Both the position numbers and the translations under genes were made by a program. The notes beneath the pieces were generated by a model. It ran no database searches and was not told the DNA's origin. It worked only from the letters and a program-made list of their open reading frames with translations. A DNA stretch of 45,259 bases from IMG/VR virus record IMGVR_UViG_2734482549_000013. One strand, given 5' to 3'. Positions 1 through 45,259 of this stretch are shown here, in pieces; within the stretch, counting starts at the first letter, position 1; each line of letters opens with the position of its first letter. Source of the stretch: a virus (taxonomy: Duplodnaviria > Heunggongvirae > Uroviricota > Caudoviricetes).

Positions 1-1236
1 CTACGATAACCGCGCATTCAACATGGCTACCTGTTCGTCGTTCATGTCATCAATCCACATACCGTAAATTTCATACACCATCTGCGCAGTTTCATGCCCC
101 ATCTGGCTGGCTATAAACGCCGGGTTCGCTCCTGCCGTCAACAGCCAGCAGGCAAAAGTATGCCGCGTATGGTACGGATTACGGCGGCGAATACCAGCAC
201 GTTTTACTGCTGCATTCCATCTCGCACCCAAACTGCTTACCGAGTAATAAGGTTTCTGTTTTCCGTTACACACTCTGGGCATGAAAACAAAATGCAGTTT
301 TTGCTTTTCGGTTCTGCCGTACTCCCGATGATAAAAAGTGATTTCGCTTTTGCGATGATGCCCGGTCAGTTTGTATTGCTCCTTCAGTGCTTCAAGAGCA
401 GGCTGCAGTAGTGTTACCGTCCGGATCCCCGCATTTGTTTTTGGGGGACCGAACATATCCAGTATCGTCAGGTTTCTTCTGACATTCACAACTCCCTTCT
501 CGAAATCCACATCCTCCCACGCCAGAGCAGCCAGTTCCCCGTGACGAAGCCCGGAGTATACGGCAAATTTCCACAAGTTCTGGCTCTGTCCTTTTTCACT
601 TTCCATTAATGCATTGAATTCTGTTTTAGATAACGGGTCAGGCTTTATTCTGTTTCTCTGTAATTTCTTTACTCCTTCAAATGGTTTGGTTGATATAAAT
701 CCCGACTGATACGCAAAACGTAACAACGAACAGAGCAGGGCGATATAGTTATCAACTGTGCGCACGGTTCTTCCTTTTTTGTTGGATCTTGGATTATCCA
801 GGTAAAGCGTTTCTCCATGCAGCAGTTCATTCCGGTAGTTTAAGATATCGCTATAACGAATATGCGATATCGGAGTACTCTCACAAATTATTATCCTGAG
901 TGTTTTTAATTGTGATTTCGTTTTCTTCATTGTGTTTGTTGTTAACTCTGTTTCTTTAATTTTTGTCCAGATATCACAAAGCTCCCCGAACGTTTTTATG
1001 ACCCTCGTTGTCACCATTTTTGCCCCAGTGCTGGACTGGGGAAAACGTCTTAAATACTCAAACTCACCGGAATTGATTTCATGAACTATCAACGCTCTTA
1101 AATTCCCGGCTTTTTTAATGTTACTGTTAGTAACCTCCCAGCCTTTCAATGTTTCCCGACATCGTTTTCCTCGAAACATGAACCAGATGCGAATGTATTT
1201 ACCTCGAATCTCGACACCTGTTGGTAATTTAGACAT
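1..1236 (-). CDS. intR: Tyrosine-type site-specific integrase, 411 aa, complete; window begins at its stop codon
   Basis: Full-length minus-strand ORF; N-terminus MSKLPTGVEIRGKYIRIWF and C-terminal catalytic region (HTRHTFACWLL ... YEIYGMW) recalled as Rac IntR-like; followed by xis-like and recET genes. Confidence 0.9.
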   Translation of the reverse strand: MSKLPTGVEIRGKYIRIWFMFRGKRCRETLKGWEVTNSNIKKAGNLRALIVHEINSGEFEYLRRFPQSSTGAKMVTTRVIKTFGELCDIWTKIKETELTTNTMKKTKSQLKTLRIIICESTPISHIRYSDILNYRNELLHGETLYLDNPRSNKKGRTVRTVDNYIALLCSLLRFAYQSGFISTKPFEGVKKLQRNRIKPDPLSKTEFNALMESEKGQSQNLWKFAVYSGLRHGELAALAWEDVDFEKGVVNVRRNLTILDMFGPPKTNAGIRTVTLLQPALEALKEQYKLTGHHRKSEITFYHREYGRTEKQKLHFVFMPRVCNGKQKPYYSVSSLGARWNAAVKRAGIRRRNPYHTRHTFACWLLTAGANPAFIASQMGHETAQMVYEIYGMWIDDMNDEQVAMLNARLS

Positions 1237-1237
1237 A

Positions 1238-1453
1238 TCATGAGTCTTTGATAAACTGATTTATCTTTGGATAGTTATACCAGATAATCCCTCGCTTACT
1301 GTCTGGCTTCCCTAAAGGAGATACTCGTTTGAAGTGGAAGCCTTCCACCCAACAGTTCTGGCGGTATGCTTCAATTTGTCTGGCCCCCAGACCAGTGCGA
1401 AGCATCAGGCCGTATTCAACCATCCACTCTTCATTAAAGATTACTTGTGCCAT
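1238..1453 (-). CDS. xisR: Excisionase-like small protein, 71 aa from [10 protein letters not shown]
   Basis: Small ORF immediately upstream of int on the same strand; sequence recalled as Rac YdaQ/XisR; start chosen at internal Met of the 79-aa track ORF. Confidence 0.7.
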
Positions 1454-1552
1454 CGCATCACCTCTGGCAGGCGCCAATGTTAGACTTAAATTGACGCCCG
1501 ATGTTGATTATTAATAATCAGCTATGAAGTTTTAATTTGAATACAATGCAAT

Positions 1553-1741
1553 TCACGAGGACTGAAGTTTCTCGCAATTAAAATTTATCAGTTTTACTTT
1601 CTGCTCTCTGGAAACGCCTGCTTCTTTTTTACCTGAGAGCATTTTTTCGCATTCTGATTTCGTTAGTTTAGATTTTGAATATCTTGTCCAGTTAGTAGGA
1701 GTGCCACCTTCCTTTTCAATAGTGGCGGTAATTTTATACAT
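1553..1741 (-). CDS. ydaC: Rac prophage small protein YdaC-like (start MYKITATIEKEGG; upstream in-frame starts at 1753 or 1813 possible)
   Basis: Track ORF 1553..1813; GGAGG Shine-Dalgarno 5 nt upstream of ATG at 1741; position between xis and ralR. Confidence 0.55.
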   Translation of the reverse strand: MYKITATIEKEGGTPTNWTRYSKSKLTKSECEKMLSGKKEAGVSREQKVKLINFNCEKLQSS

Positions 1742-1778
1742 GAACACCTCCATTATTATTTCCAGTGGTTCGTTTATT

Positions 1779-1928
1779 TCATCGTTCGAGTGCTTCTTTT
1801 TCACTTCCACCATAACCGGTTCGGGATTCGCATCCGTTACACTTCGCTCGGTAATATCCTGAAATGGCTTTCACCGTTACTGATGGACAACCACAAAATG
1901 GACATGGTTTAACATTGTCATATCTCAT
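1779..1928 (-). CDS. ralR: Restriction alleviation protein RalR/Lar, truncated to 49 aa by an in-frame TGA; the frame then continues 14 sense codons to TAA at 1734-1736
   Basis: Manual minus-strand translation: MRYDNVKPCPFCGCPSVTVKAISGYYRAKCNGCESRTGYGGSEKEALER*NKRTTGNNNGGVHV*; Cys-rich zinc-ribbon-like motif; not in ORF track because under 60 aa. Confidence 0.6.
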   Translation of the reverse strand: MRYDNVKPCPFCGCPSVTVKAISGYYRAKCNGCESRTGYGGSEKEALER

Positions 1929-1983
1929 AATTTTTCTCATAAAAATATTTCAAGTTGGCGGTGCATTACACCGCCAGGCTGAA

Positions 1984-2793
1984 TTATTCCTCTGAATTAT
2001 CGATTACACTGTATTCCCCGGTTAATACAGAGGAATCTGCAGGATCGATTGTCAGTGGTTCCTTTTCATCCATTGATACTGCACGCTGGATCTCAATTGA
2101 TACGGGCAGATATTTGAACAGGCGACGAATAGCCGTTTTCTTTGCCATTTCTTCCCAGTGAGTTACCCACGGCCCGTTATTACCAGCTTTACTCTGGCTG
2201 CGCACCAGCTCAATCTGTTTGCGCGTCATAACTTCAAACTGAGTACCTCCGTCTTTCAGTCTTGCGACAGCATAGACGTGGGTAACAGGGGCATCTTCGT
2301 TTTCTCCTGGGCGGTGTATTAACTTTTCATCAAGGCCAAATTCGAAATTAAACTCGTCACCTTCACGGACAACACGGGCTGACAGGCTGGCGATTTGACC
2401 TGAACGGCGAGCCAGATCAATCATGCCGCGATAGCCAATGATTAGCTGAACGTTTTTTTTACCGCTCTTTTCGTTTTTATTACCAAAAGGCAGTAAATAT
2501 GCATGACCGAGGGCGCTACCGGGCTCAAGTCCGAGCTGTGAACACTGTACGATTGCACTGACAAAACTCATAGTGTCACAGTTTCCTAACGCCGGAACTT
2601 TACGAATTTCTGTGGTGGCGATACGGATCATACGTTCAGCCGTCATATGGCGTGGAAGAGCTGCTGCCAGTTGCTCTTTCATTGATGGCTGGTTAATAAA
2701 ACTAATCACGTCGTTATTTTTAATTGCTGCTGGTGCACGGTTTCCCTGAGTTTTTTGCAGATCGGCTTTTGCGATTGGTGGTTGCTTAGTCAT
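1984..2793 (-). CDS. recT: RecT single-strand annealing recombinase, 269 aa from MTKQPPIAK
   Basis: ORF sequence recalled as E. coli RecT; start overlaps recE stop as in the recET operon. Confidence 0.9.
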
Positions 2794-5386
2794 TTGCATA
2801 TTCCTTAGCCCAGCGGGGCAGTGATAACGTCTTAATAGCTGGCCATTCATCGGTATTGAGGCAGTCAGCCAGGGTTCGCAGATTGCGGTGATATTCCAGC
2901 TGACCTGCCAGTTTTGCTTCTTCGCCCATCATGAAAATTTCAACCGGATAACGTCCGCATTCAATAGTTGTGCTGGCAACCAGAAAAACGAAAGTTGGCT
3001 GCACTCCAAACTGTGCTTCATAACCGTCACTGTAGAATGCATCCTGAACGTGATAGCGGTAGTCGTAATAAGCGGTTTTGAATCGTTGAATATCCGCCGT
3101 AGTTTTCACGTCCATGATCCAGTGAAATTCAGGGATAATTTTGTCCGGACGGCACCGACACAAAATTGCTGTTTCAGGATCTTCCCAGTAAATTGATGAT
3201 TCAGCGTGTCCGGCGCTTTCAACAAGCCATTGCCCCAGCGGCAAAGCCATAACGCTCTGATACATGAGTTCAATTTTCCGGCCTTCTTCGGCAGTGATAA
3301 CCGTTTTTCCTGTGCTTGCGCATTCCCTCAGAAACGCTTTCTCTTCTTCTTTTCCGGAGTTTGTCCGGCGGTTAAATTCAGGTGCTACGATAAAGCGGTT
3401 ACTGAATTCTTCCGGCTCAAGTACCCGGCAGTGGAAAGCGGTTCCTAAATCGAGCGTTTTTGTCTTTGTGGTGTCCACGGGGGCATTTTTACGCCACAAA
3501 TACAGTGCCGGAGTATCAGCAATGTCATCGAGCTGAGACTTACTGACACCGGGACCCGCGTGGTAATTCTCATTCGAAATTCCGTAATAAATACCTGGCT
3601 CTATGTCTTCTACGATTACGGGATCTGCGACTTCGCCAGTTTCATCACTGCAATCGCGATGCGGATCGCTGCCAGCATTCTCATTGTGCGGATGTTCAGC
3701 GCCTTCCATTTCCTCCGGATCATTTTCCTTAGCTTCAACCTGACTCTCTTCATCGAATGTTTCCTGGTATGTTGCGTCGCCCATCACCGCACCACAGTCA
3801 GGGCAGTTATCCCCGCCAGTCTGGCCGCAGGCATTGCAGGCTATTTCCGGTTCCTGTTGCACTACTGGCTCAGGTTGATTCATATCCGGGCTGGTTTTTT
3901 CCGTTTCTGGCTGGTTCTGGTACACACAATCGCGAGTCTGGATCCCCTTTACCCATTTCGGATCGTTCGGGTCGCTAATTCCGTCAACAAATTCACCACG
4001 TGATGCAGCAAGCAATTTATCGGCATCGACAGGATTTTTTGATGGAATGTTTTTCCGGGCTTCATGGAGTTCTGCCCGCAGTTCCTGATATTTCGCATCA
4101 ACAGAATTTACCTGTGACTGAGCATCCAGCGGCTGCGTGTCCTGATGATGTTCAGTTGCGTCCGGTTCCATTGTTTCAGCCTCTCCCTGTTCAACTGCCG
4201 TTGTTCCAGATGGTTGCGGTTTTTCTTCATCATCCTGTTTTCCTTCTTCTGTTACTCGCTGCGGCATCGGGGCAGAGGAGCGACCGCAGGCAATATCCAC
4301 GATTTCCGGATCAGGGTTGGCATGATCGGTTTCAGTCAGTACTTTGTTCAGATATTCAGTGACGTGCGCGGGGATGACCTCGATCCCAATTGGTGCTTCT
4401 TTTACGGACGCAACCACGATGGCGCGGGAATAATCCAGCCCGCCAGGCATGGTGATGAATTTGTCGCGGAAAACAGAAAAGGGCGGTTTATTTTCAGCGA
4501 TAATTTCCTCAATGCGTTTAGCGTGTGCCGGATGAAGGTTATAGATGTCCAGATCCATTGAACGGGCCAGTACGCCAGTGGCTACGTCCCGCGCCAGTGA
4601 CGTCAGATCGTGTACGAAACCTTCGCCGCGATCGGTGAGGTTTCCGCCGCCAGCATTAGCACCGGAAGCCGTGCGAGTGATGTGTGAAACACGATTACCC
4701 TTCATCCACTCTTTTGTCAGCAGTCCTCGATCGGTGTAGTCAGCGTTCAGGTATGCTTCGAAAAAAGCAGTTATCAGTCCCAGGTTTGAATTACCAGGAT
4801 TAGGGAAAACTTTGTCAGTGTCACGAACCAGTTTGTGGAGTTCGCGAATTTCCAGCGGGTCGAGCAGGCTGGTTTTGTGGGAAACAGCCAGGGCAGTAAC
4901 AGCCGGTAGTTCTTCAGCCCGAGCAATGTGTAATGCCTGGAGTCCGTCGCGTGAAACGTGCGTTACCGGTTTTTCGCTGCCGTGTTGAGCAAGCCAACGA
5001 ATGGGCAGTTCCTGGCCAGAAATTGGGAGTAGCATATTCTCCTCAATCTCAGTCATGTCTTCGCCGTTGACGTTGGTATTGCCTTGATAGTGAGCGTTGT
5101 CTGGTGCTGCTCCCGGTTTTAGTTCCCATGTCATGGAGTCTTTGCTGAGTTGATAGCGTTCACTCCAGGTAAAATCGATCTCACCTTCAGCGGGCAGGTC
5201 ATTAACGACAGGAAAATTCGTGGCAACAGCTTTAAAATAGCTGCTCAGTTTTTTACCTGACTTAACGATCAGGTAGTCCAGAGTGGCACAGGTCGATTCA
5301 AAATCGTTGCTTGCCCACAGGACGACGTCAGGTTCACCGGATGATTTTTTCGCTTTCCGTAACAGGAAGAGTGGTTTTGTGCTCAT
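2786..5386 (-). CDS. recE: RecE exonuclease VIII, 866 aa
   Basis: 866-aa minus-strand ORF; N-terminus [30 protein letters not shown] recalled as RecE; directly upstream of recT. Confidence 0.9.
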
Positions 5387-5487
5387 TGTTTTTTAACCTC
5401 AACTCAGATTAAAATTCGTTTTGTTCAGTGAATGATCTTGCCGGATACACACTGTTCATAGCCTGCGCCATACGCAGGCTATTTCTT

Positions 5488-5763
5488 TCAGATTTCACCT
5501 TTTAATTTCATTGCAATTAGAGTTGCCAGAAATTCGGCTTTTTTTTCTGCGGGCAGATTCTTTCCGATATGCACCAGGCACATTTTTTTGACACCTTCAT
5601 CAAGTGTTTTTACGTTGCCTGATGGACCATCGATATCAACCACAGTGAATGGGGTTTCTTTATTTTCTGTTTTAATTACGTAGCCAATGCGCTTTCCTTC
5701 CAGATTCACCTCGTGAACAATGTCATCGGTAGTTACAACAGTGGCTTCATAATTGGTAATCAT
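5488..5763 (-). CDS. racC: RacC, small Rac prophage protein, 91 aa from MITNYEATVV
   Basis: Sequence recalled as RacC; position upstream of recE. Confidence 0.75.
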   Translation of the reverse strand: MITNYEATVVTTDDIVHEVNLEGKRIGYVIKTENKETPFTVVDIDGPSGNVKTLDEGVKKMCLVHIGKNLPAEKKAEFLATLIAMKLKGEI

Positions 5764-5837
5764 GTTTTTCTCCTTAATTAAGGTTGAGCGAATACCTGCC
5801 ATTTCTGGCATAAATTCAGTTTCGAATAGTCAATTAA

Positions 5838-6014
5838 TTAAAGTTCATGTGCCATCTGGTCTTTTTCGGCACAAGCTTCACTGCAATATTTTCTCGGTTC
5901 GTCTTTTGATAAAATCCCGTGCATGAAGTGAAGCATTCTTTCAATAGCTTTGCTTTCTTCAACGTCTTTTTTGCAAAGGTGGTAAGCACATTTTATTTTC
6001 TTAGTCATCACCAT
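5838..6014 (-). CDS. ydaE: YdaE-like small Cys-rich protein, 58 aa ([58 protein letters not shown])
   Basis: Manual translation; start overlaps kilR stop (ATGGTGATGA); not in ORF track because under 60 aa. Confidence 0.55.
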
Positions 6015-6229
6015 GACTCCGCCTTTACAGGTAAACCATCACGACCGAGGAAGACTTTAATCATGCGGTCAGTAATGCATGTTTTTGTGGTCAGGTTACG
6101 AATATATAGTTTTCGCTTTTTAATATTGTTTGCCGAGGCAATATATGTCCGGCCTTCATGAAGAACATAATCGCCAGGAGTCACACACTGACGTGGTATT
6201 TCATCAGTTCCGAAGTGATGTGCAATCAT
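6008..6229 (-). CDS. kilR: KilR, FtsZ-targeting cell-division inhibitor, 73 aa from [10 protein letters not shown]
   Basis: Sequence recalled as KilR; position between sieB and ydaE. Confidence 0.8.
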
Positions 6230-6670
6230 AATTATCTCCATTTTTACAAATGAACTTTGTTGATGCGGTGCCTGGTGCCTCCAGGTGACTGCAACCAGTT
6301 AACAATTACAGTCGGCTTTCCCACCCAAACCAATAAGGACTAACATGACTTTTAACTGTGCCACGTGCGCTTAGCCGCATTCACCGCATCACAAAATTCA
6401 CTTTAAAAAGGGCGGACATCAGCCGAACTTCAAGAAAAAAACTGATGCCGCCAGGACTACACACAGCAATGTCGTTATTTACAACCGGAGGCGCACTCCC
6501 ACCATTTAAATTTAACAGACAAGACCGACTCTTTATGGATATCGGAAATGCGCCTTCGTGTTGTGCCCGGTTTTATTTCACCACCTCCGGGCTTCGGTGG
6601 TCTCGGCTATACCCCTACAGCGAGAGCTTGTGTTAACATTTCAATACCCTTACAGTTGAGAGTTATTGAT

Positions 6671-7159
6671 ATGTTGGATGTATTTACTCCATTGTTGAAA
6701 CTTTTTGCTAACGAGCCACTCGAAATACTTATGTATACGATTATCATTTTTGGTCTCACTCTCTGGCTGATACCGAAAGAGTTTACTGTCGCATTCAATG
6801 CTTATACTGAAATACCTTGGCTCTTTCAGATTATCGTTTTTGCCTTTTCTTTCGTGGTCGCCATTTCCTTCTCAAGATTGCGAGCACATATTCAAAAGCA
6901 TTATTCATTACTACCAGAGCAACGAGTATTGCTTCGTTTATCTGAGAAAGAAATCGCTGTATTTAAAGATTTCCTTAAAACAGGAAATCTTATTATCACT
7001 TCTCCTTGCCGTAACCCGGTTATGAAAAAATTAGAACGGAAGGGCATCATTCAACATCAGAGTGATAGCGCAAACTGTTCTTATTATCTCGTCACCGAAA
7101 AATACTCCCATTTTATGAAGTTATTCTGGAACAGCAGGAGTAGACGTTTTAATCGTTAG
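6671..7159 (+). CDS. sieB: Superinfection exclusion protein B, 162 aa from MLDVFTPLLK, membrane protein
   Basis: Internal start of track ORF 6548..7159; hydrophobic N-terminal segments; sequence recalled as SieB. Confidence 0.85.
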   Translation: MLDVFTPLLKLFANEPLEILMYTIIIFGLTLWLIPKEFTVAFNAYTEIPWLFQIIVFAFSFVVAISFSRLRAHIQKHYSLLPEQRVLLRLSEKEIAVFKDFLKTGNLIITSPCRNPVMKKLERKGIIQHQSDSANCSYYLVTEKYSHFMKLFWNSRSRRFNR

Positions 7160-7311
7160 CTTACTGTGTGCTTCTCCAACCATCGGCGCGCACCAGTTTC
7201 GGTTTTAAATGTTTTGCTTTTGGTATACGTCATGGCAGTGAACGTTCCATCCTGGTTGGGGAACACGCCGCACACCAGGGATTCGTTGTTGCCGAGGTCG
7301 ATTTTTTGCAT
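7156..7311 (-). CDS. ydaG: YdaG-like small protein, 51 aa (MQKIDLGNNESLVCGVFPNQDGTFTAMTYTKSKTFKTETGARRWLEKHTVS)
   Basis: Manual minus-strand translation; stop overlaps the sieB stop region; not in ORF track. Confidence 0.5.
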   Translation of the reverse strand: MQKIDLGNNESLVCGVFPNQDGTFTAMTYTKSKTFKTETGARRWLEKHTVS

Positions 7312-7321
7312 TTTGCGAATC

Positions 7322-7504
7322 TCACATCTTGTTGCTGTGTATAGCGACTTCTGCCTGCCAGAGATCCCAGTCGTTGCTGCGTAAAGCCTGCACAGCCTGG
7401 TTGTAAGTGATACCGCAACAATCCATCAAATACTGAACTACTTCGTAATGCACCATCTTATCTCTCCCCTTAACGCCGGGTGGCGGAACTGAAACCTGCT
7501 GCAC
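7322..7504 (-). CDS. ydaF: YdaF-like small protein (start uncertain; internal Met at 7456 gives MVHYEVVQYLMDCCGITYNQ...)
   Basis: Track ORF; first gene of the leftward early operon downstream of the racR-distal promoter region. Confidence 0.5.
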   Translation of the reverse strand: MQQVSVPPPGVKGRDKMVHYEVVQYLMDCCGITYNQAVQALRSNDWDLWQAEVAIHSNKM

Positions 7505-7620
7505 TGCAAAATCTGAACCCTGCCGTCATGTTCATACGCCTCGGGCTGGCTACTTAACCCCTGACCACTGCCTGGTAACTCGAAGTATTGCCCTGCGTTC
7601 TGTGGGGCGGGGTGGGTTGG

Positions 7621-7680
7621 TAGGTATATAATGTACTTTGTGTTCATTGATGTAAAGTACTATAAGTACATTTTGTGTGT
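7621..7680. promoter_or_regulatory. Candidate operator/promoter region upstream of ydaF with repeated ATGTACT / AAGTACT / AAGTACA motifs and a TATATAAT stretch
   Basis: Direct reading: ATGTACT at 7631-7637, AAGTACT at 7655-7661, AAGTACA at 7664-7670; same heptamer recurs in the racR-ydaS intergenic region. Confidence 0.35.
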
Positions 7681-7746
7681 AAAAAAATGAGATGGGATAA
7701 AGTGAAGCACAAACCCGGAGGGGGACGCTACCGGATTTATGCTGGT

Positions 7747-8184
7747 TTAAGAGGCTTTTTGTTTTTTCTTTCGTGCTAGCTCTTCGTAAATTGCATTGTA
7801 CTTCTGTTTTTTCTCCTCAAGAGTTTTTAAAAGTTCATCTGTCTCACTGTCAGGGAGCTCGTCCAGAAGGTCAATGATGATTTTTTGTCTTGGATTTAAC
7901 TCCTGATAGAAACGTACCTGTCCACTTTCTTCTGTATCCTCTCCCAAAAGATAGGTTGGTGTTGTTCCAATGAGTGTTGCTAATTCCCTTAATTTCTCTC
8001 GGCGAGGAATTGTTTCGCCATTAAACCATTTGCTAACCGCTTTTGGTGTTAATTTCATTCGACGGGCAATTTCTGCCTGCCTTCCATGTTGTTCATAACC
8101 AGCGTTTTCACAGGCTAGCGCAAGCCTACTGGCGAACTCTTTACGCGCTTTATCTTCATGAACCATAAGTTCAATGATATTCAC
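7747..8184 (-). CDS. racR: Prophage repressor, XRE/cI-like helix-turn-helix protein
   Basis: HTH-like segment GRQAEIARRMKLTPKAVSKWFNG; divergent from ydaS; start could lie further upstream at a non-ATG codon. Confidence 0.8.
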   Translation of the reverse strand: MNIIELMVHEDKARKEFASRLALACENAGYEQHGRQAEIARRMKLTPKAVSKWFNGETIPRREKLRELATLIGTTPTYLLGEDTEESGQVRFYQELNPRQKIIIDLLDELPDSETDELLKTLEEKKQKYNAIYEELARKKKQKAS

Positions 8185-8245
8185 TCTTGAATGTACTGTC
8201 AGTTCTGTTATAGCATGTACTCAAAGTTCACATTGTGAGGGTGAT
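8185..8245. promoter_or_regulatory. racR/ydaS divergent control region with direct repeats and palindromes (candidate operators)
   Basis: ATGTACT at 8191-8197 and 8215-8221; palindrome ACTGTCAGT at 8195-8203; perfect palindrome TCACA-T-TGTGA at 8228-8238. Confidence 0.45.
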
Positions 8246-8500
8246 ATGAACCAGAAAACACTTGAAGATGTAATCAAAACTGTTCGCGTTTCTGTTGTGG
8301 CCGACGTTTGTGGTGTCAGCCAAAGAGCAATCTACAAATGGATGGATAACGGAAAATTGCCTCGCACAGAATATACCGGCGAAACAAATTACGCTGAAAA
8401 AATCGCTCATGCATCAAACGGATTATTTTCTGCTGATGTAATTTTAACTATTGGCAGAAATAAAACTACTACGAAAAAGCTGATGGGAGTTGATTCATGA
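8246..8500 (+). CDS. ydaS: Cro-like HTH protein YdaS (start may be further upstream)
   Basis: HTH-like segment VADVCGVSQRAIYKWMDNGKLP; divergent from repressor; stop overlaps ydaT start (ATGA). Confidence 0.7.
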   Translation: MNQKTLEDVIKTVRVSVVADVCGVSQRAIYKWMDNGKLPRTEYTGETNYAEKIAHASNGLFSADVILTIGRNKTTTKKLMGVDS

Positions 8501-8919
8501 AAATCAAGCATGAGCACATCGAGTCAGTGTTGTTAGCCCTGGCAGCCGAAAAAGGGCAGGCATGGGTAGCCAATGCCATTACTGAAGAATATCTGCGCCA
8601 GGGGGGCGGCGAATTGCCCCTGGTACCAGGCAAGGACTGGAATAATCAGCAGAATATCTATCACCGTTGGTTGAAAGGTGAAACGAAAACGCAAAGAGAA
8701 AAAATTCAGAAGCTGATCCCAGCAATTCTGGCAATCCTTCCGCGCGAGCTGCGTCACCGACTCTGCATCTTCGATACCCTGGAACGCCGTGCATTACTGG
8801 CGGCGCAGGAAGCGTTAAGTACGGCAATTGATGCGCATGATGATGCAGTCCAAGCCGTTTACCGGAAAGCGCATTTCAGCGGCGGCGGGTCTTCCGACGA
8901 TTCTGTCATTGTTCATTAA
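8497..8919 (+). CDS. ydaT: YdaT, 140 aa, co-transcribed with ydaS
   Basis: Sequence recalled as YdaT; overlapping start with ydaS stop. Confidence 0.8.
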   Translation: MKIKHEHIESVLLALAAEKGQAWVANAITEEYLRQGGGELPLVPGKDWNNQQNIYHRWLKGETKTQREKIQKLIPAILAILPRELRHRLCIFDTLERRALLAAQEALSTAIDAHDDAVQAVYRKAHFSGGGSSDDSVIVH

Positions 8920-8931
8920 GCAAAAGTTTCC

Positions 8932-9789
8932 ATGCTGTTTGTGCTTATTCTAAGCCACCGGGCAGCATCATACGGGGCAATTATGGCCGCATTACCATAC
9001 ATGCAACTGTACATAGCTGATTACCTGGCTGACACCATGCATTTGTCAGCAGAGGAGCATGGTGCGTATTTGTTGCTGATGTTCAATTACTGGCAAACAG
9101 GAAAGCCAATACCTAAAAACAGGCTGGCAAAAATTGCCCGTCTGACTAACGAGCGATGGGCTGATGTTGAACCATCCTTGCAGGAGTTTTTTTGCGATAA
9201 CGGCGAGGAATGGGTGCATCTTCGGATTGAGGAAGATCTGGCATCAGTCAGGGAAAAATTAACCAAAAAATCAGCCGCAGGAAAAGCATCTGTTCAGGCC
9301 AGAAGAAGCAGAAAGGAAGCAGATGTTCAAACAAAACAAGAGAGAAATTTAACAGGTGTTCAAACAGATGTTGAAGTGGTGTTTGAACATGATGTCAACA
9401 CAAAGGCAACTAATAAAGATACAGATAAAGATCTAAAAACAGATCCCCCCCTAAATCCCCCCCGGGGGAATCGAGGTGTCAAAAAGTTTGACCCTCTGGA
9501 TATTGCTTTGCCGAACTGGATTTCTGTCTCGCTTTGGCGTGAGTGGGTTGAATTTCGCCAGGCATTGCGAAAACCGATTCGAACGGAGCAGGGCGCTAAC
9601 GGGGCGATACGGGAGCTGGAAAAATTCCGCCAGCAGGGTTTTTCACCTGAGCAGGTGATTCGACACAGCATCGCCAATGAATACCAGGGCTTGTTCGCGC
9701 CGAAAGGTGTTCGACCTGAGACGTTACTCCGACAGGTTAACACCGTCTCGTTACCGGATAGTGCGATCCCGCCAGGCTTCAGGGGGTAA
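8932..9789 (+). CDS. ydaU: Replication initiation-like protein YdaU, 285 aa
   Basis: Position (O-like slot upstream of DnaC-like helicase loader); sequence recalled as YdaU. Confidence 0.75.
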   Translation: MLFVLILSHRAASYGAIMAALPYMQLYIADYLADTMHLSAEEHGAYLLLMFNYWQTGKPIPKNRLAKIARLTNERWADVEPSLQEFFCDNGEEWVHLRIEEDLASVREKLTKKSAAGKASVQARRSRKEADVQTKQERNLTGVQTDVEVVFEHDVNTKATNKDTDKDLKTDPPLNPPRGNRGVKKFDPLDIALPNWISVSLWREWVEFRQALRKPIRTEQGANGAIRELEKFRQQGFSPEQVIRHSIANEYQGLFAPKGVRPETLLRQVNTVSLPDSAIPPGFRG

Positions 9790-9795
9790 CTGACC

Positions 9796-10542
9796 ATGAA
9801 AAATATTGCGACAGGCGACGTTCTTGAACGTATCCGCAGACTGGCCCCGTCACATGTAACCGCGCCATTCAAGACGGTAGCGGAGTGGCGCGAGTGGCAA
9901 CTTTCCGAAGGCCAGAAACGTTGTGAGGAGATCAACCGTCAGAATCGTCAGTTGCGGGTGGAAAAAATTCTGAATCGCTCTGGCATCCAGCCATTGCACC
10001 GCAAATGCTCGTTTTCGAATTACCAGGTGCAGAACGAAGCGCAGCGATACGCGTTGAGTCAGGCGAAATCCATCGCTGATGAACTGATGACCGGGTGTAC
10101 AAATTTTGCGTTCAGCGGAAAACCTGGTACCGGGAAGAACCACTTAGCGGCAGCTATCGGGAATCGCCTGCTGAAAGACGGTCAGACAGTGATTGTGGTT
10201 ACCGTGGCTGATGTTATGAGTGCCCTGCACGCCAGCTATGACGATGGGCAGTCAGGCGAAAAATTTTTGCGGGAACTATGCGAAGTGGATCTGCTGGTTC
10301 TTGATGAAATTGGCATTCAGCGCGAGACGAAAAACGAGCAGGTGGTGCTGCACCAGATTGTTGATCGCCGGACAGCGTCGATGCGCAGCGTGGGGATGCT
10401 GACAAACCTGAACTATGAGGCCATGAAAACATTGCTCGGCGAGCGGATTATGGATCGCATGACCATGAACGGCGGGCGATGGGTGAATTTTAACTGGGAG
10501 AGCTGGCGTCCGAATGTCGTCCAGCCAGGAATTGAGAAGTAA
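9796..10542 (+). CDS. ydaV: DnaC/IstB-like AAA+ helicase loader, 248 aa
   Basis: Walker [11 protein letters not shown] and Walker [10 protein letters not shown] read directly from the ORF. Confidence 0.85.
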
Positions 10543-10564
10543 TTTTTACCGGGAGGAAATTTTT

Positions 10565-11326
10565 ATGGAGACTGTTTTTGACGCACTGAAAGCAATGGGA
10601 AAAGCCACATCCATAGAACTTGCTGCGCGACTTGATATCAGTCGTGAAGAAGTGCTGAACGAACTATGGGAACTGAAAAAAGCTGGTTTCGTTGATAAAA
10701 GCGCGTACACCTGGCGTGTGGCTGATAACAACGTTCAGCAGGAACAGCCAATGCAGGCAGAACTGCCGGAAGAAACCACCACGGCAACTGTAGTGAAAAT
10801 CTCAGAGTGCGATTTAACCGCGACGATTGAACAACGCGGACCACAAACGGCGGATGAACTGGCTACGCTGTTCGGTACAACATCCCGCAAAGTTGCTTCA
10901 ACGCTGGCAATGGCAATCAGCAAAGGACGCCTGATTCGCGTAAACCAGAACAGTAAATTTCGTTACTGCATGCCGGGCGATAATTTACCAGCAGAGCCGA
11001 AAGCTGCATCGGTAGCGGAAACTGATGGTAAAGCCTTTCCTCAGCCAGCCGGTGTTGCGTTACCAGTACAGGAAGCGGCAACACAGGAAGATATTAAAAC
11101 AGAAACTGTGGCGGACATTGTGCAGTCGCTGCCATCGTTTACTGAAACGCAAGCGGATGACCTAGTTTTACCATCGCTGCATATGGCAAACCGCGAACTG
11201 CGTCGGGCGAAAAATCATGTCCAGAAGTGGGAGCGAGTCTGCGCCGCGCTGCGGGAGCTGAACAAGCACCGGGATATTGTCCGACAGATTGTCGATTCCT
11301 CCAGTCGTATTGTGTCGGAAAAGTGA
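10565..11326 (+). CDS. ydaW: Full-length YdaW-like protein, 253 aa from [10 protein letters not shown]
   Basis: GGGAGGAAA Shine-Dalgarno upstream of ATG at 10565; N-terminal region recalled as YdaW-like (recalled as truncated in the K-12 Rac remnant). Confidence 0.6.
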
Positions 11327-11341
11327 TTGCCGGAGGCGCTT

Positions 11342-11758
11342 ATGGCAAAAGTTTTTACACAGGAAGAGCGTGAAAAAATTAAGGAGCAGGTTGTTGAGTT
11401 GGTACGCCAGAGTGGGCGCGAGACGTTAAGGCAACTGGAGGCCAAGACAGGTGCGACAAGATATCTGATGAGCATTCTTGCCAGAGAGTTGGTTGCCAGT
11501 GGCGATGTATACAACTCTGGCTATGGGTTATTCCCGTCTGAACAGGCTCGTAAGGATTGGAAAAACGCCCGCAAAAAACTATCCAGGGCAAAGGTGAAAA
11601 AAACGGTTGTGGTTGATCCTGACCTTATCTGGTCATTACCAGACGGAGAAATACGCCGCTATGACAGGCGTCAGAACATAATCTGTCGCGAGTGCCGGAA
11701 GAGTGAAGTTATGAAACGTGTACTGGCATTTTATCAAGGAAATCTTCGGTATTTATAG
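11342..11758 (+). CDS. Hypothetical basic phage protein, 138 aa from MAKVFTQEER
   Basis: ORF with GGAGG Shine-Dalgarno at 11333-11337; no family recognised by eye. Confidence 0.5.
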   Translation: MAKVFTQEEREKIKEQVVELVRQSGRETLRQLEAKTGATRYLMSILARELVASGDVYNSGYGLFPSEQARKDWKNARKKLSRAKVKKTVVVDPDLIWSLPDGEIRRYDRRQNIICRECRKSEVMKRVLAFYQGNLRYL

Positions 11759-11896
11759 ACGTTACTAGATCAAAGAGCATTAGTTCATATGTAAATTGAC
11801 ATTTTTCTGGCACAGGGGAGAGCTAGCGTGGTTGTCCGCTTTGTGCCAATAGCGGACATTGCTGGCTCATGGTATGTTAGTTTAAGGAGGCAGGTT

Positions 11897-12919
11897 ATGC
11901 CCTGTATTTCGCTGTGGTATAATAGTTGCGCAATTGATACAAGGGAGCGTTACATCGTGAAAATTGTTTTCGAGGTTAATGGAAAGAAAGTTCCACTAAA
12001 ATCTTTAAAATACATAAGCAAAAAAGATCAACTCGAAGTAATGAAAAACTGGTTCTTTGAAAACTTTGAAGATCCGGCAAATGCTTGTCCGTATGAAAGT
12101 AGAGAAGGTGGCTATGCTTACATATATGGCGGGCCGTATGATGCGAGCGAAGAACTACAATCCATCTTCGGTCAATATGTTAAATCTGAGTATATTGAGG
12201 AATTAGTAGATGAATTACAAACACAATGTTTTGACTGGTCTGGAAACTCAAATAATATAGATGATTGGTACGATGATGATATCTACGACGCTGTAACGTC
12301 TTCCGGTAATCCGTATTTAAAATTCATTGATAATATCGATAAAATAAAAAAACTTGCAAAAGATAAAACTGAACAACAGCAAAAAAACCACTTGCTTAGT
12401 TTGCTCTACACGAATGTTATTACAGCTTTGGAAACGCTTTATGTTGAGCTATTCATTAATTCTATAGAGAAAGATGATGTCTACATAGCCAATTGTATAG
12501 AAAAAGGTAAGACTGAATTTAAAGTAAGCAAAGATATTGCTGCGTTGCCTTTCAAGGGTGAACCCATCGAGAAAATTAGGGGAGAGCTAATCAGGTCAAT
12601 CAAGGAACACTTGATCAGTGCAAGCTGGCATAGCACTAAAAAGGTAATCGACCGCTATGAAGCTACATTCGATATAAAAGTACAAAAAGACTGTCCGATA
12701 GAAGCTATTGAATTGGCAACCCTCAATCGAAATCACTTAGTGCATCGTGGTGGAAAGGATAAAGAAGGGAACCTCGTAGTGATTACAGACCAGGATCTTG
12801 AAACGCTGATTGAAAATGCATCGAACCTGGCAATTATGCTCTACAACAGTTTAAATGTAGCAACGAATAAAACCACCATTTTGCAACCAGATGACAAACC
12901 GTTCATTCATGAATTTTAA
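11897..12919 (+). CDS. Cargo gene A, 340 aa, AT-rich; C-terminal HEPN-like RNxxxH motif (LNRNHLVHRGG); candidate defense/abortive-infection effector
   Basis: AAGGAGG Shine-Dalgarno at 11884-11890, ATG at 11897; codon usage visibly AT-rich compared with flanking phage genes; motif at 12728-12745. Confidence 0.7.
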   Translation: MPCISLWYNSCAIDTRERYIVKIVFEVNGKKVPLKSLKYISKKDQLEVMKNWFFENFEDPANACPYESREGGYAYIYGGPYDASEELQSIFGQYVKSEYIEELVDELQTQCFDWSGNSNNIDDWYDDDIYDAVTSSGNPYLKFIDNIDKIKKLAKDKTEQQQKNHLLSLLYTNVITALETLYVELFINSIEKDDVYIANCIEKGKTEFKVSKDIAALPFKGEPIEKIRGELIRSIKEHLISASWHSTKKVIDRYEATFDIKVQKDCPIEAIELATLNRNHLVHRGGKDKEGNLVVITDQDLETLIENASNLAIMLYNSLNVATNKTTILQPDDKPFIHEF

Positions 12920-12934
12920 TAGCGCAGGTCATAC

Positions 12935-13936
12935 ATGGATATTCGCACACGAAAGACAAAATTTTTAGAGTCGTTAGATTCAACTGAAGTGATACGCAAA
13001 GCAGTAAGTCTCGCTATAGATTGCATTATTGATAATCATAATAGTAATGAAGATACCCCCTTAGTTATTACCAGCTATGATGATCTCTGTAGAATCCAGG
13101 TGCTAAATTATGTACAGGAGTTTTGCGAAGCTGCATTCCCTGATATGGATGAATATTACTTTAGTCCTAACATACTTCGCATCAACGGCAAGACTAGTGA
13201 AGAAGCTTGTATTAACTTAATTAAACTCTTAAGAAGTACAAAAGGCATGCTATTCTGGTCCGATGCCCCATCGTGGTTCGCTAGCCTCCCCGACGGATTA
13301 TTCCATGTTGTTAACATTGATCAAAAAATCGTTACTCGCGGCCTTAATAAGAAAAACTCTAAGCCGACAATAATCAATAAAGATTACAGTGTAGATACAC
13401 TACTATCAGAGCTATTTTTGAATGGCGCACACATGGAGCAACCCAACGTACACAACGTTTCTGAGGGAAACATGAAGTTCTATGATGAATGCCATGCTGG
13501 ATTAATCAGACCAATACCCGCTCCAATAGGCGCGTCATACGATGAAGAGATCACAATTAATTCTCCAGATTGGCAAAAGCTCGCGTGTGTAGCTTTACGC
13601 CGCTATCAGTCGAAGGAATGTCATGACGGAATGCAATGGGATACAACCGATCATGGTTGGACTGATGTAATCGCGTATCCATTCGTCGAAGAAATACAAT
13701 CAATGGATAATAGTGGTTATCGACAATGTTTAGTTGGGCTGGTCACAATAAACAATTCAAATGCAAATTCTCCGTACCTATCTACCGTTTGGATACATCC
13801 ATTTTATCGCAGGAGAGGGTTATTAAGTAAGTTATGGCCAAAATTACAAGAGTTATATGGAAGTAACTTCGAAATTGAGCGACCTAATGAAAATATGAAA
13901 GCATTTCTGAAAAGTGCGAAACACGCAGATTACTAA
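12935..13936 (+). CDS. Cargo gene B, 333 aa, AT-rich; C-terminal GNAT-like acetyltransferase motif (VWIHPFYRRRGLLSKL)
   Basis: Starts 15 nt after gene A stop (operon-like); motif A-like V-x-P-x-Y-R-x-x-G at about 13786-13826. Confidence 0.7.
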   Translation: MDIRTRKTKFLESLDSTEVIRKAVSLAIDCIIDNHNSNEDTPLVITSYDDLCRIQVLNYVQEFCEAAFPDMDEYYFSPNILRINGKTSEEACINLIKLLRSTKGMLFWSDAPSWFASLPDGLFHVVNIDQKIVTRGLNKKNSKPTIINKDYSVDTLLSELFLNGAHMEQPNVHNVSEGNMKFYDECHAGLIRPIPAPIGASYDEEITINSPDWQKLACVALRRYQSKECHDGMQWDTTDHGWTDVIAYPFVEEIQSMDNSGYRQCLVGLVTINNSNANSPYLSTVWIHPFYRRRGLLSKLWPKLQELYGSNFEIERPNENMKAFLKSAKHADY

Positions 13937-14113
13937 TTTATGAATCAGTCTGTGGAGTTAGGGTTGGTGTGAACAAGTAGGGTAAGAGCCTCAACGTGAT
14001 GCTATGCCGACCTGCTCCCTGAGAATTCACACAGAAGGCTGCTAGCAATGTCTGCAGATCGCTCAAAGCGGACTAAAATGTTGGCTTGTTTCTGACTTAG
14101 AGCATTTAAGGAA

Positions 14114-14338
14114 GTGCTGGTGGTGACTGGTTGTTGTGTTCCATTTCTACAGAATAAAATCACAGAAACTATACCCAATAGTTGTATTGAATCACTGACG
14201 AGACAGCCTCATATTTATCAGGACTGGTGTGCGTCTAATACAGGGGGTTGTCGTGCTGGTTCTCAAATGTGCGCTGGCTATTGCGGCTGTAATGGCAATT
14301 TATTGTCTTGCTGTTGTTCTTATGGAGCGGCTTTCTGA
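14114..14338 (+). CDS. Possible small Cys-rich peptide (11 Cys in 74 aa; GTG start); may be non-coding
   Basis: Track ORF; CRAGSQMCAGYCGCNGNLLSCCCSYG; weak start context. Confidence 0.2.
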   Translation: MLVVTGCCVPFLQNKITETIPNSCIESLTRQPHIYQDWCASNTGGCRAGSQMCAGYCGCNGNLLSCCCSYGAAF

Positions 14339-14497
14339 TTGATTACATACTGGCTAGAAAAAAGGTGTTACCTTGGTTTATCTTTGTCCGGCAAGGTGCG
14401 CTCATTAATCTTAAGTAAATTTATTGCTCAAGTATTCAGATTACTTCTTATGGTTGAAGTCTCCTGTCAATGTAGAACCAATATATTTACAAAAATG

Positions 14498-14545
14498 AGA
14501 CCCGTCGGGGATAGCCCTGCCGGGTCTGACTGTTAAAGCATTTTT
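14498..14545. terminator. Hairpin AGACCCG...CGGGTCT with flanking T/A runs between the cargo genes and the convergent yeaR-like gene
   Basis: Inverted repeat 14498-14504 / 14521-14527 read directly; T-run on the minus strand just beyond the stem. Confidence 0.45.
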
Positions 14546-14556
14546 AATATGATCAT

Positions 14557-14895
14557 CTATTTTTTGGTGCTATAGACTTTTTCGCCCGAAAAGTCTGGAG
14601 CGACCCAAAAGTTAATATTAAACTGAGCATCATCGCTTAGTTCAACACGGTGCCAGTATTGTGGTGGGCTTGTTGCAAAAGCGCCAGCATTAATGACTAC
14701 TTTTATCTCCGGTTCAGTAGCATTCTCATCAGTAAAACCATAATATGTTACAGTGCCTTCCATTACGCACAACTGCCCAAAAACACCTGCTGCTGTATTA
14801 TGATGTGTTAATAACGCTGAAGGTACGTTCTCTTTTGTGAAGAACGGAGTTGAGCGTTTGATTACCCAATCTTTAGGAATTCTCTTGTGTGTCAT
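14557..14895 (-). CDS. YeaR-like DUF1971 protein, 112 aa from MTHKRIPKDW
   Basis: Conserved pattern RSTPFF ... VMEG.V.Y.G..DE...EP ... AG.FA..PP..WH ... DD..FNI.F.VAP matches recalled E. coli YeaR. Confidence 0.65.
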   Translation of the reverse strand: MTHKRIPKDWVIKRSTPFFTKENVPSALLTHHNTAAGVFGQLCVMEGTVTYYGFTDENATEPEIKVVINAGAFATSPPQYWHRVELSDDAQFNINFWVAPDFSGEKVYSTKK

Positions 14896-15708
14896 AACCA
14901 CCTCCTCCAAAACATGCATTAAAAATGCATCTTTTGGAGGGTTATGTCAAGCTGTTATGAAACACATAATTGATATGTTGATTAGAGGAGAAGATAGAAT
15001 AAATATGGTTGTTTTTCGTATAACTATTTGTTTTACTTTTAGTTTATGCATTCTGTGTGTTAGGAATAAGTTATTAAAGTTTAATCAAAAAATCTCGATG
15101 TAGTCCACATAGATTACTGTTACTGAACCTTATTGTGTGTATTAGTTGTGTTCTGAAATTTCAGCTTAATTATTTATGATGTATTTTTTAACGATAAATA
15201 TTTTCCCAGGATACCTTTACTGTGTATATAAATAAATTATATACGCATAAATAATGTAAAGGCGTCCTTTTAGATATATCTTATCAAATGTTAATGACTT
15301 GAGTGGGAAATATGATTCCAGCAACTTATCATGTGGCTACTTTATAAAAATAATGCCCATATAAAACAACAAGCGAAAAGGATTACGGATAAAAAAGGAG
15401 CGAGATGTGCGAACTTGTTATTTTCCATGTTTAACCACCTTAAATAATTGATGATGACGGGATGATTGCATCTGTAATGCTTTTATTGAAATGTTATGAT
15501 AAAAAAGAACTTTTGCATAACATTAAAATGTAATTTATCTAATCGTTTTTAATAATAAGTGTCGTATTTCTATCCTTGTACCAGCTATTTGATATGTAGT
15601 GTTTGTTCATGCTATGTGGGGCTTTACACCATAGCCAGTTTATTTATACTTTATTCGTCAGCCTGAACAACTGGCATCTGCTGCGCTGCGCCATCGAGAG
15701 ATTGAGAA

Positions 15709-16308
15709 ATGGCGCATATACAACTGGTCAAACAAACCTCTTCTGGTTTACTTCTCCCGGCGACGCCGGAGAGTTGCGATTTTCTGCATCAAATCAAAAT
15801 AGGTGAGTGGATACACGCAGACTTTAAGCGTGTGCGTAACTACGCATTCCACAAGCGTTTTTTCAAACTCCTGCAACTGGGATTCGATTACTGGACTCCG
15901 GTCGGTGGGGCGATCACGCCTCGCGAACGAGAACTGCTGTCTGGTTTCGTTGATTACCTGTGCGAATCAGTTGGTCGGGAACACACGCCAGCCCTGAGTG
16001 ATGCCGCAGAGCAATACCTTAACACCGTTGCGACTCGTAGAACCCGGGATACGGCGTTGCTAAAGTCGTTTGAGGCTTTCCGCGAGTGGGTAACCATTCA
16101 GGCCGGATTTTACACCGAGCATATTTATCCGGACGGTAGCCGTGGGCGTCGGGCAAAATCCATCGCTTTTGCGAATATGGACGAAGTCGAGTTTCAGCAG
16201 GTTTATAAATCTGTACTGAATGTGCTGTGGAACTGGATTCTGTTCCGTAAATTCTCCTCTCAGGAGGAAGTTGAAAATGTGGCCGCACAACTACTGGAGT
16301 TTGCGTAA
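15709..16308 (+). CDS. nin-region phage protein, 199 aa (DUF1367-like by recollection)
   Basis: ORF immediately upstream of and overlapping the ybcO-like gene (ATGA overlap at 16305-16310). Confidence 0.5.
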   Translation: MAHIQLVKQTSSGLLLPATPESCDFLHQIKIGEWIHADFKRVRNYAFHKRFFKLLQLGFDYWTPVGGAITPRERELLSGFVDYLCESVGREHTPALSDAAEQYLNTVATRRTRDTALLKSFEAFREWVTIQAGFYTEHIYPDGSRGRRAKSIAFANMDEVEFQQVYKSVLNVLWNWILFRKFSSQEEVENVAAQLLEFA

Positions 16309-16598
16309 TGGTGAATTTACGTAAAGCGGCTAAAGGCCAGATGTGCCAGATCAGAATCCCTGGCTACTGCAATCACAATCCCGAAACCTCTGTGCTGGCG
16401 CATTACAGGCTGGCGGGGACGTGCGGAACAGCGACAAAACCACATGATATGCAGGCGGCGATAGCCTGTAGCTCATGCCACGATCTAATCGACGGGCGGG
16501 TAAAAACCAGCGATTACACCAAAGAAGAATTGCGCCTGATGCATGCTGAAGGGGTTTTTCGCACACAAGAAATCTGGAGAAAGAAAGGTCATTTATGA
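16308..16598 (+). CDS. YbcO-like (DUF1364) Cys-rich putative zinc-binding nuclease, 96 aa
   Basis: Length and Cys pattern (CQIRIPGYCN ... CSSCHDLID) resemble recalled DLP12 YbcO. Confidence 0.65.
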   Translation: MVNLRKAAKGQMCQIRIPGYCNHNPETSVLAHYRLAGTCGTATKPHDMQAAIACSSCHDLIDGRVKTSDYTKEELRLMHAEGVFRTQEIWRKKGHL

Positions 16599-17137
16599 TT
16601 TACCCAACGAATACAGGAAAAAGCGGAGAACACCTTCGCCTCACCACGCTGGAAAGTGTCTGGATTCAGGGAAAACTACGTATGTGGGGGCGCTGGTCGT
16701 ATATTGGCGGTGGCAGGTCAGGGAATATGTTCAATCAGTTGTTGGCATCCAAAAAACTGACGAAAACAGCCATTAATGAAGCCCTGCGCAGAATGAAAAA
16801 AGCGGGAATAGAGAAAGCTGAGCTGGAAGCGTTTTTGCGAGAGATGATCAACGGCAAGCAAAAGAGCTGGCTGGCGCATTGTACTGATGCAGAGGCGTTA
16901 TGTATTGATCGAGTCATAAGTGAGGTGCTGGCAGAGCATCCAGGATTGATTTGCATTCTCCGGCAACGCTATGAAGGGCGGGGGATGACTAAGCGCAAAA
17001 TGGCTGAATTGCTAAATGATGCACACCCAGAGTGGTGTTTTAGCACATGCGAAAAACGGATTGCTAATTGGTTAGCTGTTGCTGAGTATGCCCTATATAT
17101 TCCCATGCGTGAATCATTTGCTGAGAAAATGGCTTGA
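16595..17137 (+). CDS. Candidate late-gene antiterminator Q, 180 aa
   Basis: Last gene of the nin-like block, directly upstream of a strong intrinsic terminator and the lysis cassette; Cys pairs (HCTDAEALC, CFSTC); no sequence-level family match verified. Confidence 0.45.
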   Translation: MIYPTNTGKSGEHLRLTTLESVWIQGKLRMWGRWSYIGGGRSGNMFNQLLASKKLTKTAINEALRRMKKAGIEKAELEAFLREMINGKQKSWLAHCTDAEALCIDRVISEVLAEHPGLICILRQRYEGRGMTKRKMAELLNDAHPEWCFSTCEKRIANWLAVAEYALYIPMRESFAEKMA

Positions 17138-17216
17138 TTTCTTACGTATAAACTGCTTCAATTTTGCTATGCTTCGCAAAGCTGTATCGCGAGGCGGATT
17201 GCAGACATGGACATCG

Positions 17217-17244
17217 TAAAAAAACCGCTTAATGCGGTTTTTTT
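17217..17244 (+). terminator. Intrinsic terminator (tR'-like): AAAAAAACCGC-TTAAT-GCGGTTTTTTT
   Basis: Perfect stem with A-tract and T-tract read directly, about 80 nt downstream of the Q-like gene. Confidence 0.7.
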
Positions 17245-17563
17245 ACGTCAGGAAAGCAGGGGAGAATGCTGCTAGTTGGGCAACTGGTCTTTCTGCTCCA
17301 AATTATAACAGAGACCAGTTATAGTTTCGGTGCTGTGTTTTTTTTACAATATTGTGATAACACATTGCTGGCGGGAGTTTTGATATTTCTTGGCAGGGGC
17401 TGATGATGCGTTATCCTGATGTCGTCAACTCATATAAAATGAGATGAGAGATCATTGCAGGGTGGTTTGTAATTCGCTGTTTAGCGGGACAATATGTTGT
17501 CTGATACAAGACACCCGACGCCTCAGATTACTATAATAAAGACGAAGCATCCTTTGTATTGAC

Positions 17564-17590
17564 CAACCGCCTGTTTAGGCGGTTCTTTTT
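17564..17590 (+). terminator. Second intrinsic terminator-like hairpin: AACCGCC-TGTTTA-GGCGGTT followed by CTTTTTG
   Basis: 7-bp perfect stem plus T-run read directly. Confidence 0.5.
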
Positions 17591-18181
17591 GGGCTGGTTT
17601 ATTGTATGCCAAATGATTATTAAAAAGGTTGTGTTAATAACAAGATCCGAAATAATATGCCTGCATATTTTTATCTTGCTTATATTCTGCATATTGTGCA
17701 TAGCAGGCTCATCCCTGCAATCAAAACTGTATGATGAGTATTTTTTGTTTTCCTTTTTTCCAGTCATCTGATGATGACCTGCTTCTTTTTAATCCGGATC
17801 GACATCAGTTTTTTAAGATAATTCCTGCGAGTTATATGCATAAATGCCACAAACTCCGCATTTTATGTGGTTGGGAGTTGCCGGGCGCGCAGTGAGTTTG
17901 CTAAGAAAACTCCTGCATGGTGAATCCCCCTGTGCGGTGGGGTGATACCATTAACCTTTTCTGTCGCCGACAGGTATCACGAACATTTTGTTCACCGGGA
18001 GGCACCCGGCACCATGCACTTCAATAGATTCTCTCCACATTATGGATATTCTTTCAGAATATCCCACGCAGACTTTGTGTAAATGTTAACAAATGTGCGT
18101 TTTATTTGATCTGATTCGCTGTTTGAGCGTCCAAAACAACGGTATATATAATCCTTTACTATATGACATATGTGAGGAAAA

Positions 18182-18610
18182 ATGGGTTTTCGTAGCGCAT
18201 CAATTCTTACGTTGATTATTAGTGGGATTATTATCGGGTGCACTGATGCTGTATCGACAAATTATCATGACCGTACATCATATTACTCCGATAAAGCAAT
18301 AGAGACACAGTATGTGAGTTCATCTGAACGTACTTCTGATGTTAGTGAGGATATCCGTCTGTATGCCCATCAAATCAAGAGCGCCATCGAAAAACAGTTC
18401 GGGGATGCGAGTAAGTATTCAGGAAAAGAGTGTACACTGAGAATGCATATGGCCCCGAATGGCCTTCTACTGGAGGTTAAAAGAGAAAGTGGAGACCTCG
18501 ATTTATGTCGTGAAGCGATGAATGCGATAAAGAATGCTGATATACCTGCCCCCCCTTCGCCGGAAGTATATAAAGTATTTCAAAATGGGGTGCTGGATTT
18601 TAAACCCTGA
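18182..18610 (+). CDS. Lipoprotein with TolA C-terminal domain III-like domain, 142 aa
   Basis: Lipobox IIGC; C-terminal YAHQIKSAIEKQFGDASKYSGKECTLRMHMAPNGLLLEVKRESGDLDLCREAMNAIKNADIPAPPSPEVYKVFQNGVLDFKP aligns by eye with the recalled E. coli TolA C-terminus (... YAGQIKSAIESKF ... CTLRIKLAPDG ... VYEVFKNAPLDFKP). Confidence 0.7.
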   Translation: MGFRSASILTLIISGIIIGCTDAVSTNYHDRTSYYSDKAIETQYVSSSERTSDVSEDIRLYAHQIKSAIEKQFGDASKYSGKECTLRMHMAPNGLLLEVKRESGDLDLCREAMNAIKNADIPAPPSPEVYKVFQNGVLDFKP

Positions 18611-18760
18611 TATTTATTGTTTTGTAATAAACGGTTTCGGCTTAGGTTTGTTCTGACACAGCTACGGCACTGAGCTAAATTTAGCGGATAGTCAGCTCTG
18701 AGCCAGTGGCGGACGTAACAACTACTATTGCTGAGATTTTAATGGATTGAGGAGCAAGAA

Positions 18761-19156
18761 GTGGGATTAAAGAAAATCGTTATGTTGACTTTTTGGGTCG
18801 GTTTTGTTGCGGGATGCACACCTTTACACCCTTCAGATTGCCACAAAACTACTGCTACAGGTAGTTGCAGTTCAGGACGCTGGGATGATCAGGATGAATG
18901 GGGGGCGCAAGCGCGGGGAATCAGAGCTGCAATTAATGCCAAACTTGATGAGCCGCATAACTGGAAAGGGAAAAAATGCAGGTTGCATATGGAATTCTCT
19001 CAGGATGGCACGGCGTTAAAAATATCTACCAGTAACGGTGATAAAGCCTATTGCGAAGCGATAAAGTCCGCAGCTCATAAAGCCAAATTTCCGGCCTTCA
19101 ACAATCCGGAAGTCTACAGAGATTTTCAGAAATCTGGCTTTGACATGCGAGGTTAG
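18761..19156 (+). CDS. Second, more divergent TolA-III-like lipoprotein, 131 aa, GTG start
   Basis: Lipobox VAGC; shared pattern K.C.L.M ... G..L ... C ... A..KA.FPA...PEVY..FQ with the upstream gene; GAGGAG Shine-Dalgarno. Confidence 0.65.
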   Translation: MGLKKIVMLTFWVGFVAGCTPLHPSDCHKTTATGSCSSGRWDDQDEWGAQARGIRAAINAKLDEPHNWKGKKCRLHMEFSQDGTALKISTSNGDKAYCEAIKSAAHKAKFPAFNNPEVYRDFQKSGFDMRG

Positions 19157-19407
19157 CTCTTCAATTACTATATCTCATTCATAGCAAACTGACAGATTTG
19201 ATGATGTTCTATATACGAAACCTGTGATGTCAAGTCTGAGCTAATACAAATAAACATAATATCAGAGAAATACATTTTATTAGCTCGCTACGGCGAGCTT
19301 TTTATATTGCATCGTCTCCAGCATATATATCAATTAAGGCTCTGATTGATGTGTCTGAAAGCCTACACATAATAACTATGCCATCCGTTCCGTGCGGAGG
19401 TGAGGCT

Positions 19408-19623
19408 ATGAAATCCATGGACAAAATTTCAACAGGCATTGCCTACGGCACCTCCGCAGGCAGTGCTGGCTACTGGTTTTTACAGTTGCTCGATAGAGTA
19501 ACTCCGTCACAGTGGGCTGCAATCGGTGTGCTGGGTAGTCTGGTATTTGGCCTGCTGACGTACCTGACAAACCTTTATTTCAAGATTAAAGAAGATAAGC
19601 GCAAGGCTGCGAGAGGTGAATAA
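19408..19623 (+). CDS. Class II holin / pinholin, phage-21 S-like, 71 aa with dual-start MKSM motif
   Basis: Sequence [26 protein letters not shown] ... [36 protein letters not shown] recalled as S21-like; two transmembrane segments; GGAGGTGAGG Shine-Dalgarno. Confidence 0.8.
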
Positions 19624-20123
19624 TGCCTCCATCATTACGAAAAGTCGTTGCTGCTGCTATTGGTGGCGGAGCAATTGCTATAGCATCAGTGTTAATCACT
19701 GGCCCAAGTGGTAACGATGGTCTGGAAGGTGTCAGCTACATACCATACAAAGATATTGTTGGTGTATGGACTGTATGTCACGGGCATACAGGAAAAGACA
19801 TCATGCTCGGTAAAACGTATACCAAAGCAGAATGCAAAACACTCTTGAATAAAGACCTTGCCACTGTCGCCAGACAAATTAACCCGTACATCAAAGTCGA
19901 TATACCGGAAACAACGCGCGGCGCTCTTTACTCATTCGTTTACAACGTGGGTGCTGGCAATTTCAGAACATCGACGCTTCTTCGCAAAATAAACCAGGGC
20001 GATATCAAAGGCGCATGTGATCAGCTACGTCGCTGGACATATGCTGGCGGTAAGCAATGGAAAGGTCTCATGACTCGTCGTNGTGAGATTGAGCGTGAAA
20101 TCTGTTTGTGGGGTCAGCAATGA
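19623..20123 (+). CDS. SAR endolysin (lysozyme with N-terminal signal-anchor-release domain), 166 aa; contains one ambiguous base (n at 20082)
   Basis: Gly/Ala-rich weakly hydrophobic N-terminus ([20 protein letters not shown]) followed by lysozyme-like domain; start overlaps holin stop (TAATG). Confidence 0.8.
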
Positions 20124-20584
20124 ACAGAGTAACCGCGATTATCTCCGCTCTGGTTATCTGCATCATCGTCTGCCTGTCATGGGCTGTTAATCATTACCGT
20201 GATAACGCCATTACCTACAAAGCCCAGCGCGACAAAAATGCCAGAGAACTGAAGCTGGCGAACGCGGCAATTACTGACATGCAGATGCGTCAGCGTGATG
20301 TTAATGCACTCGATGCTAAATACACGAAGGAGTTAGCTGATGCGAAAGCTGAAAATGATGCTCTGCGTGATGATGTTGCCGCTGGTCGTCGTCGGTTGCA
20401 CATCAAAGCAGTCTGTCAGTCAGTGCGTGAAGCCACCACCGCCTCCGGCGTGGATAATGCAGCCTCCCCCCGACTGGCAGACACCGCTGAACGGGATTAT
20501 TTCACCCTCCGGGAACGACTGGTAATGATGCAGGCCCAACTTGAAGGTGCTCAGCAATACATAACCGAGCAGTGTTTAAAGTAA
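20120..20584 (+). CDS. rzpR: Rz i-spanin, 154 aa from [10 protein letters not shown]
   Basis: N-terminal transmembrane segment, coiled-coil region; start overlaps endolysin stop (ATGA). Confidence 0.8.
20340..20525 (+). CDS. rzoR: Rz1 o-spanin lipoprotein embedded in the +1 frame of Rz, 61 aa
   Basis: Lipobox VVGC, proline-rich ([19 protein letters not shown]); entirely inside Rz. Confidence 0.8.
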
Positions 20585-20721
20585 AATCTTAACTACAATA
20601 TGATTCATTTTGATGATTGTTTCATAAGGAACAGTGAAGTAAGATCTAAGAGGAGTTAAATTTTATACAGTATAATCATAATATTGCAGCAAGGTGGTTA
20701 TAATTGAAAGAATATTTAGAT

Positions 20722-22179
20722 ATGAATACATCTCATGTAAGAGTTGTTACTCATATGTGTGGGTTCCTGGTTTGGCTCTATAGTCTTTCAATGTTGCCAC
20801 CAATGGTTGTAGCATTGTTTTATAAAGAAAAAAGCCTGTTCGTTTTCTTTATAACTTTCGTTATATTTTTTTGCATTGGTGGCGGAGCGTGGTATACAAC
20901 TAAGAAATCTGGCATTCAATTACGTACCCGTGATGGGTTTATTATAATTGTAATGTTTTGGATTTTGTTTTCTGTTATTAGTGCATTCCCTTTATGGATT
21001 GACTCAGAACTTAATTTAACGTTCATTGATGCTCTGTTTGAAGGGGTTTCTGGAATAACAACAACAGGAGCAACTGTAATTGATGATGTTAGTTCATTAC
21101 CTCGGGCATATTTGTACTATCGGTCACAGTTAAATTTTATAGGTGGTTTAGGAGTTATTGTTCTGGCGGTTGCAGTATTGCCATTATTGGGTATTGGTGG
21201 TGCAAAGCTTTATCAGTCAGAAATGCCGGGGCCATTTAAGGATGACAAACTCACTCCCCGCCTGGCCGATACGTCACGGACACTGTGGATAACTTATTCT
21301 TTATTAGGTATTGCTTGTATTGTCTGTTATAGACTTGCAGGAATGCCTTTGTTTGATGCTATTTGTCACGGGATTTCCACAGTTTCGCTTGGTGGTTTCT
21401 CAACTCATAGCGAGAGTATCGGATATTTTAATAACTATTTGGTTGAGCTGGTGGCTGGTTCTTTTTCCCTGCTATCGGCTTTCAACTTCACTCTTTGGTA
21501 TATTGTTATTAGCAGAAAAACGATAAAACCTTTAATCAGAGATATTGAACTTCGTTTCTTTCTGTTAATAGCCTTAGGGGTGATCATTGTTACCTCTTTC
21601 CAGGTCTGGCATATAGGTATGTATGACTTGCATGGAAGTTTTATTCATTCGTTTTTTCTTGCCAGCTCCATGCTCACTGATAATGGTTTAGCTACGCAGG
21701 ATTATGCAAACTGGCCCACGCACACGATAGTGTTTTTGCTGTTGTCAAGTTTCTTTGGGGGATGTATAGGTTCAACCTGTGGTGGAATTAAGTCACTTCG
21801 ATTTCTTATACTTTTCAAACAAAGCAAACACGAGATAAATCAGCTTTCTCATCCCAGAGCGTTGTTGAGTGTAAATGTAGGAGGGAAGATAGTTACAGAT
21901 CGTGTAATGAGGTCTGTATGGAGTTTCTTTTTTCTTTATACTCTCTTCACGGTGTTTTTTATACTGGTGTTAAATGGTATGGGATATGATTTTCTTACAT
22001 CATTTGCAACAGTGGCTGCATGTATTAATAATATGGGATTAGGTTTTGGGGCTACTGCATCGTCATTCGGAGTGCTTAATGACATTGCAAAATATTTAAT
22101 GTGCATAGCTATGATTCTTGGTCGCCTTGAAATTTATCCTGTTATTATATTGTTTTCAGGTTTTTTTTGGCGCTCCTAA
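20722..22179 (+). CDS. trkG: TrkG potassium uptake protein, 485 aa from MNTSHVRVVT; AT-rich cargo gene
   Basis: Multi-pass membrane protein; N-terminus recalled as TrkG; visibly AT-rich relative to phage structural genes. Confidence 0.9.
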   Translation: MNTSHVRVVTHMCGFLVWLYSLSMLPPMVVALFYKEKSLFVFFITFVIFFCIGGGAWYTTKKSGIQLRTRDGFIIIVMFWILFSVISAFPLWIDSELNLTFIDALFEGVSGITTTGATVIDDVSSLPRAYLYYRSQLNFIGGLGVIVLAVAVLPLLGIGGAKLYQSEMPGPFKDDKLTPRLADTSRTLWITYSLLGIACIVCYRLAGMPLFDAICHGISTVSLGGFSTHSESIGYFNNYLVELVAGSFSLLSAFNFTLWYIVISRKTIKPLIRDIELRFFLLIALGVIIVTSFQVWHIGMYDLHGSFIHSFFLASSMLTDNGLATQDYANWPTHTIVFLLLSSFFGGCIGSTCGGIKSLRFLILFKQSKHEINQLSHPRALLSVNVGGKIVTDRVMRSVWSFFFLYTLFTVFFILVLNGMGYDFLTSFATVAACINNMGLGFGATASSFGVLNDIAKYLMCIAMILGRLEIYPVIILFSGFFWRS

Positions 22180-22316
22180 TATATGGCTGATTTATAATTG
22201 TGAGTTTAATATTATGTTGACTCACTCATTGATCCAATACCTAACTTTACCAGCAACACCTCCGCCCCCAGTAGCACTGGCTGCTGGGGTGCGTTTTATT
22301 CATAAAGCAAGGCTGT

Positions 22317-23105
22317 ATGAGCGAGAAATTAAAGATAGTCTATCGCCCATTACAAGAATTGTCACCGTATGCGCACAACGCCAGGACGCACAGTACTGAG
22401 CAGGTGGCACAACTGGTAGAAAGTATTAAGCAATTCGGCTGGACTAATCCGGTGCTGATTGACGAAAAGGGCGAAATTATTGCGGGTCACGGTCGTGTTA
22501 TGGCGGCTGAAATGCTCAAAATGGATTCTGTTCCGGTCATTGTTCTGTCTGGCCTGACGGATGAGCAGAAAAAGGCGTACCGCCTGGCAGATAATCGCCT
22601 GCCGATGAATGCTGGCTGGGATGAAGATCTGTTGCGGATGGAGCTGTCGGACCTAATCAATGCTGATTTTGATGTCTCCCTGACAGGCTTCATCCCGGCA
22701 GAAATTGATGAACTGTTGACGGATGTTTTGCCCGGTACAGGAAATGAGGAGGAGCCGTATACGACGAAAATTGATACGCCTGTTTATGAGCCGTCAGGCG
22801 GTAAACCGGATATCAGTGAACTGTACGACGATACGAAAACTCAGGAGCTGATCAGCCGGATACGTTCGGCGTCCCTTGATCCTGATATTGAGAAATTCCT
22901 CCTGTGTGCAGCAGAACGTCACACGGTGTTTAATTTCAGCAGAATTGCGGACTATTACGCTCATGCCCCCGCTGAAATTCAGTGCCTTTTCGAGGAGTCG
23001 GCGCTGGTGATCATTGATTATCAGCAGGCTATTGAAAATGGATTTGTCCGAATGACGCAGCGCATGGTGGAGATCATGCATGGCGGGGAGGAGGAATATG
23101 CGTGA
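22317..23105 (+). CDS. ParB-like nuclease domain protein, 262 aa
   Basis: ParB/Srx-like motif IIAGHGRVMAA; located at the start of the packaging module. Confidence 0.65.
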   Translation: MSEKLKIVYRPLQELSPYAHNARTHSTEQVAQLVESIKQFGWTNPVLIDEKGEIIAGHGRVMAAEMLKMDSVPVIVLSGLTDEQKKAYRLADNRLPMNAGWDEDLLRMELSDLINADFDVSLTGFIPAEIDELLTDVLPGTGNEEEPYTTKIDTPVYEPSGGKPDISELYDDTKTQELISRIRSASLDPDIEKFLLCAAERHTVFNFSRIADYYAHAPAEIQCLFEESALVIIDYQQAIENGFVRMTQRMVEIMHGGEEEYA

Positions 23106-24030
23106 TGATTTTTGCGCCTTTATTCTGACTCACGGGCGACCGGACAAAGTTCTGACTTACCGGACGTTGCGTCGTGCTGGCTATACCGGGAAAATTTTTA
23201 TCGTTGTTGATGATGAAGATAAGACACGGCATCAGTACATGGCTGAATTTGGTGAACAGGTGCTGGTATTTTCCAAAGCCGATATTGCTAGTCGTTTTGA
23301 CGAAGCCGATAATTTTAGTGACCGCCGCTCAATTTTTTACGCCCGTAATGCCTGTTTCGACCAGGCAAAACTGGTCGGGTGTAAATACTTCATTCAGCTC
23401 GATGATGATTATCACGAGTTCCAGTTTCGGGTGGATCGCAACTATGACCAGGCCTATTTCCCGATAAGGAAACTGGATGAGATCCTTTCTGAAATGCTTG
23501 CGTACTACGAATCAATACCTGCTCTTTCCATCGCTATGTCGCAGGGCGGGGATTTTCTTGGTGACAATGGCGGCCATGCTTCGTGGGTGAAACGCAAGGC
23601 AATGAACAGCTTTATCTGTTCGGTTGATCGACCGTTCTCATTCATGGGGCGCATTAACGAGGATGTGAATACGTACACGAATCTCGGTCGCTGTGGTGAA
23701 TTGTTTATGACGATCGGTGCTGTCCAGTTAGGGCAGAAACAGACGCAGAAAAACAGCGGCGGAATGACCGAGCTGTATCTGGATTCCGGAACCTACGTTA
23801 AAAGTTTTTACTCCGTCATGTATGCGCCGTCGTGCGTAAAAATCTCACTTATGGGTGCCAGTCATAAACGCATTCACCATCAGGTCACCTGGAACAACGC
23901 TGCAGTAAAAATCCTTCACGAAAAATACAGGAAGAAGACACCCTGCATATCAATGGGGGTGACAAATGATTCCGTATTCGAAAGTCGAGTCTCTGGCAGC
24001 GTGCCGGATGACTGCACAACAAATCGCTGA
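23098..24030 (+). CDS. Hypothetical protein, 310 aa, possible GT-A-like nucleotide-sugar transferase fold (DDD motif in FIQLDDDYHEF)
   Basis: GGAGGAGGAA Shine-Dalgarno upstream of ATG at 23098; N-terminal beta-alpha pattern AFILTHGRPDKV ... IFIVVDDED; fold assignment is inference only. Confidence 0.5.
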   Translation: MRDDFCAFILTHGRPDKVLTYRTLRRAGYTGKIFIVVDDEDKTRHQYMAEFGEQVLVFSKADIASRFDEADNFSDRRSIFYARNACFDQAKLVGCKYFIQLDDDYHEFQFRVDRNYDQAYFPIRKLDEILSEMLAYYESIPALSIAMSQGGDFLGDNGGHASWVKRKAMNSFICSVDRPFSFMGRINEDVNTYTNLGRCGELFMTIGAVQLGQKQTQKNSGGMTELYLDSGTYVKSFYSVMYAPSCVKISLMGASHKRIHHQVTWNNAAVKILHEKYRKKTPCISMGVTNDSVFESRVSGSVPDDCTTNR

Positions 24031-24217
24031 CGTTCTGGATGTTGATCTGAACCGACTGAAAGAAAATCGGGAAGCAATGACAGATTTTTATGCGGCCATC
24101 CGTAAGGGCAGAGCGAAAGGTGAAGCCGAGTTACGAGCGGCATTGTTTAAGCTTGCCAGAAAAGGGGATGCCTTTGCTCTGCGCGAACTACTCAGGGTGG
24201 ATAAAAATCAGGACTAA
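24008..24217 (+). CDS. Possible small helical protein (start uncertain, overlaps upstream gene)
   Basis: Track ORF 23966..24217; ends 4 nt before the terminase small subunit candidate. Confidence 0.3.
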   Translation: MTAQQIADVLDVDLNRLKENREAMTDFYAAIRKGRAKGEAELRAALFKLARKGDAFALRELLRVDKNQD

Positions 24218-24220
24218 CTG

Positions 24221-25315
24221 ATGAGCAGACCGGACTGGGGGGCGTTGCAGCAGGAGTATATTGCTGAATACACCCGCTCCGGTATATCTCCGGTGGCATG
24301 GTGTGAAGCAAGGGGACTGAATTACGCAACAGCCCGTCGTTACATCAAAAAAACTCCGAAAAATGCGCAGACAGAAATGTGCAAAACTGCGCAAAAAAGT
24401 GCGCAGAAAAAATCTGCGCAGACTGCACAAAAGCGGAACGAAAAATCTCAGGAAAAAAAGCCAGTATTCGATGCGGGCCTGAATGAGGGCGACGCGGAGG
24501 AATTTTCGTTCTGTCCCGATGAATTCGGCATTTCTGACCAGCAGGCTAAGTTTGCGATGCTTGTTGCTCAGGGTAAAAAGCCGACAGAGGCGTACCGACT
24601 AGCCGGTTATGAGGGGCAAGGTGCGACAGCTAACAGCAACGCCAGTCGTATGCTTAGAAATGCCAGGGTTTTTCGCGCTATCAGCTACTTCCGCAATCAG
24701 TACCAGAAACGCTATACCGCAGACCTGGATTTACTAGTGAGTCAGTTGATGGCTATTGTCCTGGCCGACCCCAATCAGCTTGCACAATTTCGCCGTGTTA
24801 ACTGCCGTTATTGCTGGGGCGAGAATCATCTCTACCAGTGGCGCGATATAGCAGAATTCGACAAGGCAGCGGCGCAGGCTTCCAGAGATGGCAAACCCGA
24901 ACCGGAATATGGAGGCCTCGGCTTTGTTGATAACGCCATACCCAATCCGGACTGCCCGAAGTGCTGCGGTGAGGGAACGGGACAGCTTTATATGGCTGAT
25001 ACCACTCTGCTTGATGGGGATGCGCGGCAATTATATGCAGGGGCAAAATTCGGAAAATTCGGCGTTGAGATCCTGCTGGAGGATAAGGCTGCCGCCCGGC
25101 GTGAATTGTTGCGTTTGTTTTCTGCTGGCGGGGCTTTATGTGCAGATAAGCGGCTACGGGAACTGGAAATTGAACGGCGCAGAATGGAAAACCAGAAGCT
25201 GCGCAAAGAGATCGAAACGGTGGAAGATAATGAACATCCCCAGCCTGTGGCGATCAATATTAATGTGGTTGATGCCAGAGTAAGGAGTGATGAAGATGAT
25301 CTCTCCGACGCTTAA
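24221..25315 (+). CDS. Candidate terminase small subunit, 364 aa
   Basis: Position immediately upstream of and overlapping the terminase large subunit; N-terminal HTH-like region; acidic C-terminus. Confidence 0.55.
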   Translation: MSRPDWGALQQEYIAEYTRSGISPVAWCEARGLNYATARRYIKKTPKNAQTEMCKTAQKSAQKKSAQTAQKRNEKSQEKKPVFDAGLNEGDAEEFSFCPDEFGISDQQAKFAMLVAQGKKPTEAYRLAGYEGQGATANSNASRMLRNARVFRAISYFRNQYQKRYTADLDLLVSQLMAIVLADPNQLAQFRRVNCRYCWGENHLYQWRDIAEFDKAAAQASRDGKPEPEYGGLGFVDNAIPNPDCPKCCGEGTGQLYMADTTLLDGDARQLYAGAKFGKFGVEILLEDKAAARRELLRLFSAGGALCADKRLRELEIERRRMENQKLRKEIETVEDNEHPQPVAININVVDARVRSDEDDLSDA

Positions 25316-26597
25316 TGTGCCTCAGGCGCGATTTCTTTCAATGCCCCATAAATTTAAAGCCTATATTGCTGGTTTTGGCTCGGGCAAAACATGGGTTGGG
25401 TGTGGCGGCATATGCAAGGGGATTTGGGAGCATCCAGGTATAAATCAGGGATATTTTGCGCCAACGTATCCCCAAATTCGCGATATTTTTTACCCTACAG
25501 TGGAAGAAGTTGCTGCTGACTGGGGATTGAACGTAAAAATTAATGAGGGAAATAAAGAGGTTCACTTTTATTACGGACGCCAGTATCGGGGAACCACTAT
25601 CTGCAGATCGATGGAGAAGCCACAAACGATCGTCGGTTTCAAAATTGGTAATGCGTTGGTGGATGAACTGGACATTTTGCCGAAGGAAAAAGCCAGAACG
25701 GCGTGGCGCAAGATAATTGCACGTATGCGTTATAAGATTGATGGACTTCGCAACGGTATTGACGTTACAACCACGCCGGAAGGATTCAAATTTGTCTACG
25801 AGCAGTTTGTTAAAGCCGTGCGTGAAAAAACAGAGCTGGCCTCACTGTATGGTCTGGTGCAGGCATCTACTTTCGATAATGAAAAGAACCTGCCAGCAGA
25901 TTACATTCCTTCGCTTCTTGAATCATACCCTCCAGAGCTGATTAAAGCCTATCTTCGAGGACAGTTTACTAACCTGACAAGTGGTACTGTTTACCATCAG
26001 TTTGACCGGAAACTGAATAATTGCGAAGAAGTGGAGCAGCCAGGGGAGCCGATTTATATTGGGATGGATTTTAACGTTGGAAAGATGGCGGGAATCGTCC
26101 ATGTGCTGCGTTTGGGGCTTCCATGTGCGGTAACTGAAATCATCAATGCCTACGATACGCCGGATATGATCCGCATCATTAAAGAACGCTTCTGGCTGTA
26201 TGATGGGAATGATTACCGGAAAGTGAGGGAAATTTATATTTATCCAGATGCTTCCGGGGATTCCAGAAAATCAAGTAACGCAAGTACGACGGATATAGCC
26301 CAGCTTAAGCAGGCTGGTTTTAACGTTGTGGTGAACAGCTCGAACCCGCCAGTAAAAGATCGCGTTAACTCAATGAATGCAATGTTCTGCAATGCCAATG
26401 GTGAGCGTCGCTATAAAGTTAATGTGAAGCGTTGCCCGTTATATGCCGAATCTCTGGAGCAACAGGTCTGGGATGAGAAGGGGGAGCCTGATAAAAAATC
26501 TGGCAATGATCACCCGAATGATGCCGGAGGTTATTTCATCGTTAAGCAATTCCCTATTGTCAAACCGACCGGAAGAGTCACATCACTTCGGATTTAA
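25287..26597 (+). CDS. Terminase large subunit, 436 aa
   Basis: Walker A AGFGSGKTW and Walker B-like LVDELD; followed by portal gene. Confidence 0.8.
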   Translation: MMKMISPTLNVPQARFLSMPHKFKAYIAGFGSGKTWVGCGGICKGIWEHPGINQGYFAPTYPQIRDIFYPTVEEVAADWGLNVKINEGNKEVHFYYGRQYRGTTICRSMEKPQTIVGFKIGNALVDELDILPKEKARTAWRKIIARMRYKIDGLRNGIDVTTTPEGFKFVYEQFVKAVREKTELASLYGLVQASTFDNEKNLPADYIPSLLESYPPELIKAYLRGQFTNLTSGTVYHQFDRKLNNCEEVEQPGEPIYIGMDFNVGKMAGIVHVLRLGLPCAVTEIINAYDTPDMIRIIKERFWLYDGNDYRKVREIYIYPDASGDSRKSSNASTTDIAQLKQAGFNVVVNSSNPPVKDRVNSMNAMFCNANGERRYKVNVKRCPLYAESLEQQVWDEKGEPDKKSGNDHPNDAGGYFIVKQFPIVKPTGRVTSLRI

Positions 26598-26599
26598 TT

Positions 26600-28006
26600 A
26601 TGGCTGATATATCAACACCCAACCTCGACTATAACGATATGCTGGAGGCGTGGGATATTAACGACGCACTGATGGGCGGTACGCTTGAAATGCGCAGGCA
26701 GGGGGAAAATTATCTCCCAAAATGGCCTAACGAAGATGAAGACGCTTATAAAAAACGCCTGTCTGTGGCTACGCTACTTCCTGTGTATGAAGAAAGCATC
26801 AAGCAAAATATTGGGCGCATATTTGCAGAGCCGACAGTATTGAGTGAGGAAACGCCGGCAAAAATCAGGGAATATGCAGAAAATATCGACATGGAGGGGA
26901 GCCGACTGGATGTGTGGGCGCAGCAATTTTTCAGCCTCGCATTTCAGTATGGTGTGGCACATGCGCTGGTGGACTATCCACGAACGGATATGAAAGAGAT
27001 TCGGACAAAAGCCGATGAAAACGCGACCGGTGGTCGTCCGTACGTTACGATGCTGAATCCACGCCAGGTTATTGGATGGAAATCGAAAGTTGAAAAAGGG
27101 AAAGTTGTTCTCACTGATTTGCGTATAAAAGAGGTCATCATTATTGATGGTGATGATTTCGGGCAGAAGAAGGTGGAGCAGATCCGCCATATTATGCCCC
27201 GTCGAGTTGAAATTTATCGACGTAGCGAAGGCACTAATGGCGAATCTGTCTGGACGCTTCATGAGTCATGGAATACCAGCCGTGATGATATTCCTCTGGT
27301 AACACTGTACACGAAGAAAACAGGATTTATGCGTGGTACACCGCCATTGCTTAATCTTGGCTTGCTGAATATCAAGCACTGGCAAAGCCAGAGCGAGCAG
27401 GACAATATTCTTCATGTTGCCCGCGTTCCATTGCTGGTGGCCTACGGGCTGGACAGGAATGAAGAACTGACGGTTGGTGCATCCACCGCTACGATTTTTG
27501 AGGACAGAACAAAAAATGGCCTCGAATATGTTGAACATAGTGGCGCAGCGATAGAATCTGGCGAAACATCACTTGAGAAGCTGGAAAATCAGATGCGTCA
27601 TGCCGGCGCTAAACTTCTGCGTGCTGAAAATACATCCACCAAATCTGTTGATCAGACTAATGAAGAGCGAATGCAGGAAAACTCGCCGCTTTATACAATG
27701 GCGAACTCCCTCGAAGATGCCCTCGATAATATTCTCCAGATAATGGCGGAATGGATCGGAGAGAGTTGCGGTGGCAATGTGGATGTGCGCACTGAACTGG
27801 ATGTATCTGCCCAGGTGTTTGACTCATCCTCCGCGCTGGCTGTTCAGTCATTGCGTCAGGGCGGTGATATACGTCAGATTGATGCGGTTCGGGTGTTGCA
27901 GGCGTTGAAATTTATCGATCAGGATTCCCGTCCAGAGGAAGTGATCGATGAATTAAAAAATCAGAGTGTAATGCTGATGGAAATCAATGATGCAAACCGT
28001 GAATGA
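26600..28006 (+). CDS. Portal protein, 468 aa
   Basis: Size and position directly after the terminase large subunit. Confidence 0.7.
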   Translation: MADISTPNLDYNDMLEAWDINDALMGGTLEMRRQGENYLPKWPNEDEDAYKKRLSVATLLPVYEESIKQNIGRIFAEPTVLSEETPAKIREYAENIDMEGSRLDVWAQQFFSLAFQYGVAHALVDYPRTDMKEIRTKADENATGGRPYVTMLNPRQVIGWKSKVEKGKVVLTDLRIKEVIIIDGDDFGQKKVEQIRHIMPRRVEIYRRSEGTNGESVWTLHESWNTSRDDIPLVTLYTKKTGFMRGTPPLLNLGLLNIKHWQSQSEQDNILHVARVPLLVAYGLDRNEELTVGASTATIFEDRTKNGLEYVEHSGAAIESGETSLEKLENQMRHAGAKLLRAENTSTKSVDQTNEERMQENSPLYTMANSLEDALDNILQIMAEWIGESCGGNVDVRTELDVSAQVFDSSSALAVQSLRQGGDIRQIDAVRVLQALKFIDQDSRPEEVIDELKNQSVMLMEINDANRE

Positions 28007-29102
28007 ACGGCTGCGTGATGAATCAATTGCTCATGCAGTCTGGATATCCCGCTATAGCACTGGCGTGGCTGCCAGAATGGTGAAAATACTGAATGACAGC
28101 GATGCGGAACTTACTGCTCGCCTGCTGATAGCACTGGACAGCCTCGATCCAGGTAGTTTTACCGTTAAGCGCCTGGAGTCACTTCTGGCGAGCGTCAGAG
28201 AGGTTAACCGCACTGCTATTAACAGCATGTTTACCAGTCTCTCCGGAGAGCTGAACGAGCTGGCAATTTATGAGGCTGGTTATCAGTTAAGTCTGTTTGA
28301 TTCTATGCTACCTGATTTTGTTGCTGATGTTCACCCTCTGGTTGGTATCTCTCCTGATGCACTTTATGCCGCTGCAATGGCGCGACCATTCCAGGGACGA
28401 CTGCTCAGTGAGTGGGCCTCAGATCTTGAGGCGGATCGGCTCAGACGCATAACAAATACAGTGCGTCAGGGTTTTTTGCTGGGGGATACCAATGAGCAGA
28501 TCGCAAGAAAAATTCGGGGACATGTCAGTAAGGGATTTCAGGATGGTGCATTGCAGATGAGCCGGGCTAATGCGGCCAGCATTGCAAAAACAGCGGTTGG
28601 ACATCTTGCTGCTACTGCCCGTGAGAGTTTTGCCAGCGCGAATAATGATTTGATTAAGGGTAAGCAATGGTTATCAACGCTTGATAATCGTACTACGCCA
28701 CAATGTCGAATCAGGGATCGCCTCAAATATACGCTGAATAATAAACCTGTAGGTCACAGCGTGCCTTATTTGCAGGGGCCGGGAAAAATTCATTTCTGCT
28801 GCCGCTCAACGGAAACGTTCATTCTGAAATCAGCGAAGGAACTGGGTATTGATGTTCGCGATATTTCCCCGGCTGAGCGGGCCAGCATGGATGGCGTGGT
28901 GGCCGGAGATACAACCTACAGGGAATGGTTTTTGCGTCAGCCTTACACCAGACAAAAACAGATTGTGGGGGAAAGCCGAGCAAAGCTGATTCGGGATGGT
29001 GGTATGTCGCCAGATGAATTTTACACCGATAAAGGCGAATGGCTGACGCTGAAGCAGCTCCGTGAGCGTGATGCACAGGTATTCAGAAAAGCAGGGATTT
29101 AA
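27987..29102 (+). CDS. Head morphogenesis protein (minor head protein), 371 aa
   Basis: Position after portal with overlapping start; size typical of Mu-F/SPP1 gp7-like proteins. Confidence 0.6.
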   Translation: MMQTVNERLRDESIAHAVWISRYSTGVAARMVKILNDSDAELTARLLIALDSLDPGSFTVKRLESLLASVREVNRTAINSMFTSLSGELNELAIYEAGYQLSLFDSMLPDFVADVHPLVGISPDALYAAAMARPFQGRLLSEWASDLEADRLRRITNTVRQGFLLGDTNEQIARKIRGHVSKGFQDGALQMSRANAASIAKTAVGHLAATARESFASANNDLIKGKQWLSTLDNRTTPQCRIRDRLKYTLNNKPVGHSVPYLQGPGKIHFCCRSTETFILKSAKELGIDVRDISPAERASMDGVVAGDTTYREWFLRQPYTRQKQIVGESRAKLIRDGGMSPDEFYTDKGEWLTLKQLRERDAQVFRKAGI

Positions 29103-29206
29103 ATAAATCATTTATTACAACAGGCTACCTTCGGGTGGCCTTTTTTATTGCTGCGATCCGGATGGTGAGCAGCGTAACTGTCGGAAGACTTAAACCAGGT
29201 ACTAAT

Positions 29207-29971
29207 ATGAAACTGAAAACGGTCGAGATTAACGGAAAACAATACGCAGAAATTGATACTGCTGGCCTGCCAGTTTATGTGCACGACGATGGTAAAGAAA
29301 TTGGCTTCGATGCACCGCTGGCGACAAAAAAAATTACAGAGCTTAATGGCGAGGCAAAAAATCATCGCCTGGCTAAAGAAGCTGCAGAGGAAAAACTGGC
29401 TAAGTTTGCCGCTATCGAAGACCCGAAGAAGGCGATCGAGGCACTGGAAATGCTGTCAAAAATCGACCAGAAAAAGCTGCTCGATGCGGGACAGGTTGAC
29501 CAGGTTAAGGCAGAAATTACGAAAAATTTTCAGCAGCAATTAGATGAAGAAAAGCAACGCTCTCAGATGCTGGAGAAGCAGCTTTACGATTCTATGATTG
29601 GCGGTAGTTTTGCGGGTTCAAAATATATTGCCGATAAAATTGCGATCCCGGCAGATTTATTACAAGCCCGCTTCGGGCAGGCATTCAAAGTGGAAGAAGG
29701 GAGGATCGTTGCTTATGACGCTTCCGGCAACAAAATTTATTCCCGCGCGAAGCCTGGCGAACTGGCGCAGTTTGATGAGGCGCTGGAGTTCCTTGTCGAA
29801 AATTACCCTCAGAAAGACTACATCCTGAAAGCCAGTGGCAACAATGGCGGCGGCTCCCGTCCGACACAGCATGATATTGGTCAGAAAACGATGAAACGCT
29901 CTGCTTTTGATGCACTGGATGTTGCAGGTAAGCAAAACGCATTGAAAGACGGTATCACAATCGTTGATTAA
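29207..29971 (+). CDS. Candidate scaffolding protein, 254 aa from MKLKTVEING
   Basis: Charged, helix-rich ORF between head morphogenesis and major capsid genes. Confidence 0.5.
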   Translation: MKLKTVEINGKQYAEIDTAGLPVYVHDDGKEIGFDAPLATKKITELNGEAKNHRLAKEAAEEKLAKFAAIEDPKKAIEALEMLSKIDQKKLLDAGQVDQVKAEITKNFQQQLDEEKQRSQMLEKQLYDSMIGGSFAGSKYIADKIAIPADLLQARFGQAFKVEEGRIVAYDASGNKIYSRAKPGELAQFDEALEFLVENYPQKDYILKASGNNGGGSRPTQHDIGQKTMKRSAFDALDVAGKQNALKDGITIVD

Positions 29972-30069
29972 CACATTTGTCAGCTTCCGGATGGGAGCTG
30001 GTGTCAGGGCTGGATAGCTCATTACTCCATCTATTCACAATTACGCAAATTTTTAAGGAATATTTAATT

Positions 30070-31209
30070 ATGGCTGGAAATACCCTGACCGGGTTGATCC
30101 CGACTATTTATACCGCCCTGGATGTTGTATCCCGTGAGCAGGTAGGTTTTATCCCTGCGGTAGCAAAAAACGCAAAAGCTGACGCCGCAGCAAAAGATCA
30201 GACGGTAACCGCGCCAGTTGCGCCTGAGGCGAAAACCGAAGATATCGTACCGGGGCCGTCAGCTCCGAATACCGGTGATCAAAATATTGGCACTGTTGAT
30301 GTAAAAATTACTAAATCCAAAATGGCACCGGTTAAATGGAATGGTGAAGAACAACTGGCTCTTGGCCCTTCAGGGACTTACAACACCATTCTGGCTGATC
30401 AGTTCAAGCAGGCTTTTCGCGCCCTTGCAAACGAGGTTGAGGCTGATCTTGGTGCGTTGTATTTCGGTGCTTCCCGCGCCGTGGGAACCGCAGGGACAAC
30501 GCCGTTTGGTGTTAAAGATGATCTTTCTGATGCTGCTCTGGCTCGTCAGGTTCTGGAGGATAACGGCGCACCGACAACCGATCTGCAGATGGTGCTTGGC
30601 TCCACTGCCATTGCTAATTTGCGCGGAAAACAGTCTGTATTGTTTAAAGTGAATGAATCCGGCACTGAACAGCTACTGCGTGAGGGCGTGTTGGGGCGTC
30701 TGGAGGGATTCAATATTCACAGTTCGGCAGGTGTGAAACGAGCGCCAAAGGTTGCTGCAACTGGTTATCTCGTGAATGGAGAGAAAAAAGAAGGCGATGT
30801 TCTTATTTCCATTGATACTGGTTCGGGGAGTATTTCTGCAGGTCAGATTGTTACGTTCGCTGGTGATCCGAATCAGTATGTTGTGGCAGCAGCGACCAGC
30901 AATCTGATTACTCTTGCAGCGCCCGGACTGCGTCAGGATCTGGCCGATGATACTGCCATCACAGTTGTTGGGGCCTTTACTGCAAATATGGCGTTTGATC
31001 GCAACGCGTTTCTGCTGGCATCCCGTACTCCGGCAATGCCGGAAGGTGGCGATAATGCTGATGATGTAATGAATGTTACGGACCCGATTTCAGGGATTAC
31101 GTTCCAGATTGCACTGTATCGTCAGTATCGCCAGGTGCGCTATGAAGTTGGACTGGCATGGGGTGTTTCATCAGTGAAGCCGGCACATGGTTGTCTGATT
31201 CTTGGTTAA
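30070..31209 (+). CDS. Major capsid protein, 379 aa from MAGNTLTGLI
   Basis: Position, size, and a strong terminator hairpin immediately downstream. Confidence 0.7.
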   Translation: MAGNTLTGLIPTIYTALDVVSREQVGFIPAVAKNAKADAAAKDQTVTAPVAPEAKTEDIVPGPSAPNTGDQNIGTVDVKITKSKMAPVKWNGEEQLALGPSGTYNTILADQFKQAFRALANEVEADLGALYFGASRAVGTAGTTPFGVKDDLSDAALARQVLEDNGAPTTDLQMVLGSTAIANLRGKQSVLFKVNESGTEQLLREGVLGRLEGFNIHSSAGVKRAPKVAATGYLVNGEKKEGDVLISIDTGSGSISAGQIVTFAGDPNQYVVAAATSNLITLAAPGLRQDLADDTAITVVGAFTANMAFDRNAFLLASRTPAMPEGGDNADDVMNVTDPISGITFQIALYRQYRQVRYEVGLAWGVSSVKPAHGCLILG

Positions 31210-31219
31210 ACATTCAAAC

Positions 31220-31240
31220 GGGGCTTCGGCCCCATTTTTA
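31220..31240 (+). terminator. Hairpin GGGGC-TTCG-GCCCC followed by ATTTTTA, after the capsid gene
   Basis: Perfect 5-bp GC stem with UUCG tetraloop and T-run read directly. Confidence 0.6.
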
Positions 31241-31251
31241 ATGGGGGGCAT

Positions 31252-31428
31252 ATGGCCGGATTAACTAAAGAGCAAAGAGCACAGCGTGAAGCCGCACAAA
31301 AAACGCAAATTGAGTTAGTGGTTATGGTGACCGATTATCAGATGTTTCCCGGCGCACCAACTATCGCTAATGTTCATCCTGATGAAGTTGACAACTGGAA
31401 GGCTATGGGCTGGAAAACTCAGGAGTAA
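31252..31428 (+). CDS. Possible small head-associated protein, 58 aa (MAGLTKEQRAQREAAQKTQIELVVMVTDYQMFPGAPTIANVHPDEVDNWKAMGWKTQE)
   Basis: Manual translation; fills the gap between capsid and head-tail genes; under the 60-aa track cutoff. Confidence 0.35.
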   Translation: MAGLTKEQRAQREAAQKTQIELVVMVTDYQMFPGAPTIANVHPDEVDNWKAMGWKTQE

Positions 31429-31431
31429 CAC

Positions 31432-31827
31432 ATGATCACTTACGTGACCTGTGATGACGTTGATAATGCGTTTGGGAACGCCTGGACGAGTGAGAACGCT
31501 AAAAATAAAGCTGTTTTAATGGCTAATGCCTGGCTTAATGGCTTCAACCTGAAAATTAACCCATCCCGTATTCCGGAAGAGGTAAAACTTGCGGGAGCAT
31601 ATGCAGCCAGAATTGCCTCATTCGGTAAGTTGTTTCAGCAGAAAAATGATTCTGGCGTTGTTATCAGTAAAGCCGTGTCGGCTGACGGGGTCAGTGTATC
31701 GAAATCATTTTCTGAGTTGCCAGCAAACAGCACTGCATTGCTTGAACCCGATTTACAGCTTGCGATAGCACTGCTGAAACCGTACGGACTTAGTCGCTCA
31801 CAAGTCAGGGTTGTGAGGGGGGGATAA
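31432..31827 (+). CDS. Head-tail connector / head completion protein, 131 aa
   Basis: Tightly packed series of four approximately 130-aa ORFs between capsid and major tail genes. Confidence 0.5.
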   Translation: MITYVTCDDVDNAFGNAWTSENAKNKAVLMANAWLNGFNLKINPSRIPEEVKLAGAYAARIASFGKLFQQKNDSGVVISKAVSADGVSVSKSFSELPANSTALLEPDLQLAIALLKPYGLSRSQVRVVRGG

Positions 31828-32210
31828 TGGGGCTTCGTGAAGAGATTCAGTCAGAGGTTGCCGCTGCTTTTGATGAGGATTTAGCGGACGCCGTGAGTGA
31901 TTTTTCTGGTTCTTACGTTACGCACCGGCACTGGGATCCTGTGACGGAAACTGGCGGCGAATCCACCGCAATCTATACCGGGCGAGGCGTGTTGACACGT
32001 TATAAGCTGGGCAGAATTGATGGGATTAATATTTTGCATGGTGACCTTAAATTAACCGCTCTGGTATGCGAGGTTACGGATAAACCAGCTGTCGACCATA
32101 TTATTGAGATTTATGATCCTGTATCAAGGCAGTTACAACGATACGAGGTAATTACAGCAAGTGTAGATCCTTCCGCATCAGTTTACTCTATCCAGTTAAG
32201 GAGAGCGTAA
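31827..32210 (+). CDS. Head-tail joining protein, 127 aa
   Basis: Start overlaps upstream stop (ATAATGG); position. Confidence 0.5.
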   Translation: MGLREEIQSEVAAAFDEDLADAVSDFSGSYVTHRHWDPVTETGGESTAIYTGRGVLTRYKLGRIDGINILHGDLKLTALVCEVTDKPAVDHIIEIYDPVSRQLQRYEVITASVDPSASVYSIQLRRA

Positions 32211-32591
32211 ATGGCAAAGGCATGGGATATAGAACCGTCAATATTTGCCGGGATGATTGAGGAAGATGTAGGGCTGAAGATTCGCTACATCGCTATGCAG
32301 ATTCTTACTGCTATTGATATTGCTGCTCCGGTTGATACCGGACGTTTCAGAAATAACAACCTGGTGTCGTTACAGCATCCCGATTTTGGTATATCTGATA
32401 ACGTGGATCCGAACGGTACGATTGCTGTTCAGCGTGGGATCGGGGTTATTTCGAAAGCTGCAAATTACGGGGTTATTTATATCCAGAATAACCTTCCTTA
32501 TGCAGAGGCTCTTGAAAACGGTCATTCACAACAAGCGCCAACTGGCGTGTATGCCAACGCTTTTCATGGTGTTTTACAGGCTTACAAATGA
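32211..32591 (+). CDS. Head-tail joining / tail completion protein, 126 aa
   Basis: Position in the connector block. Confidence 0.5.
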   Translation: MAKAWDIEPSIFAGMIEEDVGLKIRYIAMQILTAIDIAAPVDTGRFRNNNLVSLQHPDFGISDNVDPNGTIAVQRGIGVISKAANYGVIYIQNNLPYAEALENGHSQQAPTGVYANAFHGVLQAYK

Positions 32592-32980
32592 AGTTTACTG
32601 AAATCAGAAATACGGTTATTTCCAGAATGACGGCACAGACGATTATTGATGGAAAAGACGTATTGTATCCGAACGGGCCAACGTTCGATCCTTCCGGTAA
32701 GTTAATCTGGGCGCGGTTAAGTAATATTCCCGGGCAGGCTGGAGTTAATGAAATTGGCGCGGGGCCGGTTGTTTATCGCACGGGGATAATCATTATTCAG
32801 TTATTTGTCCCCGCAGGTTCTGGTTCAAAACTCATTACTGAGACAGCCGATAAATTGCGGGAACTGTTTGAGTTTCAGGATGACGATCGTCTCAGTTACC
32901 AGGCTGTTTCCTCAATAGCCGTTGGCGAAAAGAATGGCTGGTTCCAGCTTAATCTTCAAATTCCATATCGCGCGCTCTAG
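32588..32980 (+). CDS. Tail completion / tail terminator-like protein, 130 aa
   Basis: Start overlaps upstream stop (ATGA); directly upstream of the major tail protein. Confidence 0.5.
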   Translation: MKFTEIRNTVISRMTAQTIIDGKDVLYPNGPTFDPSGKLIWARLSNIPGQAGVNEIGAGPVVYRTGIIIIQLFVPAGSGSKLITETADKLRELFEFQDDDRLSYQAVSSIAVGEKNGWFQLNLQIPYRAL

Positions 32981-33006
32981 CGCAATTAATGACATAGGAG
33001 GCTCCT

Positions 33007-33969
33007 GTGAGTTCAGGTGCAAAGGTTATCTCGGCATTTATCCGGGAGACGGTTGCAGGCACTACGCCAGCAAGTGGTGACTGGAGTTTATTAAAACGCA
33101 CAAGCTGGGGAGTAAAACCCACCCAGAATAAAGGCGAAAATAATGAGATTGGTGGCTCCCGGATGGCTCAGGGGGCGACGCCTGGCACTGTGGATGTCGG
33201 CGGTGATGTTGGTACCAAATTTCGCTGGGGTCAACATGATGATTTTCTTGCATCCTGTTTCGGCGCGGAATGGTCAGGCGATTCTCTGACAATGGGGAAT
33301 GAGCGAATAACATTTTCTCTGGCGACCTATGCGTCCGATGTCGGAATTGCCTCTGTCGTCAGAGGAGCGCAGGTTGGCTCATGGAAAATGCAGATCCCTA
33401 ACGACGGCGATATTACAGCGACCGTAACCTTTGCCGGACTGGACTGGGAATCAAAGGCCGATGATACGAATTTTATCAAAGGCGAACCTGTGGATAGTGC
33501 AGGAAAGCTACGTTATTCGTTTAAGGAGGTTTCAGCAGTAAGCCTGAATGGTGTTGCCGGAGGTAACGGTTTTTGTATCGACAGTTTTGATATTCAGTTC
33601 GATAACAAACTCCAGACACAGCGTTGTATCGGGACTGGCTCGCCTTATGCAGGAGCAAATATTCCGACTACTTTTACACCGTCCGGTACGGTGACGCTTT
33701 CATGGTCTAAAGCCGCGTGGGAAATCTGGAGTAAAACACTGACTGGAGAAACAGTTCCGTTCAGCTTCACGCTTTCGAATGGAGAGGGGGCATACACTTT
33801 CAGTTTCCCGAAGGTTCAGGTGTCAGGTGAATGGCCTGATGGGGGTAATAGCGACATTATCCAGGTTCAATTGAGCATTACCGCAGCAGATGAAGCACCT
33901 ACGATAACCAGAAAAAAAAATTCCCCGGCTGCCGTGATCGCAAAAGCCAGTGCTGAGGCGATTAGTTGA
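33007..33969 (+). CDS. Major tail tube protein, 320 aa, GTG start
   Basis: AGGAGG Shine-Dalgarno at 32994-32999; position upstream of the G/GT chaperone pair. Confidence 0.65.
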   Translation: MSSGAKVISAFIRETVAGTTPASGDWSLLKRTSWGVKPTQNKGENNEIGGSRMAQGATPGTVDVGGDVGTKFRWGQHDDFLASCFGAEWSGDSLTMGNERITFSLATYASDVGIASVVRGAQVGSWKMQIPNDGDITATVTFAGLDWESKADDTNFIKGEPVDSAGKLRYSFKEVSAVSLNGVAGGNGFCIDSFDIQFDNKLQTQRCIGTGSPYAGANIPTTFTPSGTVTLSWSKAAWEIWSKTLTGETVPFSFTLSNGEGAYTFSFPKVQVSGEWPDGGNSDIIQVQLSITAADEAPTITRKKNSPAAVIAKASAEAIS

Positions 33970-34017
33970 TTTTCCGTTATTCCTCCTGTGGTACTGCCCT
34001 ACAGGGGGACGCATTGA

Positions 34018-34479
34018 ATGAGGTTATGGATGTTTATTCTTAATCAGAAAATTATCATTGGTGGAGAACGCTGGTTTACGCCAATGAAGGACTTAAAACC
34101 TGTAGACGGGTTAAAACTGTTGGTGGCAAGCAGCGATAACGATCAGTATCGCTCCCGTAATGCATTAATCCGTCGCCACATTGAGAAAATGGATGCCAGT
34201 TTGCACGTCGGAACGAAGGAGTTTGATATTTCAAAGGTTTCCGAGGTGGATTCTGTTGATGATTTACTCATTGATAATGCCGCTCGTTATCTGCTGAAAG
34301 ACTGGAAAGGGGTTGGTGAACTGGTTAATGGTGTTGAGGTTGCACTGGAATATACGGCAGAACGAGGGATCGCGCTGCTTAAGCAGAATCCAGAGTTGTA
34401 CTGGCAGATCCTTGCAGAAGCAGCCAGCATCGCCCAGGGTAAAGAGCAGCAGAAGCAGGATACGATAAAAAAGCCATAG
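34018..34479 (+). CDS. Tail assembly chaperone G, 153 aa
   Basis: Position between major tail and tape measure genes; ends with slippery site A-AAA-AAG then CCA TAG. Confidence 0.7.
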   Translation: MRLWMFILNQKIIIGGERWFTPMKDLKPVDGLKLLVASSDNDQYRSRNALIRRHIEKMDASLHVGTKEFDISKVSEVDSVDDLLIDNAARYLLKDWKGVGELVNGVEVALEYTAERGIALLKQNPELYWQILAEAASIAQGKEQQKQDTIKKP

Positions 34480-34787
34480 CTGCCCAGCGGTGGTTATCGG
34501 AGTTCGGGGGAGAAAGGGGGGAAAAGGCAAGATGGAAGCGAGAAAAACTCAGGTTGCCACCGATACCGGAACCAGAAATAGACCCGGTGCTTAAGGAGTT
34601 GTTGTACGCCTATTCGGTAATATCCCGTGCCCGACGTTATGCTGGAATGGCTGGGGTGCCTTTGCCTTTATCTCTGACAGAGATAAATGAATATTTAGCC
34701 ACTCATCCGGTATTGATTGAGCGCGATGAATTTGAAGCAGTGATCTTTGCACTGGATGACCAGTATTTTCAGGAGCAGTGTGTGTAG
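34473..34787 (+). CDS. T-portion of the GT fusion made by programmed -1 ribosomal frameshift at A-AAA-AAG (34467-34473)
   Basis: The -1 frame is open from the slippery heptamer through 34787 with no stop; the downstream frame has no good independent ATG (track start at 34554 is TTG). Confidence 0.65.
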   Translation, partial: AIAAQRWLSEFGGERGEKARWKREKLRLPPIPEPEIDPVLKELLYAYSVISRARRYAGMAGVPLPLSLTEINEYLATHPVLIERDEFEAVIFALDDQYFQEQCV

Positions 34788-34952
34788 TTGTTAATTACGT
34801 ACACTCTGTTACAGAGATGTGATGGTGTCTTTAATTAAATCGATGATGCTCCTGGAGAAAAGCATTGCGTGGCCTCGTAATCGCTATATCTACTATTATG
34901 TCGCCTGAAACCCACTTCGCGGTGGGTTTTTTGTTGTCAGGAGTTTTAATAA

Positions 34953-37900
34953 ATGGCAGAGCAAACCTCGCGTCTCGCAATAATTATTGATAGCACTGGA
35001 GCGAAAAATAATGCTGACAATCTGACCTCCTCATTAGTCAAAATGACGCAGGCTGGGGAAACTGCTGCAAATAGCGCAGGGAAAGTGACTAAGGCAACAG
35101 AAGATGAGAAGAACGCGCTCGCAAAATTAAAAGCAGCTATTGATCCAGTTGGTGCCGCAATTGATACTGTCGGTCGACGCTATTCTGAATTAAAGAAATT
35201 TTTCGATAAAGGGCTTATTGATAAAGAAGAATATGAATTTCTTGTCCGTAAACTTAATGAAACCACAGAGGAATTGAGCGGGGTTGCGCAAGCGCAGAGA
35301 GAAGCCGAGAAGGCCGGAAAACTTGCTGCCGCCCAGCAGGAAGCGCAGGCTCAGGCCTTTCAAAGAATGCTGGACAAGATCGACCCTCTGGCTGCGGCGC
35401 TAAGAAATCTTGAACAACAGCATGATGAACTTAATGCTGCGTTTGCATCCGGGAAAATAAATGGTTCTCAGTTTGAGAATTATAGCCGAAAAATACAGGA
35501 AACACGGCGAGAGCTTACCGGAGAGGCTCAGGCAGAGCGAGAAGCAGCAAAAGCGCATGATGAACAGGTTGTTGCTTTGCAACGTCTGATTGCTCAACTT
35601 GATCCTGTCGGAACTGCTTTTAATCGTCTGGTAGAACAACAGAAACAGCTCAATGAAGCAAAAGCTAAGGGGATGCTTTCTCCTGAAATGTATGAGGAGC
35701 TTTCTGGAAAACTTCGTGCTATGCGGAGTGAGCTTGAGGTTACTCAATCACAATTAAGCAAAACCGGAATGTCGGCAAAACAAACGGCTTTTGCTATGCG
35801 CATGTTGCCTGTACAAATGACGGATATTGTTGTTGGGTTGTCCACTGGTCAGTCGCCATTTATGGTGTTAATGCAGCAGGGCGGCCAGCTAAAAGATATG
35901 TTCGGTGGGATTGGCCCGGCGATCAAAGGTGTAGGTTCTTATGTGCTGGGATTAATTAATCCTTTTACCCTGGCCGCAGCAGCCGTTGGGGTCTTAGGAC
36001 TGGCTTACTATAAAGGCTCTCAGGAGCAGGACGAATTTAATAAATCTCTTATTCTTACCGGAAATCAGTTGGGGACAACCAGCGGGCAATTGGGCGATAT
36101 AGCTCAACGTGCCGGGAATGCGGCTGATTCGACAACTGGTGCTGCGGCGGCAGTATTAAATCAGCTTGTGCGTTCGGGAAAGGTAGCGAGCAGTTCGCTG
36201 GAGCAAGTGACGACAGCGATAGTAAAAACGAGCGAAGTAACAGGAATATCAACCGAACAACTGGTTAATGACTTCAATGAAATTGCAAAGGATCCTGTCA
36301 GTGCCATATCAAAACTTAATGATCAGTACCATTTTCTGACACTTGCGACTTATAACCAGATTAAGGCGCTACAGGATGAAGGGAACCAGCAGGAGGCCGC
36401 CCGCATTGCGACAGAAGAATACTCATCCTCAATGATCCAGCGCACCAACCAGATTAAAGAAAATCTTGGTTATCTTGAGACTGCATGGAAAGCTGTCGCA
36501 GACTCCGCAAAATGGGCATGGGATTCCATGCTGGATATTGGCCGTGAGGCCTCCCTTGATCAAAAAATCTCAGATGTTCTCCGTCAAATTGATGAAATAG
36601 AAAAAAATACCCGACCCGGAGTTTTCGGGTTAGGTGGCATTGGAGATGGCGGAGCTCAAAATAAAAGGCTGGCACGATTAAAGCAGCAATTGGGCGTACT
36701 TCAAGCAGAAAAAATTGCTCAGGACGTACTAAATTCATCAATAAACGATTACAACAAGCGACAACAGGAAGGAATTGAACTCAGACAGAGAGCAGATGCC
36801 TTTTCAAAACAATATCAGACCCGGGAGCAGCAGAGAGCTAGTGAACTTGCAAAACTGGAAAAGCTAAAGAATCAGTATTCAAAGGAAGAATATAATAATC
36901 TTATCGCTCAAATAAATGAGCGTTATAAAGATCCAAAGCAACCAAAGGCGAAAGGTTATTCTGATGATGCAGCCCAACGAATGATTGATCATCTGAATCA
37001 ACAGAATGCGTTACTAAGTTCACAAGCTGAGTTGACCGTTAAATTAAGTTCCTCTGAACAGGAACTGGTTAAGTGGCGTCAGCGGATTGCCGACCTAGAG
37101 TCACGACCATCATCGAAATTAACCCAGGATCAGAAATCGCTTCTCTTACACCGGGAAGAAATAACCACGTTGATGGAGAAAAATGTTGCGATTGAAAAAA
37201 ATAACAGGCTAATCAAGGAATCCGCCGAAATAACAGCATGGCGTGATTCATTGCAGGCTTCGATTGATAATCGTCAGCAGGGGTATGATATTCAGATTGC
37301 TGGTTATGGGGTTGGCGATAAAAATCAGCAACGCCAGCAGGAATTACTGCGGATTGAACATGGATATAACAATCAGCGTCTGCAACTTGAACGTGACTAT
37401 GCAGATAAATCCCGTGGAATGTCAGATCATGTTTTTCAAGAGAAAATGCAGGCTCTGAATGATGCTCTGGAACGGGAAAAAGAAATTGTCAGACAGAAAA
37501 ACGAGCAGCTCGATATTCAGGCAGGAGACTGGGTTAGTGGTGCCTCCCAGGGATTCAATAACTGGCTGGATGACACTAAGGATATCAGTGAGCAGATAAA
37601 ATCAACCACGACTCAGATGTTTGATGGGATGACCGATGCGCTGGGTGATTTTGTCACGACAGGCAAGGCAAATTTTCGTTCTTTCGCTACTTCCGTGATT
37701 TCGGATCTTAGTCGAATAGCATTAAAGGCTTCAATTACTGGGATTTTCGACAGCATTAGTAACAGTTCTTCTGGGGGGATTTTAGGAACTATCGGGAGTG
37801 CTATTAGTAAATTTATTCCGAATGCAAAGGGCGGTGTTTATGAGTCTCCGTCATTGAGCACGTATTCGAACGGTATTTATGATTCCCCGCAATTTTTTGC

Positions 37901-38186
37901 TTTTGCAAAAGGGGCTGGTGTTTTTGGTGAGGCTGGACCGGAAGCCATTATGCCATTAACACGAACTTCCGATGGTTCTCTTGGTGTCAGAGCTATTAAT
38001 AGTAAAAGTGGTAATGGAGGCGGAGATATTACCTATGCCCCTGTATACCAAATCACTATTCAAAATGACGGCCAGAATGGAGAGATTGGCCCTCAGGCAA
38101 TAAAAGCACTTATGGGGATGGTTGATCAGCGGGTGCAGGGCAATCTGTTAAATATGCGACGTGATGGGGGAATGTTAAGTGGCTAA
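34953..38186 (+). CDS. Tail tape measure protein, 1077 aa
   Basis: Very long coiled-coil-rich ORF between the GT chaperone and gpM-like gene. Confidence 0.85.
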
Positions 38187-38517
38187 TACGGAAGAATTTC
38201 ACTGGTTACCAGAGGATGGAATGAAAACAGAAAATAAACCATCGATAAAAACTGTAAGATTTGGTGATGGTTATGAGCAACGAAGTCCAAATGGACTTAA
38301 TCATTCTCTGCGCGTTTTCACCTGTGATTTCAAAGTTGAGGCGAATGAACGTGATTCATTTGAAAAATTTTTAGCCCGGCATGAAGGCTATAAATCTTTT
38401 TTTTGGCGCCCGCCGGGTATTAACAGAAAAATCAGAGTGGTGTGTCGAACGTGGTCAGCGACAGAACATATCACCTATACCGATTTTTCGTGTCAGTTTG
38501 ACGAAGTGGTGATCTGA
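38179..38517 (+). CDS. Minor tail protein M (lambda gpM-like), 112 aa, GTG start
   Basis: Motif [12 protein letters not shown] ... KSFFWRPP resembles recalled lambda gpM (VRFGDGYSQRAP ... KSFLWTPP). Confidence 0.8.
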
Positions 38518-39215
38518 TGCAGGACATACAACAGGAAACGCTGAATGAATGCATTCGTGCGGAGCAGTCGGCCAGCGTGGTGCTCTGGGAAATCGACCTG
38601 ACCGAGGTAGGCGGGGATCGCTACTTTTTCTGCAATGAGCAGAACGAGAAAGGAGAGTCTGTCACCTGGCAGAGTCGGCAGTATCAGGCCTATCCCATTC
38701 AGGGGAGTGGATTTGAGATGAACGGCAAAGGTGCCAGTGCAAGGCCAACGCTGAAAGTCTCTAATCTGCACGGCATGGTCACCGGGATGGCGGAAGACCT
38801 GCAGAGTCTGGTCGGCGGAACGGTGGTCAGGCGTAAGGTTTACGCCCGTTTTCTGGATGCGGTGAACTTCGTCAACGGAAACAGTGACGCCGATCCGGAG
38901 CAGGAGGTGATCAGCCGCTGGCGTATTGAGCAGTGCAGCGAACTGAGCGCGGTCAGTGCCTCCTTTGTACTGTCCACGCCGACGGAAACGGACGGCGCTG
39001 TTTTTCCGGGGCGCATCATGCTTGCTAATACCTGCACCTGGACCTATCGCGGTGATGAGTGCGGTTATCACGGTCCGGCTGTCGCGGATGAATATGACCA
39101 GCCAACGTCCGATATCACGAAGGATAAATGCAGCAAATGCCTGAGCGGTTGTAAGTTCCGCAATAACGTCGGCAACTTTGGCGGCTTCCTTTCCATTAAC
39201 AAACTTTCGCAGTAA
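38517..39215 (+). CDS. Minor tail protein L (lambda gpL-like), 232 aa
   Basis: Same length as lambda gpL; Cys cluster near C-terminus; start overlaps M stop (TGATG). Confidence 0.8.
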   Translation: MQDIQQETLNECIRAEQSASVVLWEIDLTEVGGDRYFFCNEQNEKGESVTWQSRQYQAYPIQGSGFEMNGKGASARPTLKVSNLHGMVTGMAEDLQSLVGGTVVRRKVYARFLDAVNFVNGNSDADPEQEVISRWRIEQCSELSAVSASFVLSTPTETDGAVFPGRIMLANTCTWTYRGDECGYHGPAVADEYDQPTSDITKDKCSKCLSGCKFRNNVGNFGGFLSINKLSQ

Positions 39216-39220
39216 ATCCC

Positions 39221-39964
39221 ATGACACAGACAGAATCAGCGATTCTGGCGCACGCCCGGCGATGTGCGCCAGCGGAGTCGTGCGGCTTCGTGGTGAGAAC
39301 ACCGGAGGGGGAAAGATATTTTCCCTGCGTGAATATTTCCGGTGAGCCGGAGGAGTATTTCCGGATGGCTCCGGAGGACTGGCTGCAGGCAGAGATGCAG
39401 GGTGAGATTGTGGCGCTGGTCCACAGCCACCCCGGTGGTCTGCCCTGGCTGAGTGAGGCCGACCGGCGGCTGCAGGTGCAGAGTGATTTGTCGTGGTGGC
39501 TGGTCTGCCGCGGGGCGATTCACAAGTTCCGCTGTGTGCCGCATCTCACCGGGCGGCGCTTTGAGCACGGGGTGACGGACTGTTACACGCTGTTCCGGGA
39601 CGCTTACCATCTGGCGGGAATTGAGATGCCAGATTTTCATCGTGAGGACGACTGGTGGCGTAATGGTCAGAATCTCTATCTGGATAATCTGGAGGCTACA
39701 GGGCTGTATCAGGTGCCGTTGTCAACGGCGCAGCCGGGCGATGTGCTGCTGTGCTGTTTTGGTTCATCGGTGCCGAATCATGCCGCCATTTACTGTGGTG
39801 ACGGCGAGCTGCTGCACCATATTCCTGAACAACTGAGTAAACGAGAGAGGTACACCGACAAATGGCAGCGACGCACACACTCCCTCTGGCGTCACCGGGC
39901 ATGGCACGCATCTGCCTTTACGGGGATTTGCAGCGATTTGGCCGCCGCATCGACCTTCGTGTGA
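39221..39964 (+). CDS. Tail tip assembly protein K (JAB/MPN plus NlpC/P60-like), 247 aa (alternative start at 39365 gives the 199-aa lambda-annotated form)
   Basis: JAMM-like motif HSHPGGLPWLSEAD (H-x-H-x7-S-x2-D) with upstream E in APAESCGFVV, which argues for the longer start; NlpC/P60-like Cys/His region downstream. Confidence 0.75.
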   Translation: MTQTESAILAHARRCAPAESCGFVVRTPEGERYFPCVNISGEPEEYFRMAPEDWLQAEMQGEIVALVHSHPGGLPWLSEADRRLQVQSDLSWWLVCRGAIHKFRCVPHLTGRRFEHGVTDCYTLFRDAYHLAGIEMPDFHREDDWWRNGQNLYLDNLEATGLYQVPLSTAQPGDVLLCCFGSSVPNHAAIYCGDGELLHHIPEQLSKRERYTDKWQRRTHSLWRHRAWHASAFTGICSDLAAASTFV

Positions 39965-40509
39965 AAACGGGGGCCGAAGCCATCCGGGCACTGGCCACAC
40001 AGCTCCCGGCATTTCGTCAGAAACTGAGCGACGGCTGGTATCAGGTGCGCATTGCCGGGCGTGATGCAGGCGAAAATGAATTATCTGCCCGTCTTAATGA
40101 ACCGCTGGCAAATGGTGCCGTGATCCACATCGTTCCGCGTCTGGCGGGTGCCAAAAGTGGCGGTGTGTTTCAGGCGGTGCTGGGTGCGGCGCTGATTGCG
40201 GTGGCATGGTGGAACCCTGTGGGCTGGCTGGGGGCCGCGGCTGTATCGGGTATGTATGCAGCAGGGGCCAGTATGATCCTGGGTGGTGTGGCGCAGATGC
40301 TGGCACCGAAAGCCAGGACGCCCACGGCAGCCAGTACAGATAACGGCAAACAGAACACGTATTTCTCGTCACTGGATAACATGGTTGCCCAGGGTAATGT
40401 TCTGCCTGTTCTGTACGGGGAAATGCGCGTGGGGTCACGTGTGGTTTCTCAGGAGATCAGCACGGCAGACGAAGGGGATGGTGGTCAGGTTGTGGTGATT
40501 GGTCGCTGA
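39862..40509 (+). CDS. Tail assembly protein I (lambda gpI-like), 215 aa
   Basis: N-terminus MAATHTLPLASPGMARICLYGDLQRFGRRIDLRVKTGAEAIRALATQLPAFRQK and C-terminus recalled as lambda gpI; 103-nt overlap with K as in lambda. Confidence 0.8.
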   Translation: MAATHTLPLASPGMARICLYGDLQRFGRRIDLRVKTGAEAIRALATQLPAFRQKLSDGWYQVRIAGRDAGENELSARLNEPLANGAVIHIVPRLAGAKSGGVFQAVLGAALIAVAWWNPVGWLGAAAVSGMYAAGASMILGGVAQMLAPKARTPTAASTDNGKQNTYFSSLDNMVAQGNVLPVLYGEMRVGSRVVSQEISTADEGDGGQVVVIGR

Positions 40510-40527
40510 TGCAAAATGTTTTATGAG

Positions 40528-40556
40528 AAACCGCCTGCGGGCGGTTTTGTCGTTTA
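40528..40556 (+). terminator. Hairpin AAACCGCC-TGCG-GGCGGTTT followed by TGTCGTTT between I and J
   Basis: Perfect 8-bp stem with T-rich tail read directly. Confidence 0.5.
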
Positions 40557-40569
40557 TGGAGCGTGAGGA

Positions 40570-43500
40570 ATGGGTAAAGGCAGCAGTAAGGGGCATACCC
40601 CGCGCGAAGCGAAGGACAACCTGAAGTCCACGCAGCTGCTGAGTGTGATCGATGCCATCAGCGAAGGGCCGGTTGAAGGTCCGGTGGATGGATTAAAAAG
40701 CGTGCTGCTGAACAGTACGCCGGTGCTGGACAGTGAGGGGAATACCAACATCTCCGGCGTCACGGTGGTGTTCCGGGCAGGTGAGCAGGAGCAGTCACCG
40801 CCGGAGGGGTTTGAATCCTCCGGCTCCGAGACGGTGCTGGGTACGGAAGTGAAATATGACACGCCGATCACCCGGACCATCACGTCGGCAAACATTGACC
40901 GACTGCGTTTTACCTTCGGTGTACNNNNNNNNNNNNNNNNNNNNNNNNNNNNNNNNNNNNNNNNNNNNNNNNNNNNNNNNNNNNNNNNNNNNNNNNNNNN
41001 NNNNNNNNNNNNNNNNNNNNNNNNNNNNNNNNNNNNNNNNNNNNNNNNNNNNNNNNNNNNNNNNNNNNNNNNNNNNNNNNNNNNNNNNNNNNNNNNNNNN
41101 NNNNNNNNNNNNNNNNNNNNNNNNNNNNNNNNNNNNNNNNNNNNNNNNNNNNNNNNNNNNNNNNNNNNNNNNNNTCATCGATGTGAAACAGTGCTACCCG
41201 AACACGGCACTGGTCGGCGTACAGGTGGATTCGGAGCAGTTCGGCAGCCAGCAGGTGAGCCGTAATTATCATCTTCGCGGGCGCATTCTGCAGGTGCCGT
41301 CGAACTATAATCCGCAGACGCGGCAATACAGCGGTATCTGGGACGGAACGTTAAAACCGGCATACAGCAACAACATGGCCTGGTGTCTGTGGGATATGCT
41401 GACCCATCCGCGCTATGGCATGGGGAAACGTCTTGGTGCGGCAGATGTGGATAAATGGGCGCTGTATGTCATCGGCCAGTACTGTGACCAGTCGGTGCCG
41501 GACGGCTTTGGCAGCACGGAGCCGCGCATCACCTGTAATGCCTGGCTGACCACACAGCGCAAGGCGTGGGATGTGCTCAGTGATTTCTGCTCGGCGATGC
41601 GCTGTATGCCGGTATGGAACGGGCAGACGCTGACGTTCGTGCAGGACCGACAGTCGGATAAGGTGTGGGCCTATAACCGCAGTAATGTGGTGATGCCGGA
41701 TGATGGCGCGCCGTTCCGCTACAGTTTCAGCGCCCTGAAAGACCGCCATAATGCCGTTGAGGTGAACTGGATTGACCCGGATAACGGCTGGGAGACGGCG
41801 ACAGAGCTTGTGGAGGATACGCAGGCCATTGTCCGTTACGGTCGTAACGTCACGAAGATGGATGCCTTTGGCTGTACCAGCCGGGGGCAGGCACACCGCG
41901 CCGGGCTGTGGCTGATTAAAACGGAACTGCTGGAGACGCAGACCGTGGATTTCAGCGTGGGTGCTGAAGGGCTTCGTCATGTACCGGGCGATGTCATTGA
42001 AATCTGCGATGATGACTATGCCGGTATCCGCACCGGCGGGCGCGTGCTGGCGGTGAACAGCCAGACCCGGACGCTGACGCTCGACCGTGAAATCACGCTG
42101 CCATCCTCCGGCACCACGCTGATAAGCCTGGTTGACGGGCAGGGGAATCCGGTCAGCGTGGAGGTCCAGTCCGTCACCGACGGCGTGAAGGTAAAAGTGA
42201 GCCGTGTTCCTGACGGTGTTGCTGAATACAGCGTGTGGGGGCTGAAGCTGCCGACGCTGCACCAGCGATTGTTCCGCTGCGTGAGTANNNNNNNNNNNNN
42301 NNNNNNNNNNNNNNNNNNNNNNNNNNNNNNNNNNNNNNNNNNNNNNNNNNNNNNNNNNNNNNNNNNNNNNNNNNNNNNNNNNNNNNNNNNNNNNNNNNNN
42401 NNNNNNNNNNNNNNNNNNNNNNNNNNNNNNNNNNNNNNNNNNNNNNNNNNNNNNNNNNNNNNNNNNNNNNNNNNNNNNNNNNNNNNNNNNNNNNNNNNNN
42501 NNNNNNTTCAGATACAGCGTAACGGTGGCTGGGTGACGGAAAAAGACATCACCATTAAGGGCAAAACCACCTCGCAGTATCTGGTCTCGGTGGTGGTGGA
42601 TAACCTGCCTCCGCGCCCGTTCAGTATCCGGATGCGCAGGATGACACCGGACAGCACCACAGACCAGCTGCAGAACAAAACGCTCTGGTCGTCATACACC
42701 GAAATCATCGATGTGAAACAGTGCTACCCGAACACTGCACTGGTCGGCGTACAGGTGGACTCGGAGCAGTTCGGCAGCCAGCAGGTGAGTCGTAATTATC
42801 ATCTTCGCGGGCGCATTCTGCAGGTGCCGTCGAACTATAACCCGCAGACGCGACAATACAGCGGTATCTGGGACGGAACGTTAAAACCAGCATACAGCAA
42901 CAACATGGCCTGGTGTCTGTGGGATATGCTGACCCACCCGCGCTACGGCATGGGGAAACGTCTTGGTGCGGCGGATGTGGACAAATGGGCGCTGTATGTC
43001 ATCGGCCAGTACTGCGACCAGTCAGNNNNNNNNNNNNNNNNNNNNNNNNNNNNNNNNNNNNNNNNNNNNNNNNNNNNNNNNNNNNNNNNNNNNNNNNNNN
43101 NNNNNNNNNNNNNNNNNNNNNNNNNNNNNNNNNNNNNNNNNNNNNNNNNNNNNNNNNNNNNNNNNNNNNNNNNNNNNNNNNNNNNNNNNNNNNNNNNNNN
43201 NNNNNNNNNNNNNNNNNNNNNNNNNNNNNNNNNNNNNNNNNNNNNNNNNNNNNNNNNNNNNNNNNNNNNNNNNNNNNNNNNNNNNNNNNNNNNNNNNNNN
43301 NNNNNNNNNNNNNTTGACCCGGATAACGGCTGGGAGACGGCGACAGAGCTTGTGGAGGATACGCAGGCCATTGCCCGTTACGGTCGTAACGTCACGAAGA
43401 TGGATGCTTTTGGCTGTACCAGCCGGGGGCAGGCACACCGCGCCGGGCTGTGGCTGATTAAAACAGAACTGCTGGAAACGCAGACCGTGGACTTCAGCGT

Positions 43501-45259
43501 GGGCGCAGAAGGGCTTCGCCATGTGCCGGGCGATGTCATTGAAATCTGTGATGATGACTATGCGGGTATCAGCATCGGCGGGCGCGTGCTGGCGGTAAAC
43601 AGCCAGACCCGGACGCTGACGCTCGACCGTGAAATCACGCTGCCATCCTCCGGTACCATGCTGATAAGCCTGGTTGACGGAAGTGGCAATCCGGTCAGCG
43701 TGGAGGTTCAGTCCGTCACCGACGGCGTGAAGGTGAAAGTGAGCCGTGTTCCTGACGGCGTTGCTGAATACAGCGTGTGGGGGCTGAAGCTGCCGACGTT
43801 GCGCCAGCGCCTGTTCCGCTGTGTGAGTATCCGTGAGAACGATGACGGCACGTATGCCATCACTGCCGTGCAGCATGTACCGGAAAAAGAAGCCATCGTG
43901 GATAACGGGGCGCACTTTGACGGCGACCAGAGCGGCACGGTGAATGGTGTCACGCCGCCAGCGGTGCAGCACCTGACTGCCGAAGTCACCGCAGACAGCG
44001 GGGAATATCAGGTGCTGGCGCGCTGGGACACGCCGAAGGTGGTGAAGGGGGTGAGCTTTATGCTTCGCCTGACCGTGGCAGCGGATGACGGCAGTGAGCG
44101 GCTGGTCAGCACGGCCCGGACGACGGAAACCACATACCGCTTCACGCAACTGGCGCTGGGACGGTACACGCTGACAGTCCGGGCGGTAAATGCCTGGGGA
44201 CAGCAGGGCGATCCGGCGTCGGTATCGTTCAGGATTGCCGCACCGGTAGCACCGTCGCGGATTGAGCTGACGCCGGGCTATTTTCAGATAACTGCCACGC
44301 CGCATCTTGCGGTTTATGATCCGACGGTACAGTTTGAGTTCTGGTTCTCGGAAACGCGGATTACCGATATCAGGCAGGTTGAAACCACAGCCCGCTACCT
44401 TGGCGCGGGGCTGTACTGGATAGCCGCCAGTATCAATATCAAACCGGGCCATGATTATTACTTTTATATCCGCAGTGTGAACACCGTTGGCAAATCGGCA
44501 TTCGTGGAGGCCGTCGGTCGGGCGAGCGATGATGCGGAAGGTTACCTGGATTTTTTCAAAGGCAAGATAACCGAATCCCATCTCGGTAAAGAGCTGCTGG
44601 AAAAAGTTGATCTGACGGAGGATAACGCCAGCAGACTGGATGAGTTTTCGAAAGAGTGGAAGGACGCTAACGATAAATGGAATGCGATGTGGGGCGTCAA
44701 AATTGAGCAGACCAAAGACGGCAAACATTATGTCGCGGGTATTGGCCTCAGCATGGAGGACACGGAGGAAGGCAAGCTGAGCCAGTTTCTGGTTGCCGCC
44801 AATCGTATCGCGTTTATTGACCCGGCAAACGGGAATGAAACGCCGATGTTTGTGGCGCAGGGCAACCAGATATTCATGAACGACGTGTTCCTGAAGCGCC
44901 TGACAGCCCCCGCCATTACCAGCGGTGGCAGTCCTCCGGTATTTTCCCTGACATCAGACGGAAAGCTGACCGCTAAAAATGCGGATATCAGTGGTAGTGT
45001 GAATGCGAACTCAGGAACGCTCAACAATGTCACGATTAACCAGAACTGTACGATTAAGGGCATGCTGGAGGCGACCCAGGTCAGAGGGGATTTCGTTAAA
45101 GCTGTATCAAAAGCCTTCCCGAAAAAAGTCGGTACGTGGGGTAACACGGAAACACCAGACGGTACGGTTACAGTCACCATCAGCGATGATCATAACTTTG
45201 ACCGCCAGATTATTATTCCGCCCATTATTTTTAACGGTATAGCGTATGACGATCCGGGG
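40570..45259 (+). CDS. Tail tip / central tail fiber protein J (lambda gpJ-like), partial at 3' end; interrupted by three N-gaps and a duplicated internal segment
   Basis: N-terminus [34 protein letters not shown] recalled as lambda gpJ; downstream segments continue gpJ-like sequence in the same orientation. Confidence 0.85.
40925..41174. other. Assembly gap (250 N)
   Basis: Run of n characters. Confidence 1.
41175..42287 (+). repeat. J-gene segment, copy 1; near-identical to 42706-43024 plus 43314-43829
   Basis: Direct comparison: same sequence with scattered single-base differences (e.g. acacggcac vs acactgcac; ggattcg vs ggactcg). Confidence 0.85.
42288..42506. other. Assembly gap (219 N)
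   Basis: Run of n characters. Confidence 1.
43025..43313. other. Assembly gap (289 N)
   Basis: Run of n characters. Confidence 1.

Follow-up and report, generated by a model that had tools for sequence, protein, structure and literature searches.

Putative HK022-type operators on either side of the repressor gene in an exchanged immunity cassette of a Rac-type prophage

The immunity cassette and its genes

Two divergent genes lie at the center of the locus described here, which is part of a 45,259-nucleotide stretch of viral DNA (hereafter the window). The repressor gene, on the reverse strand (7747..8166), encodes a 139 aa protein that consists of an HTH domain like those of the HK022 and 933W CI proteins, a flexible linker, and a DicA-like helical tail, without an S24 peptidase domain. 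The cro-like gene, on the forward strand (8246..8500), encodes 84 aa that are 62% identical to HK022 Cro (E = 2e−34). The repressor start is the ATG at 8166, as in RefSeq and in keeping with the invariant "MV" N-terminus common to HK022 and 933W CI. Because of this start, the gap between the two genes is 79 bp (8167-8245) and not the 61 bp of the original prediction, which had assumed a GTG start at 8184. The names racR and ydaS given to the genes in that prediction also had to be abandoned. The repressor has only a 33-residue HTH match to RacR (E = 1e−4) and the cro-like protein matches YdaS at E = 0.028, so neither is an orthologue.

The surrounding backbone is that of the Rac prophage, with ydaF, ydaG, kilR, and sieB to the left and ydaT, ydaU, and ydaV to the right (YdaT is 99% identical to K-12 YdaT). 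A BLASTN against K-12 Rac aligned 5500-7622 at 99.3% and 8491-10313 at 99.4% identity, with no match between. The intervening 868 bp (7623..8490) hold the putative left operators and promoter (OL/PL), a likely terminator, the repressor, the putative right operators (OR), and the cro-like gene. The interior of this cassette aligns instead with HK022, at 82% identity over the OL/PL DNA (7627-7687) and at 70% over the DNA of the cI N-terminal domain, OR, and cro (8006-8416). By these alignments, an HK022-type cassette appears to have replaced the K-12 RacR/YdaS cassette in a Rac prophage. It is present as a unit in 1047/5426 complete E. coli genomes (19%).

The left mosaic junction coincides with the predicted PL start near 7621, and the right junction lies at the YdaT-box (8490..8507, TTGATT-CATGAA-AATCAA), which has the ydaT ATG in its spacer and is the only exact match in the window. 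The box is identical to the CP-933P YdaT site (TTGATT-N6-AATCAA) and 1 nt from the footprinted K-12 YdaT-box (PMC11879457). Given the position of the junctions, promoters and operators would travel with the repressor and leave the transcribed genes in place, and the cassette would be a clean case of lambdoid modular exchange.

K-12 Rac and the window share divergent repressor and cro-like genes and an operator over the repressor ATG (PMC9638921), but the repressors and cro-like proteins of the two are unrelated in sequence and the K-12 operator is TAGGC-N3-GCCTA. Two of the K-12 dyads lie downstream of racR, matching the left pair here, as a predicted Rac OL pair within NC_000913.3 1419620-1419680, and four lie at or upstream of the racR start. 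No RacR-type operator (T/ATAGGC-N3-GCCTAT/A) was found in the switch region described here. The one hit with a single mismatch elsewhere in the window, at 19433, is at chance level. Conversely, K-12 Rac has no HK022-type dyad. Both site sets were thus exchanged together with the repressor gene. Since the switch is not RacR/YdaS, K-12 findings on RacR operators and C-protein cross-talk would not be transferable to cassette-bearing strains.

Putative operator dyads and predicted promoters

The original prediction pointed to the heptamer ATGTACT at 7631, 8191, and 8215 (forward strand), with AAGTACT at 7655 and AAGTACA at 7664. All are present at those positions, and a further ATGTACT, the fourth in the flanks of the repressor gene, lies on the reverse strand at 7665-7671. 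The repeats do look like genuine operator sequences, but the heptamer is one half-site of a 17-bp dyad (consensus ATGTACT-N3-AGTACAT, with an invariant G-W-A-C core) and not a whole site. Five such dyads form putative operators, two to the left of the repressor gene (OL1 and OL2) and three to the right (OR1, OR2, and OR3). The repeats reported earlier belong to four of them; the fifth, OR3 at 8158-8174, had been missed.

On the left, a promoter scan predicted PL on the reverse strand (7628..7656), with a −35 of TTTACA (7656..7651), a 17-nt spacer, and a −10 of CATTAT (7633..7628). HK022 has a homologous layout in the alignment, TTTACA/CATCAT, with the same −35. OL1 (7631..7647, ATGTACT-TTG-TGTTCAT), which is homologous to HK022 OL, lies between the −35 and the −10 and overlaps the −10; OL2 (7655..7671, AAGTACT-ATA-AGTACAT), whose start is 24 bp from that of OL1, overlaps the −35. 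Downstream of the predicted PL are a ydaG-like gene (7456..7322), ydaF (7311..7156), and onward. A leftward operon with ydaF was expected and is found, except that its first gene is the ydaG homologue and ydaF is the second. The HK022 region has OL1-3 and OFR, whereas an OL3 and an OFR-like site were not found here: no third left-hand site is present at ±24, 33, or 53 bp from OL1 or OL2, and a candidate at 7622 was rejected (three mismatches, and a left half without the GWAC core). An RNA in the PL leader analogous to HK022 putL was likewise rejected. Folding of the 165-nt leader is no more stable than that of its shuffles (z = +1.16), Rfam gave no match at the gathering threshold, and BLASTN similarity to HK022 ends with OL/PL.

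Between OL/PL and the repressor stop codon, which it follows directly, is a reverse-strand hairpin (7707..7743) that is likely to be the terminator of the repressor transcript. Its folding energy is −19.4 kcal/mol (z = −5.6), a value that none of 200 shuffles reached, and in the relatives whose repressor is 89% identical the stem is kept with a different loop. The U-tract is weak and the hairpin was not called by a simple terminator scan.

On the right, OR1 (8215..8231, ATGTACT-CAA-AGTTCAC) overlaps the end of the −10 and the start (near 8223) of the predicted PR, and OR2 (8191..8207, ATGTACT-GTC-AGTTCTG) lies between its −35 and −10. PR (8187..8216, forward strand) was assigned by alignment to the annotated pR of phage 24B (TTGCAA, 18 nt, TAATAC) and to HK022 (TTGACT...CATAAT/TAATAT). 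It has a −35 of TTGAAT (8187-8192) and a weak −10, either TAGCAT (8211-8216, 18-nt spacer) or TATAGC (8209-8214, 16-nt spacer), and falls below the threshold of a generic promoter scan. The cro-like gene, ydaT, ydaU, and further genes follow. OR3 (8158..8174, ATGAACC-ATA-AGTTCAA) is centered on the repressor ATG (8166..8164). The promoter scan also predicted a PRM-like promoter on the reverse strand (8174..8202), with a −35 of CTGACA (8202..8197) within OR2, a 17-nt spacer, and a −10 of TATCAT (8179..8174). OR2 thus overlaps the −35 of this promoter, and its start would be approximately the A of the repressor ATG, which predicts a leaderless mRNA. The geometry is that of the annotated 24B pRM, which starts 1 nt before the ATG, and leaderless repressor transcripts have been shown for paaR2 of CP-933P (PMC8630535) and racR of K-12 (PMC9638921). 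A consensus scan for a PRE-like reverse promoter inside the cro-like gene found none, a result to be read knowing that activator-dependent promoters match the consensus poorly.

Ranking and conservation of the sites

Matrices built solely from operators of other phages, namely the GenBank-annotated OR1-3 of 24B (933W type) and the HK022 sites, return the same five dyads. With the 24B matrix as annotated, four sites rank 1-4 of 45,245 positions and OL1 ranks 17; with the OR2 register of 24B corrected, and with the HK022 matrix, the five rank 1-5. In these last two OL1 ranks 4-5. OL2 ranks first with both the HK022 and the as-annotated 24B matrix and third with the corrected 24B matrix, OR3 ranks second, second, and fourth in the same order, and OR1 ranks 2-3 across matrices. 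Other hits (15594, 15031, 5832, and 10408 among others) score lower and were set aside as background, and at 15594 and 15031 the half-site cores proved to be broken on inspection.

HK022 and loci with repressors of 100, 89, 65, and 62% identity all have sites at −65, −41, and −8 from the repressor ATG plus the downstream pair, with unchanged spacings of 24, 33, and 24 bp. The diverged relatives were found by protein search and contig look-ups; a scan of genome contigs with the repressor protein alone gave one identical Shigella copy and nothing more. The Salmonella relatives carry a HigB/HigA-like pair downstream of their repressor; the two left sites follow on the far side of this pair, at a distance of about 900 bp, and keep their 24-bp spacing. 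In a comparison of 50 half-sites, taken from 25 distinct sites, every one had G3, A5, and C6 and either A or T at position 4; position 7 is mostly T or C, and the central triplet and flanks vary. The invariance of the core is partly circular, as the sites in this comparison and in the HK022 matrix were first located with a consensus derived from the window; neither the 24B matrix nor the fixed offsets share this circularity. The half-site pattern is the same as that measured for the 933W repressor, namely G, A/T, A, and C followed by T or C (PMC3317979).

These data bear on whether the repeats are functionless similarities that arose by chance in AT-rich intergenic DNA. Counted over the window, the repeats alone could suggest so: bare ATGTACT is not enriched (5 found vs. 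3.9 expected), nor is the degenerate AWGTACW (14 vs. 15.5), and short palindromes such as those in the original prediction are common. The copies are clustered, however, with 4/5 exact ATGTACT in the intergenic DNA on the two sides of the repressor, 369 bp in all (binomial P ~2e−8). The motif search proposed earlier therefore fails for the heptamer and succeeds for clustering and for the extended dyad: AWGTAC-N5-GTWCA with ≤1 mismatch has 8 matches in the window vs. 1.74 expected, a number reached in 0/100 shuffles, and seven of the eight fall in the two flanks of the repressor gene. Together with matrices from other phages that put the sites on top, the retention of sites and spacing in diverged relatives and HK022, and the joint exchange of both site sets with the repressor gene, this effectively refutes a chance origin, to which we give almost no weight. 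The palindromes are a different matter. ACTGTCAGT (8195-8203) and TCACATTGTGA (TCACA-T-TGTGA, 8228-8238) are where they were reported, and as exact palindromes between divergent genes they could be separate operators of a second regulator, e.g., a Cro-like protein or YdaT. Tritos and Shigella both have TCACATTGTGA, the 89% relatives retain its 4-bp arms (TCACGCTGTGA), and the equivalent region of CP-933P has two kinds of repeat (PMC8630535). Palindromes as such are not unusual, though. With four-bp arms there is one per 246 bp and with five-bp arms one per 943 bp, so that 1.17 and 0.33, respectively, are expected by chance in the 79-bp gap. ACTGTCAGT is simply the center of OR2 (positions 5-13) and reads ACTATCAGT in the Salmonella relatives and HK022, where only the 3-bp ACT/AGT operator arms are kept. 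TCACATTGTGA is missing in the Salmonella relatives (TCATTTTGGAG) and HK022 (TCACCACAGGA); its left arm is supplied by the right half-site of OR1 and the other by sequence just upstream of and overlapping the Shine-Dalgarno. The known YdaT site differs and is located at 8490-8507. A second regulator of this kind is thus very unlikely. As regards the palindromes as operators, ACTGTCAGT belongs to one only as its center, and TCACATTGTGA is probably incidental and no operator of its own.

The dyads could also be genuine sites that now serve mainly the Cro homologue, or relics of a decayed switch to which the short S24-less repressor no longer binds productively. The protein does lack the C-terminal domain of HK022 and 933W CI, Rac-type prophages are often defective, and in the near-identical copy of strain FORC_081 ydaU is frameshifted and the replication genes are fragmentary. 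Yet repressors from E. coli to Salmonella share this short architecture, in which the recognition helix is invariant and the tail conserved. The protein is 100% identical to the annotated CI of Tritos, a deposited complete phage genome, and is present at 95-100% identity in the 19% of complete E. coli genomes noted above. In every relative the core is intact at all five sites, which speaks for continuing selection, and the S24-less short repressors RacR, PaaR2, and DicA are functional (PMC9638921; PMC8630535). We therefore consider decay or use mainly by Cro to be improbable as well. It is highly probable that the ATGTACT repeats are half-sites of five 17-bp dyad operators in an HK022-type lambdoid cassette that replaced the RacR/YdaS cassette of Rac.

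Repressor architecture and proposed regulation

The N-terminal domain of the repressor is 47% identical to that of HK022 CI, and residues 1-73 are 51% identical to the 933W-type CI. The recognition helix reads PKAVSKWF (PKAISKWF in HK022), with K42, S45, K46, W47, and F48 invariant; K42 and K46 correspond to modeled base contacts in 933W (PMC3317979). The C-terminus has no PF00717 (S24) match, although relatives of 235-240 aa do carry S24. In the alignment, a short helical tail of ~50 aa stands where HK022 CI has its S24 domain. This tail resembles that of DicA (29% identity over 112 residues, including tail residues 88-137, E = 5e−15), PHROG 5736 covers residues 27-139 including it, and in an AF2 model residues 92-138 form a helical hairpin. 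Searching solved structures by sequence gave only a weak match to the N-terminal domain of P22 C2, and Foldseek against the PDB gave generic Xre-type HTH folds, none with an E-value ≤0.001. We found no paper on phage Tritos or on RefSeq accession WP_000233320.

The locus has the dyad sites, three predicted OR sites, an OL set, a CI-like HTH, and the Cro homologue of a lambdoid switch of the HK022/933W type, and lacks S24; it also has the HTH_3 domain and short helical C-terminal tail of a DicA-like short repressor. The operator system thus appears to be HK022-type, yet the repressor, lacking the S24 domain, does not seem to be a canonical CI. DicA itself, from the Qin prophage, differs in its recognition helix and operators, and its N-terminal domain is not HK022-type.

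We infer repressor binding, occupancy order, cooperativity, OL-OR looping, and the promoter activities from the arrangement of the sites. Repressor dimers on OR1 and OR2, whose centers are 24 bp apart, would occlude PR and silence the cro-like gene, ydaT, ydaU, and genes beyond. Dimers on OL1 and OL2, also 24 bp apart, would occlude PL and silence the ydaG-like gene and ydaF, and kilR and recET through read-through. OR3, which covers the repressor start codon and the predicted leaderless transcript start, could mediate negative autoregulation at high repressor levels and may be the preferred target of the Cro homologue. When RacR is depleted in K-12, Rac genes are derepressed in both directions, leftward and rightward (PMC11014345; bioRxiv 10.64898/2026.09.06.749655). 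The original idea of operators flanking the repressor gene for rightward and leftward operons is strongly supported computationally, by homology to mapped operators, matrices, conservation, and the cassette swap, while its gene names, dyad extent, and number of sites needed correction.

In lambda, cooperativity and looping of CI depend on the S24/oligomerisation domain, and presumably the same is true of HK022 CI. With this domain missing, pairwise cooperativity and looping of the 139-aa repressor are uncertain. For HK022 CI, binding is cooperative within OR and within OL, and the two are joined by looping (PMC8053113). The HK022 geometry is fully kept here, with 24-bp pairs at OR (OR1-OR2) and OL (OL1-OL2), a 33-bp offset from OR2 to OR3, OR3 over the cI start codon, and ~550 bp from OL to OR. 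A tentative possibility is a repressor of natural chimeric origin, in which an HK022-type DNA-binding domain is joined to a DicA-like tail, with pairwise cooperativity and OL-OR looping through a non-S24 module, insensitivity to RecA-stimulated self-cleavage, and at least partial immunity of carrier strains to HK022-type phages. Such immunity might extend to the ~19% of E. coli strains with the cassette because the recognition helix is nearly identical to that of HK022 CI.

The operator family is already known from HK022 and 933W, and in this respect the locus is expected biology and an ordinary member. What is gained is a precise, testable map of putative operators and promoters for a cassette found in about one-fifth of complete E. 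coli genomes and in phage Tritos. Compared with HK022, the outer half-site bases here are mostly as in ATGTACT, where HK022 often has TGAACC, and the cassette sits within a Rac-type prophage in which YdaT is the CII analogue. Like the 933W/24B group, the locus has five natural sites, three in OR and two in OL, with OR3 overlapping the cI start codon. The 933W site is a 15-bp symmetric sequence with determinants identical to the invariant core here, and the S24-bearing repressor reportedly binds adjacent sites non-cooperatively (PMC3317979). The 933W outer bases are CGTAC vs. ATGTAC here, and the recognition helix begins with S in 933W and with P here.

CP-933P of E. coli O157:H7 likewise has a short S24-less CI-like repressor, PaaR2, with a leaderless transcript and OR operators. 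Past the repressor operon it has a second set, OL/PL, and the repressor and a Cro-like protein regulate both sets (PMC8630535). Its operators differ, being 18-bp palindromes with the half-site GTTTAGTAA, of which there are none in the window, and the inverted repeats number four at OR and three at OL. A toxin-antitoxin pair lies between its repressor and OL, an arrangement also seen in the Salmonella relatives of the present cassette.

Probable operator dyads around the repressor gene

Judged from its sequence, the switch is an HK022/933W-type operator system and, as a kind of element, textbook; all testable defining features of that type were found save the canonical S24 domain of the repressor. 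The original prediction had taken repeats around the repressor gene for its operators. The repeats are real and its outline is right, as seen from matrices, conservation and a cassette swap, but its details, the racR/ydaS gene names and a 61-bp gap, are corrected below.

The heptamer ATGTACT is located at 7631, 8191 and 8215, as predicted, with AAGTACT at 7655, AAGTACA at 7664 and the palindromes ACTGTCAGT (8195-8203) and TCACATTGTGA (8228-8238). A fourth ATGTACT copy is on the minus strand (7665-7671). Neither ATGTACT (5 found vs. 3.9 expected) nor the degenerate AWGTACW (14 vs. 15.5) is enriched in the whole 45-kb window. Four of the five exact ATGTACT copies fall within the 369 intergenic bases flanking the repressor gene (binomial P ~2e-8); it is the clustering, not the window-wide count, that is non-random. 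As palindromes, ACTGTCAGT and TCACATTGTGA are nothing unusual, with ~1.17 four-arm and ~0.33 five-arm palindromes expected by chance in 79 bp. The window includes N runs, masked or unresolved, at 20082, 40925-41174, 42288-42506 and 43026-43313 (758 bases total).

A repeat search aligned the three plus-strand heptamers in register across 15 nt. Read as a dyad, the repeat unit is 17 bp, ATGTACT-N3-AGTACAT. The left sites are OL1 (7631-7647, ATGTACT-TTG-TGTTCAT) and OL2 (7655-7671, AAGTACT-ATA-AGTACAT), and the right sites are OR3 (8158-8174, ATGAACC-ATA-AGTTCAA), OR2 (8191-8207, ATGTACT-GTC-AGTTCTG) and OR1 (8215-8231, ATGTACT-CAA-AGTTCAC). OR3, whose central triplet is the repressor ATG (8166..8164), had been overlooked, and ACTGTCAGT, though present, is just OR2's nine central bases. 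The starts of neighbouring sites are 24 bp apart for both OL1-OL2 and OR1-OR2, and 33 bp apart for OR2-OR3. Allowing up to one mismatch, AWGTAC-N5-GTWCA has eight matches (1.74 expected; 0/100 shuffles reach 8), seven of them within these five sites. We found neither a third OL site nor an OFR-like site.

Independent matrices and conservation

Position matrices were built from the operators of other phages in order to keep the window-derived motif out of the scoring. With a matrix from the three GenBank-annotated OR sites of 24B, an Stx phage of the 933W type, four window sites rank 1-4 of 45,245 positions and the fifth ranks 17. The annotated 24B OR2 (1463-1477 of the retrieved locus, L009; HM208303.1 11665-11679) appears to sit one base out of the dyad register that OR1 and OR3 share, and moving it by 1 nt betters the matrix; after this fix the five window sites hold ranks 1-5. 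They likewise rank 1-5 with a matrix from seven HK022 sites, which were originally found using the window-derived consensus. The located HK022 positions agree with the published layout, in which OL3 is 53 bp from OL2 and a further operator lies ~300 bp downstream of OR (PMC8053113).

Escherichia phage Tritos has an annotated CI that matches the repressor at 100% identity. Relatives retrieved with their flanks have repressors 89% (metagenomic), 65% and 62% (both Salmonella) identical. All of these, and HK022, carry dyads at -65, -41 and -8 bp from the repressor ATG and a downstream dyad pair 24 bp apart. In the 50 half-sites of 25 distinct sites, G3, A5 and C6 never change, position 4 is A or T without exception and T or C predominates at position 7, while the central triplet and flanks vary freely. 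Experiments on the 933W repressor gave this same half-site pattern: that protein has five natural sites in total and recognizes a 15-bp symmetric site with G, A/T, A, C, then T or C (PMC3317979). The recognition helix reads PKAVSKWF in the window, PKAISKWF in HK022 and SKGVSKWF in 933W; K42 and K46, the modelled base contacts of 933W (PMC3317979), are invariant.

The Salmonella relatives have a HigB/HigA-like pair (HigB toxin, HTH antitoxin; 3053-3720 of locus L006 and 3088-3755 of L007) that separates the repressor gene from the OL pair, which sits ~900 bp away with its 24-bp spacing intact. The paaR2-paaA2-parE2 arrangement of CP-933P is equivalent (PMC8630535). TCACATTGTGA, unlike the dyads, is not conserved among the relatives, where its counterpart is TCACGCTGTGA (89% relatives) or TCATTTTGGAG (Salmonella), with TCACCACAGGA in HK022. 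Its left arm is the outer half-site of OR1, and its right arm extends into the Shine-Dalgarno of the cro-like gene.

A swapped immunity cassette

A 61-bp gap between the repressor gene (7747..8166, minus strand) and the cro-like gene (8246..8500) presupposes a GTG start at 8184. The RefSeq start is ATG 8166 and the "MV" N-terminus is invariant in the repressor alignment, including HK022 and 933W-type CI, so the gap is 79 bp (8167-8245). The names racR and ydaS also fail: the repressor shares just a 33-residue HTH match with K-12 RacR (E = 1e-4), and the cro-like protein matches K-12 YdaS at E = 0.028 and HK022 Cro at 62% identity (E = 2e-34). YdaT is 99% identical to its K-12 namesake. The repressor, tail included, is 29% identical to DicA over 112 residues (E = 5e-15); its N-terminal domain is of the HK022/933W type and its short C-terminal tail is DicA-related. 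It has no S24 peptidase domain. Longer relatives (235-240 aa) have one, and the same N-terminal domain occurs both with and without S24. A low-confidence linker (residues 78-87) leads into the tail (~88-139), a DicA-like helical hairpin; structural neighbours of the tail were not informative.

By blastn, the window is 99.3% identical to K-12 Rac up to 7622 and 99.4% from 8491 on, with no match between, and the interior matches HK022 at 70-82%. An 868-bp immunity cassette (7623-8490) has thus been exchanged. On the left, the junction falls on the predicted PL start; on the right, it falls on the YdaT-box at 8490-8507, TTGATTCATGAAAATCAA (TTGATT-CATGAA-AATCAA), which has no other exact match in the window and whose spacer holds the ydaT start codon. 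This box is one base off the footprinted K-12 box (PMC11879457); the differing base is the first (ATGATT... in K-12), which gives identity with the CP-933P site. A PRE-like promoter activated from this box would necessarily fall in the foreign cro-like gene, where a consensus scan found no reverse promoter.

The K-12 cassette has RacR-type dyads (TAGGC-N3-GCCTA; PMC9638921) at equivalent places, two on the downstream side of racR with 25-bp spacing and four at the racR start or upstream of it (6 matches in K-12 vs. 1.25 expected; 0/200 shuffles). The RacR-type motif is absent from the window cassette and the HK022-type motif from the K-12 cassette. Thus, both site sets travel with the repressor gene, as would be expected if they are its operators. 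The RacR and PaaR2 switches work in the same way, but their proteins and operators differ, so the window switch belongs to neither type. We found no paper on Tritos or this repressor protein, and the site map is therefore apparently undescribed.

The cassette is present as a unit in 1047/5426 complete E. coli genomes. In Tritos (L003) and a further relative locus (L004) its left neighbours are Qin-type (ydfA/B/C-like, DicF sRNA, dicB), not Rac-type, so it circulates among different lambdoid backbones. In the annotation of Tritos, the right arm carries a Rha-family regulator and a replisome organiser.

Predicted promoters and regulation

A promoter scan predicted a minus-strand PRM-like promoter (-35 CTGACA 8202..8197, 17 nt, -10 TATCAT 8179..8174) with its start on the A of the repressor ATG, so that the transcript would be leaderless; in the 24B annotation, pRM starts one base ahead of the ATG. 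Leaderless repressor transcripts have been shown for paaR2 (PMC8630535) and racR (PMC9638921). The scan also predicted PL on the minus strand (-35 TTTACA 7656..7651, 17 nt, -10 CATTAT 7633..7628), covered by OL1 and OL2 and homologous to the HK022 PL region; its leader has no unusual structure. Alignment to 24B pR and HK022 places PR on the plus strand (-35 TTGAAT 8187-8192; -10 TAGCAT 8211-8216 or TATAGC 8209-8214), with OR2 between the hexamers and OR1 over the start. OR2 also overlaps the -35 of the predicted PRM.

Repressor dimers at OR1/OR2 and OL1/OL2 would switch off both lytic-type operons. OR3 may serve autoregulation and is probably where the Cro homologue would bind first. HK022 CI binds cooperatively, with OL-OR looping (PMC8053113), and RacR depletion in K-12 derepresses both Rac arms (PMC11014345; bioRxiv 10.64898/2026.09.06.749655), whose genes are the genes found here.

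Directly after the repressor stop codon is a minus-strand hairpin (7707-7743; dG -19.4 kcal/mol, z = -5.6) with a weak U-tract; in the 89% relatives the stem is kept and the loop is different. It is probably a terminator insulating PL from repressor-gene transcription.

In the ydaG-racR interval of K-12 Rac (2131-2168 of locus L011; NC_000913.3 1419630-1419667) the RacR-type dyads TAGGTAATGCCTA and TAGGCTATGCCTA, 25 bp apart, bracket a minus-strand TTGACA, with TATAGT further downstream on the same strand. This pair is the probable OL/PL of K-12 Rac, and would account for why RacR depletion derepresses ydaG, ydaF and kilR. The words ydaG, ydaF and "leftward" are absent from the two RacR/YdaT operator papers searched. 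Elsewhere in the window, plus-strand Rfam matches at gathering level identify the RalA antitoxin sRNA (1557-1735, 225 bits) and the sRNA STnc100 (17885-18071, 86.6 bits).

Follow-up and report, generated by a model that had tools for sequence, protein, structure and literature searches.

In this Rac-like prophage, the AT-rich block that follows the replication module and precedes the nin-like module raises the question of whether it is a single acquired island or an assembly of separately exchanged parts. The window, i.e., the whole stretch of DNA that was analysed, is 45,259 nt long and has a GC content of 0.461 (46.1%), compared with 0.377 (37.7%) for the block at 11760-15708. The flanks are at about 49-50%, with 0.498 in the replication module (8932-11758) and 0.491 across the genes from DUF1367 to Q (15709-17137). 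The block is third lowest in GC among 827 same-size sliding blocks, the lowest of which (0.374) starts at 11701, and the spacer at 14896-15708, with 31% GC, is the lowest-GC 800 bp in the window. A first-pass annotation had claimed a drop in composition from about 11.8 to 15.7 kb, and the sliding-window GC bears this out: the deviation is genuine, and the possibility, allowed for in that annotation, that GC calculation would reveal no significant deviation does not hold. The accompanying picture, in which AT-rich accessory cargo of a Rac-like prophage separates its replication module from its nin-like module, is also supported.

The interval between lygF and DUF1367

The block lies between the replication module ydaU-ydaV-ydaW-lygF on the left and the DUF1367-ybcO-Q module on the right. 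Its conserved left flank is lygF (11327-11758, plus strand), a DUF977 gene of the Ren-like exclusion protein family (Pfam PF06163, 108.6 bits; PHROG 142 'Ren-like exclusion protein'), and its conserved right flank is the DUF1367 gene (15709-16308, plus strand) in the NinB position (PF07105, 326.7 bits; PHROG 319 NinB/Orf). Related intervals were anchored on lygF at the left (47 intervals) and related loci on DUF1367 (96 loci). The interval ranges in length from 2.2 kb to over 5.8 kb and is AT-rich in every case, at a GC of 0.34-0.47. The 47 intervals contain 20 cargo types. Among the other occupants are matches to the PADLOC models of Type II restriction-modification, a methyltransferase with an OLD/AriA-like ATPase, a CARF-ADA protein with a SIR2 ThsA-like protein, HEC-06, AbiL-like, Hp2/Hp3, and IetA/IetS (E values of 9e-143 and 8e-301 for the last). 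Relatives therefore do not carry the same block with uniform composition, as the first-pass annotation had considered possible, since the contents of the slot differ between them. Judged from these comparisons, the block is a variable accessory-gene (defence/moron) slot of Rac-like lambdoid prophages that holds many cargoes, and not one insertion. No account of a lygF/DUF977-to-DUF1367 hot spot was found in the papers searched. A prophage defence/moron hot spot is an ordinary kind of locus; the particulars of this one are new, and every function is one that we infer.

The HEPN/GNAT gene pair

The two-gene cassette that had been claimed for the block is present. Comparison with other elements delimits a mobile two-gene unit at 11898-13978, and the same span occurs at 86% nucleotide identity in an Aeromonas defence island, adjoining Thoeris genes. 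The pair is also found at 98-100% identity on IncF/IncFIB plasmids, and its identity is at least 99% in 208 of 209 matching genomes. Gene 1 (11957-12919, plus strand; 320 aa) encodes an N-terminal HEPN/RES-NTD1-like domain and a C-terminal HEPN domain with an RxxxxH motif. The most likely start from sequence comparison is GTG 11957, preferred over ATG 11897 (which would give 340 aa) because the GTG and its ribosome-binding site are kept in Dickeya, Yersinia, and Aeromonas, and the upstream ATG is not. Gene 2 (12935-13936, plus strand; 333 aa) encodes an N-terminal alpha/beta domain, to which no family name was given, and a C-terminal GNAT-fold acyltransferase domain. Gene 1 is preceded on the plus strand by two extended -10-like elements, TGgTATGTT (11870-11878) and TGgTATAAT (11915-11923), which are putative promoter elements, and the pair probably has its own extended -10 promoter or promoters. 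TGnTATGTT-like sequences are kept in the Dickeya and Yersinia loci that contain gene 1 only, whereas TGnTA(T/C)AAT is kept where the pair occurs in Aeromonas and on plasmids.

Gene 1 is a predicted RNase effector, and the two genes form a candidate anti-phage pair. Most likely, gene 1 would be a self-inhibited RNase that is switched on by a competing phage and leads to abortive infection, and gene 2, a rare GNAT-fold acyltransferase, would act either as a second independent effector or as a modifier of gene 1. Neither gene matched any model in PADLOC v2.0, and the window's own gene 1 falls under the Pfam cut-offs. Each gene is also found without the other, so that any functional coupling is putative. 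Homologs of gene 1 alone, with 56-75% identity, were found in Dickeya, Yersinia, and Aeromonas, including by tblastn. In a P2-like prophage, gene 1 alone adjoins a gene with an ApeA_NTD1 domain, in the interval from the gpA-like replication gene to ogr/portal that we take to be a defence hot spot, and it is also found alone at an Aeromonas prophage end. Gene 2 alone occurs in defence-island and ICE contexts.

An unlikely alternative to phage defence is that the pair is a toxin-antitoxin/addiction module that stabilizes a mobile element, in which a HEPN toxin would, by analogy with HEPN-MNT, be restrained through acetylation by its GNAT partner. However, an MNT or RHH partner is absent, and gene 2, like gene 1, stands alone elsewhere. 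Since gene 1 homologs in Dickeya, Yersinia, and Aeromonas can stand without gene 2, gene 1 cannot need it as an antidote.

The linker, the DUF1971 gene and the AT-rich spacer

To the right of the pair is a conserved linker (14059-14357, plus strand), with shared boundaries at approximately 14059 and at 14357/14370 in BLASTN comparison with related loci. Many different cargoes are found on its left and a hok or DUF1971 module on its right, and in phages Evi, Tritos, and mEp460 the same linker DNA precedes hok/mokW. Within it is a gene for a 29-aa hydrophobic peptide (MLVLKCALAIAAVMAIYCLAVVLMERLSD; 14253-14342, plus strand), with a GTG start and an AGGGGG/AGGAGG ribosome-binding site, which is annotated sporadically as 'putative membrane protein'. 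Variable sites number 6, 2, and 16 at the three codon positions, changes relative to the window are 35 synonymous to 20 nonsynonymous, and each of the 12 peptide variants is 29 aa long. The Cys-rich small ORF reported in the first-pass annotation is in the wrong frame. This 74-codon ORF (14114-14338, plus strand) reads the 29-aa gene out of frame, together with noncoding DNA, and is not a gene: its frame has 2 synonymous to 48 nonsynonymous changes, with the variable sites on codon position 1, and is broken by indels in the related loci L047, L075, L006, and L055. Its product had no match in a collection of 15 billion proteins.

The convergent yeaR-like DUF1971 gene, as claimed, is present at 14557-14895 on the minus strand. 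It is monocistronic and encodes a 112-aa protein matching PF09313 (91.9 bits, E value 2.6e-26), with 41% identity to E. coli K-12 YeaR and E values of 3.5e-59 to PDB 3DL3 and 1.6e-24 to 3BB6 (YeaR). Its start is most likely ATG 14895, favoured because a GGAGGAGG ribosome-binding site precedes it and the RefSeq start is identical; ATG 14919 appears less likely, and the spacer is thus taken as 14896-15708. The view that a DUF1971 gene is unexpected in a phage is correct for deposited phage genomes, where it occurs in 3 of 50,697 records, each an induced Rac-like E. coli prophage, but not for E. coli prophages, where it is common (at least 450 of 5,426 genomes); it was also found in 37 IMG/VR contigs. 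Between the convergent plus- and minus-strand units is a GC-rich hairpin (14491-14534, inverted repeat I4), to which overlapping windows give fold z-scores of -2.5 to -2.9, that is probably the terminator of the DUF1971 transcript, the minus-strand stem being followed by CATTTTTGT.

Upstream of the DUF1971 gene is an NsrR-type 11-1-11 operator at 14911-14933 (minus strand, AAGATGCATTTTTAATGCATGTT). We scored it with a weight matrix of 26 published CFT073 sites (PMC5320621, Table 4), and its 27.2 bits are exceeded among the matrix sites only by ytfE. The yeaR gene is described as an established NsrR target and was induced 160-fold in nitrate-grown CFT073 (PMC5320621). Every one of the 36 viral-contig copies that include upstream sequence has the phage operator at this position, and none of 200 random windows reached its score. 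A putative DUF1971 promoter at 14922-14950 on the minus strand consists of a -35 TTGACA (14950-14945), a 17-nt spacer, and a -10 CATTTT (14927-14922), and the layout TTGACR-17-CATxTT recurs in a divergent locus, L152. The -10 is weak, with 3 of 6 consensus positions, the spacing from the -35 to a better TTTAAT/TATAAT hexamer is 21 nt, and neither promoter was listed in a consensus promoter scan. Because the near-consensus operator overlaps this promoter, NsrR repression of DUF1971 is predicted. Most likely, NsrR would repress the gene in the lysogen, and nitric oxide or nitrosative stress would turn it on, as for chromosomal yeaR. The AT-rich stretch does contain a regulatory input, as had been suggested, but the one found serves DUF1971 only and not the whole island.

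The left part of the spacer (14896-15340) is specific to the DUF1971 module, and the right part (15341-15708) is also present in hok-bearing prophages. Although the first-pass annotation saw no convincing ORF in this stretch of about 0.8 kb, an unannotated 28-aa hydrophobic ORF (MENNKFAHLAPFLSVILFACCFIWALFL; 15342-15428, minus strand) with an AAGGTGG Shine-Dalgarno sequence is intact at every one of 60 related loci. Its 14 peptide variants are each 28 aa, and in E. coli W it is in frame at approximately 76% nucleotide identity. It has no internal indels, compared with many in its flanks; substitutions per codon position (50/147/191) display only a moderate third-position bias, and the peptide had no match in the 15-billion-protein collection. 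Downstream, the imperfect inverted repeat I3 (15208-15268), for which both strands give fold z-scores of -3.9 to -4.8, may be its terminator. Facing DUF1367 from upstream is a promoter-like element, TTTACA-16-TATACT (15623-15650, plus strand), the best consensus match of the region (10 of 12), whose hexamers are invariant across two sequence clades. The small RNA that had been envisaged in this stretch found no match to a known family in Rfam, the conserved content being the small ORF and the promoter-like hexamers.

Mosaic structure and relation to known systems

Of 5,426 E. coli genomes, 13 have the full 11760-15708 combination, 205 have the HEPN/GNAT pair, and at least 450 have the DUF1971 module; conserved module boundaries lie at 11898/13978, 14059/14357, and 15341. 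Among the sampled intervals with both anchor genes, 13 contain DUF1971, 15 hok, 15 neither, and none both. On this comparative evidence, at least four modules assort independently: the 2.08-kb pair, the 300-bp linker, the DUF1971 gene, and the 370-bp pre-DUF1367 segment. The block would then be a chain of independently exchanged cassettes, with conserved linkers between them that probably serve as recombination joints. Slot 1 (approximately 11760-14058) would hold the mobile pair; the linker would encode the 29-aa membrane peptide; slot 2 (14358-15340) would hold the yeaR-like gene on the opposite strand, with hok there in sister prophages; and the conserved last segment (15341-15708) would contribute the minus-strand 28-aa membrane-peptide ORF and the promoter-like element toward DUF1367. 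We consider it likely that a hot spot, a cassette chain, an NsrR-controlled DUF1971 gene, and small ORFs together explain the locus. The composition, the boundaries of the modules and their independent distribution, the protein folds, the coding constraint on both small ORFs, and the presence and conservation of the operator are observed directly, whereas anti-phage function, RNase activity, NsrR control, promoter use, and recombination at the linkers are inferred.

The unequal prevalences and separate boundaries argue against the single inserted 4-kb island of the first-pass annotation. In its fuller form, an H-NS-silenced island that was acquired horizontally in a single insertion and takes its regulation from the 0.8-kb stretch, this reading is quite improbable, even though GC is uniformly low across the block and the whole block is 99.8-100% identical in the 12 other genomes that have it: the pair moves alone onto plasmids and into Aeromonas, and the operator and promoter face the DUF1971 gene only. 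In E. coli, H-NS typically targets AT-rich DNA of approximately 30% GC. AT content by itself makes silencing of the block plausible, but the nucleation motif of H-NS shows no enrichment (9 matches across the window versus 4.7 expected, only 2 of these in the block). It is very unlikely that the spacer is decaying filler, its small ORFs, palindromes, and NsrR-like site being chance or functionless remnants. The lack of an Rfam match, promoter- and terminator-like sites no commoner than in shuffled sequence, and the IS elements tolerated in the region in several genomes would fit such decay. However, none of 3,000 composition-matched random spacers reached the operator score, and the operator is kept at 28.1 bits in L152, where the flank is different. 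Furthermore, length, start, ribosome-binding site, and stop of the 28- and 29-aa ORFs are kept across clades of approximately 75-88% identity, indels gather in the ORF flanks, and the promoter hexamers do not change, in contrast to the spacer that separates them.

The DUF1971 gene resembles the E. coli yeaR-yoaG operon of the NsrR regulon in its product and in its upstream 11-1-11 operator (27.2 bits versus 22.9 bits for the K-12 yeaR site with the same matrix). Unlike that operon, it lacks yoaG, no NarL 7-2-7 site was seen at it by eye, and its operator is 15 nt from the start codon, compared with about 67 nt in K-12 yeaR, with unrelated upstream sequences; its product is much closer to 3DL3 than to YeaR. 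In sister lambdoid prophages, hok of hok/sok sits where DUF1971 does, between the same linker and pre-DUF1367 segment, whereas the window's slot is without hok. The 29- and 28-aa ORFs have no sequence relationship to Hok, and we make no claim of an antisense RNA for this slot. For gene 1, HepS, a single HEPN protein of the Salmonella prophage Gifsy-1 that is an abortive-infection anticodon nuclease (PMC13043305), is a precedent for a prophage-encoded single HEPN protein, with no detectable sequence relationship. Unlike HepS, gene 1 has a HEPN/RES-NTD1-type N-terminal domain, groups with RiboL-PSP-type HEPN families, and is paired in the window with a GNAT-fold protein. In common with the P2 and P4 prophage/satellite defence hot spots (Rousset et al. 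2022, PMC9122126) and with lambdoid 'moron' slots, the locus has conserved phage genes on either side of a highly variable, AT-rich segment, the occupants of which in sister phages match models of known defence systems, including restriction-modification and Iet. The present locus differs in belonging to the Rac-like lambdoid family, in its position between lygF/DUF977 and DUF1367, and in its compound structure of a cargo slot, a micro-ORF linker, a slot for hok, DUF1971, or neither, and a micro-ORF segment.

Composition and occupancy of the lygF-DUF1367 interval

The prophage is a Rac-like lambdoid element of E. coli, and a 100%-identical stretch of strain JP538 carries, in order, recE, racC, kilR, sieB, repressor/cro-like genes, ydaT, ydaU, ydaV, DUF1627 (ydaW), DUF977 (lygF), two hypothetical proteins, DUF1971 on the opposite strand, DUF1367, DUF1364/ybcO, DUF1133 (Q-like), the lysis genes and trkG. 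The first-pass annotation had reported a marked fall in GC content from 11760 to 15708, between lygF and DUF1367. Sliding-window calculation agrees: the GC content of this block is 0.377, compared with 0.461 for the window, 0.498 for the replication module and 0.491 for DUF1367 through Q, and the block ranks third lowest of 827 equal-length sliding blocks, the minimum beginning at 11701. The compositional claim therefore holds, and the genes that had been listed for the block are present, with corrections to some. The spacer between the DUF1971 and DUF1367 genes (14896-15708) is the lowest-GC 800 bp of the window, at 31%.

Two further low-GC stretches were seen. One, at about 17138-19400, lies downstream of the Q-like gene, contains two TolA-like genes in the identical RefSeq record, and occupies the site between Q and the lysis genes where morons are classically found; the other, at about 20719-22176, is trkG. 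Besides a single N at 20082, the window contains N runs at 40925-41174 (250 bases), 42288-42506 (219 bases) and 43026-43313 (288 bases), which interleave with blocks of high GC (0.55-0.61) towards the right end; masking therefore affects the GC values in that part.

Using the DUF1367 gene as an anchor, 96 related loci were fetched. In loci with lygF within 6 kb, the lygF-DUF1367 interval ranges from 2.2 to 5.8 kb and is AT-rich in every case (GC 0.34-0.47), with 20 cargo types found in 47 intervals. Representative cargo of sister elements matched PADLOC models for a Type II methyltransferase with a restriction enzyme, a methyltransferase with an OLD/AriA-like ATPase, CARF-ADA with a SIR2 ThsA-like protein, HEC-06, AbiL-like and Hp2/Hp3 proteins, and IetA/IetS (E values of 9e-143 and 8e-301). 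The E. coli W slot is occupied by a DUF262-family gene, an AAA ATPase gene and a hypothetical gene, and still other genes occupy it in deposited phages. Of the sampled intervals in which both anchor genes are present, 13 have DUF1971, 15 have hok, 15 have neither and none has both. The flanks are thus conserved and the content between them variable, and sister elements hold known defence systems in this slot, which is the signature of a prophage defence or moron hot spot. Some part of the region is matched in 4,183 of the 5,426 E. coli genomes searched.

The block had been proposed to be an inserted island with a non-coding stretch that looks like H-NS-silenced foreign DNA, and the reading of it as a single H-NS-silenced island is only partly correct. 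Comparison with related prophages resolves a hot spot filled by modules with separate distributions: the whole 5.1-kb combination is present in 13 of 5,426 complete E. coli genomes, the first two genes alone (11897-13978) in 205 genomes (with at least 99% identity in 208 of 209 matching genomes), and the DUF1971 module with the spacer (14358-15708) in at least 450. The final 370 bp (15341-15708) recurs in about 700 further genomes, at about 75% identity, downstream of hok. The conserved linker at about 14059-14357 has many different cargoes to its left and either hok or the DUF1971 module to its right, and phages Evi, Tritos and mEp460 have this linker DNA ahead of hok/mokW. The block shows no enrichment of the H-NS nucleation motif TCGATAAATT; H-NS silencing of xenogeneic DNA there would be plausible from its AT-richness.

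Insertion sequences were observed in homologues of 11300-16400: IS2 in NZ_CP084096, ISSen4 in NZ_CP073936 and IS1B in NZ_CP182331. An IS3-family element lies between the DUF1971 gene and DUF1367 in strain EC02 (locus L009, 2761-3989). Insertions seem to be either tolerated or attracted by the AT-rich spacer.

The HEPN and GNAT-fold gene pair

Gene 1 (11957-12919, plus strand) encodes a HEPN-domain protein. Its start is most likely GTG 11957, which is the RefSeq start and is retained together with its ribosome-binding site in Dickeya, Yersinia and Aeromonas; the alternative ATG 11897 is not conserved in these genera. The protein has the all-alpha HEPN fold and the catalytic Rx4-6H motif, R278 and H283 (RNHLVH; 340-aa numbering) being invariant in 54 aligned homologues. 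The window protein scored 21.8-22.2 bits against PF18870 HEPN_RES_NTD1, below the Pfam gathering threshold of 27.4, and gave no match to PF18735 HEPN_RiboL-PSP at E<=5; among the 54 homologues there are 36 with a PF18870 match and 24 with a PF18735 match (best E value 7e-11). Full-length relatives proved rare, numbering 19 representatives (E<=1e-30) among 1.84 billion, and the C-terminal domain also occurs as unnamed stand-alone proteins of 150-180 aa.

Gene 2 (12935-13936, plus strand) encodes a protein whose C-terminal domain has the GNAT fold. Its score against Pfam Acetyltransf_1 is 19.9 bits, with a cut-off of 20.7. A conserved HPFYRRxGKL, read by eye as RRxGxL, is a partial fit to the Q/RxxGxG/A acetyl-CoA loop. 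The protein has no homology to the putative acetyltransferase that occupies the same slot in phage Evi.

The two genes travel together as one unit, and each is also found without the other, so that obligate linkage is rejected. The pair adjoins Thoeris genes in an Aeromonas island, at 86% identity over exactly 11898-13978, and plasmid copies with 98-100% identity occur on an IncF resistance plasmid and an IncFIB plasmid with phage-type genes. Gene 1 without gene 2 is found in Dickeya, at one end of an Aeromonas prophage and in a Yersinia P2-like prophage, where it adjoins an ApeA_NTD1-domain gene between gpA and ogr/portal, a position that we take to be the known hot spot for defence genes in P2. 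A more distant gene 1 relative has an FRG-domain protein as its partner. With tblastn among the methods, gene 2 was found on its own next to an Abi_2 gene, next to Mrr/HEPN_Toprim_N/BrxCD genes, within an ICE and on a plasmid-like contig. In one locus (L158, 441-1593, aligned to 12848-14006) only gene 2 is present, at 77.5% nucleotide identity, together with the last approximately 70 nt of gene 1, and this hints that at least some solo copies of gene 2 may be the pair after deletion. Extended -10-like elements (TGgTATGTT and TGgTATAAT) upstream of gene 1 suggest that the pair could be expressed independently in the lysogen.

Two toxin-antitoxin arrangements were considered. A HEPN-MNT system would require an adjacent MNT nucleotidyltransferase partner; the partner fold here is GNAT, and homologues of gene 1 also occur without any partner. 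In a GNAT-RHH system of the TacAT/AtaRT type, the toxin has approximately 170 aa and is preceded by an RHH antitoxin gene; gene 2 encodes 333 aa with an extra N-terminal domain, the gene upstream of it encodes the HEPN protein rather than an RHH/DUF1778 antitoxin, and no RHH/DUF1778 antitoxin was found beside a stand-alone relative of its C-terminal domain. Such stand-alone relatives are all unnamed and have no toxin-antitoxin partner. We read gene 1 as a predicted self-contained, sensor-coupled HEPN RNase of the abortive-infection type, for which HepS of Gifsy-1 is an experimentally characterized precedent (PMC13043305).

Neither gene matches a system model of PADLOC-DB v2.0, in which gene 1 returned only noise (E>=0.011) and gene 2 nothing; PADLOC and NCBIfam searches with genes 1 and 2 and the small peptides encoded in the block returned nothing useful, and profile searches of both gene families against PDB sequences returned nothing. 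None of the papers searched treats RiboL-PSP HEPN function or a HEPN and GNAT defence pair. Occurring in 205 genomes, and also on plasmids from clinical isolates, the pair is a compact candidate that lends itself to direct testing.

The DUF1971 gene and its predicted NsrR operator

The DUF1971 gene (14557-14895, minus strand) encodes a member of the DUF1971/YeaR/TehB N-terminal family (PF09313, 91.9 bits with a cut-off of 23.1) with 41% identity to K-12 YeaR. Its PDB matches are 3BB6 (YeaR), with an E value of 1.6e-24, and 3DL3, with one of 3.5e-59, the latter being the solved structure of a 119-aa protein named tellurite resistance protein B. Because 3DL3 is far closer to the prophage protein than is E. 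coli's own YeaR, the prophage gene is not a recent duplicate of the host gene. The first-pass annotation had called a DUF1971 gene unexpected in a phage, and it is indeed rare, being found in three of 50,697 deposited phage records, all of them Rac-like; none of the papers searched deals with a phage-borne DUF1971. A GC-rich hairpin (14491-14534) lies between the DUF1971 gene and the plus-strand units.

Directly upstream of the gene is an NsrR-type operator, AAGATGCATTTTTAATGCATGTT (14933-14911, minus strand), with an 11-1-11 inverted-repeat structure. Against a weight matrix of the 26 distinct NsrR sites of E. coli CFT073 (PMC5320621, Table 4) it scores 27.2 bits, exceeded only by ytfE. Among 3,000 random spacers of matched composition and 200 random sequences of 45 kb, none scored as high. 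A putative and perfect -35 element, TTGACA (14950-14945, minus strand), lies 17 nt from CATTTT, a placement by which the operator would cover the -10 region and the probable transcription start. All 36 IMG/VR copies with upstream sequence keep the operator in the same place (17-28 bits), including a divergent copy with only 78% protein identity and a different flank, in which a site of 28.1 bits accompanies TTGACG-17-CATATT. A separate NsrR site (22.9 bits) precedes yeaR in K-12, in upstream DNA unrelated to that of the prophage copy, and yeaR is described as a known NsrR target, with 160-fold induction in nitrate-grown CFT073 (PMC5320621). The score, the conservation and the yeaR precedent together make it most likely that the DUF1971 gene is a nitric oxide-derepressed prophage moron under predicted NsrR control. 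No NarL 7-2-7 site like that of K-12 yeaR was seen by eye in 14950-15100. NsrR/nitric oxide control is a concrete and cheap hypothesis for DUF1971, a family with solved structures.

Nested inverted repeats (14886-14966) surround the DUF1971 start, with a minus-strand fold z-score of -6.9. The 17-nt arms (14904-14920 and 14924-14940) lengthen the NsrR site and take in the Shine-Dalgarno sequence, and the outer 13-nt arms (14886-14898 and 14954-14966) take in the ATG; in a read-in transcript from upstream the ribosome-binding site and start codon would be sequestered, whereas in a transcript from the proposed promoter they would not. Covariation in the operator palindrome is mixed, with two compensatory changes in one variant subgroup and poorer pairing in another.

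Small ORFs, spacer elements and relation to known systems

A Cys-rich small ORF had been listed downstream of the pair; its 74-aa product is absent from all databases searched, indels break the frame of its upstream half in several loci, and codon changes relative to the window are 2 synonymous to 48 non-synonymous in its frame. We therefore reject it as a gene. The conserved frame is that of a 29-aa ORF, MLVLKCALAIAAVMAIYCLAVVLMERLSD (GTG 14253 to TGA 14342, plus strand; ribosome-binding site AGGGGG/AGGAGG), in which the changes are 35 synonymous to 20 non-synonymous. In a comparison of 13 distinct homologous sequences, codon positions 1/2/3 of this frame hold 6/2/16 of the variable sites within 14256-14339. 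The product is occasionally annotated as a putative membrane protein.

Nor is the 0.8-kb spacer devoid of a convincing ORF, as had been thought. A 28-aa ORF, MENNKFAHLAPFLSVILFACCFIWALFL (15342-15428, minus strand; ribosome-binding site AAGGTGG), is intact in 60 of 60 loci, and its 14 variants all encode 28 aa; it has no indels, of which there are many in the flanking DNA, and its third-position bias is only moderate. The product is absent from a 15-billion-protein collection. Both ORFs encode small hydrophobic peptides under coding constraint, as do type I toxins; the sole promoter-like site antisense to the 28-aa ORF is a weak one on the plus strand (15326-15354). Both small ORFs are conserved, and they escape annotation pipelines or are called only now and then.

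A small RNA had also been suggested for the spacer, a proposal that found no backing in an Rfam 15 scan of 11300-16400 at E<=1, which matched no family beyond two chance-level hits (E 0.23 and 0.38); the prophage sRNA svsR is encoded at the cI 3' end, outside the region. Fold z-scores mark two places with inverted repeats, 15208-15268 and the surroundings of the operator. An imperfect 19-nt inverted repeat (15485-15529, 79% complementary), situated upstream of the 28-aa ORF, overlaps the well-conserved TTTGCATAACATTAAAAT and could be an operator or a weak terminator. Upstream of DUF1367 is a promoter-like TTTACA-16-TATACT (15623-15650), whose hexamers are invariant across two clades and whose spacer varies. 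The approximately 70 nt from this site to the DUF1367 start (15640-15708) are near-invariant (mismatch fraction 0.005-0.03), the DNA just upstream being about 20% divergent. This conservation exceeds the need of a plain leader and may reflect an RNA element or a protein-binding site. A consensus promoter and terminator scan gave counts no higher than in shuffles and missed the proposed promoters.

All functional statements on the block are inferences. A tentative joint reading, which we consider rather unlikely to hold as a whole, is that the HEPN and GNAT-fold proteins form a new two-gene anti-phage system, a 2.1-kb unit moving between prophages, plasmids and chromosomal defence islands, in which acylation by gene 2 would cooperate with or gate the gene 1 RNase; that the DUF1971 gene is wired to the host nitric oxide sensor NsrR; and that the micro-ORFs encode new small membrane proteins, possibly toxin-like. 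If the NsrR wiring is true, a signal of mammalian innate immunity would turn on a prophage-borne function. Prophage hot spots have so far been productive ground for new anti-phage systems, and this slot of Rac-like prophages, which are common across E. coli, now has exact anchors: the lygF 3' end, the 300-bp linker and the DUF1367 5' region. As a kind of feature, the prophage accessory hot spot is well known; new here are its definition in Rac-like phages, the mobile HEPN/GNAT candidate system, the yeaR paralogue with its predicted NsrR wiring, and the two overlooked micro-ORFs.

Follow-up and report, generated by a model that had tools for sequence, protein, structure and literature searches.

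A HEPN and GNAT-fold gene pair in a Rac-type prophage of Escherichia coli corresponds to the anti-phage defense system DS-33

We analyzed a stretch of DNA of 45,259 nt (the window). It represents a lambdoid prophage of the Rac type from E. coli: the integrase comes first, and RalA, recET, kilR, sieB, genes resembling ydaSTUV, and lysis and structural genes are also present. Our subject is a cassette of two open reading frames on the + strand of this prophage, at 11828..12919 and 12935..13936. The spacer between the two genes is 15 nt (12920-12934), so the ORF coordinates bear out the initial annotation, which had described two co-oriented genes with this spacing. The downstream gene (gene B; 12935..13936, + strand) encodes a protein of 333 amino acids (WP_000354966.1), as had been stated. 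The upstream gene (gene A) had been given 340 amino acids, which is true only if translation begins at ATG 11897. We corrected this to 320 amino acids from GTG 11957 (WP_014639476.1; 11957..12919, + strand). Gene A encodes the defense effector DS-33A, and gene B encodes a DS-33B-like accessory protein with a GNAT fold.

We placed the start of gene A at GTG 11957 for several reasons. PGAP annotates this start and the published DS-33A begins there too; the homologues of A are 310-320 amino acids long; the 20 codons upstream of the GTG are not conserved, being out of frame in a Serratia locus that is 98% identical (L003) and interrupted by stop codons in two other loci (L006 and L007); and an extended -10 element lies downstream of ATG 11897. 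This evidence rules out ATG 11897, which is preceded by a strong AAGGAGG, as the start. A Shine-Dalgarno-like AGGGAG (11942..11947, + strand) lies 9 nt upstream of GTG 11957, and homologues L004 and L005 have a similar sequence, AAGG(C/A)G, in the same place. The extended -10 element TGgTATAAT (11915..11923, + strand), as read from the sequence, may be the promoter element of the cassette. The Serratia homologue has TGgTACAAT, and L006 has a similar element. A scan for consensus promoters and terminators found no enrichment over shuffled sequences, and the TGgTATAAT element was not among the sites that it listed.

Both genes are more AT-rich than their surroundings, as had been noticed: the GC content is 0.361 for gene A and 0.391 for gene B, whereas flanking genes of the replication module and the nin region lie at 0.47-0.53 (0.47-0.53 for the replication genes upstream and 0.50 for the DUF1367/DUF1364 genes downstream). 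The annotated neighbors also confirm that the cassette lies between the replication module and the nin region, with DUF1376/ydaU, DnaC-like, DUF1627, and DUF977 genes on one side and DUF1367/DUF1364/DUF1133 on the other. In other E. coli prophages, the same slot after the DUF977 gene holds other cargo. For instance, E. coli W has a DUF262 gene, an AAA ATPase, and a hypothetical gene in this slot, another strain has a DUF5677 protein, and others have small nin-type genes. The low GC content and the variable slot support the proposal that the cassette was acquired horizontally and occupies a hotspot for cargo. The DUF977 flank is present in 3920 of 5426 complete E. coli genomes. In a GenBank collection of phages, no record contained the cassette, and the match was limited to the flank with the DUF977 gene.

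The whole cassette is present in 205 of the 5426 complete E. coli genomes (~4%), yet this cargo of the Rac-type prophage slot is unnamed in PGAP and PADLOC-DB 2.0. PGAP calls both genes "hypothetical protein," both PHROG families are of unknown function, PADLOC-DB 2.0 has no matching model, and NCBIfam gave no meaningful match to either protein. The missing names, the unmatched PADLOC-DB 2.0 search, and the PHROG families would suit the idea that these are ordinary accessory genes for lysogeny or replication, with motif matches that arose by chance, and not a defense system. This idea is exceedingly improbable, as it is contradicted by published plaque assays with loss-of-function mutants and also by the fold matches and invariant catalytic residues that we describe below.

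The initial annotation had presented the cassette as an undescribed defense system, but its two proteins are those of DS-33, which is system 33 among those discovered with DefensePredictor and has the working name "GNAT" (PMC13092281, Science 2026; preprint January 2025). Table S6 of that study places the DS-33 unit on NZ_QOWT01000046.1 at 6922-8901, with proteins WP_014639476.1 and WP_000354965.1, and flags it as defensive. When we compared our proteins to the sequences in Table S8, gene A was identical to DS-33A (320/320 residues, or 100%) and gene B matched DS-33B (WP_000354965.1) at 332/333 residues. The sole difference is at position 289, where our B has the consensus proline and the tested B has leucine. 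The two proteins are also in the same order in DS-33, whose source is likewise E. coli. Because of these identities, and because the accessions are listed as DS-33 in Table S6, we identify the cassette with DS-33. It is therefore already known (predicted, cloned, and validated as DS-33), and as a discovery it adds little; what is gained is a better annotation and more precise questions. Taken together with the mechanism that we propose below, the reading of the cassette as DS-33, a prophage-borne anti-phage defense operon, seems to us very probable.

The expectation that the cassette defends against phages is borne out by published plaque assays with an ECOR-derived allele of DS-33 under its native promoter, which gave 2-6 log of protection against T7, T3, Bas67, and Bas26 (PMC13092281). 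Table S7 of that study reports log10 protection for two replicates per construct against five phages. The values for wild-type DS-33 were 3.8/2.6 for T7, 3.3/2.4 for T3, 4.0/2.0 for Bas67, 5.0/5.9 for Bas26, and 0.8/0.1 for T5 (PMC13092281). With the GNAT gene deleted, they were 4.8/4.3 for T7, 3.3/3.3 for T3, 4.0/3.3 for Bas67, 5.0/4.9 for Bas26, and 1.7/0.5 for T5 (PMC13092281). Deletion of the HEPN gene or the R258A substitution abolished defense, with values between -0.5 and 0.8 for all five phages (PMC13092281). DS-33A and its R258 are necessary for protection against the T7-like phages T7, T3, and Bas67 and against Bas26. DS-33B was not required for protection in these assays, and its loss tended to strengthen defense against the T7-like phages: the gains in the two replicates were 1.0 and 1.7 log for T7, 0 and 0.9 log for T3, and 0 and 1.3 log for Bas67 (PMC13092281). 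This stronger defense could reflect changed expression from the construct. The main text treats DS-33 only collectively, among four validated HEPN systems, and in its text and tables we found neither an RNase assay nor an RNA target, a trigger, or a test of abortive infection for this system (PMC13092281).

In DS-33A, a probable HEPN/RES-NTD1 domain at the N-terminus is joined through a helical linker to a HEPN domain at the C-terminus, which has the motif R258-x4-H263. The N-terminal domain (PF18870; residues 26-92, 12032..12232, + strand) gives E = 1.9e-4 and 22.2 bits on the window's protein alone, which is below the cut-off of 27.4 bits. PF18870 is found in 30/30 members of the family (best E = 1e-6), and many homologues have a precomputed assignment to it. 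In an alignment of 30 homologues, the N-terminal domain contains an invariant block (W32, F33, P40, P45, E50, G51, G52, G58, G59, and P60). The C-terminal domain (about residues 144-306, 12386..12874, + strand) has the four-helix up-down bundle of the HEPN fold, and 12 of the 30 family members match the RiboL-PSP HEPN family (PF18735). A search of PDB sequences with A found nothing useful. The RNxxxH (Rx4H) motif that had been noticed in gene A is R258-N-H-L-V-H263 (12728..12745, + strand), and the published R258A mutant confirms that its arginine is needed for defense. R258, H263, and R264 are invariant across the 30 homologues. K267, just beyond the motif, is nearly invariant, and it is also kept in A proteins that lack B.

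The NTD1 domain is shared with aRES, a stand-alone, NAD+-degrading defense protein with NTD1 and RES domains (10.64898/2026.01.28.702374). The methods of the aRES preprint define the family by a RES domain together with PF18870, and the NTD1 domain was not dissected (10.64898/2026.01.28.702374). aRES is a single-protein system found in defense islands; in most genomes, A too occurs by itself. On the other hand, the effector of aRES is RES instead of HEPN, and no GNAT partner has been described for it. We rejected A as a member of aRES: it has no RES match in Pfam, and its C-terminal half is HEPN. The NTD1-RES fusion in aRES supports reading NTD1 as a portable module, probably for regulation or sensing. 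DS-33A belongs to a broad and mostly stand-alone family of NTD1-HEPN proteins across many phyla (including Acidobacteriota, Chloroflexota, Cyanobacteria, and Desulfobacterota), in parallel to the NTD1-RES proteins.

Another of the closest known systems is PD-T4-2 (Vassallo et al. 2022), whose B protein is a HEPN of the RiboL-PSP type (PF18735). With HHblits, the authors of DefensePredictor matched DS-33A to PD-T4-2_B with a probability of 96.1, covering 55% of the protein (PMC13092281). In PD-T4-2, the HEPN protein is paired with a DUF262 protein (PMC10952713), whereas DS-33A has NTD1 and lacks a DUF262 partner. We rejected membership in PD-T4-2, as there is no DUF262 gene in the cassette and no PD-T4-2 model in PADLOC matches it at E up to 1.

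DS-33B has an N-terminal alpha/beta domain with no assigned family (about residues 1-205, 12935..13549, + strand), which is marked by the conserved motifs IDCLIEN, LLYWAD, and RGLN. A profile of this domain from 19 homologues had no match in Pfam or among PDB sequences (Pfam gave scattered single-member noise), and a PDB sequence search with all of B found nothing useful. Foldseek against the PDB did not assign the N-terminal domain either: HAT1 aligned over 244-309 columns, with a TM score of just 0.24-0.27. The C-terminal domain (about residues 206-333, 13550..13933, + strand) has the GNAT fold, with a mixed beta-sheet and the beta4-alpha3 cofactor loop (the model of B has a pLDDT of 89). 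The best Foldseek matches of B are HAT1, ESCO1, and MYST enzymes, and alpha-TAT is also among the closest folds, which include protein lysine acetyltransferases. PF00583 scores 19.9 bits on B, versus a cut-off of 20.7 bits.

The motif A-like segment of the GNAT domain is WIHPFYRRRGLLSKLW (13790..13837, + strand), which contains YRRRG (residues 291-295) and P289 (codon 13799-13801). Among 63 homologues (cluster representatives), P289 and R292 are invariant (63/63) and G295 is usually present (48/63). The motif is Q/R-x-x-G-x-G/A, and its last G/A site (position 297) is L, M, I, or F in 63/63 and G or A in none. The GNAT-type motif A of the initial annotation is only partly canonical: YRRRG is present, but a hydrophobic residue always takes the place of the final G/A. 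Toxin-antitoxin pairs of the GNAT-RHH type (TacT, AtaT) also place a GNAT enzyme in a two-gene conflict module, in which a small toxin is adjacent to an RHH antitoxin. We rejected membership in this group, as B has 333 residues with an extra N-terminal domain, and neither the Pfam matches nor the ORFs include an RHH gene.

B with P289 was found on at least 1000 contigs, as compared to 31 contigs for the tested L289 form. Because the tested allele has leucine at an invariant proline, the published finding that B is dispensable might not hold for the common P289 allele. With its P289L change, the tested B may be hypomorphic, and conclusions about B would then be weaker either way. The one functional result for the GNAT gene was obtained with an allele that is mutated at an invariant residue.

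To see how often A and B occur together, we surveyed 80 species-representative genomes that encode a homologue of A and sought B within 6 kb. B was present in 2 of these 80 loci (L002 and L003). The other 78 have A without B, including homologues in Aeromonas and Yersinia that are 75-76% identical, and we found no recurrent family of neighbors around A, other than B, in the species-level loci. Starting from B instead, A is directly upstream in 43/46 loci with a close B, down to about 73-78% identity of B. A close B without A occurs in three enterobacterial or viral loci (L097, L147, and L148). A is not adjacent in any of ten loci with a more distant B (33-56% identity), which are mostly from marine samples (Gammaproteobacteria) and have varied neighbors, such as a 754-amino-acid P-loop protein downstream in L115 and a HigBA-like pair upstream in L112.

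Because A mostly occurs without B, and B is paired with A only in the close-B loci, we conclude that A is a self-contained one-gene unit and that its operon with B arose recently, is restricted to certain lineages, and is carried by mobile elements in Enterobacterales and Aeromonas. The stand-alone occurrence of A without a recurrent neighbor fits a protein that is both sensor and effector. The two genes had been proposed to be a sensor/effector or toxin/modulator pair; an obligate sensor/effector pair does not agree with the defense that remains after deletion of the GNAT gene, with the lack of B at 78/80 loci, or with the distant B proteins, which are never beside A.

The two genes could instead be a toxin and its modulator. 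B would be a covalent brake that acetylates A (for example at K267) and keeps it inactive until infection. There is a parallel in HepT/MntA, a type VII toxin-antitoxin system in which a HEPN RNase is controlled by an adjacent modifying enzyme: MntA AMPylates HepT. The tight operon with its 15-nt gap, the position of A directly upstream of most close B genes, the raised protection when B is deleted, and the lysine acetyltransferases among the closest folds of B all agree with a modulator. Nevertheless, we consider this rather unlikely. A strain that lacks B remains viable and protected; A is therefore not a constitutively active toxin in need of neutralization. Also, A lacks B in nearly all of the species-level loci, even where A is 75-76% identical; relatives of B at 56% identity or less never adjoin A; and K267 is conserved even where A lacks a B partner. 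If the tested B is a hypomorph, this blunts conclusions in either direction. As to HepT/MntA itself, we rejected membership because there is no adjacent MNT nucleotidyltransferase; the neighbor is a GNAT-fold protein, and A is viable without it.

Or, A and B might be independent cargo genes that travel together, with A as a one-gene defense and B having a function of its own (against other phages or plasmids, in counter-counter-defense, or in acetylation of host targets). The distant B proteins in marine Gammaproteobacteria with their varied neighbors, the three loci with a close B and no A, and the many A genes that are alone would all be expected under this view, and DefensePredictor's log-odds were 9.45 for A but 1.08 for B (PMC13092281). 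Against it, the 15-nt spacing and the A-then-B order in 43/46 close-B loci argue for co-transcription and joint selection, B alone (the construct without the HEPN gene) protects against none of the five phages, and in both replicates deletion of B shifts the phenotype of A the same way. We think that independence is unlikely.

We prefer the reading in which DS-33A carries the defense and DS-33B is a lineage-specific add-on. As a working model for DS-33A, we use DARNA (PD-T7-3), ApeA, HepS, and PrrC, which are HEPN defense proteins that cleave tRNA once activated (10.64898/2026.02.22.705581). In these systems, a single HEPN protein has a non-catalytic sensing part. DARNA protects against T7, T3, and T5 (10.64898/2026.02.22.705581). 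Unlike in DS-33A, the HEPN domain of DARNA is N-terminal and the sensor domain is a different one, and apart from the HEPN fold the two share no sequence similarity that we could detect. By analogy, DS-33A would be kept inactive until infection, as other defense HEPN proteins are, and NTD1, possibly with the acidic tail of A that ends in phenylalanine, would serve in sensing or regulation. After activation, the HEPN site would cut RNA (tRNA or mRNA), which would stop translation and hence the growth of the phage. DS-33B would be co-transcribed with A and would most likely tune it downwards; it would not be the effector, nor a sensor on which defense depends. A role as a mild brake is suggested by the gain of 0-1.7 log upon deletion of B in two replicates, which could be an artefact of expression.

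The C-terminal tail of A, LQPDDKPFIHEF (12881..12916, + strand), is acidic, ends in phenylalanine, and is predicted to be disordered (residues 310-315 have pLDDT below 50). A terminal phenylalanine is found in 81 of 108 cluster representatives of the A family (75%), as compared to 3.2% of neighboring ORFs. The full tip, with acidic residues and then phenylalanine, is found in 78/108 representatives versus 0.7% of neighboring ORFs, and the bias extends to members of the family at 39% identity or less (13/32). This tip is similar to the C-terminal ends of SSB proteins, such as SSB from E. coli. In the DARNA preprint, the terminal phenylalanine of T7 gp2.5 is cited as important (10.64898/2026.02.22.705581). 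From these sequence features, we can imagine a more elaborate scheme: the P289 form of B would be an active protein acetyltransferase that holds back the HEPN effector or redirects it, which the published P289L would have masked, and the tails of NTD1 proteins would mimic the tip of SSB. This is a long shot. If true, DS-33A would bind to phage replication proteins or be set free by them, and the tail would be the trigger sensor of the whole NTD1 defense family. The conserved SSB-like tip of A offers a practical starting point in the search for the trigger.

A database search with a profile of NTD1 alone matched just fragments of 72-151 amino acids or stand-alone domains. The alphaproteobacterial NTD1 proteins that have a different C-terminal part often end in ..LPF or ..PPF.

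Position 289 of the GNAT-fold protein B (codon at 13799-13801 of the window) is proline in the window and invariant across the homologues (63/63), while the DS-33B allele that was tested experimentally has leucine at this position. The Pro289 allele carried by the window is also the common one, as it is found in at least 1000 contigs versus 31 for Leu289.

The effector A ends in an acidic tail (residues 309-320; 12881-12916, + strand) whose last residues are PFIHEF. A terminal phenylalanine on an acidic, disordered tail is found in most NTD1-HEPN proteins (81/108 clusters), as compared to just 3.2% of neighbouring ORFs. Phe-ending tails were noted in the window and also in the loci L064, L065, L070, L072, L074, and L081. 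Among NTD1 proteins with different C-terminal parts, endings of the form LPF or PPF are frequent. The acidic, Phe-ending tip of the NTD1-HEPN proteins resembles the C-terminal tip of SSB proteins.

Some prophages encode a 320-aa chimera that joins the N-terminus of a DnaC-like replication protein to residues 133-333 of B (proteins P0147 and P0148; 4644-5606 of locus L152). The chimera apparently arose by an internal deletion in which DUF1627, DUF977, and gene A were lost together with the beginning of B. Also, distant homologues of B in marine loci may have a different partner than A: 44 nt downstream of the B homologue lies a 754-aa P-loop protein, encoded at 6049-8313 of L115 and at 2387-3670 of L114 (the L114 copy is incomplete and ends at the contig edge). 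In two E. coli genomes, the match to the cassette is split into two or three pieces (matches H4 and H10). Because IS2 or ISSen4 transposase genes are annotated beneath these split matches, this suggests that an IS element inserted inside or next to the cassette.

Between the DUF977 gene and the cassette's promoter region lies an inverted repeat, GTCCGC...GCGGAC (11834-11857), which is kept in the Serratia locus L003 and may act as a terminator or operator. On the other side of the cassette, a DUF1971 gene is encoded on the opposite (-) strand (14557-14919). It is followed, directly ahead of the DUF1367 gene, by a very AT-rich stretch (14920-15708; GC of 0.305, with windows as low as 0.27) that contains no ORFs of 100 aa or more. 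The DUF1971 gene and this stretch would be additional cargo or a regulatory region.

In other strains, the same prophage slot after the DUF977 gene holds different genes, which are probably other defence cargo: E. coli W has a three-gene unit there (DUF262, an AAA ATPase, and a hypothetical protein; L154, 5622-8825), and strain 17a has a DUF5677 protein (L157, 5663-6688).

Finally, two small RNAs in the window, both on the + strand, exceeded Rfam's gathering score: the RalA antitoxin sRNA (1557-1735; 225 bits) and STnc100 (17885-18071; 87 bits).

What the first reader, a model, noticed from the sequence alone, without database searches (positions are those of the whole stretch)
12728..12745. 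HEPN-like RNxxxH motif in cargo gene A
The motif (codons for R-N-H-L-V-H, within ATLNRNHLVHRGG) matches the Rx4-6H catalytic signature of HEPN ribonucleases found in Abi proteins, Cas13 and toxin-antitoxin toxins. It sits in the C-terminal third of an otherwise unrecognisable protein.
Basis: partly seen in the sequence, partly recalled or inferred. Interest (0 to 1): 0.6.

Follow-up and report, generated by a model that had tools for sequence, protein, structure and literature searches.

The report
Prophage-borne HEPN RNase, likely antiphage
The motif is the genuine, conserved active-site signature of a HEPN ribonuclease domain in a two-domain protein carried on a small mobile cassette in an E. 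coli prophage; the protein is most likely an untested single-protein anti-phage suicide nuclease of a family already predicted by computation.

Summary

The protein is not otherwise unrecognisable. Its N-terminus is the HEPN/RES N-terminal domain 1 (PF18870). A 2026 preprint uses that domain to define aRES, experimentally validated stand-alone antiphage proteins.

Gene A starts at GTG 11957 and is 320 aa. It has no conserved partner across 80 species and lies in the accessory slot of a Rac-type prophage. With GNAT-like gene B it forms a 2.24-kb cassette that also occurs in another prophage type, on an IncF plasmid, and (A-B pair only, 86% DNA identity) in Aeromonas.

Best reading: a phage-triggered abortive-infection RNase. 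It is a new member of a known, computationally predicted kind with no experimental data.

Extra observation: about 75% of family members end in an acidic or Pro-Phe tail resembling the SSB C-terminus.

The parts
11957..12919 (+). Gene A coding sequence (320 aa, GTG start; identical to RefSeq WP_014639476.1, annotated 'hypothetical protein')
   Evidence: PGAP calls this start. Homologues from other genera start here. Upstream of it, Serratia has a 1-nt insertion and Aeromonas lacks the ATG at 11897, so the 340- and 363-aa extensions are not coding.
12008..12265 (+). HEPN/RES N-terminal domain 1 (aa 18-103), with invariant W32 F33 P40 P45 E50 G51 G52 G58 G59 P60 F71 W94; presumed sensor or regulatory domain
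   Evidence: PF18870 scores 22.2 bits in the window protein (cut-off 27.4), and 32 of 43 homologues match it. A profile of this domain finds 1640 clusters at 50% identity. The most conserved stretch (aa 41-60) has the lowest pLDDT within the domain, 62-66.
12308..12880 (+). HEPN domain of the RiboL-PSP type (aa 118-308): helices 119-134, 140-170, an insert at 174-238, then helices 248-263 and 278-308
12728..12745 (+). R258-N-H-L-V-H263, the Rx4H catalytic motif (the finding); the invariant R264 follows at 12746-12748
12431..12433 (+). Invariant E159 in the second core helix, a candidate for the conserved acidic residue of HEPN active sites
   Evidence: Invariant in alignment A1. Lies in helix 140-170. 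The role of a helix-2 acidic residue is described in PMC3710099.
12626..12631 (+). Invariant W224-H225 in the insert between core helices 2 and 3; role unknown (possibly substrate binding or an auxiliary active-site residue)
12887..12916 (+). Disordered C-terminal tail ending ...PFIHEF, with Phe as the last residue
   Evidence: pLDDT <50 for aa 310-320. 81 of 108 family members >=270 aa end in F, usually after acidic residues.
11915..11923 (+). Candidate extended -10 promoter element TGGTATAAT, 34 nt upstream of the start codon
   Evidence: Read from the sequence. Conserved as TGGTACAAT in Serratia and TGATACAAT in Aeromonas. Not experimentally tested. Missed by the consensus scan, which requires a -35 match.
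11941..11947 (+). Shine-Dalgarno-like AAGGGAG, 9 nt before GTG 11957
12935..13936 (+). Gene B (333 aa, WP_000354966.1), 16 nt downstream of gene A: N-terminal alpha/beta domain plus C-terminal GNAT acetyltransferase fold. It is a cassette companion, not a conserved partner of the family.
11833..14073 (.). The mobile A+B cassette (about 2.24 kb, G+C 0.34-0.43 versus about 0.50 in the flanks)
   Evidence: Homology breakpoints against an IncF plasmid and Serratia grimesii. Composition.
11821..11866 (.). Left imperfect inverted repeat of the cassette (core GTCCGCTTTG...GACATTGCT)
14041..14086 (.). Right imperfect inverted repeat of the cassette (46 nt, 72% complementary to the left arm)

Best explanation
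Gene A (window 11957-12919) encodes a stand-alone, two-domain abortive-infection-type nuclease. Its C-terminal domain is a HEPN ribonuclease of the RiboL-PSP type, and R258, N259 and H263 (the flagged motif) together with E159 form the active site. As in other HEPN enzymes, two subunits probably pair their Rx4H motifs to form the catalytic site (inferred). Its N-terminal domain, HEPN/RES-NTD1, is the part shared with the validated aRES defence proteins. That domain most likely keeps the nuclease off until a phage-derived cue appears (inferred). Once switched on, the enzyme would cut cellular RNA, most likely tRNA anticodon loops or mRNA by analogy with HepS, DARNA, ApeA and PrrC. That would stop translation and block phage multiplication at the cost of the infected cell. 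The gene is expressed from its own promoter on a 2.24-kb cassette that moves between prophages and plasmids, so the prophage gains superinfection protection for its host. Shown here: the motif, its invariance, the HEPN fold, the domain architecture, the lack of a conserved partner and the mobility. Inferred: RNase activity, dimerisation, the phage trigger and the defence phenotype.
For: Motif and invariance.
Pfam: PF18735 matches 21 of 43 homologues and PF18870 matches 32 of 43. P0101 scores 36.1 bits, P0112 29.0 and P0060 28.5 against a cut-off of 28.4.
Stand-alone gene: no shared neighbour family in 80 species loci.
Defence and mobile contexts: immediate neighbours include pAgo, SIR2, GajA, restriction/modification enzymes, AbiEii, PD-T7-5, LmuA, SoFic, integrases and a Tn3 transposase. 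Homologues occur on 27 plasmids, 15 of them conjugative.
Precedents: aRES proteins are defined by PF18870 plus a RES domain; they are stand-alone, phage-triggered and cause growth arrest (bioRxiv 10.64898/2026.01.28.702374). HepS is a single-protein HEPN Abi system in the same accessory slot of the lambdoid prophage Gifsy-1 (PMC13043305).
Location: between the replication genes/DUF977 and the NinB-like genes of a Rac-type prophage.
Own promoter: a conserved extended -10 element.
Confidence: 0.6

Rival explanations
1. Genes A and B form a two-gene toxin-antitoxin-like module. A is the HEPN toxin and the GNAT protein B neutralises or regulates it, for example by acetylating it, in analogy to MNT antitoxins that AMPylate HepT toxins.
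Against: A occurs without B in 77 of 80 species loci, including homologues at 67-76% identity, and in Aeromonas prophages. B occurs without A in Shewanella, Marinomonas, Serratia, Neptunicella and a metagenomic defence island. Neither family shows any conserved partner.
Confidence: 0.12
2. The nuclease serves the phage itself, for example in host RNA shut-off or RNA processing during lytic growth, or in plasmid/prophage maintenance by post-segregational killing, rather than in defence against other phages.
For: The gene sits co-oriented in the early-right region of a lambdoid prophage. The same cassette occurs on an IncF plasmid next to relB.
Against: Only 2 of 50,697 deposited phage genomes hold a homologue. 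Most family members lie in bacterial chromosomes of many phyla without phage genes nearby. The cassette has its own promoter-like element and a foreign G+C content, which is typical of morons.
Confidence: 0.12
3. The HEPN domain is non-catalytic, acting as a ligand- or RNA-binding module as in HEPN domains fused to nucleotidyltransferases or in MtlR.
Against: HEPN families that lost catalysis have lost the Rx4-6H motif (PMC3710099). Here R, H, the polar residue after R and the helix-2 glutamate are conserved or invariant down to 26% identity.
Confidence: 0.05
4. The motif is a chance match in an unrelated helical protein.
For: Rx4H is frequent, about 0.45 per 320 aa, and gene A has a second non-conserved copy. 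Foldseek found nothing significant.
Confidence: 0.02

Closest known systems
RiboL-PSP-HEPN family (Pfam PF18735; Anantharaman et al. 2013, PMC3710099)
   Same: The C-terminal domain of homologues matches this model, in some above the curated cut-off. The Rx4H motif is conserved. The family is described as distantly related to AbiD/AbiF.
   Different: The family was named for fusions to the endoribonuclease L-PSP domain and for operons with ParB; neither is present here. The window protein itself scores below detection. No member has been tested experimentally.
aRES antiphage proteins (HEPN/RES-NTD1 + RES domain; bioRxiv 10.64898/2026.01.28.702374)
   Same: They share the same N-terminal domain (PF18870) and the same stand-alone two-domain layout. 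They are also found in defence islands of Enterobacteriaceae. aRES is phage-triggered and causes growth arrest.
   Different: The effector is a RES NADase that makes ADPR-1''-phosphate, not a HEPN RNase. Gene A has no RES domain.
HepS of Salmonella prophage Gifsy-1 (PMC13043305)
   Same: It is a single-protein HEPN abortive-infection system in the accessory slot after the replication genes of a lambdoid prophage. It has no partner gene, is inactive by default and cleaves tRNA anticodon loops.
   Different: HepS is a solo HEPN protein under 250 aa, with its motif at R100-H105 and no N-terminal domain. No sequence similarity to solved structures was detected. Its trigger, the tail-tip protein J, is not known to apply here.
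AbiD/AbiF (Abi_2, PF07751) with the abiF RNA antitoxin (PMC12373285)
   Same: It is a prophage-borne single HEPN protein acting in abortive infection. The 2013 classification places the RiboL-PSP HEPN family near it.
   Different: There is no Abi_2 Pfam match, no abiF or other Rfam RNA motif in 11300-15800 and no tandem repeats.
DARNA (PD-T7-3) and ApeA
   Same: Both are single-protein HEPN defence nucleases that join a HEPN domain to a non-catalytic sensing domain and cleave tRNA on activation.
   Different: The domain order and the sensor domains are different, and there is no PADLOC match.

Membership tests
HEPN superfamily | Four-helix up-down bundle, commonly with an insert between helices 2 and 3 | tested here: met
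   [not shown]
HEPN superfamily | Rx4-6H motif at the end of helix 3, with a polar residue (N/D/H) after the R | tested here: met
   R258-N259...H263 lies at the C-terminal end of helix 248-263. R and H are invariant, and position 259 is N or H in all 43 sequences. The criterion is taken from PMC3710099.
HEPN superfamily | Conserved acidic residue in helix 2 (often within Ex3[KR]) | tested here: met
   E159 is invariant and lies in helix 140-170. The residue four positions later is not K or R, so only the acidic residue is present.
HEPN superfamily | Metal-independent RNase activity from a composite active site formed by dimerisation | not testable with these tools
   This needs biochemistry, or a multimer model or structure.
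Pfam PF18735 HEPN_RiboL-PSP | Score above the curated gathering cut-off (28.4 bits) | tested here: inconclusive
   The window protein gives no hit at E<=1. Homologues P0101 (36.1 bits), P0112 (29.0) and P0060 (28.5; 58% identical to the window protein) pass the cut-off. 21 of 43 aligned homologues match at E<=1e-3. Membership therefore rests on transitive homology.
Pfam PF18870 HEPN/RES-NTD1 | Score above the cut-off (27.4 bits) and the conserved WF..N[FY]EDP...PYESREGGY.[YW]I[YW]GGPYDA core | tested here: met
   The window protein's own score is 22.2 bits, below the cut-off. Its N-terminal domain nonetheless aligns at 38-84% identity, with 14 invariant columns, to domains that pass the cut-off (P0112, P0115, P0116, P0117). 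32 of 43 homologues match.
aRES defence system | PF18870 N-terminal domain plus a RES NADase domain in one stand-alone protein | tested here: not met
   The N-terminal domain is present, but there is no RES domain and the C-terminal domain is HEPN. Gene A shares the architecture but is not a member.
HepS | Solo HEPN protein under 250 aa without additional domains | tested here: not met
   Gene A is 320 aa and has an extra N-terminal domain. The authors excluded such proteins from the family. The A1 profile finds no related PDB sequence.
AbiD/AbiF (Abi_2) type III-like system | Abi_2 domain and an adjacent abiF-motif RNA | tested here: not met
   No PF07751 hit. No Rfam family at E<=0.1 in 11300-15800. 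No tandem repeats.
HEPN-MNT (HepT/MntA) toxin-antitoxin | An adjacent minimal nucleotidyltransferase antitoxin gene | tested here: not met
   The neighbours are a DUF977 gene and the GNAT-like gene B. No nucleotidyltransferase family appears among the reported Pfam families of neighbours of 80 homologues.
Known or candidate defence systems in PADLOC-DB v2 (including PD-T4-2, PD-T4-5, PD-T7-3 and ApeA) | A significant match to a system model | tested here: not met
   The window protein has only noise-level hits (E about 0.01). Among the 43 homologues there are only weak hits to HEPN-containing models (RTasHEPN in 4 members at E 5e-4, Cas13-ApeA in 1).

The most novel reading that the evidence does not exclude
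HEPN/RES-NTD1 and the C-terminal acidic or Pro-Phe tail together form a general, effector-independent infection switch. The tail resembles the SSB C-terminal tip (DDDIPF). In this reading it docks into the glycine-rich conserved pocket of the N-terminal domain, in cis or between subunits, and holds the effector off. The effector can be HEPN, RES, PIN or a membrane-type module. A phage protein that grabs SSB-like tails, or that competes for the pocket, would release it. The family would then be a decoy-type sensor of phage replication or recombination proteins. The mechanism of aRES activation would be explained at the same time.
Probability: 0.12. Interest if true: 0.7.

Novelty: new member of a known kind. 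Interest (0 to 1): 0.4.

Why it matters
About 4% of complete E. coli genomes carry this exact gene as a 'hypothetical protein', including UTI89 and the type strain ATCC 11775. No defence-finding model lists it. If it is an antiphage RNase, three things follow. It adds a HEPN counterpart to the newly described aRES system. It shows that one N-terminal domain is reused with interchangeable killing domains. It also offers a tractable E. coli model for asking what that domain senses. The cassette's presence on IncF resistance plasmids and in prophages matters for phage therapy and for how defence genes spread.

Tried and rejected
- The afdb50 structure library was not available.
- A profile of the family against all PDB sequences gave only spurious hits.
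- PADLOC, NCBIfam and PHROGs gave no functional name.
- A DNA search of deposited phage genomes matched only the flank. The protein search found 2 distant hits.
- The search for a conserved partner gene among 80 species loci found none.
- The search for an RNA antitoxin found no Rfam family and no tandem repeats.
- The consensus promoter/terminator scan found nothing above the shuffle expectation. The extended -10 element was found by cross-species alignment instead.
- Accession numbers of both proteins are not mentioned in any searchable paper.
- The idea that B is the obligate partner of A was considered and made unlikely by their independent distributions.
- The longer 340- and 363-aa ORF versions were rejected as coding.

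Full report
**1. The observation**

Window 12728-12745 (+) reads CGA AAT CAC TTA GTG CAT. This encodes R-N-H-L-V-H inside ATLNRNHLVHRGG. The motif alone is weak evidence:
- Rx4H occurs 17 times in 12,026 aa of this window's non-overlapping ORFs, about 0.45 per 320 aa.
- Gene A contains a second, non-conserved copy (RSIKEH).
- 10.7% of shuffles of gene A contain an Rx4H.

**2. The gene**

The longest ORF is 11828-12919 (363 aa) and PHROG 17908 models a 340-aa form. RefSeq instead calls a 320-aa protein from GTG 11957 (WP_014639476.1, 'hypothetical protein'). Cross-species alignment settles the start in favour of GTG 11957:
- Between ATG 11897 and GTG 11957, Serratia has a 1-nt insertion.
- Aeromonas lacks the ATG at 11897.
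- The GTG and everything after it are conserved.

The same alignment shows a conserved extended -10 element, TGGTATAAT, at 11915-11923. An AAGGGAG ribosome-binding site follows at 11941-11947. These are read from the sequence and are untested.

**3. What the protein is**

A search of 5.8 billion proteins found 121 relatives. In an alignment of 43 of them (26-87% identity), the following are invariant:
- R258, H263 and R264
- E159
- W224-H225
- a block in the N-terminal domain

Position 259 is always N or H. The 2013 HEPN survey lists these as the polar residues typical after the catalytic R (PMC3710099).

The window protein itself gives only a sub-threshold Pfam hit, to PF18870 HEPN_RES_NTD1 (22.2 bits against a cut-off of 27.4). 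Its homologues match more clearly:

| Pfam family | Homologues matching (of 43) | Notes |
|---|---|---|
| PF18870 HEPN_RES_NTD1 | 32 | |
| PF18735 HEPN_RiboL-PSP | 21 | best E 7.1e-11; three checked members score above the curated cut-off |

The AlphaFold2 model has mean pLDDT 85.7. It shows:
- a small N-terminal domain;
- a helical bundle with helices 119-134 and 140-170, an insert at 174-238, then helices 248-263 and 278-308.

The motif sits at the C-terminal end of helix 248-263, before a hairpin. This is the position described for HEPN domains, 'end of helix-3 and beginning of the loop to helix-4'. The invariant glutamate lies in helix 2.

- YutE and TT1696
- HepT-type toxins 8xdj, 7ae2 and 5yep
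- sacsin HEPN
- Csx1 and Csm6

LsoA, AbiA and Las1 followed at lower Z.

Foldseek against the PDB was uninformative, and a sequence profile found no solved relative.

**4. Surroundings and distribution**

The window is a Rac-type lambdoid prophage inserted at ttcA, carrying intR, xisR, ralR, recET, kilR, sieB and ydaT/U. Gene A sits after the replication genes and DUF977, and before the NinB-like DUF1367 gene. The HepS paper describes this slot as where lambdoid prophages carry accessory genes.

G+C falls from about 0.50 to 0.34-0.43 over genes A and B.

Gene A is present at >=99% identity in 208 of 5426 complete E. coli genomes, including UTI89 and ATCC 11775, and is always annotated hypothetical.

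The A+B segment recurs in several backgrounds:

| Background | Extent or identity |
|---|---|
| dicB/ydfABC-type prophage (ATCC 11775) | homology extends beyond the cassette, 11332-14357 |
| IncF resistance plasmid, between relB and IS26 | 11833-14073, 99.9% |
| Serratia grimesii | 11834-14010 plus 14009-14073 |
| Aeromonas caviae, next to a relaxase gene | 86% DNA identity, 11898-13978 |

The homology breakpoints on the IncF plasmid and in Serratia fall at the outer ends of a 46-nt imperfect inverted repeat, 11821-11866 and 14041-14086. No target-site duplication is evident.

**5. Is there a partner?**

The family occurs in 234 of 185,579 species-representative genomes, spread over many phyla.

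Among the 80 best loci, no neighbouring protein family is shared beyond close relatives.

Gene B follows gene A only in the E. coli and Serratia loci of that set, and in the Aeromonas clade at 87% A identity. Homologues at 67-76% identity lack B, as does an Aeromonas prophage homologue at 56%.

B-family genes stand without A in Shewanella, Marinomonas, a Serratia ICE, Neptunicella and a metagenomic defence island.

No Rfam RNA family and no tandem repeats lie in the window's cassette region. Gene A therefore behaves as a self-sufficient single gene.

Its immediate neighbours elsewhere are heterogeneous. They include pAgo (two loci), SIR2 (two loci), GajA, restriction and modification enzymes, AbiEii, PD-T7-5, LmuA, SoFic, three integrases and a Tn3 transposase. 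This is suggestive of defence islands and mobile elements, but I did not test it statistically.

Twenty-seven plasmids carry the N-terminal domain, 15 of them conjugative. NCBI names one homologue 'HEPN-associated N-terminal domain-containing protein'.

**6. How it most likely works**

The 2013 survey defined HEPN/RES-NTD1 as an N-terminal domain fused to HEPN, RES and other effector domains. It proposed that such N-terminal domains of Abi-like proteins sense phage components while HEPN executes RNA cleavage.

A 2026 preprint defines aRES proteins by PF18870 plus a RES domain. It shows that they are stand-alone, protect E. coli against several phages, deplete NAD+ only after infection and cause growth arrest. 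Gene A carries the same N-terminal domain with a HEPN effector instead.

A profile of the domain finds 1640 clusters at 50% identity. Members I examined carry different effectors or partner domains:
- HEPN
- PIN_8
- GmrSD_N
- KAP NTPase
- DUF3644
- an unrecognised module with a hydrophobic tail

This supports a portable regulatory domain with exchangeable effectors.

HepS, DARNA and ApeA are recent precedents for single-protein HEPN defence nucleases. They are inactive at rest and cleave tRNA once triggered.

I therefore commit to this reading: a phage-triggered, HEPN-mediated abortive-infection RNase, expressed constitutively from a mobile cassette, with confidence about 0.6.

| Component of the claim | My confidence |
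|---|---|
| HEPN identity | about 0.9 |
| RNase catalysis | about 0.75 |
| Defence role | about 0.6 |
| N-terminal domain as sensor | about 0.4 |

Dimerisation, substrate and trigger are all inferred.

**7. An unexpected feature**

Eighty-one of 108 family members of at least 270 aa end with phenylalanine as the very last residue. Sixty-four of those have two or more acidic residues in the five positions before it (…ESEF, …EADF, …FDADLPF; the window protein ends …PFIHEF).

Proteins that share only the N-terminal domain also end in …[LP]F. Among the top domain hits of at least 240 aa, the counts are:

| Group | End in F |
|---|---|
| HEPN-type | 31 of 56 |
| Non-HEPN-type | 25 of 49 |
| Neighbouring ORFs (background) | 16 of 437 (3.7%) |

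The sequences are related to each other, so the p-values overstate independence.

The tail is disordered in the model (pLDDT <50). The most conserved loop of the N-terminal domain (aa 41-60) has the lowest confidence within that domain. The tail resembles the conserved SSB C-terminal tip DDDIPF (PMC5872125).

A tail-in-pocket autoinhibition or decoy mechanism is a speculative but testable reading.

**8. Comparison and novelty**

The protein works like the single-protein HEPN Abi systems and is architecturally the HEPN counterpart of aRES. It is a member of the HEPN superfamily (features met) and, by transitive homology, of the RiboL-PSP-HEPN and HEPN/RES-NTD1 Pfam families.

It is not a member of any of the following:

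| Family or system | Why not |
|---|---|
| aRES | no RES domain |
| HepS | extra domain; 320 aa |
| AbiD/F | no Abi_2 match; no abiF RNA |
| HEPN-MNT | no nucleotidyltransferase gene nearby |
| Any PADLOC system | no significant model match |

The architecture was predicted computationally in 2013. What is new is only this unannotated, widespread E. coli representative, its cassette, and the tail feature. Verdict: real feature, interpretation supported, new member of a known kind, moderate interest.

Noticed in passing
window 12887-12916 (gene A C-terminus); homologues P0001-P0120 and P0187-P0332: About 75% of the family (81 of 108 members >=270 aa) end in Phe as the last residue, usually after acidic residues or Pro. 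Proteins sharing only the N-terminal domain also end in ...[LP]F (25 of 49), against 3.7% of neighbouring ORFs. The tail resembles the SSB C-terminal tip DDDIPF.
   Followed up: partly
window 11821-11866 and 14041-14086: The A+B cassette is bounded by 46-nt imperfect inverted repeats (72% complementary; core GTCCGCTTTG / CAAAGCGGAC). Homology breakpoints on an IncF plasmid and in Serratia fall at their outer ends. No target-site duplication was seen, and the mobilisation mechanism is unknown.
   Followed up: partly
[not shown]
   Followed up: partly
window 11897-11956: The 340-aa form (PHROG 17908, and the largest protein cluster P0001) and the 363-aa ORF over-extend the gene. The ATG at 11897 has a strong AAGGAGG site in E. 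coli. However, the stretch is frameshifted in Serratia, lacks the ATG in Aeromonas, and contains the conserved extended -10 element.
   Followed up: yes
P0187-P0332: HEPN/RES-NTD1 is far more widespread than the HEPN-fused family: 1640 clusters at 50% identity. Some proteins carry two copies. A large group has an unrecognised C-terminal module of about 170 aa with a 'GHN.PPE' motif and a hydrophobic tail.
   Followed up: partly
window 14251-14337 (+): An unannotated small ORF, GTG-started after a GGGGG run, encodes a hydrophobic 28-aa peptide (MLVLKCALAIAAVMAIYCLAVVLMERLS). It is followed by terminator-like hairpins at 14277-14331. It could be a type I toxin-like peptide. There is no Rfam match nearby.
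   Followed up: no
window 14557-14919 (-) and 14900-15600: A DUF1971-family gene lies on the opposite strand. It is followed by a very AT-rich stretch of about 700 nt (G+C 0.27-0.31) without annotated genes, before the NinB-like gene. This looks like another accessory insertion in the same slot.
   Followed up: no
L009 (JAIHTM010000277.1, 'Collinsella sp.' MAG contig, 3262 nt): This contig carries the cassette's genes A and B at 100% protein identity to the E. coli copy. It is probably a mis-binned or contaminating Enterobacteriaceae contig in an Actinomycetota MAG.
   Followed up: no

Follow-up and report, generated by a model that had tools for sequence, protein, structure and literature searches.

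What does the second cargo gene of a Rac-like Escherichia coli prophage encode, and does it depend on the gene that precedes it? Gene B, as we call it, lies at 12935-13936 (+) of the window (the whole stretch of 45,259 nucleotides analysed here) and encodes a two-domain protein of 333 aa (WP_000354966, PHROG 16994) that RefSeq labels a hypothetical protein. In PHROGs it matches only families 16994 and 36762, both of 'unknown function'. The models of PADLOC-DB v2.0.0 gave no match to B at E ≤ 10, NCBIfam gave matches at chance level only, and so did a search of PDB chain sequences with the single protein and with a family profile, in which the best matches were SAGA Sgf11 (E = 0.39) and a radical SAM protein (E = 0.054). 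Searching the literature with the accessions of the A and B proteins, we found no paper; searches by keyword yielded general precedents only. The full-length family comprises about 66 clusters in Gammaproteobacteria, and about 205 of the 5,426 complete E. coli genomes carry it.

The C-terminal part of B is a GNAT fold. This domain (aa 188-333; 13496-13933, +) is a minimal version of it: in the structural model the elements follow one another as alpha1, beta2-beta4, alpha3, beta5 and alpha4, giving a predicted alpha/beta fold in which the acetyl-CoA-binding core of GNATs, beta4-alpha3-beta5-alpha4, is present. Pfam Acetyltransf_1 (PF00583) matches aa 264-311 with E = 9e-4 and 19.9 bits, just short of its gathering cut-off of 20.7 bits; of 36 family members, 13 are matched by the same model at E ≤ 0.01, the lowest value being 6e-6, and two relatives carry a precomputed PF00583 tag. 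Comparison of the B model with phage GNATs by Foldseek gave a probability of 1.0. A preliminary description, made from the letters of the DNA, had placed a beta4-alpha3 acetyl-CoA-binding motif (motif A) in this region, and that placement is supported. The peptide that it quoted, VWIHPFYRRRGLLSKL, is exactly the translation of 13787-13834 (+) within the ORF 12935-13936; the coordinates given at the time, 13786-13826, identified the right site but began one base early and ended 8 nt short. The pattern proposed for it, V-x-P-x-Y-R-x-x-G, does not match literally, the residue two before the proline being I287 and not V. Translated in six frames, the window gives 90,514 residues, among which the pattern [VIL]-x-P-x-x-[RQ]-x-x-G occurs three times, so that chance could account for the motif taken by itself; it is the Pfam match, the matches of family members and the Foldseek match, each independent of the motif, that establish it as real. 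The GNAT-like helix suspected at the C-terminus was also borne out: alpha4 (13886-13924, +; N318-E-N-M321-K-A-F324-L) would be a motif-B-like helix of the form N318-x-x-M321-x-x-F324, judging from the canonical pattern. The translation of 13886-13936, NENMKAFLKSAKHADY*, is the C-terminal end of the B ORF.

Canonical GNATs carry a motif A loop of the form Q/R-x-x-G-x-G/A. In B the pyrophosphate loop reads R292-R-R-G295-L-L297, with a leucine where the canonical loop has G/A, and G295 is itself variable in the family, being replaced or shifted in several members (YRRRRL, YRRKKL or YRGKKL in some). The usual position of the catalytic tyrosine is occupied by L325. Strands beta6 and beta7 are absent from the model, whose chain ends in helix 319-331 (DSSP on the model), and homologues consisting of the C-terminal domain alone terminate at the same point, after alpha4. 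Given the variable glycine, the two leucine replacements and the missing beta6/beta7, a non-canonical or even a non-catalytic GNAT is possible. W286, H288, P289, R292, P317, M321 and F324 are nonetheless invariant in the family, and the H, P, F and R of the motif are also retained in the stand-alone family. Near the motif, the polar residues H288, R292, E228, Q225, R222 and S210 are invariant in full-length and stand-alone families alike, a cluster that, on conservation, argues for an active site. Segment 188-232, on the acceptor side, is the most conserved of the protein, and the most conserved stretch (IRPIPAP...SPxWQKLACVALRRYQSKEC) opens the C-terminal domain.

The first 187 residues (12935-13495, +) form a separate module, as the preliminary description had proposed for some 180 residues at the N-terminus; the fold of the domain, which it left unexplained, can now be assigned as alpha/beta and P-loop-NTPase-like, though lacking the Walker A loop. 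There is a Walker-B-like strand, LLYWAD (D110), and D29, C30, N34, R100, H124, R135 and N138 are conserved, but no member of the B family has a Walker A, and the domain thus does not combine Walker A with Walker B as P-loop NTPases of the AAA+, STAND or SF1 kind do. Identity to the most distant relatives is 25-33% in the N-terminal domain versus 52-57% in the GNAT half, and the former diverges at about twice the rate of the latter. This faster evolution fits a role in recognition or sensing, and recognition, recruitment or the sensing of a trigger is what the N-terminal domain most likely serves. A DUF3987 helicase encoded 5' of a stand-alone homologue (phage locus L024) was considered as the source of the domain and rejected, with an hhalign probability of 0.15%.

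The C-terminal domain also exists by itself, as proteins of ~160 aa in phages, prophages and satellite-like elements. In phage genomes these stand-alone homologues adjoin replication, terminase or antirepressor genes. A word-indexed search with a profile of the stand-alone domain recovered 6 proteins, which makes for an incomplete census of the family. Among B and its relatives, only the stand-alone proteins have the size of GNAT toxins (~160-180 aa).

Gene B is carried together with gene A in a cassette of 2.24 kb that has inverted repeats at both ends and a putative promoter of its own. The left boundary palindrome, GTCCGC-N12-GCGGAC (24 nt; 11834-11857), is the core of a 46-nt arm at 11821-11866, and the right one, GTCTGC-N12-GCGGAC (24 nt; 14050-14073), lies within an arm at 14041-14086; the two arms pair at 72% over 46 nt. 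The palindrome pattern has 6 matches against 0.49 expected. From the left palindrome onwards the window is homologous to the plasmid, Serratia, Rahnella and Enterobacter copies, and homology with other replicons ends at the right one. The putative promoter is an extended -10 element, TGGTATAAT, at 11915-11923 (+), 34 nt 5' of the start of A. It was passed over by a consensus scan because it has no -35 match; that scan, for promoters and terminators, returned no more sites than shuffled controls. We infer a promoter function for the element. It is conserved as TGGTA(T/C)AAT in four loci (L006, L027, L007 and L034) and is kept where A is deleted. Between the two genes lies a 15-nt spacer, TAGCGCAGGTCATAC (12920-12934, +), which supplies a ribosome-binding site (AGG) as well as a second stop codon and is near-identical in every copy, those that have lost A included.

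Gene A (11957-12919, +; WP_014639476) encodes 320 aa from a GTG start, the one chosen by RefSeq and the position at which its homologues also start. A longer ORF of 363 aa from the GTG at 11828 was discarded, as its 5' part overlaps the conserved leader with the promoter and palindrome. The protein consists of a HEPN/RES N-terminal domain 1, matched by Pfam HEPN_RES_NTD1 at E = 1.9e-4, and a RiboL-PSP-type HEPN domain; its homologues carry PF18870 and PF18735. It has an invariant motif, R258-x4-H263-R264-x-G266, and a dN/dS of 0.12-0.16. We found no relative of A among PDB chains, and its matches in PADLOC were at chance level only.

The cassette sits in the variable cargo slot of the prophage. 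Prophages of this kind are very common in E. coli, and the slot is a documented location for defence genes. In other E. coli this hotspot is occupied by IetAS, a NACHT protein, Doc/Hok toxins, or Dcm with methyltransferases. The GC content of the cargo is low (34-43%) compared with ~50% in the prophage backbone. Identical or near-identical A-B copies are found on an IncF plasmid, a Citrobacter plasmid and elements of Serratia and Aeromonas; carriers of the cassette include prophages, plasmids and integrative elements. Elsewhere, the neighbours of B are McrBC, SIR2-HerA, ThsA-like SIR2, SIR2+cREC and Abi_2, as well as HigBA together with a Tse2-like ADP-ribosyltransferase; at some loci (L016, L011) B has no defence neighbours.

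Despite this shared cassette, B is autonomous, and A travels along with it without being an obligate partner. B occurs without A at many loci (L002-L004, L007-L016 and L034-L037) and A without B at others (L017-L022). All B homologues at about 62% identity or lower lack A, and genes of the A family stand alone in Dickeya and Aeromonas at 56-74% identity. In two lineages at 86% identity (L007 and L034; Rahnella and Enterobacter) A is deleted and B intact; what is left of A is its last ~80 nt, which are fused to the promoter leader and lie directly 5' of B. On a Providencia plasmid (L028), A is frameshifted and B is again intact. B is under purifying selection (dN/dS 0.24-0.36), in the lineages with a deleted or frameshifted A too. 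The A-B pair is limited to one clade and does not co-occur across the family, and no neighbour of B is conserved across 20+ loci. Their physical linkage in one mobile cassette is a sufficient explanation for the co-travel of the two genes. The coupling of A and B implied in the preliminary description is therefore not upheld. That description had also named the occurrence of B without A in housekeeping contexts as evidence against its reading; B does occur without A, but the loci in question are mobile elements and defence islands. The natural A-deleted alleles provide a genetic control that separates the function of B from that of the HEPN gene.

With slightly better than even confidence, we read B as an autonomous two-domain GNAT enzyme, carried as cargo of mobile elements and playing a role in phage-host or mobile-element conflict. 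Its GNAT domain would bind acetyl-CoA or another acyl-CoA at the loop W286-I-H288-P-F-Y-R292-R-R-G295 and at alpha4 (N318..M321..F324), and B would move the acyl group onto an amine of a macromolecular target. The N-terminal domain, having lost the nucleotide-binding loop, would recognise, recruit or sense a trigger. Anti-phage or superinfection-exclusion activity by acetylation is our leading guess for the role. Our analysis establishes the fold, the domain architecture, the independence of B from A, the mobility, the hotspot setting and purifying selection; we infer catalytic activity, acyl donor, substrate and defence phenotype, and the assignment to defence is one of guilt by association with genomic neighbours. 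That acetylation serves as a weapon is well established, for toxin-antitoxin systems (TacT/AtaT) as well as for counter-defence (AcrVA5), but to our knowledge GNAT effectors have been characterised in few anti-phage systems; B is a credible candidate for a new defence protein that acts by acetylation. More tentatively, and with a good deal of doubt, B and its stand-alone relatives may represent an uncatalogued family of acetyltransferase effectors that are borne by mobile elements and share the signature W-I-H-P-F-x-R, with B as a single-gene acetylation anti-phage system. The pseudo-NTPase would then sense or dock a phage component and the GNAT would acetylate a conserved target, halting infection, and one clade would have packed B with a HEPN RNase into a cassette that lacks a transposase and is flanked by inverted repeats. 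Since B is one 1-kb gene and has its own putative promoter, it is easy to test. An architecture of pseudo-NTPase plus GNAT would show that inactivated NTPase domains are reused for recognition. Even without a phenotype the annotation improves, from hypothetical protein to a GNAT-fold protein that is not a TacT-like toxin.

Other readings of the locus assign the two genes, or the two domains, different tasks. A and B could form a two-gene system in which B acetylates the HEPN toxin A, in a type VII-like manner and so controls its activity, or in which they act as sensor and effector and the phenotype requires both. Escherichia, Klebsiella, Citrobacter, Serratia and Aeromonas all have the two genes in this order and with the 15-nt spacer. 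A single putative promoter and a single pair of inverted-repeat boundaries serve both genes, and A has the invariant Rx4H HEPN motif; on prophage, plasmid and mobilisable-element backbones the two have diverged together (in Aeromonas, A 86% and B 79%). Yet the persistence of B under purifying selection after the loss of A, the distant homologues of B without A and the solitary A-family genes all speak against such a system, linkage within one cassette accounts for the co-travel, and we consider it unlikely. B could instead be an enzyme of counter-defence or host takeover that, similar to AcrVA5, acetylates and thereby inactivates an immune or housekeeping protein of the host, and whose N-terminal domain mimics or docks an NTPase-type target. 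Counter-defence fits the phage-borne stand-alone homologues equally well, GNATs of the AcrVA5 type are an established precedent (PMC10799925), and plasmids and prophages do carry B. Full-length B, however, resides in chromosomal islands next to SIR2-HerA, McrBC and Abi_2, it had no match by tblastn in 50,697 deposited phage genomes, and its slot in related prophages holds defence and toxin cargo, which leaves this reading quite unlikely.

A GNAT fold on mobile elements also brings to mind a translation toxin of the TacT/AtaT/ItaT kind, acetylating aminoacyl-tRNA and with the N-terminal domain as a built-in inhibitor or sensor that replaces a separate antitoxin. The basic-rich loop that follows R292 agrees with this, as does the conservation of 188-232, which would fit a universal substrate such as tRNA; the targeting of tRNA is a common defence strategy (PMC12409363). 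We hold this version to be very unlikely. The GNAT-like domain might, lastly, be a non-catalytic scaffold or an enzyme for a small molecule (an antibiotic or a polyamine), and in either case B would have hitch-hiked into its conflict context. The departures from the canonical motif leave room for the former, but the polar residues invariant in both families suggest an active site, a conserved extra domain of 187 aa is unusual among small-molecule GNATs, and B is absent from housekeeping contexts; we regard this reading as most improbable.

Compared with the GNAT superfamily at large, B differs in several points: it scores just below the PF00583 cut-off, the loop glycine is variable, G/A is replaced by Leu, the usual catalytic position has no Tyr, the chain ends after alpha4, a conserved IRPIPAP...WQKLACVALRRYQSKEC segment precedes the domain, and H288 is invariant where the residue usually varies. 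Two features of the N-terminal domain, its alpha/beta core and an hhhhD strand resembling Walker B, are shared with degenerate P-loop domains, without Walker A, of the AAA+, ORC-Cdc6, STAND and SF1 helicase kind. A helicase-type P-loop domain followed by a GNAT is also the arrangement of TmcA/NAT10; B, however, does not have their combination of a Walker A ATPase/helicase with a GNAT, DUF1726 and a tRNA-binding tail.

In size, domain make-up and gene neighbourhood, B is not a toxin of the TacT/AtaT type. Like TacT, AtaT, KacT and ItaT it has a GNAT domain and is found on mobile elements, and it may likewise act in growth arrest or defence. Those toxins are single-domain proteins of ~160-180 aa, whereas B, with 333 aa, is twice as large and has an extra N-terminal domain, and there is no specific structural closeness between them. 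In TacAT, AtaRT and KacAT an RHH/DUF1778 antitoxin gene is adjacent, whereas next to B there is none and the upstream gene encodes a HEPN protein. AcrVA5 and AcrVA5Bsp, small GNATs of phages and mobile elements that acetylate a protein of the opponent (PMC10799925), are comparable to the ~160-aa stand-alone relatives; we found no sequence link or specific structural link between B and these proteins, and B possesses an extra domain and is often found in host defence islands. By description, B can be likened to Brc113 and BrcP, single-gene integron cassettes with a GNAT domain for which protection against phages has been reported (10.1101/2024.07.02.601719).

The window comprises an entire E. 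coli prophage of the lambdoid, Rac-like kind, with genes for replication (ydaU/ydaV), lysis, terminase and tail alongside integrase, xis, ralR/RalA, recET, kilR, sieB and trkG; Rfam also places the RalA antitoxin sRNA at 1557-1735 (+, 225 bits), adjoining ralR, and, downstream of the DUF1133 gene, the sRNA STnc100 at 17885-18071 (+, 86.6 bits). Gene B (12935-13936, +) encodes 333 aa, annotated in RefSeq as a hypothetical protein (WP_000354966). The peptides quoted for it in the preliminary description are genuine, as direct translation of 13787-13834 (motif A region) gives VWIHPFYRRRGLLSKL and that of 13886-13936 gives NENMKAFLKSAKHADY followed by the stop codon. The coordinates proposed there for motif A, 13786-13826, start 1 base early and end 8 nt short, and the pattern V-x-P-x-Y-R-x-x-G is not matched literally: I287 sits two residues before the proline. 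The canonical Q/R-x-x-G-x-G/A corresponds to R292-R-R-G295-L-L297. Once loosened, the pattern turns up three times among the 90,514 residues of the window's six-frame translation, so the motif by itself proves nothing.

The GNAT assignment itself is borne out by profile and structural evidence. Residues 264-311 match Pfam Acetyltransf_1 (E = 9e-4; 19.9 bits, slightly below the 20.7-bit cut-off), as do 13 of 36 diverse B family members at E <= 0.01 (best 6e-6). From an alignment of 36 sequences, AlphaFold2 gives a confident model (pLDDT 89.9, pTM 0.84), and a Foldseek comparison with viral models retrieves phage GNATs at probability 1.0. In fold, therefore, the C-terminal half is a GNAT whose motif-A region is conserved; W286, H288, P289, R292, P317, M321 and F324 are invariant in the family, and conservation across the protein peaks on the acceptor side, in aa 188-232 (mean column identity 0.78). 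The domain differs from a textbook GNAT in several ways: G295, the glycine of the loop, is displaced or changed to Arg/Lys in several family members, the G/A position of the motif A loop is Leu, Leu325 occupies the place in helix alpha4 where the general-acid Tyr usually sits, and beta6/beta7 are absent, protein and model both stopping after alpha4. Given these departures, the domain is only putatively catalytic.

The extra N-terminal module also pointed out in the preliminary description holds, giving gene B a two-domain architecture. This domain (aa 1-187) is a pseudo-NTPase: a Walker-B-like strand (LLYWAD) is kept, with D110 near-invariant, the Walker A motif is absent from every B family member and the beta1-to-helix connection is merely TSYDD. 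Other invariant or near-invariant polar residues are D29, C30, N34, R100, H124, R135 and N138. The domain diverges about twice as fast as the C-terminal one (25-33% vs 52-57% identity to the most distant members) and has the higher dN in most pairs, a pattern that would be expected for a recognition module joined to a conserved catalytic module.

Gene B is modular in origin, its GNAT half having evolved as a unit in its own right. Searched exhaustively against 1.84 billion representatives (E <= 1e-3), the profile matched 480 proteins, only about a dozen of them full-length and two-domain. Many of the 480 are 150-180 aa long and cover profile positions ~180-330 with an identical C-terminal stop (E 1e-37 to 1e-20). 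This stand-alone family retains S210, W213, the RRY-x-x-x-E segment, W242, G268 and the hallmark W-[IV]-H-P-F-x-R, and matches phrog_36762. The four stand-alone genes with usable contigs all come from phages, prophages or satellite-like elements: one, on a phage contig (L024, 3619-5411), has a 4-nt overlap with a DUF3987 (primase/helicase-type) gene at the latter's stop codon and lies upstream of terminase; one is flanked by an antirepressor and a portal/PLD-nuclease region (L025), one is close to an integrase (L026), and one shares its element with integrase, primase-helicase and small terminase genes (L023). The arrangement after DUF3987 echoes the place of gene B just past the replication genes; comparison of this DUF3987 with the gene B N-domain found no sequence relation. 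Two longer proteins, P0234 (568 aa) and P0242 (492 aa), carry two W-[IVC]-H-P-F-x-R GNAT-like modules, one internal and one C-terminal, and such double-module proteins (~500 aa) make a third architecture of this branch.

In the prophage, gene B follows gene A (11957-12919, +; GTG start, 320 aa) after a 15-nt spacer. Two 24-nt palindromes, GTCCGC-N12-GCGGAC at 11834-11857 and GTCTGC-N12-GCGGAC at 14050-14073, are the exact limits of homology among the prophage, plasmid, Serratia, Rahnella and Enterobacter copies, and each is the core of one arm of an imperfect inverted repeat (11821-11866/14041-14086; 46 nt, 72%). The pattern GTCYGC-N12-GCGGAC has 6 matches in the window against 0.49 expected, and is also seen at cassette ends in other loci. 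A third copy with one mismatch (GTCAGCTCTGAGCCAGTGGCGGAC, 18691-18714), 4.6 kb downstream, may be a related site or a coincidence. A putative extended -10 (TGGTATAAT, 11915-11923) lies inward of the left end, and after it comes a good ribosome-binding site for A. Because of the shared palindromic ends and this internal promoter element, the A-B unit reads as a 2.24-kb self-promoted cassette, at 34-43% GC against ~50% for the prophage backbone; no transposase or recombinase gene lies within it.

Gene A is a plausible RNase, with an N-terminal HEPN/RES domain 1, a RiboL-PSP HEPN domain in homologues, an invariant R258-x4-H263-R264-x-G266 and a strikingly conserved N-terminal block (EDPxxxxPYESREGGYxYIYGGPYDA); it has no entry in PADLOC. 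The pair is mobile, recurring with the same spacer across replicons: E. coli prophages, an E. coli IncF plasmid (identical proteins), a Citrobacter IncFIB plasmid, a Serratia grimesii island and an Aeromonas caviae mobilisable element (A 86%, B 79% identical). Among 5,426 complete genomes of E. coli, about 205 contain the pair, and a Klebsiella plasmid carries an identical B (B protein alone compared). A copy of 100% amino-acid identity to E. coli on a 3.3-kb contig of an actinobacterial Collinsella sp. MAG (L005, JAIHTM010000277.1) is most likely a binning contaminant rather than a sign of wider host range.

Pairing is not obligatory, contrary to the A-B dependence implied in the preliminary description. 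Gene A is missing beside all B homologues at <= 62% identity (Shewanella, Idiomarina, Marinomonas, Colwellia, Paraglaciecola, Arsukibacterium, Neptunicella, Psychrosphaera, Motilimonas and Serratia). In Rahnella (L007) and Enterobacter (L034-36) the promoter-bearing leader is fused to the final ~80 nt of A, with B intact downstream, and a Providencia plasmid has A frameshifted and B intact; purifying selection on B persists in such lineages (dN/dS 0.26-0.36). Gene B is therefore neither a toxin restrained by A nor a dedicated antidote with no purpose apart from A. Conversely, A-family genes at 56-74% identity occur without B in Aeromonas (prophage ends) and Dickeya (beside ParE/HTH). Functional synergy within the paired clade is possible. 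Lineage-specific partners of B may include a ThsA-like SIR2 protein beginning 15 nt downstream in Psychrosphaera (L015, 969-2483) and a YunG-like 148-aa gene overlapping its stop codon in a Serratia MAG (L008, 6999-7445).

The cassette resides in a cargo slot (~11760-15700) running from a DUF977 gene (11327-11758) to a DUF1367 gene (15709-16308), followed by DUF1364/DUF1133 genes. This is a variable hotspot of Rac-like prophages, holding in five other E. coli strains the IetAS anti-phage system (annotated iteA/iteS), a NACHT-domain protein with hokD, Doc toxin with hokD, Dcm methylase with an O-methyltransferase and an ATP-binding protein, or KilA-N with Hok and TehB; a sixth gave DUF1367-side neighbours only (Hok/Gef toxin, IS4 transposase, nucleoid-associated protein). 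Just past the cassette lies a DUF1971/TehB-family gene (14557-14919, -; Pfam E = 2.5e-26) and then ~650 bp at 29-34% GC (14950-15600), with no notable ORF or Rfam match. Outside E. coli, B resides in defence islands, near McrBC (L006), SIR2-HerA (L009), the ThsA-like gene, SIR2 with a cREC receiver (L030-33), Abi_2 (L004), or HigBA with a Tse2-like ADP-ribosyltransferase (L010); at two loci (L016, L011) no suggestive neighbours surround it. Guilt by association for a role in conflict is solid, and the same context fits defence and counter-defence alike.

We tentatively favor an autonomous acyltransferase with a role in conflict; acetylation-based single-gene defence, a testable and moderately interesting hypothesis, is its leading form, though less likely than not. 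The GNAT domain would bind acyl-CoA and acylate an amine, probably on a conserved macromolecular substrate because the most conserved segment is on the acceptor side; the N-domain would supply recognition or regulation, and the host element would be shielded from competing phages. A genuine A-B two-gene system would account for the constant spacer, but B stays intact and selected where A is deleted or frameshifted, and we regard it as unlikely. Counter-defence in the manner of AcrVA5, equally at home in these neighborhoods, seems less probable still. Slightly below it we place a TacT-like tRNA-acetylating toxin in which the N-domain is a built-in regulator; the TacT/AtaT comparison drawn in the preliminary description fails for gene B on antitoxin, size and co-inheritance, each of which was tested. 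That it is a pseudoenzyme or small-molecule GNAT is very unlikely, even with its motif departures.

Beyond single-gene defence and these rivals, a TmcA/NAT10-type enzyme was rejected, gene B being without Walker A, accessory modules or a two-domain structural match. It has no entry in PADLOC-DB v2, and a literature search by protein accession found no paper mentioning A or B. Mobile-element GNATs have precedents in conflicts, namely AcrVA5 (PMC10799925) and the integron cassettes Brc113 and BrcP (10.1101/2024.07.02.601719), and gene B belongs by fold to the GNAT superfamily, as a divergent, truncated branch.

Follow-up and report, generated by a model that had tools for sequence, protein, structure and literature searches.

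We find that an intact E. coli prophage of the Rac type, carried in a window of 45,259 nucleotides (the whole stretch of DNA analysed), contains two adjacent genes for small lipoprotein precursors that each end in a copy of TolA domain III (TolAIII). ORF1 (18182..18610) specifies a protein of 142 amino acids and ORF2 (18761..19156) one of 131 amino acids with a more divergent domain; both were assigned from the ORF call, Pfam, BLASTP and a structural model, and all features described here lie on the plus strand. Filamentous phages (M13/fd, IF1 and, in Vibrio, CTXphi) and group A colicins share TolA domain III as their point of entry, and in the Tol-Pal system this domain is the end that transmits force. 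We tentatively propose, at somewhat less than an even chance, that the two proteins are outer-membrane-tethered TolAIII competitors that would intercept g3p, colicin translocation domains and the TolB N-terminus. Cells that carry them would thereby tolerate Tol-dependent phages and colicins, and a loosened envelope would be either a by-product or, alternatively, the purpose itself.

The domain assignment is supported by several comparisons. The Pfam model PF06519 recognises both proteins above its cut-off of 25 bits (82.6 bits, E = 2e-23 for ORF1; 54.6 bits, E = 1e-14 for ORF2). In BLASTP against K-12 TolA, ORF1 aligns without gaps over 86 residues at 60% identity (E = 7e-31), and its residues 55-142 match the TolAIII chains 1s62, 3qdp and 1tol of the PDB (E ~1e-27). 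The sequence-only reading of this DNA had described the ORF1 segment as matching TolA almost residue for residue; the alignment is indeed significant, but at 60% identity that wording is too strong. The same reading had credited a TolA-III segment to ORF1 only, which is correct for ORF1 but misses ORF2, where the domain is also present (34% identity to K-12 TolA over 77 residues, E = 3e-10). The description of the two proteins as paralogous is borne out by their identity to each other (29%, E = 2e-18). RefSeq labels both ORFs as TolA-related, and the domain assignment itself is therefore not new.

In ORF1 the domain comprises residues 51-142 (18332..18607), is 60% identical to TolA 336-421 and ends in GVLDFKP, the counterpart of strand beta3, while in ORF2 it comprises residues 40-131 (18878..19153) and ends in the strand SGFDMRG. 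The cysteine pair that forms the TolA disulfide (C363/C388 in E. coli) aligns with Cys84/Cys109 of ORF1 and Cys73/Cys98 of ORF2, occupies invariant columns in the alignment with both proteins and is kept in 98% of the wider lipoprotein family. Structure prediction, which had been suggested as a check, points in the same direction: the ORF2 domain is modelled at a pLDDT of ~90 and the model overlays the solved TolAIII structure 3qdp with an rmsd of 1.1 Å and a target-normalised TM-score of 0.92. In the ORF1 model, the predicted secondary elements follow the TolAIII order.

The remainder of TolA has no counterpart in the pair. Matches to full-length TolA profiles are limited to the last 94-98 (ORF1) and 79-81 (ORF2) model positions: both proteins score below the cut-off of 213 bits for NF007065 (107.8 and 53.7 bits), and only ORF1 exceeds that of TIGR02794 (75.6 against 59.45), through its C-terminal domain alone. 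The transmembrane domain I of TolA is absent from both ORFs, whose N-termini are cleavable lipoprotein signal peptides. The long helical domain II is likewise absent from these short proteins, in which linkers of ~20-35 residues are modelled as disordered. Their setting, a prophage site between a Q-like gene and the holin gene, is not that of the ybgC-tolQRA-tolB-pal-cpoB operon.

Such partial matches could be taken to mean that the genes are non-functional remnants, with ORF1 a truncated tolA pseudogene from the host chromosome and ORF2 a decaying duplicate. The sub-threshold NF007065 scores, the flag "incomplete; missing N-terminus" attached to ORF1 in RefSeq and the frameshifted ORF1 products found in some short-read assemblies would be in line with this. 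We nevertheless consider it highly improbable. ORF1 has its own ribosome-binding site (GAGGA in front of an ATG start codon) and a complete lipoprotein signal peptide, which tolA has not, and is intact in 76 of 80 IMG/VR loci. A C7 homopolymer within the gene (18549..18555) is stable, being found together with an intact ORF1 in 76 of 77 IMG/VR copies, and the frameshifted products are probably assembly errors. This stability also speaks against phase variation at the tract.

Sequence divergence further argues against recent decay. Between ORF1 and tolA, nucleotide identity is 59%, third-position identity 41% and pS 0.72, which rules out recent capture of the host gene; with synonymous sites saturated, ORF1 is not a recent gene fragment. 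Compared with a variant of 66% identity and unchanged architecture, which lies in the stx slot of another prophage, ORF1 shows a dN/dS of 0.33. Relatives of ORF2 are under strong purifying selection, with dN/dS ~0.1 (0.08-0.17 at dS 0.5-1.05 across genera).

Both proteins carry lipoprotein signal peptides, as had been read from the sequence alone, and match a PROSITE PS51257-type pattern: in each, a positively charged n-region precedes a hydrophobic h-region, and the lipobox cysteine falls within residues 1-35. The ORF1 signal peptide (18182..18241) consists of MGFRSASILTLIISGIIIG followed by the lipobox cysteine Cys20 (IIG/C), and that of ORF2 (18761..18817) of MGLKKIVMLTFWVGFVAG followed by Cys19 (VAG/C). 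ORF2 starts with GTG, six bases downstream of GAGGAG, and this start is supported by homologues that alternate between GTG and ATG at the aligned position. Among ORF2-family proteins, 111 of 120 have a lipobox, as do 58 of 77 short representatives of the family. ORF1 and ORF2 both have Thr at position +2, so that the Asp+2 signal for inner-membrane retention is absent, and the E. coli +2 rule predicts Lol transfer of both to the outer membrane. Authentic TolA, in contrast, is anchored in the inner membrane.

The linkers that follow the lipobox cysteines differ in character. That of ORF1 (residues 21-50; 18242..18331) is rich in Ser, Thr and Tyr and, with a pLDDT below 50, is taken as disordered. 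The ORF2 linker (residues 20-39, TPLHPSDCHKTTATGSCSSG; 18818..18877) is likewise modelled at low confidence, contains two extra conserved cysteines and is strongly conserved across genera. A simple tether fails to explain this conserved, Cys-rich linker.

The surfaces through which TolAIII meets its ligands have been mapped. The phage protein domain g3p-N1, ColN and TolB bind strand beta3 (A415-K420) by backbone beta-strand addition, ColA binds 375-LLDIKP-380, and D418P/K420P mutants of TolA lose TolB binding and show the full tol phenotype (PMC4339652). ORF1 has GVLDFK in place of APLDFK at beta3 and LLEVKR in place of LLDIKP at the ColA box, and retains 12 of the 16 residues of TolA helix 334-349, including Y340. 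As judged from these residues, the binding surfaces of E. coli TolA appear almost intact in ORF1, and a decoy role is plausible for a protein that retains such binding elements. In ORF2, by comparison with E. coli TolA, Y340 is replaced by Q, LLDIKP by ALKIST and APLDFK by SGFDMR; its surfaces are remodelled, and its ligand range is probably different. The C-terminal segments GVLDFK and SGFDMR are both predicted to form strands, with no Pro at the equivalents of positions 418 and 420.

Alignment of 51 diverse short TolAIII lipoproteins from a representative search shows conservation of Y340 (84%), C363/C388 (98%) and the motif F412-K-N..L417-D-F419; the wider family keeps the ligand-binding residues of TolA. 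Among ORF2 relatives, the C-terminus KSGFDMRG is identical in 87 of 120 proteins. ORF2, the more widespread and conserved paralogue, has diverged exactly at the E. coli TolA ligand sites, and its ligands may differ from those of TolA.

Gene order in the prophage is Q-like antiterminator, ORF1, ORF2 and a pinholin/SAR-endolysin/Rz-Rz1 cassette, which confirms the placement of the pair between Q and lysis that had been noted earlier. A predicted sigma-70 promoter-like site (TTGAGC-N18-TATAAT, 10 of 12 consensus matches; 18123..18152) lies 30 bases 5' of ORF1, and such matches are not enriched across the whole scanned region (14 found against 9.4 ± 2.9 expected). The region of this site is identical in mEp460_ev081, and comparison of the upstream DNA shows no conservation of the site in the stx-slot variant. 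The intergenic leader of ORF2 (18611..18760) includes the ribosome-binding site, and its last ~60 bases, ATTGCTGAGATTTTAATGGATTGAGGAGCAAGAA, are kept in the leaders of ORF2 homologues of other genera; inspection of this conserved leader by eye revealed no convincing sigma-E-type promoter. An intrinsic terminator (AGCTCGCTACGGCGAGCT then TTTTT; 19282..19305) lies between ORF2 and the holin gene.

The ORF1-ORF2 module is common to phages that differ in their Q and endolysin modules, and appears to recombine between them. With a candidate promoter 5', a terminator 3' and a position between phage modules, the pair seems to behave as a moron. In this it would resemble lambdoid morons such as the lambda bor lipoprotein gene and stx, small cargo genes in or beside the late operon that come with a promoter and a terminator of their own. 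The animal host is the target of Bor and Stx; ORF1 and ORF2, which belong to a different protein family, would act in the bacterial envelope. The sequence-only reading had equated the locus with the position of stx in Stx phages, and a Stx-type prophage in STEC1589 indeed carries the ORF1 variant in that slot (Q, methylase, tRNA-Ile, tRNA-Arg, ORF1 variant, nanS-p, holin).

Placement beside the lysis cassette raises the possibility that the pair assists lysis or release: expressed mainly late under Q control, the proteins would titrate TolB, and possibly Pal, off TolA, switch Tol-Pal off and loosen the attachment of the outer membrane to peptidoglycan, so as to aid the spanin step, raise vesiculation or speed virion release. 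Late transcripts would reach the holin gene only by running through the pair and past the terminator at 19282, and the ORF1 variant in the stx slot likewise sits where late-expressed cargo is found. Such a role would be in keeping with the tol phenotype of the TolB-binding mutants described above (PMC4339652) and with the leakage of periplasmic protein from E. coli in which native TolAIII is sent to the periplasm (PMC6195910). On the other hand, lambdoid phages need no such genes for efficient lysis and hardly any sequenced phage has one, the promoter-like site and terminator of the pair are those expected of lysogenic-conversion morons, and relatives of ORF2 are under strong purifying selection at sites without any lysis genes (chromosomes of Enterobacter, Serratia, Citrobacter and others, and the I-complex transfer region). 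We regard this explanation as decidedly unlikely.

The distribution of the two types bears directly on this question. ORF1-type genes occur in ~16% and ORF2-type genes in ~23% of complete E. coli genomes. ORF2 relatives are found as lone chromosomal genes in Enterobacter, Serratia (beside GmrSD and HEPN) and Citrobacter, and in 27 species representatives across Enterobacterales. On IncI1/B/O/K/Z conjugative plasmids a relative lies immediately 3' of nikA-nikB (relaxase), and pO157 carries one behind a truncated nikB. The pO157 copy thus marks a fragment of an I-complex plasmid, and the truncated nikB rules out that it is an IncF leading-region gene. As ORF2 relatives reside on plasmids and alone on chromosomes, the function can be tied specifically neither to phage lysis nor to late expression, and the suggestion of such a role in the earlier reading has to be amended. 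This distribution favours a protective, competitor reading over outer-membrane disruption at lysis. Nor are the genes a general phage trait: in a tblastn search of 50,697 phage genomes with ORF1, the sole match was mEp460_ev081.

ORF2 in particular invites another explanation, in which the TolAIII fold serves as an outer-membrane adaptor for partners unlike those of TolA (Pal, porins, pilus or type IV secretion components, or peptidoglycan enzymes), in homeostasis or conjugation rather than exclusion. Its ligand sites are unlike those of TolA, yet its own C-terminus and Cys-rich linker are strongly conserved; its conserved 5' leader suggests specific regulation, and in I-complex transfer regions its place directly after the relaxase gene is conserved. 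Against this, the patchy, accessory distribution argues against housekeeping, the binding residues of TolA itself are kept across the broad family, and a TraDIS study of an I-complex plasmid does not appear to list the gene as required for conjugation (PMC10286972). We hold an adaptor role to be unlikely.

Competition with TolA could proceed as follows. After processing by signal peptidase II and Lol sorting, both proteins would be anchored in the inner leaflet of the outer membrane, facing the periplasm, with the ~20-35-residue linker suspending each TolAIII copy from its lipid anchor. The copies would present TolA's own beta3 edge strand and helix surface and may capture ligands by beta-strand addition. 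As they have neither domain I nor domain II of TolA, they would not be coupled to the TolQR motor and so would compete with TolA for its ligands, namely g3p of filamentous phages through its N1 domain, TolA-dependent group A colicins (N, A, E1, K and relatives) through their translocation domains, and TolB through its N-terminus. Because a copy at the outer membrane would be met first, incoming ligands may be trapped there unproductively, and the lysogen or plasmid host would become tolerant to Tol-dependent phages and bacteriocins. The pair would be transcribed in lysogens from its own predicted promoter and, after induction, also by readthrough from the late promoter. A published remark on "TolA" (EDL933_2012, ciprofloxacin-induced 32-fold; PMC11125564) was dropped as evidence of expression, since the supplement lists a tail fibre protein.

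Engineered proteins provide the closest precedent for such competition. Fusions of a signal peptide to TolAIII were reportedly constructed by Levengood-Freyermuth and colleagues in 1993 and by Wan and Baneyx in 1998, and in the former work the exported domain is said to have given colicin tolerance. With fusions of this kind (used in PMC6195910), free domain III in a tolA+ cell is a dominant competitor and causes leakiness. These constructs are artificial, soluble and overexpressed, whereas ORF1 and ORF2 are natural, diverged, probably lipid-tethered and presumably expressed at low levels. As the leakiness of cells exporting TolAIII indicates, competition for TolB should cost envelope integrity, which would be hard to reconcile with stable carriage unless the genes are weakly expressed.

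Relative to TolA domain III itself (residues ~325-421; 1tol, 1s62, 3qdp, 3qdr and 2x9a), both proteins share the alpha/beta fold, the disulfide cysteines and the C-terminal edge strand, and ORF1 also largely retains the ColA box and helix alpha2. TolA is tied to TolQR and the proton-motive force through domains I and II and is encoded in the tol-pal operon, while ORF1 and ORF2 are without that link and reside on mobile elements. The proposed location and effect resemble those of Cor (phi80/N15/HK022) and Llp (T5), small phage lipoproteins of the outer-membrane inner leaflet that block the entry route of phages and colicins. Cor and Llp plug the receptor FhuA, whereas ORF1 and ORF2 would imitate a periplasmic co-receptor and trap the ligand. 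The sequences are unrelated, and the PHROGs matches were limited to phrog_5772, of unknown function, and some weak families without names, with no relationship to Cor or Llp; the defence models of PADLOC gave no match. In the full-text literature covered, which omits most subscription journals, we found no functional study of phrog_5772 or of prophage or plasmid TolA-like lipoproteins.

Exclusion mediated by g3p of a resident filamentous phage, reportedly described by Boeke, Model and Zinder in 1982, also targets the g3p-N1/TolAIII interaction and keeps both filamentous phages and colicins from entering. It would be the mirror image of the competition proposed here, since there a phage ligand saturates host TolA and here a copy of TolA would saturate the ligand; the protein families are unrelated. 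Filamentous phage IF1 uses the pili of I-complex plasmids as receptors, and the structure 2x9a, which was matched in the ORF2 model comparison, shows that IF1 g3p uses TolA-C as a co-receptor. More broadly, and with somewhat greater reserve than for the pair itself, we suggest that mobile elements of Enterobacterales (Rac- and Stx-type prophages, IncI-complex plasmids, pO157 and chromosomal islets) may carry a family of co-receptor decoys, mimics of a periplasmic import hub of the host tethered to the outer membrane, that trap the TolA-binding epitopes of filamentous phages and group A bacteriocins before they reach the energised TolQRA.

If this holds, the proteins would represent a previously undescribed exclusion principle, in which a co-receptor is imitated rather than a receptor masked or modified. 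The ORF2-type copy on IncI-complex resistance plasmids and pO157 is itself a natural, mobile and probably lipid-anchored domain III, and a decoy role would explain its presence beside the relaxase gene on conjugative plasmids, given that filamentous phages are drawn to their pili. It could also explain part of the natural variation among E. coli strains in sensitivity to colicins and to Ff and IF1 phages. Such a new form of host protection by mobile elements would bear on hosts for phage display and phage therapy and on bacteriocin therapeutics. Should the proteins instead antagonise Tol-Pal, they would bear on vesiculation and toxin release, given the variant in the stx slot.

The pair falls inside a 9.1-kb segment that is missing from the Rac prophage of K-12, and neither gene is naturally present in that strain. 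The loss of exactly this segment accounts for the genes having remained unstudied, and by the same token makes K-12 a clean background for testing the pair.

ORF1 (18182-18610, + strand; 142 aa, ATG start, ribosome-binding site GAGGA upstream) and ORF2 (18761-19156, + strand; 131 aa, GTG start, ribosome-binding site GAGGAG six bases upstream) both begin with lipoprotein signal peptides, MGFRSASILTLIISGIIIG and MGLKKIVMLTFWVGFVAG respectively, each followed by Cys and with Thr at residue +2, as judged by a lipoprotein signal pattern of the PROSITE PS51257 type. Both also contain domain III of TolA (TolAIII): ORF1 matches Pfam TolA_C (PF06519) with a score of 82.6 bits (E 2.4e-23), and ORF2 with one of 54.6 bits (E 1.3e-14). 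The sequence-only reading had assigned this domain to ORF1 alone, as an almost residue-for-residue copy, and had proposed pairwise alignment to TolA and structure prediction. Alignment to K-12 TolA is significant for ORF1 (60% identity to residues 336-421, E 7e-31) and for ORF2 (34% to residues 344-420, E 3e-10); the similarity is thus real and extends to ORF2, but at 60% identity "residue for residue" was an overstatement. Between the two proteins, identity is 29%. Solved E. coli TolAIII chains align without gaps to ORF1 residues 55-142 (E about 1e-27). AlphaFold places confident domains at ORF1 residues 51-142 and ORF2 residues 40-131 (pLDDT about 90 each), with low confidence in the linkers that follow the lipobox Cys. 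The ORF2 model adopts the TolAIII fold, superposing on structure 3qdp with an rmsd of 1.1 Å and a target-normalised TM-score of 0.92; further matches are to the g3p-TolA complexes 1tol and 2x9a.

The ligand-binding elements of TolA are unequally preserved. In TolA, β3 of TolAIII (A415-K420) receives an added β-strand from g3p-N1, colicin N or TolB, and D418P and K420P abolish this addition, with a resulting tol phenotype; colicin A binds the opposite face at 375-LLDIKP-380, and helix 334-349 contacts g3p (Ridley and Lakey, PMC4339652). ORF1 has GVLDFK for the APLDFK of β3, LLEVKR in the colicin A box and Tyr at the Y340 equivalent, and retains 12 of the 16 residues of helix 334-349 in the alignment; from these sequences we infer that its ligands could be those of E. 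coli TolA. ORF2 has SGFDMR, ALKIST and Gln at the same three places, with the core residues I344 and I348 retained, and the C363/C388 pair is present in all three proteins. The specificity of ORF2 probably differs from that of TolA. Its remodelled surfaces and conserved linker would also suit service to a different partner, not of the TolA type, an explanation that we consider unlikely though worth weighing.

That linker is rich in Cys (CxPLHPSxCHKTTAxGSCSSGRWDDQDEWG in the family alignment) and is conserved together with the domain: among ORF2 relatives dS is 0.5-1.05 and dN 0.06-0.13, giving dN/dS of 0.08-0.17. ORF1 and its variant in the stx slot of an Stx-type prophage give dN/dS of 0.33. 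Synonymous sites between ORF1 and tolA are saturated, which rules out a fresh tolA fragment and indicates an old lineage instead. When 1.84 billion representative proteins were searched with a profile, 592 relatives emerged; of the 150 best, 77 have lengths of 110-170 aa, 58 of these 77 carry a lipobox, and some others have an ordinary signal peptide. Across 51 short TolAIII lipoproteins the most conserved positions (TolA numbering) are Y340, C363/C388, G383-D384, P401, Y409, F412-K-N and L417-D-F419, which include TolA ligand-binding elements.

The TolA domain itself is not new, being already named in RefSeq. In a RefSeq copy of the pair (locus L002), ORF1 is annotated as a tolA pseudogene "missing N-terminus" (6251-6511) and the ORF2 start is placed at an internal downstream ATG (6683-7057), removing the signal-peptide n-region; both annotations look like errors, artefacts of naming by a full-length TolA model. 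Homologues in other genera support the GTG start of ORF2: GTG and ATG alternate there at the equivalent aligned position behind a conserved ribosome-binding site. Upstream of ORF2-family genes, about 60-100 bases are also conserved across genera (e.g. ATTGCTGAGGTTTAAATGGATTGAGGGGCAAG; window 18611-18760; loci L102-L123), a stretch exceeding what a ribosome-binding site requires, which suggests a regulatory leader. Within ORF1, a C7 homopolymer (18549-18555) is kept in 76 of 77 IMG/VR copies; numerous database proteins derived from short-read assemblies carry a frameshift there and end in ...VINGFGLGLF, probably through sequencing error rather than phase variation.

Upstream of the pair lie DUF1367, YbcO and a DUF1133/Q-like antiterminator (15709-17137), and downstream a P21-type pinholin, a SAR endolysin, Rz/Rz1 and trkG. 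A strong, bidirectional-looking terminator, AAAAAAACCGCTTAATGCGGTTTTTTT (17221-17245), stands 85 bases 3' of the Q-like gene and may be the late-promoter-proximal terminator targeted by its product. The gap between the Q-like gene and ORF1 contains two terminators, no tRNA gene and a strong Rfam sRNA match, STnc100 (RF02076; 17885-18071, + strand, 86.6 bits, E 4e-18). The 3' half of this match, starting at about 17990, forms the left edge of a module common to phage mEp460_ev081 and 34 of 80 IMG/VR loci. A promoter-like site (TTGAGC-N18-TATAAT, 18123-18152) is predicted before ORF1, and a clean intrinsic terminator (19282-19299) lies between ORF2 and the holin. Q-dependent transcripts reaching the lysis genes would have to traverse both ORFs and this terminator, and the pair may, by prediction, be transcribed independently in lysogens. 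Its place in the late operon would fit a helper in lysis or vesiculation, as would the leakiness of cells exporting native TolAIII to the periplasm (PMC6195910), which is also a precedent for competition with TolA; ORF2-type genes, however, also occur outside phages, and we regard a lysis role as viable but less likely. As side observations, a single N at 20082 breaks the SAR-endolysin frame (X in translation), and three long N runs, at 40925, 42288 and 43026 onward, make the tail-fibre end of the window unreadable there.

In 784 complete E. coli records the 1.15-kb ORF1-ORF2 region is matched at 99% identity or better, and 775 genomes contain 80% or more of it. Genes of the ORF1 type are present in 888-895 of 5,426 genomes, almost always on the chromosome, and ORF2-type genes in 1,269, with plasmid matches at 525 places. 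ORF1 is intact in 76 of 80 IMG/VR prophage contigs, where similarity to the window breaks on the left either near 17950-18000 or ahead of the Q-like gene, and on the right after the holin or further on; this shows a mobile module. The same pattern is seen in mEp460_ev081, the only one of 50,697 sequenced phage genomes searched that carries a TolAIII-like gene. E. coli STEC1589 has a 66% identical ORF1 variant (WP_000271631; L016 5933-6361) without ORF2, placed where stxAB would be in its Stx-type prophage, in the order Q, methylase, tRNA-Ile, tRNA-Arg, variant, nanS-p, holin; its signal peptide differs (MYCRAVPVLVLILASLTTG before Cys), and about 123 complete genomes contain a copy with 95% identity or more.

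By protein search, ORF1-type proteins turned up only in Escherichia and Shigella, whereas the ORF2 type is widespread (370 clusters; genes in 27 species representatives, with genera including Klebsiella, Pantoea, Buttiauxella, Lelliottia, Raoultella, Rouxiella, Leclercia, Kluyvera and Yokenella). Lone chromosomal ORF2-type genes in non-phage surroundings are found in Enterobacter, Serratia and Citrobacter; in Serratia marcescens (L007, L008, 6001-8736) the homologue lies directly upstream of GmrSD-family and HEPN-domain genes, in what looks like a small defence islet. On IncI1/B/O and IncK2/Z conjugative plasmids the gene immediately follows nikA-nikB. The pO157-type plasmid pNIID57_1 (L098 4875-7395; L003) has an N-terminally truncated nikB, the TolA-like gene, then IS elements and toxB; since truncated nikB precedes it, this copy derives from an IncI-complex plasmid, and that part of pO157 is a captured fragment of the transfer region.

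The best-supported reading, which we hold tentatively, is that ORF1 and ORF2 are lipid-tethered, motor-less TolAIII. The domain would face the periplasm from the outer membrane, held by its lipid tether, in competition with TolA for ligands captured through β-strand addition. Levengood-Freyermuth reportedly found in 1993 that periplasm-exported TolAIII also gives colicin tolerance. The pili of IncI-complex plasmids attract the filamentous phage IF1. This phage uses TolA (PDB 2x9a). Protection seems to us a likelier function than help in lysis because the gene also occurs outside phages and adjoins the relaxase gene on plasmids with pili that draw such a TolA user, and because the pair shows moron-like anatomy and comprises two paralogues with unlike surfaces. 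The nearest known counterparts of the proteins are the TolAIII domain and, on the protective reading, exclusion lipoproteins. For the lipoprotein-tethered, mobile-element-borne architecture, the searchable literature yielded no functional description, neither NCBIfam nor PADLOC has a dedicated family, neither ORF matches a PADLOC model, and both match phrog_5772, a PHROG family without known function.

The window is an un-deleted Rac-family prophage. The alignment of K-12 Rac covers window 8491-11014 and resumes at 20140-22570; segments 11015-20139 and 22571-34127 are missing, and because the flanks of both align at 98-99.9% identity, the cryptic K-12 Rac derives by deletion from a prophage of this type. 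The loss of 11015-20139 removed both TolA-like genes together with the Q-like gene, the holin and the endolysin, which probably explains the absence of experiments on ORF1 and ORF2, and their function is directly testable in K-12.
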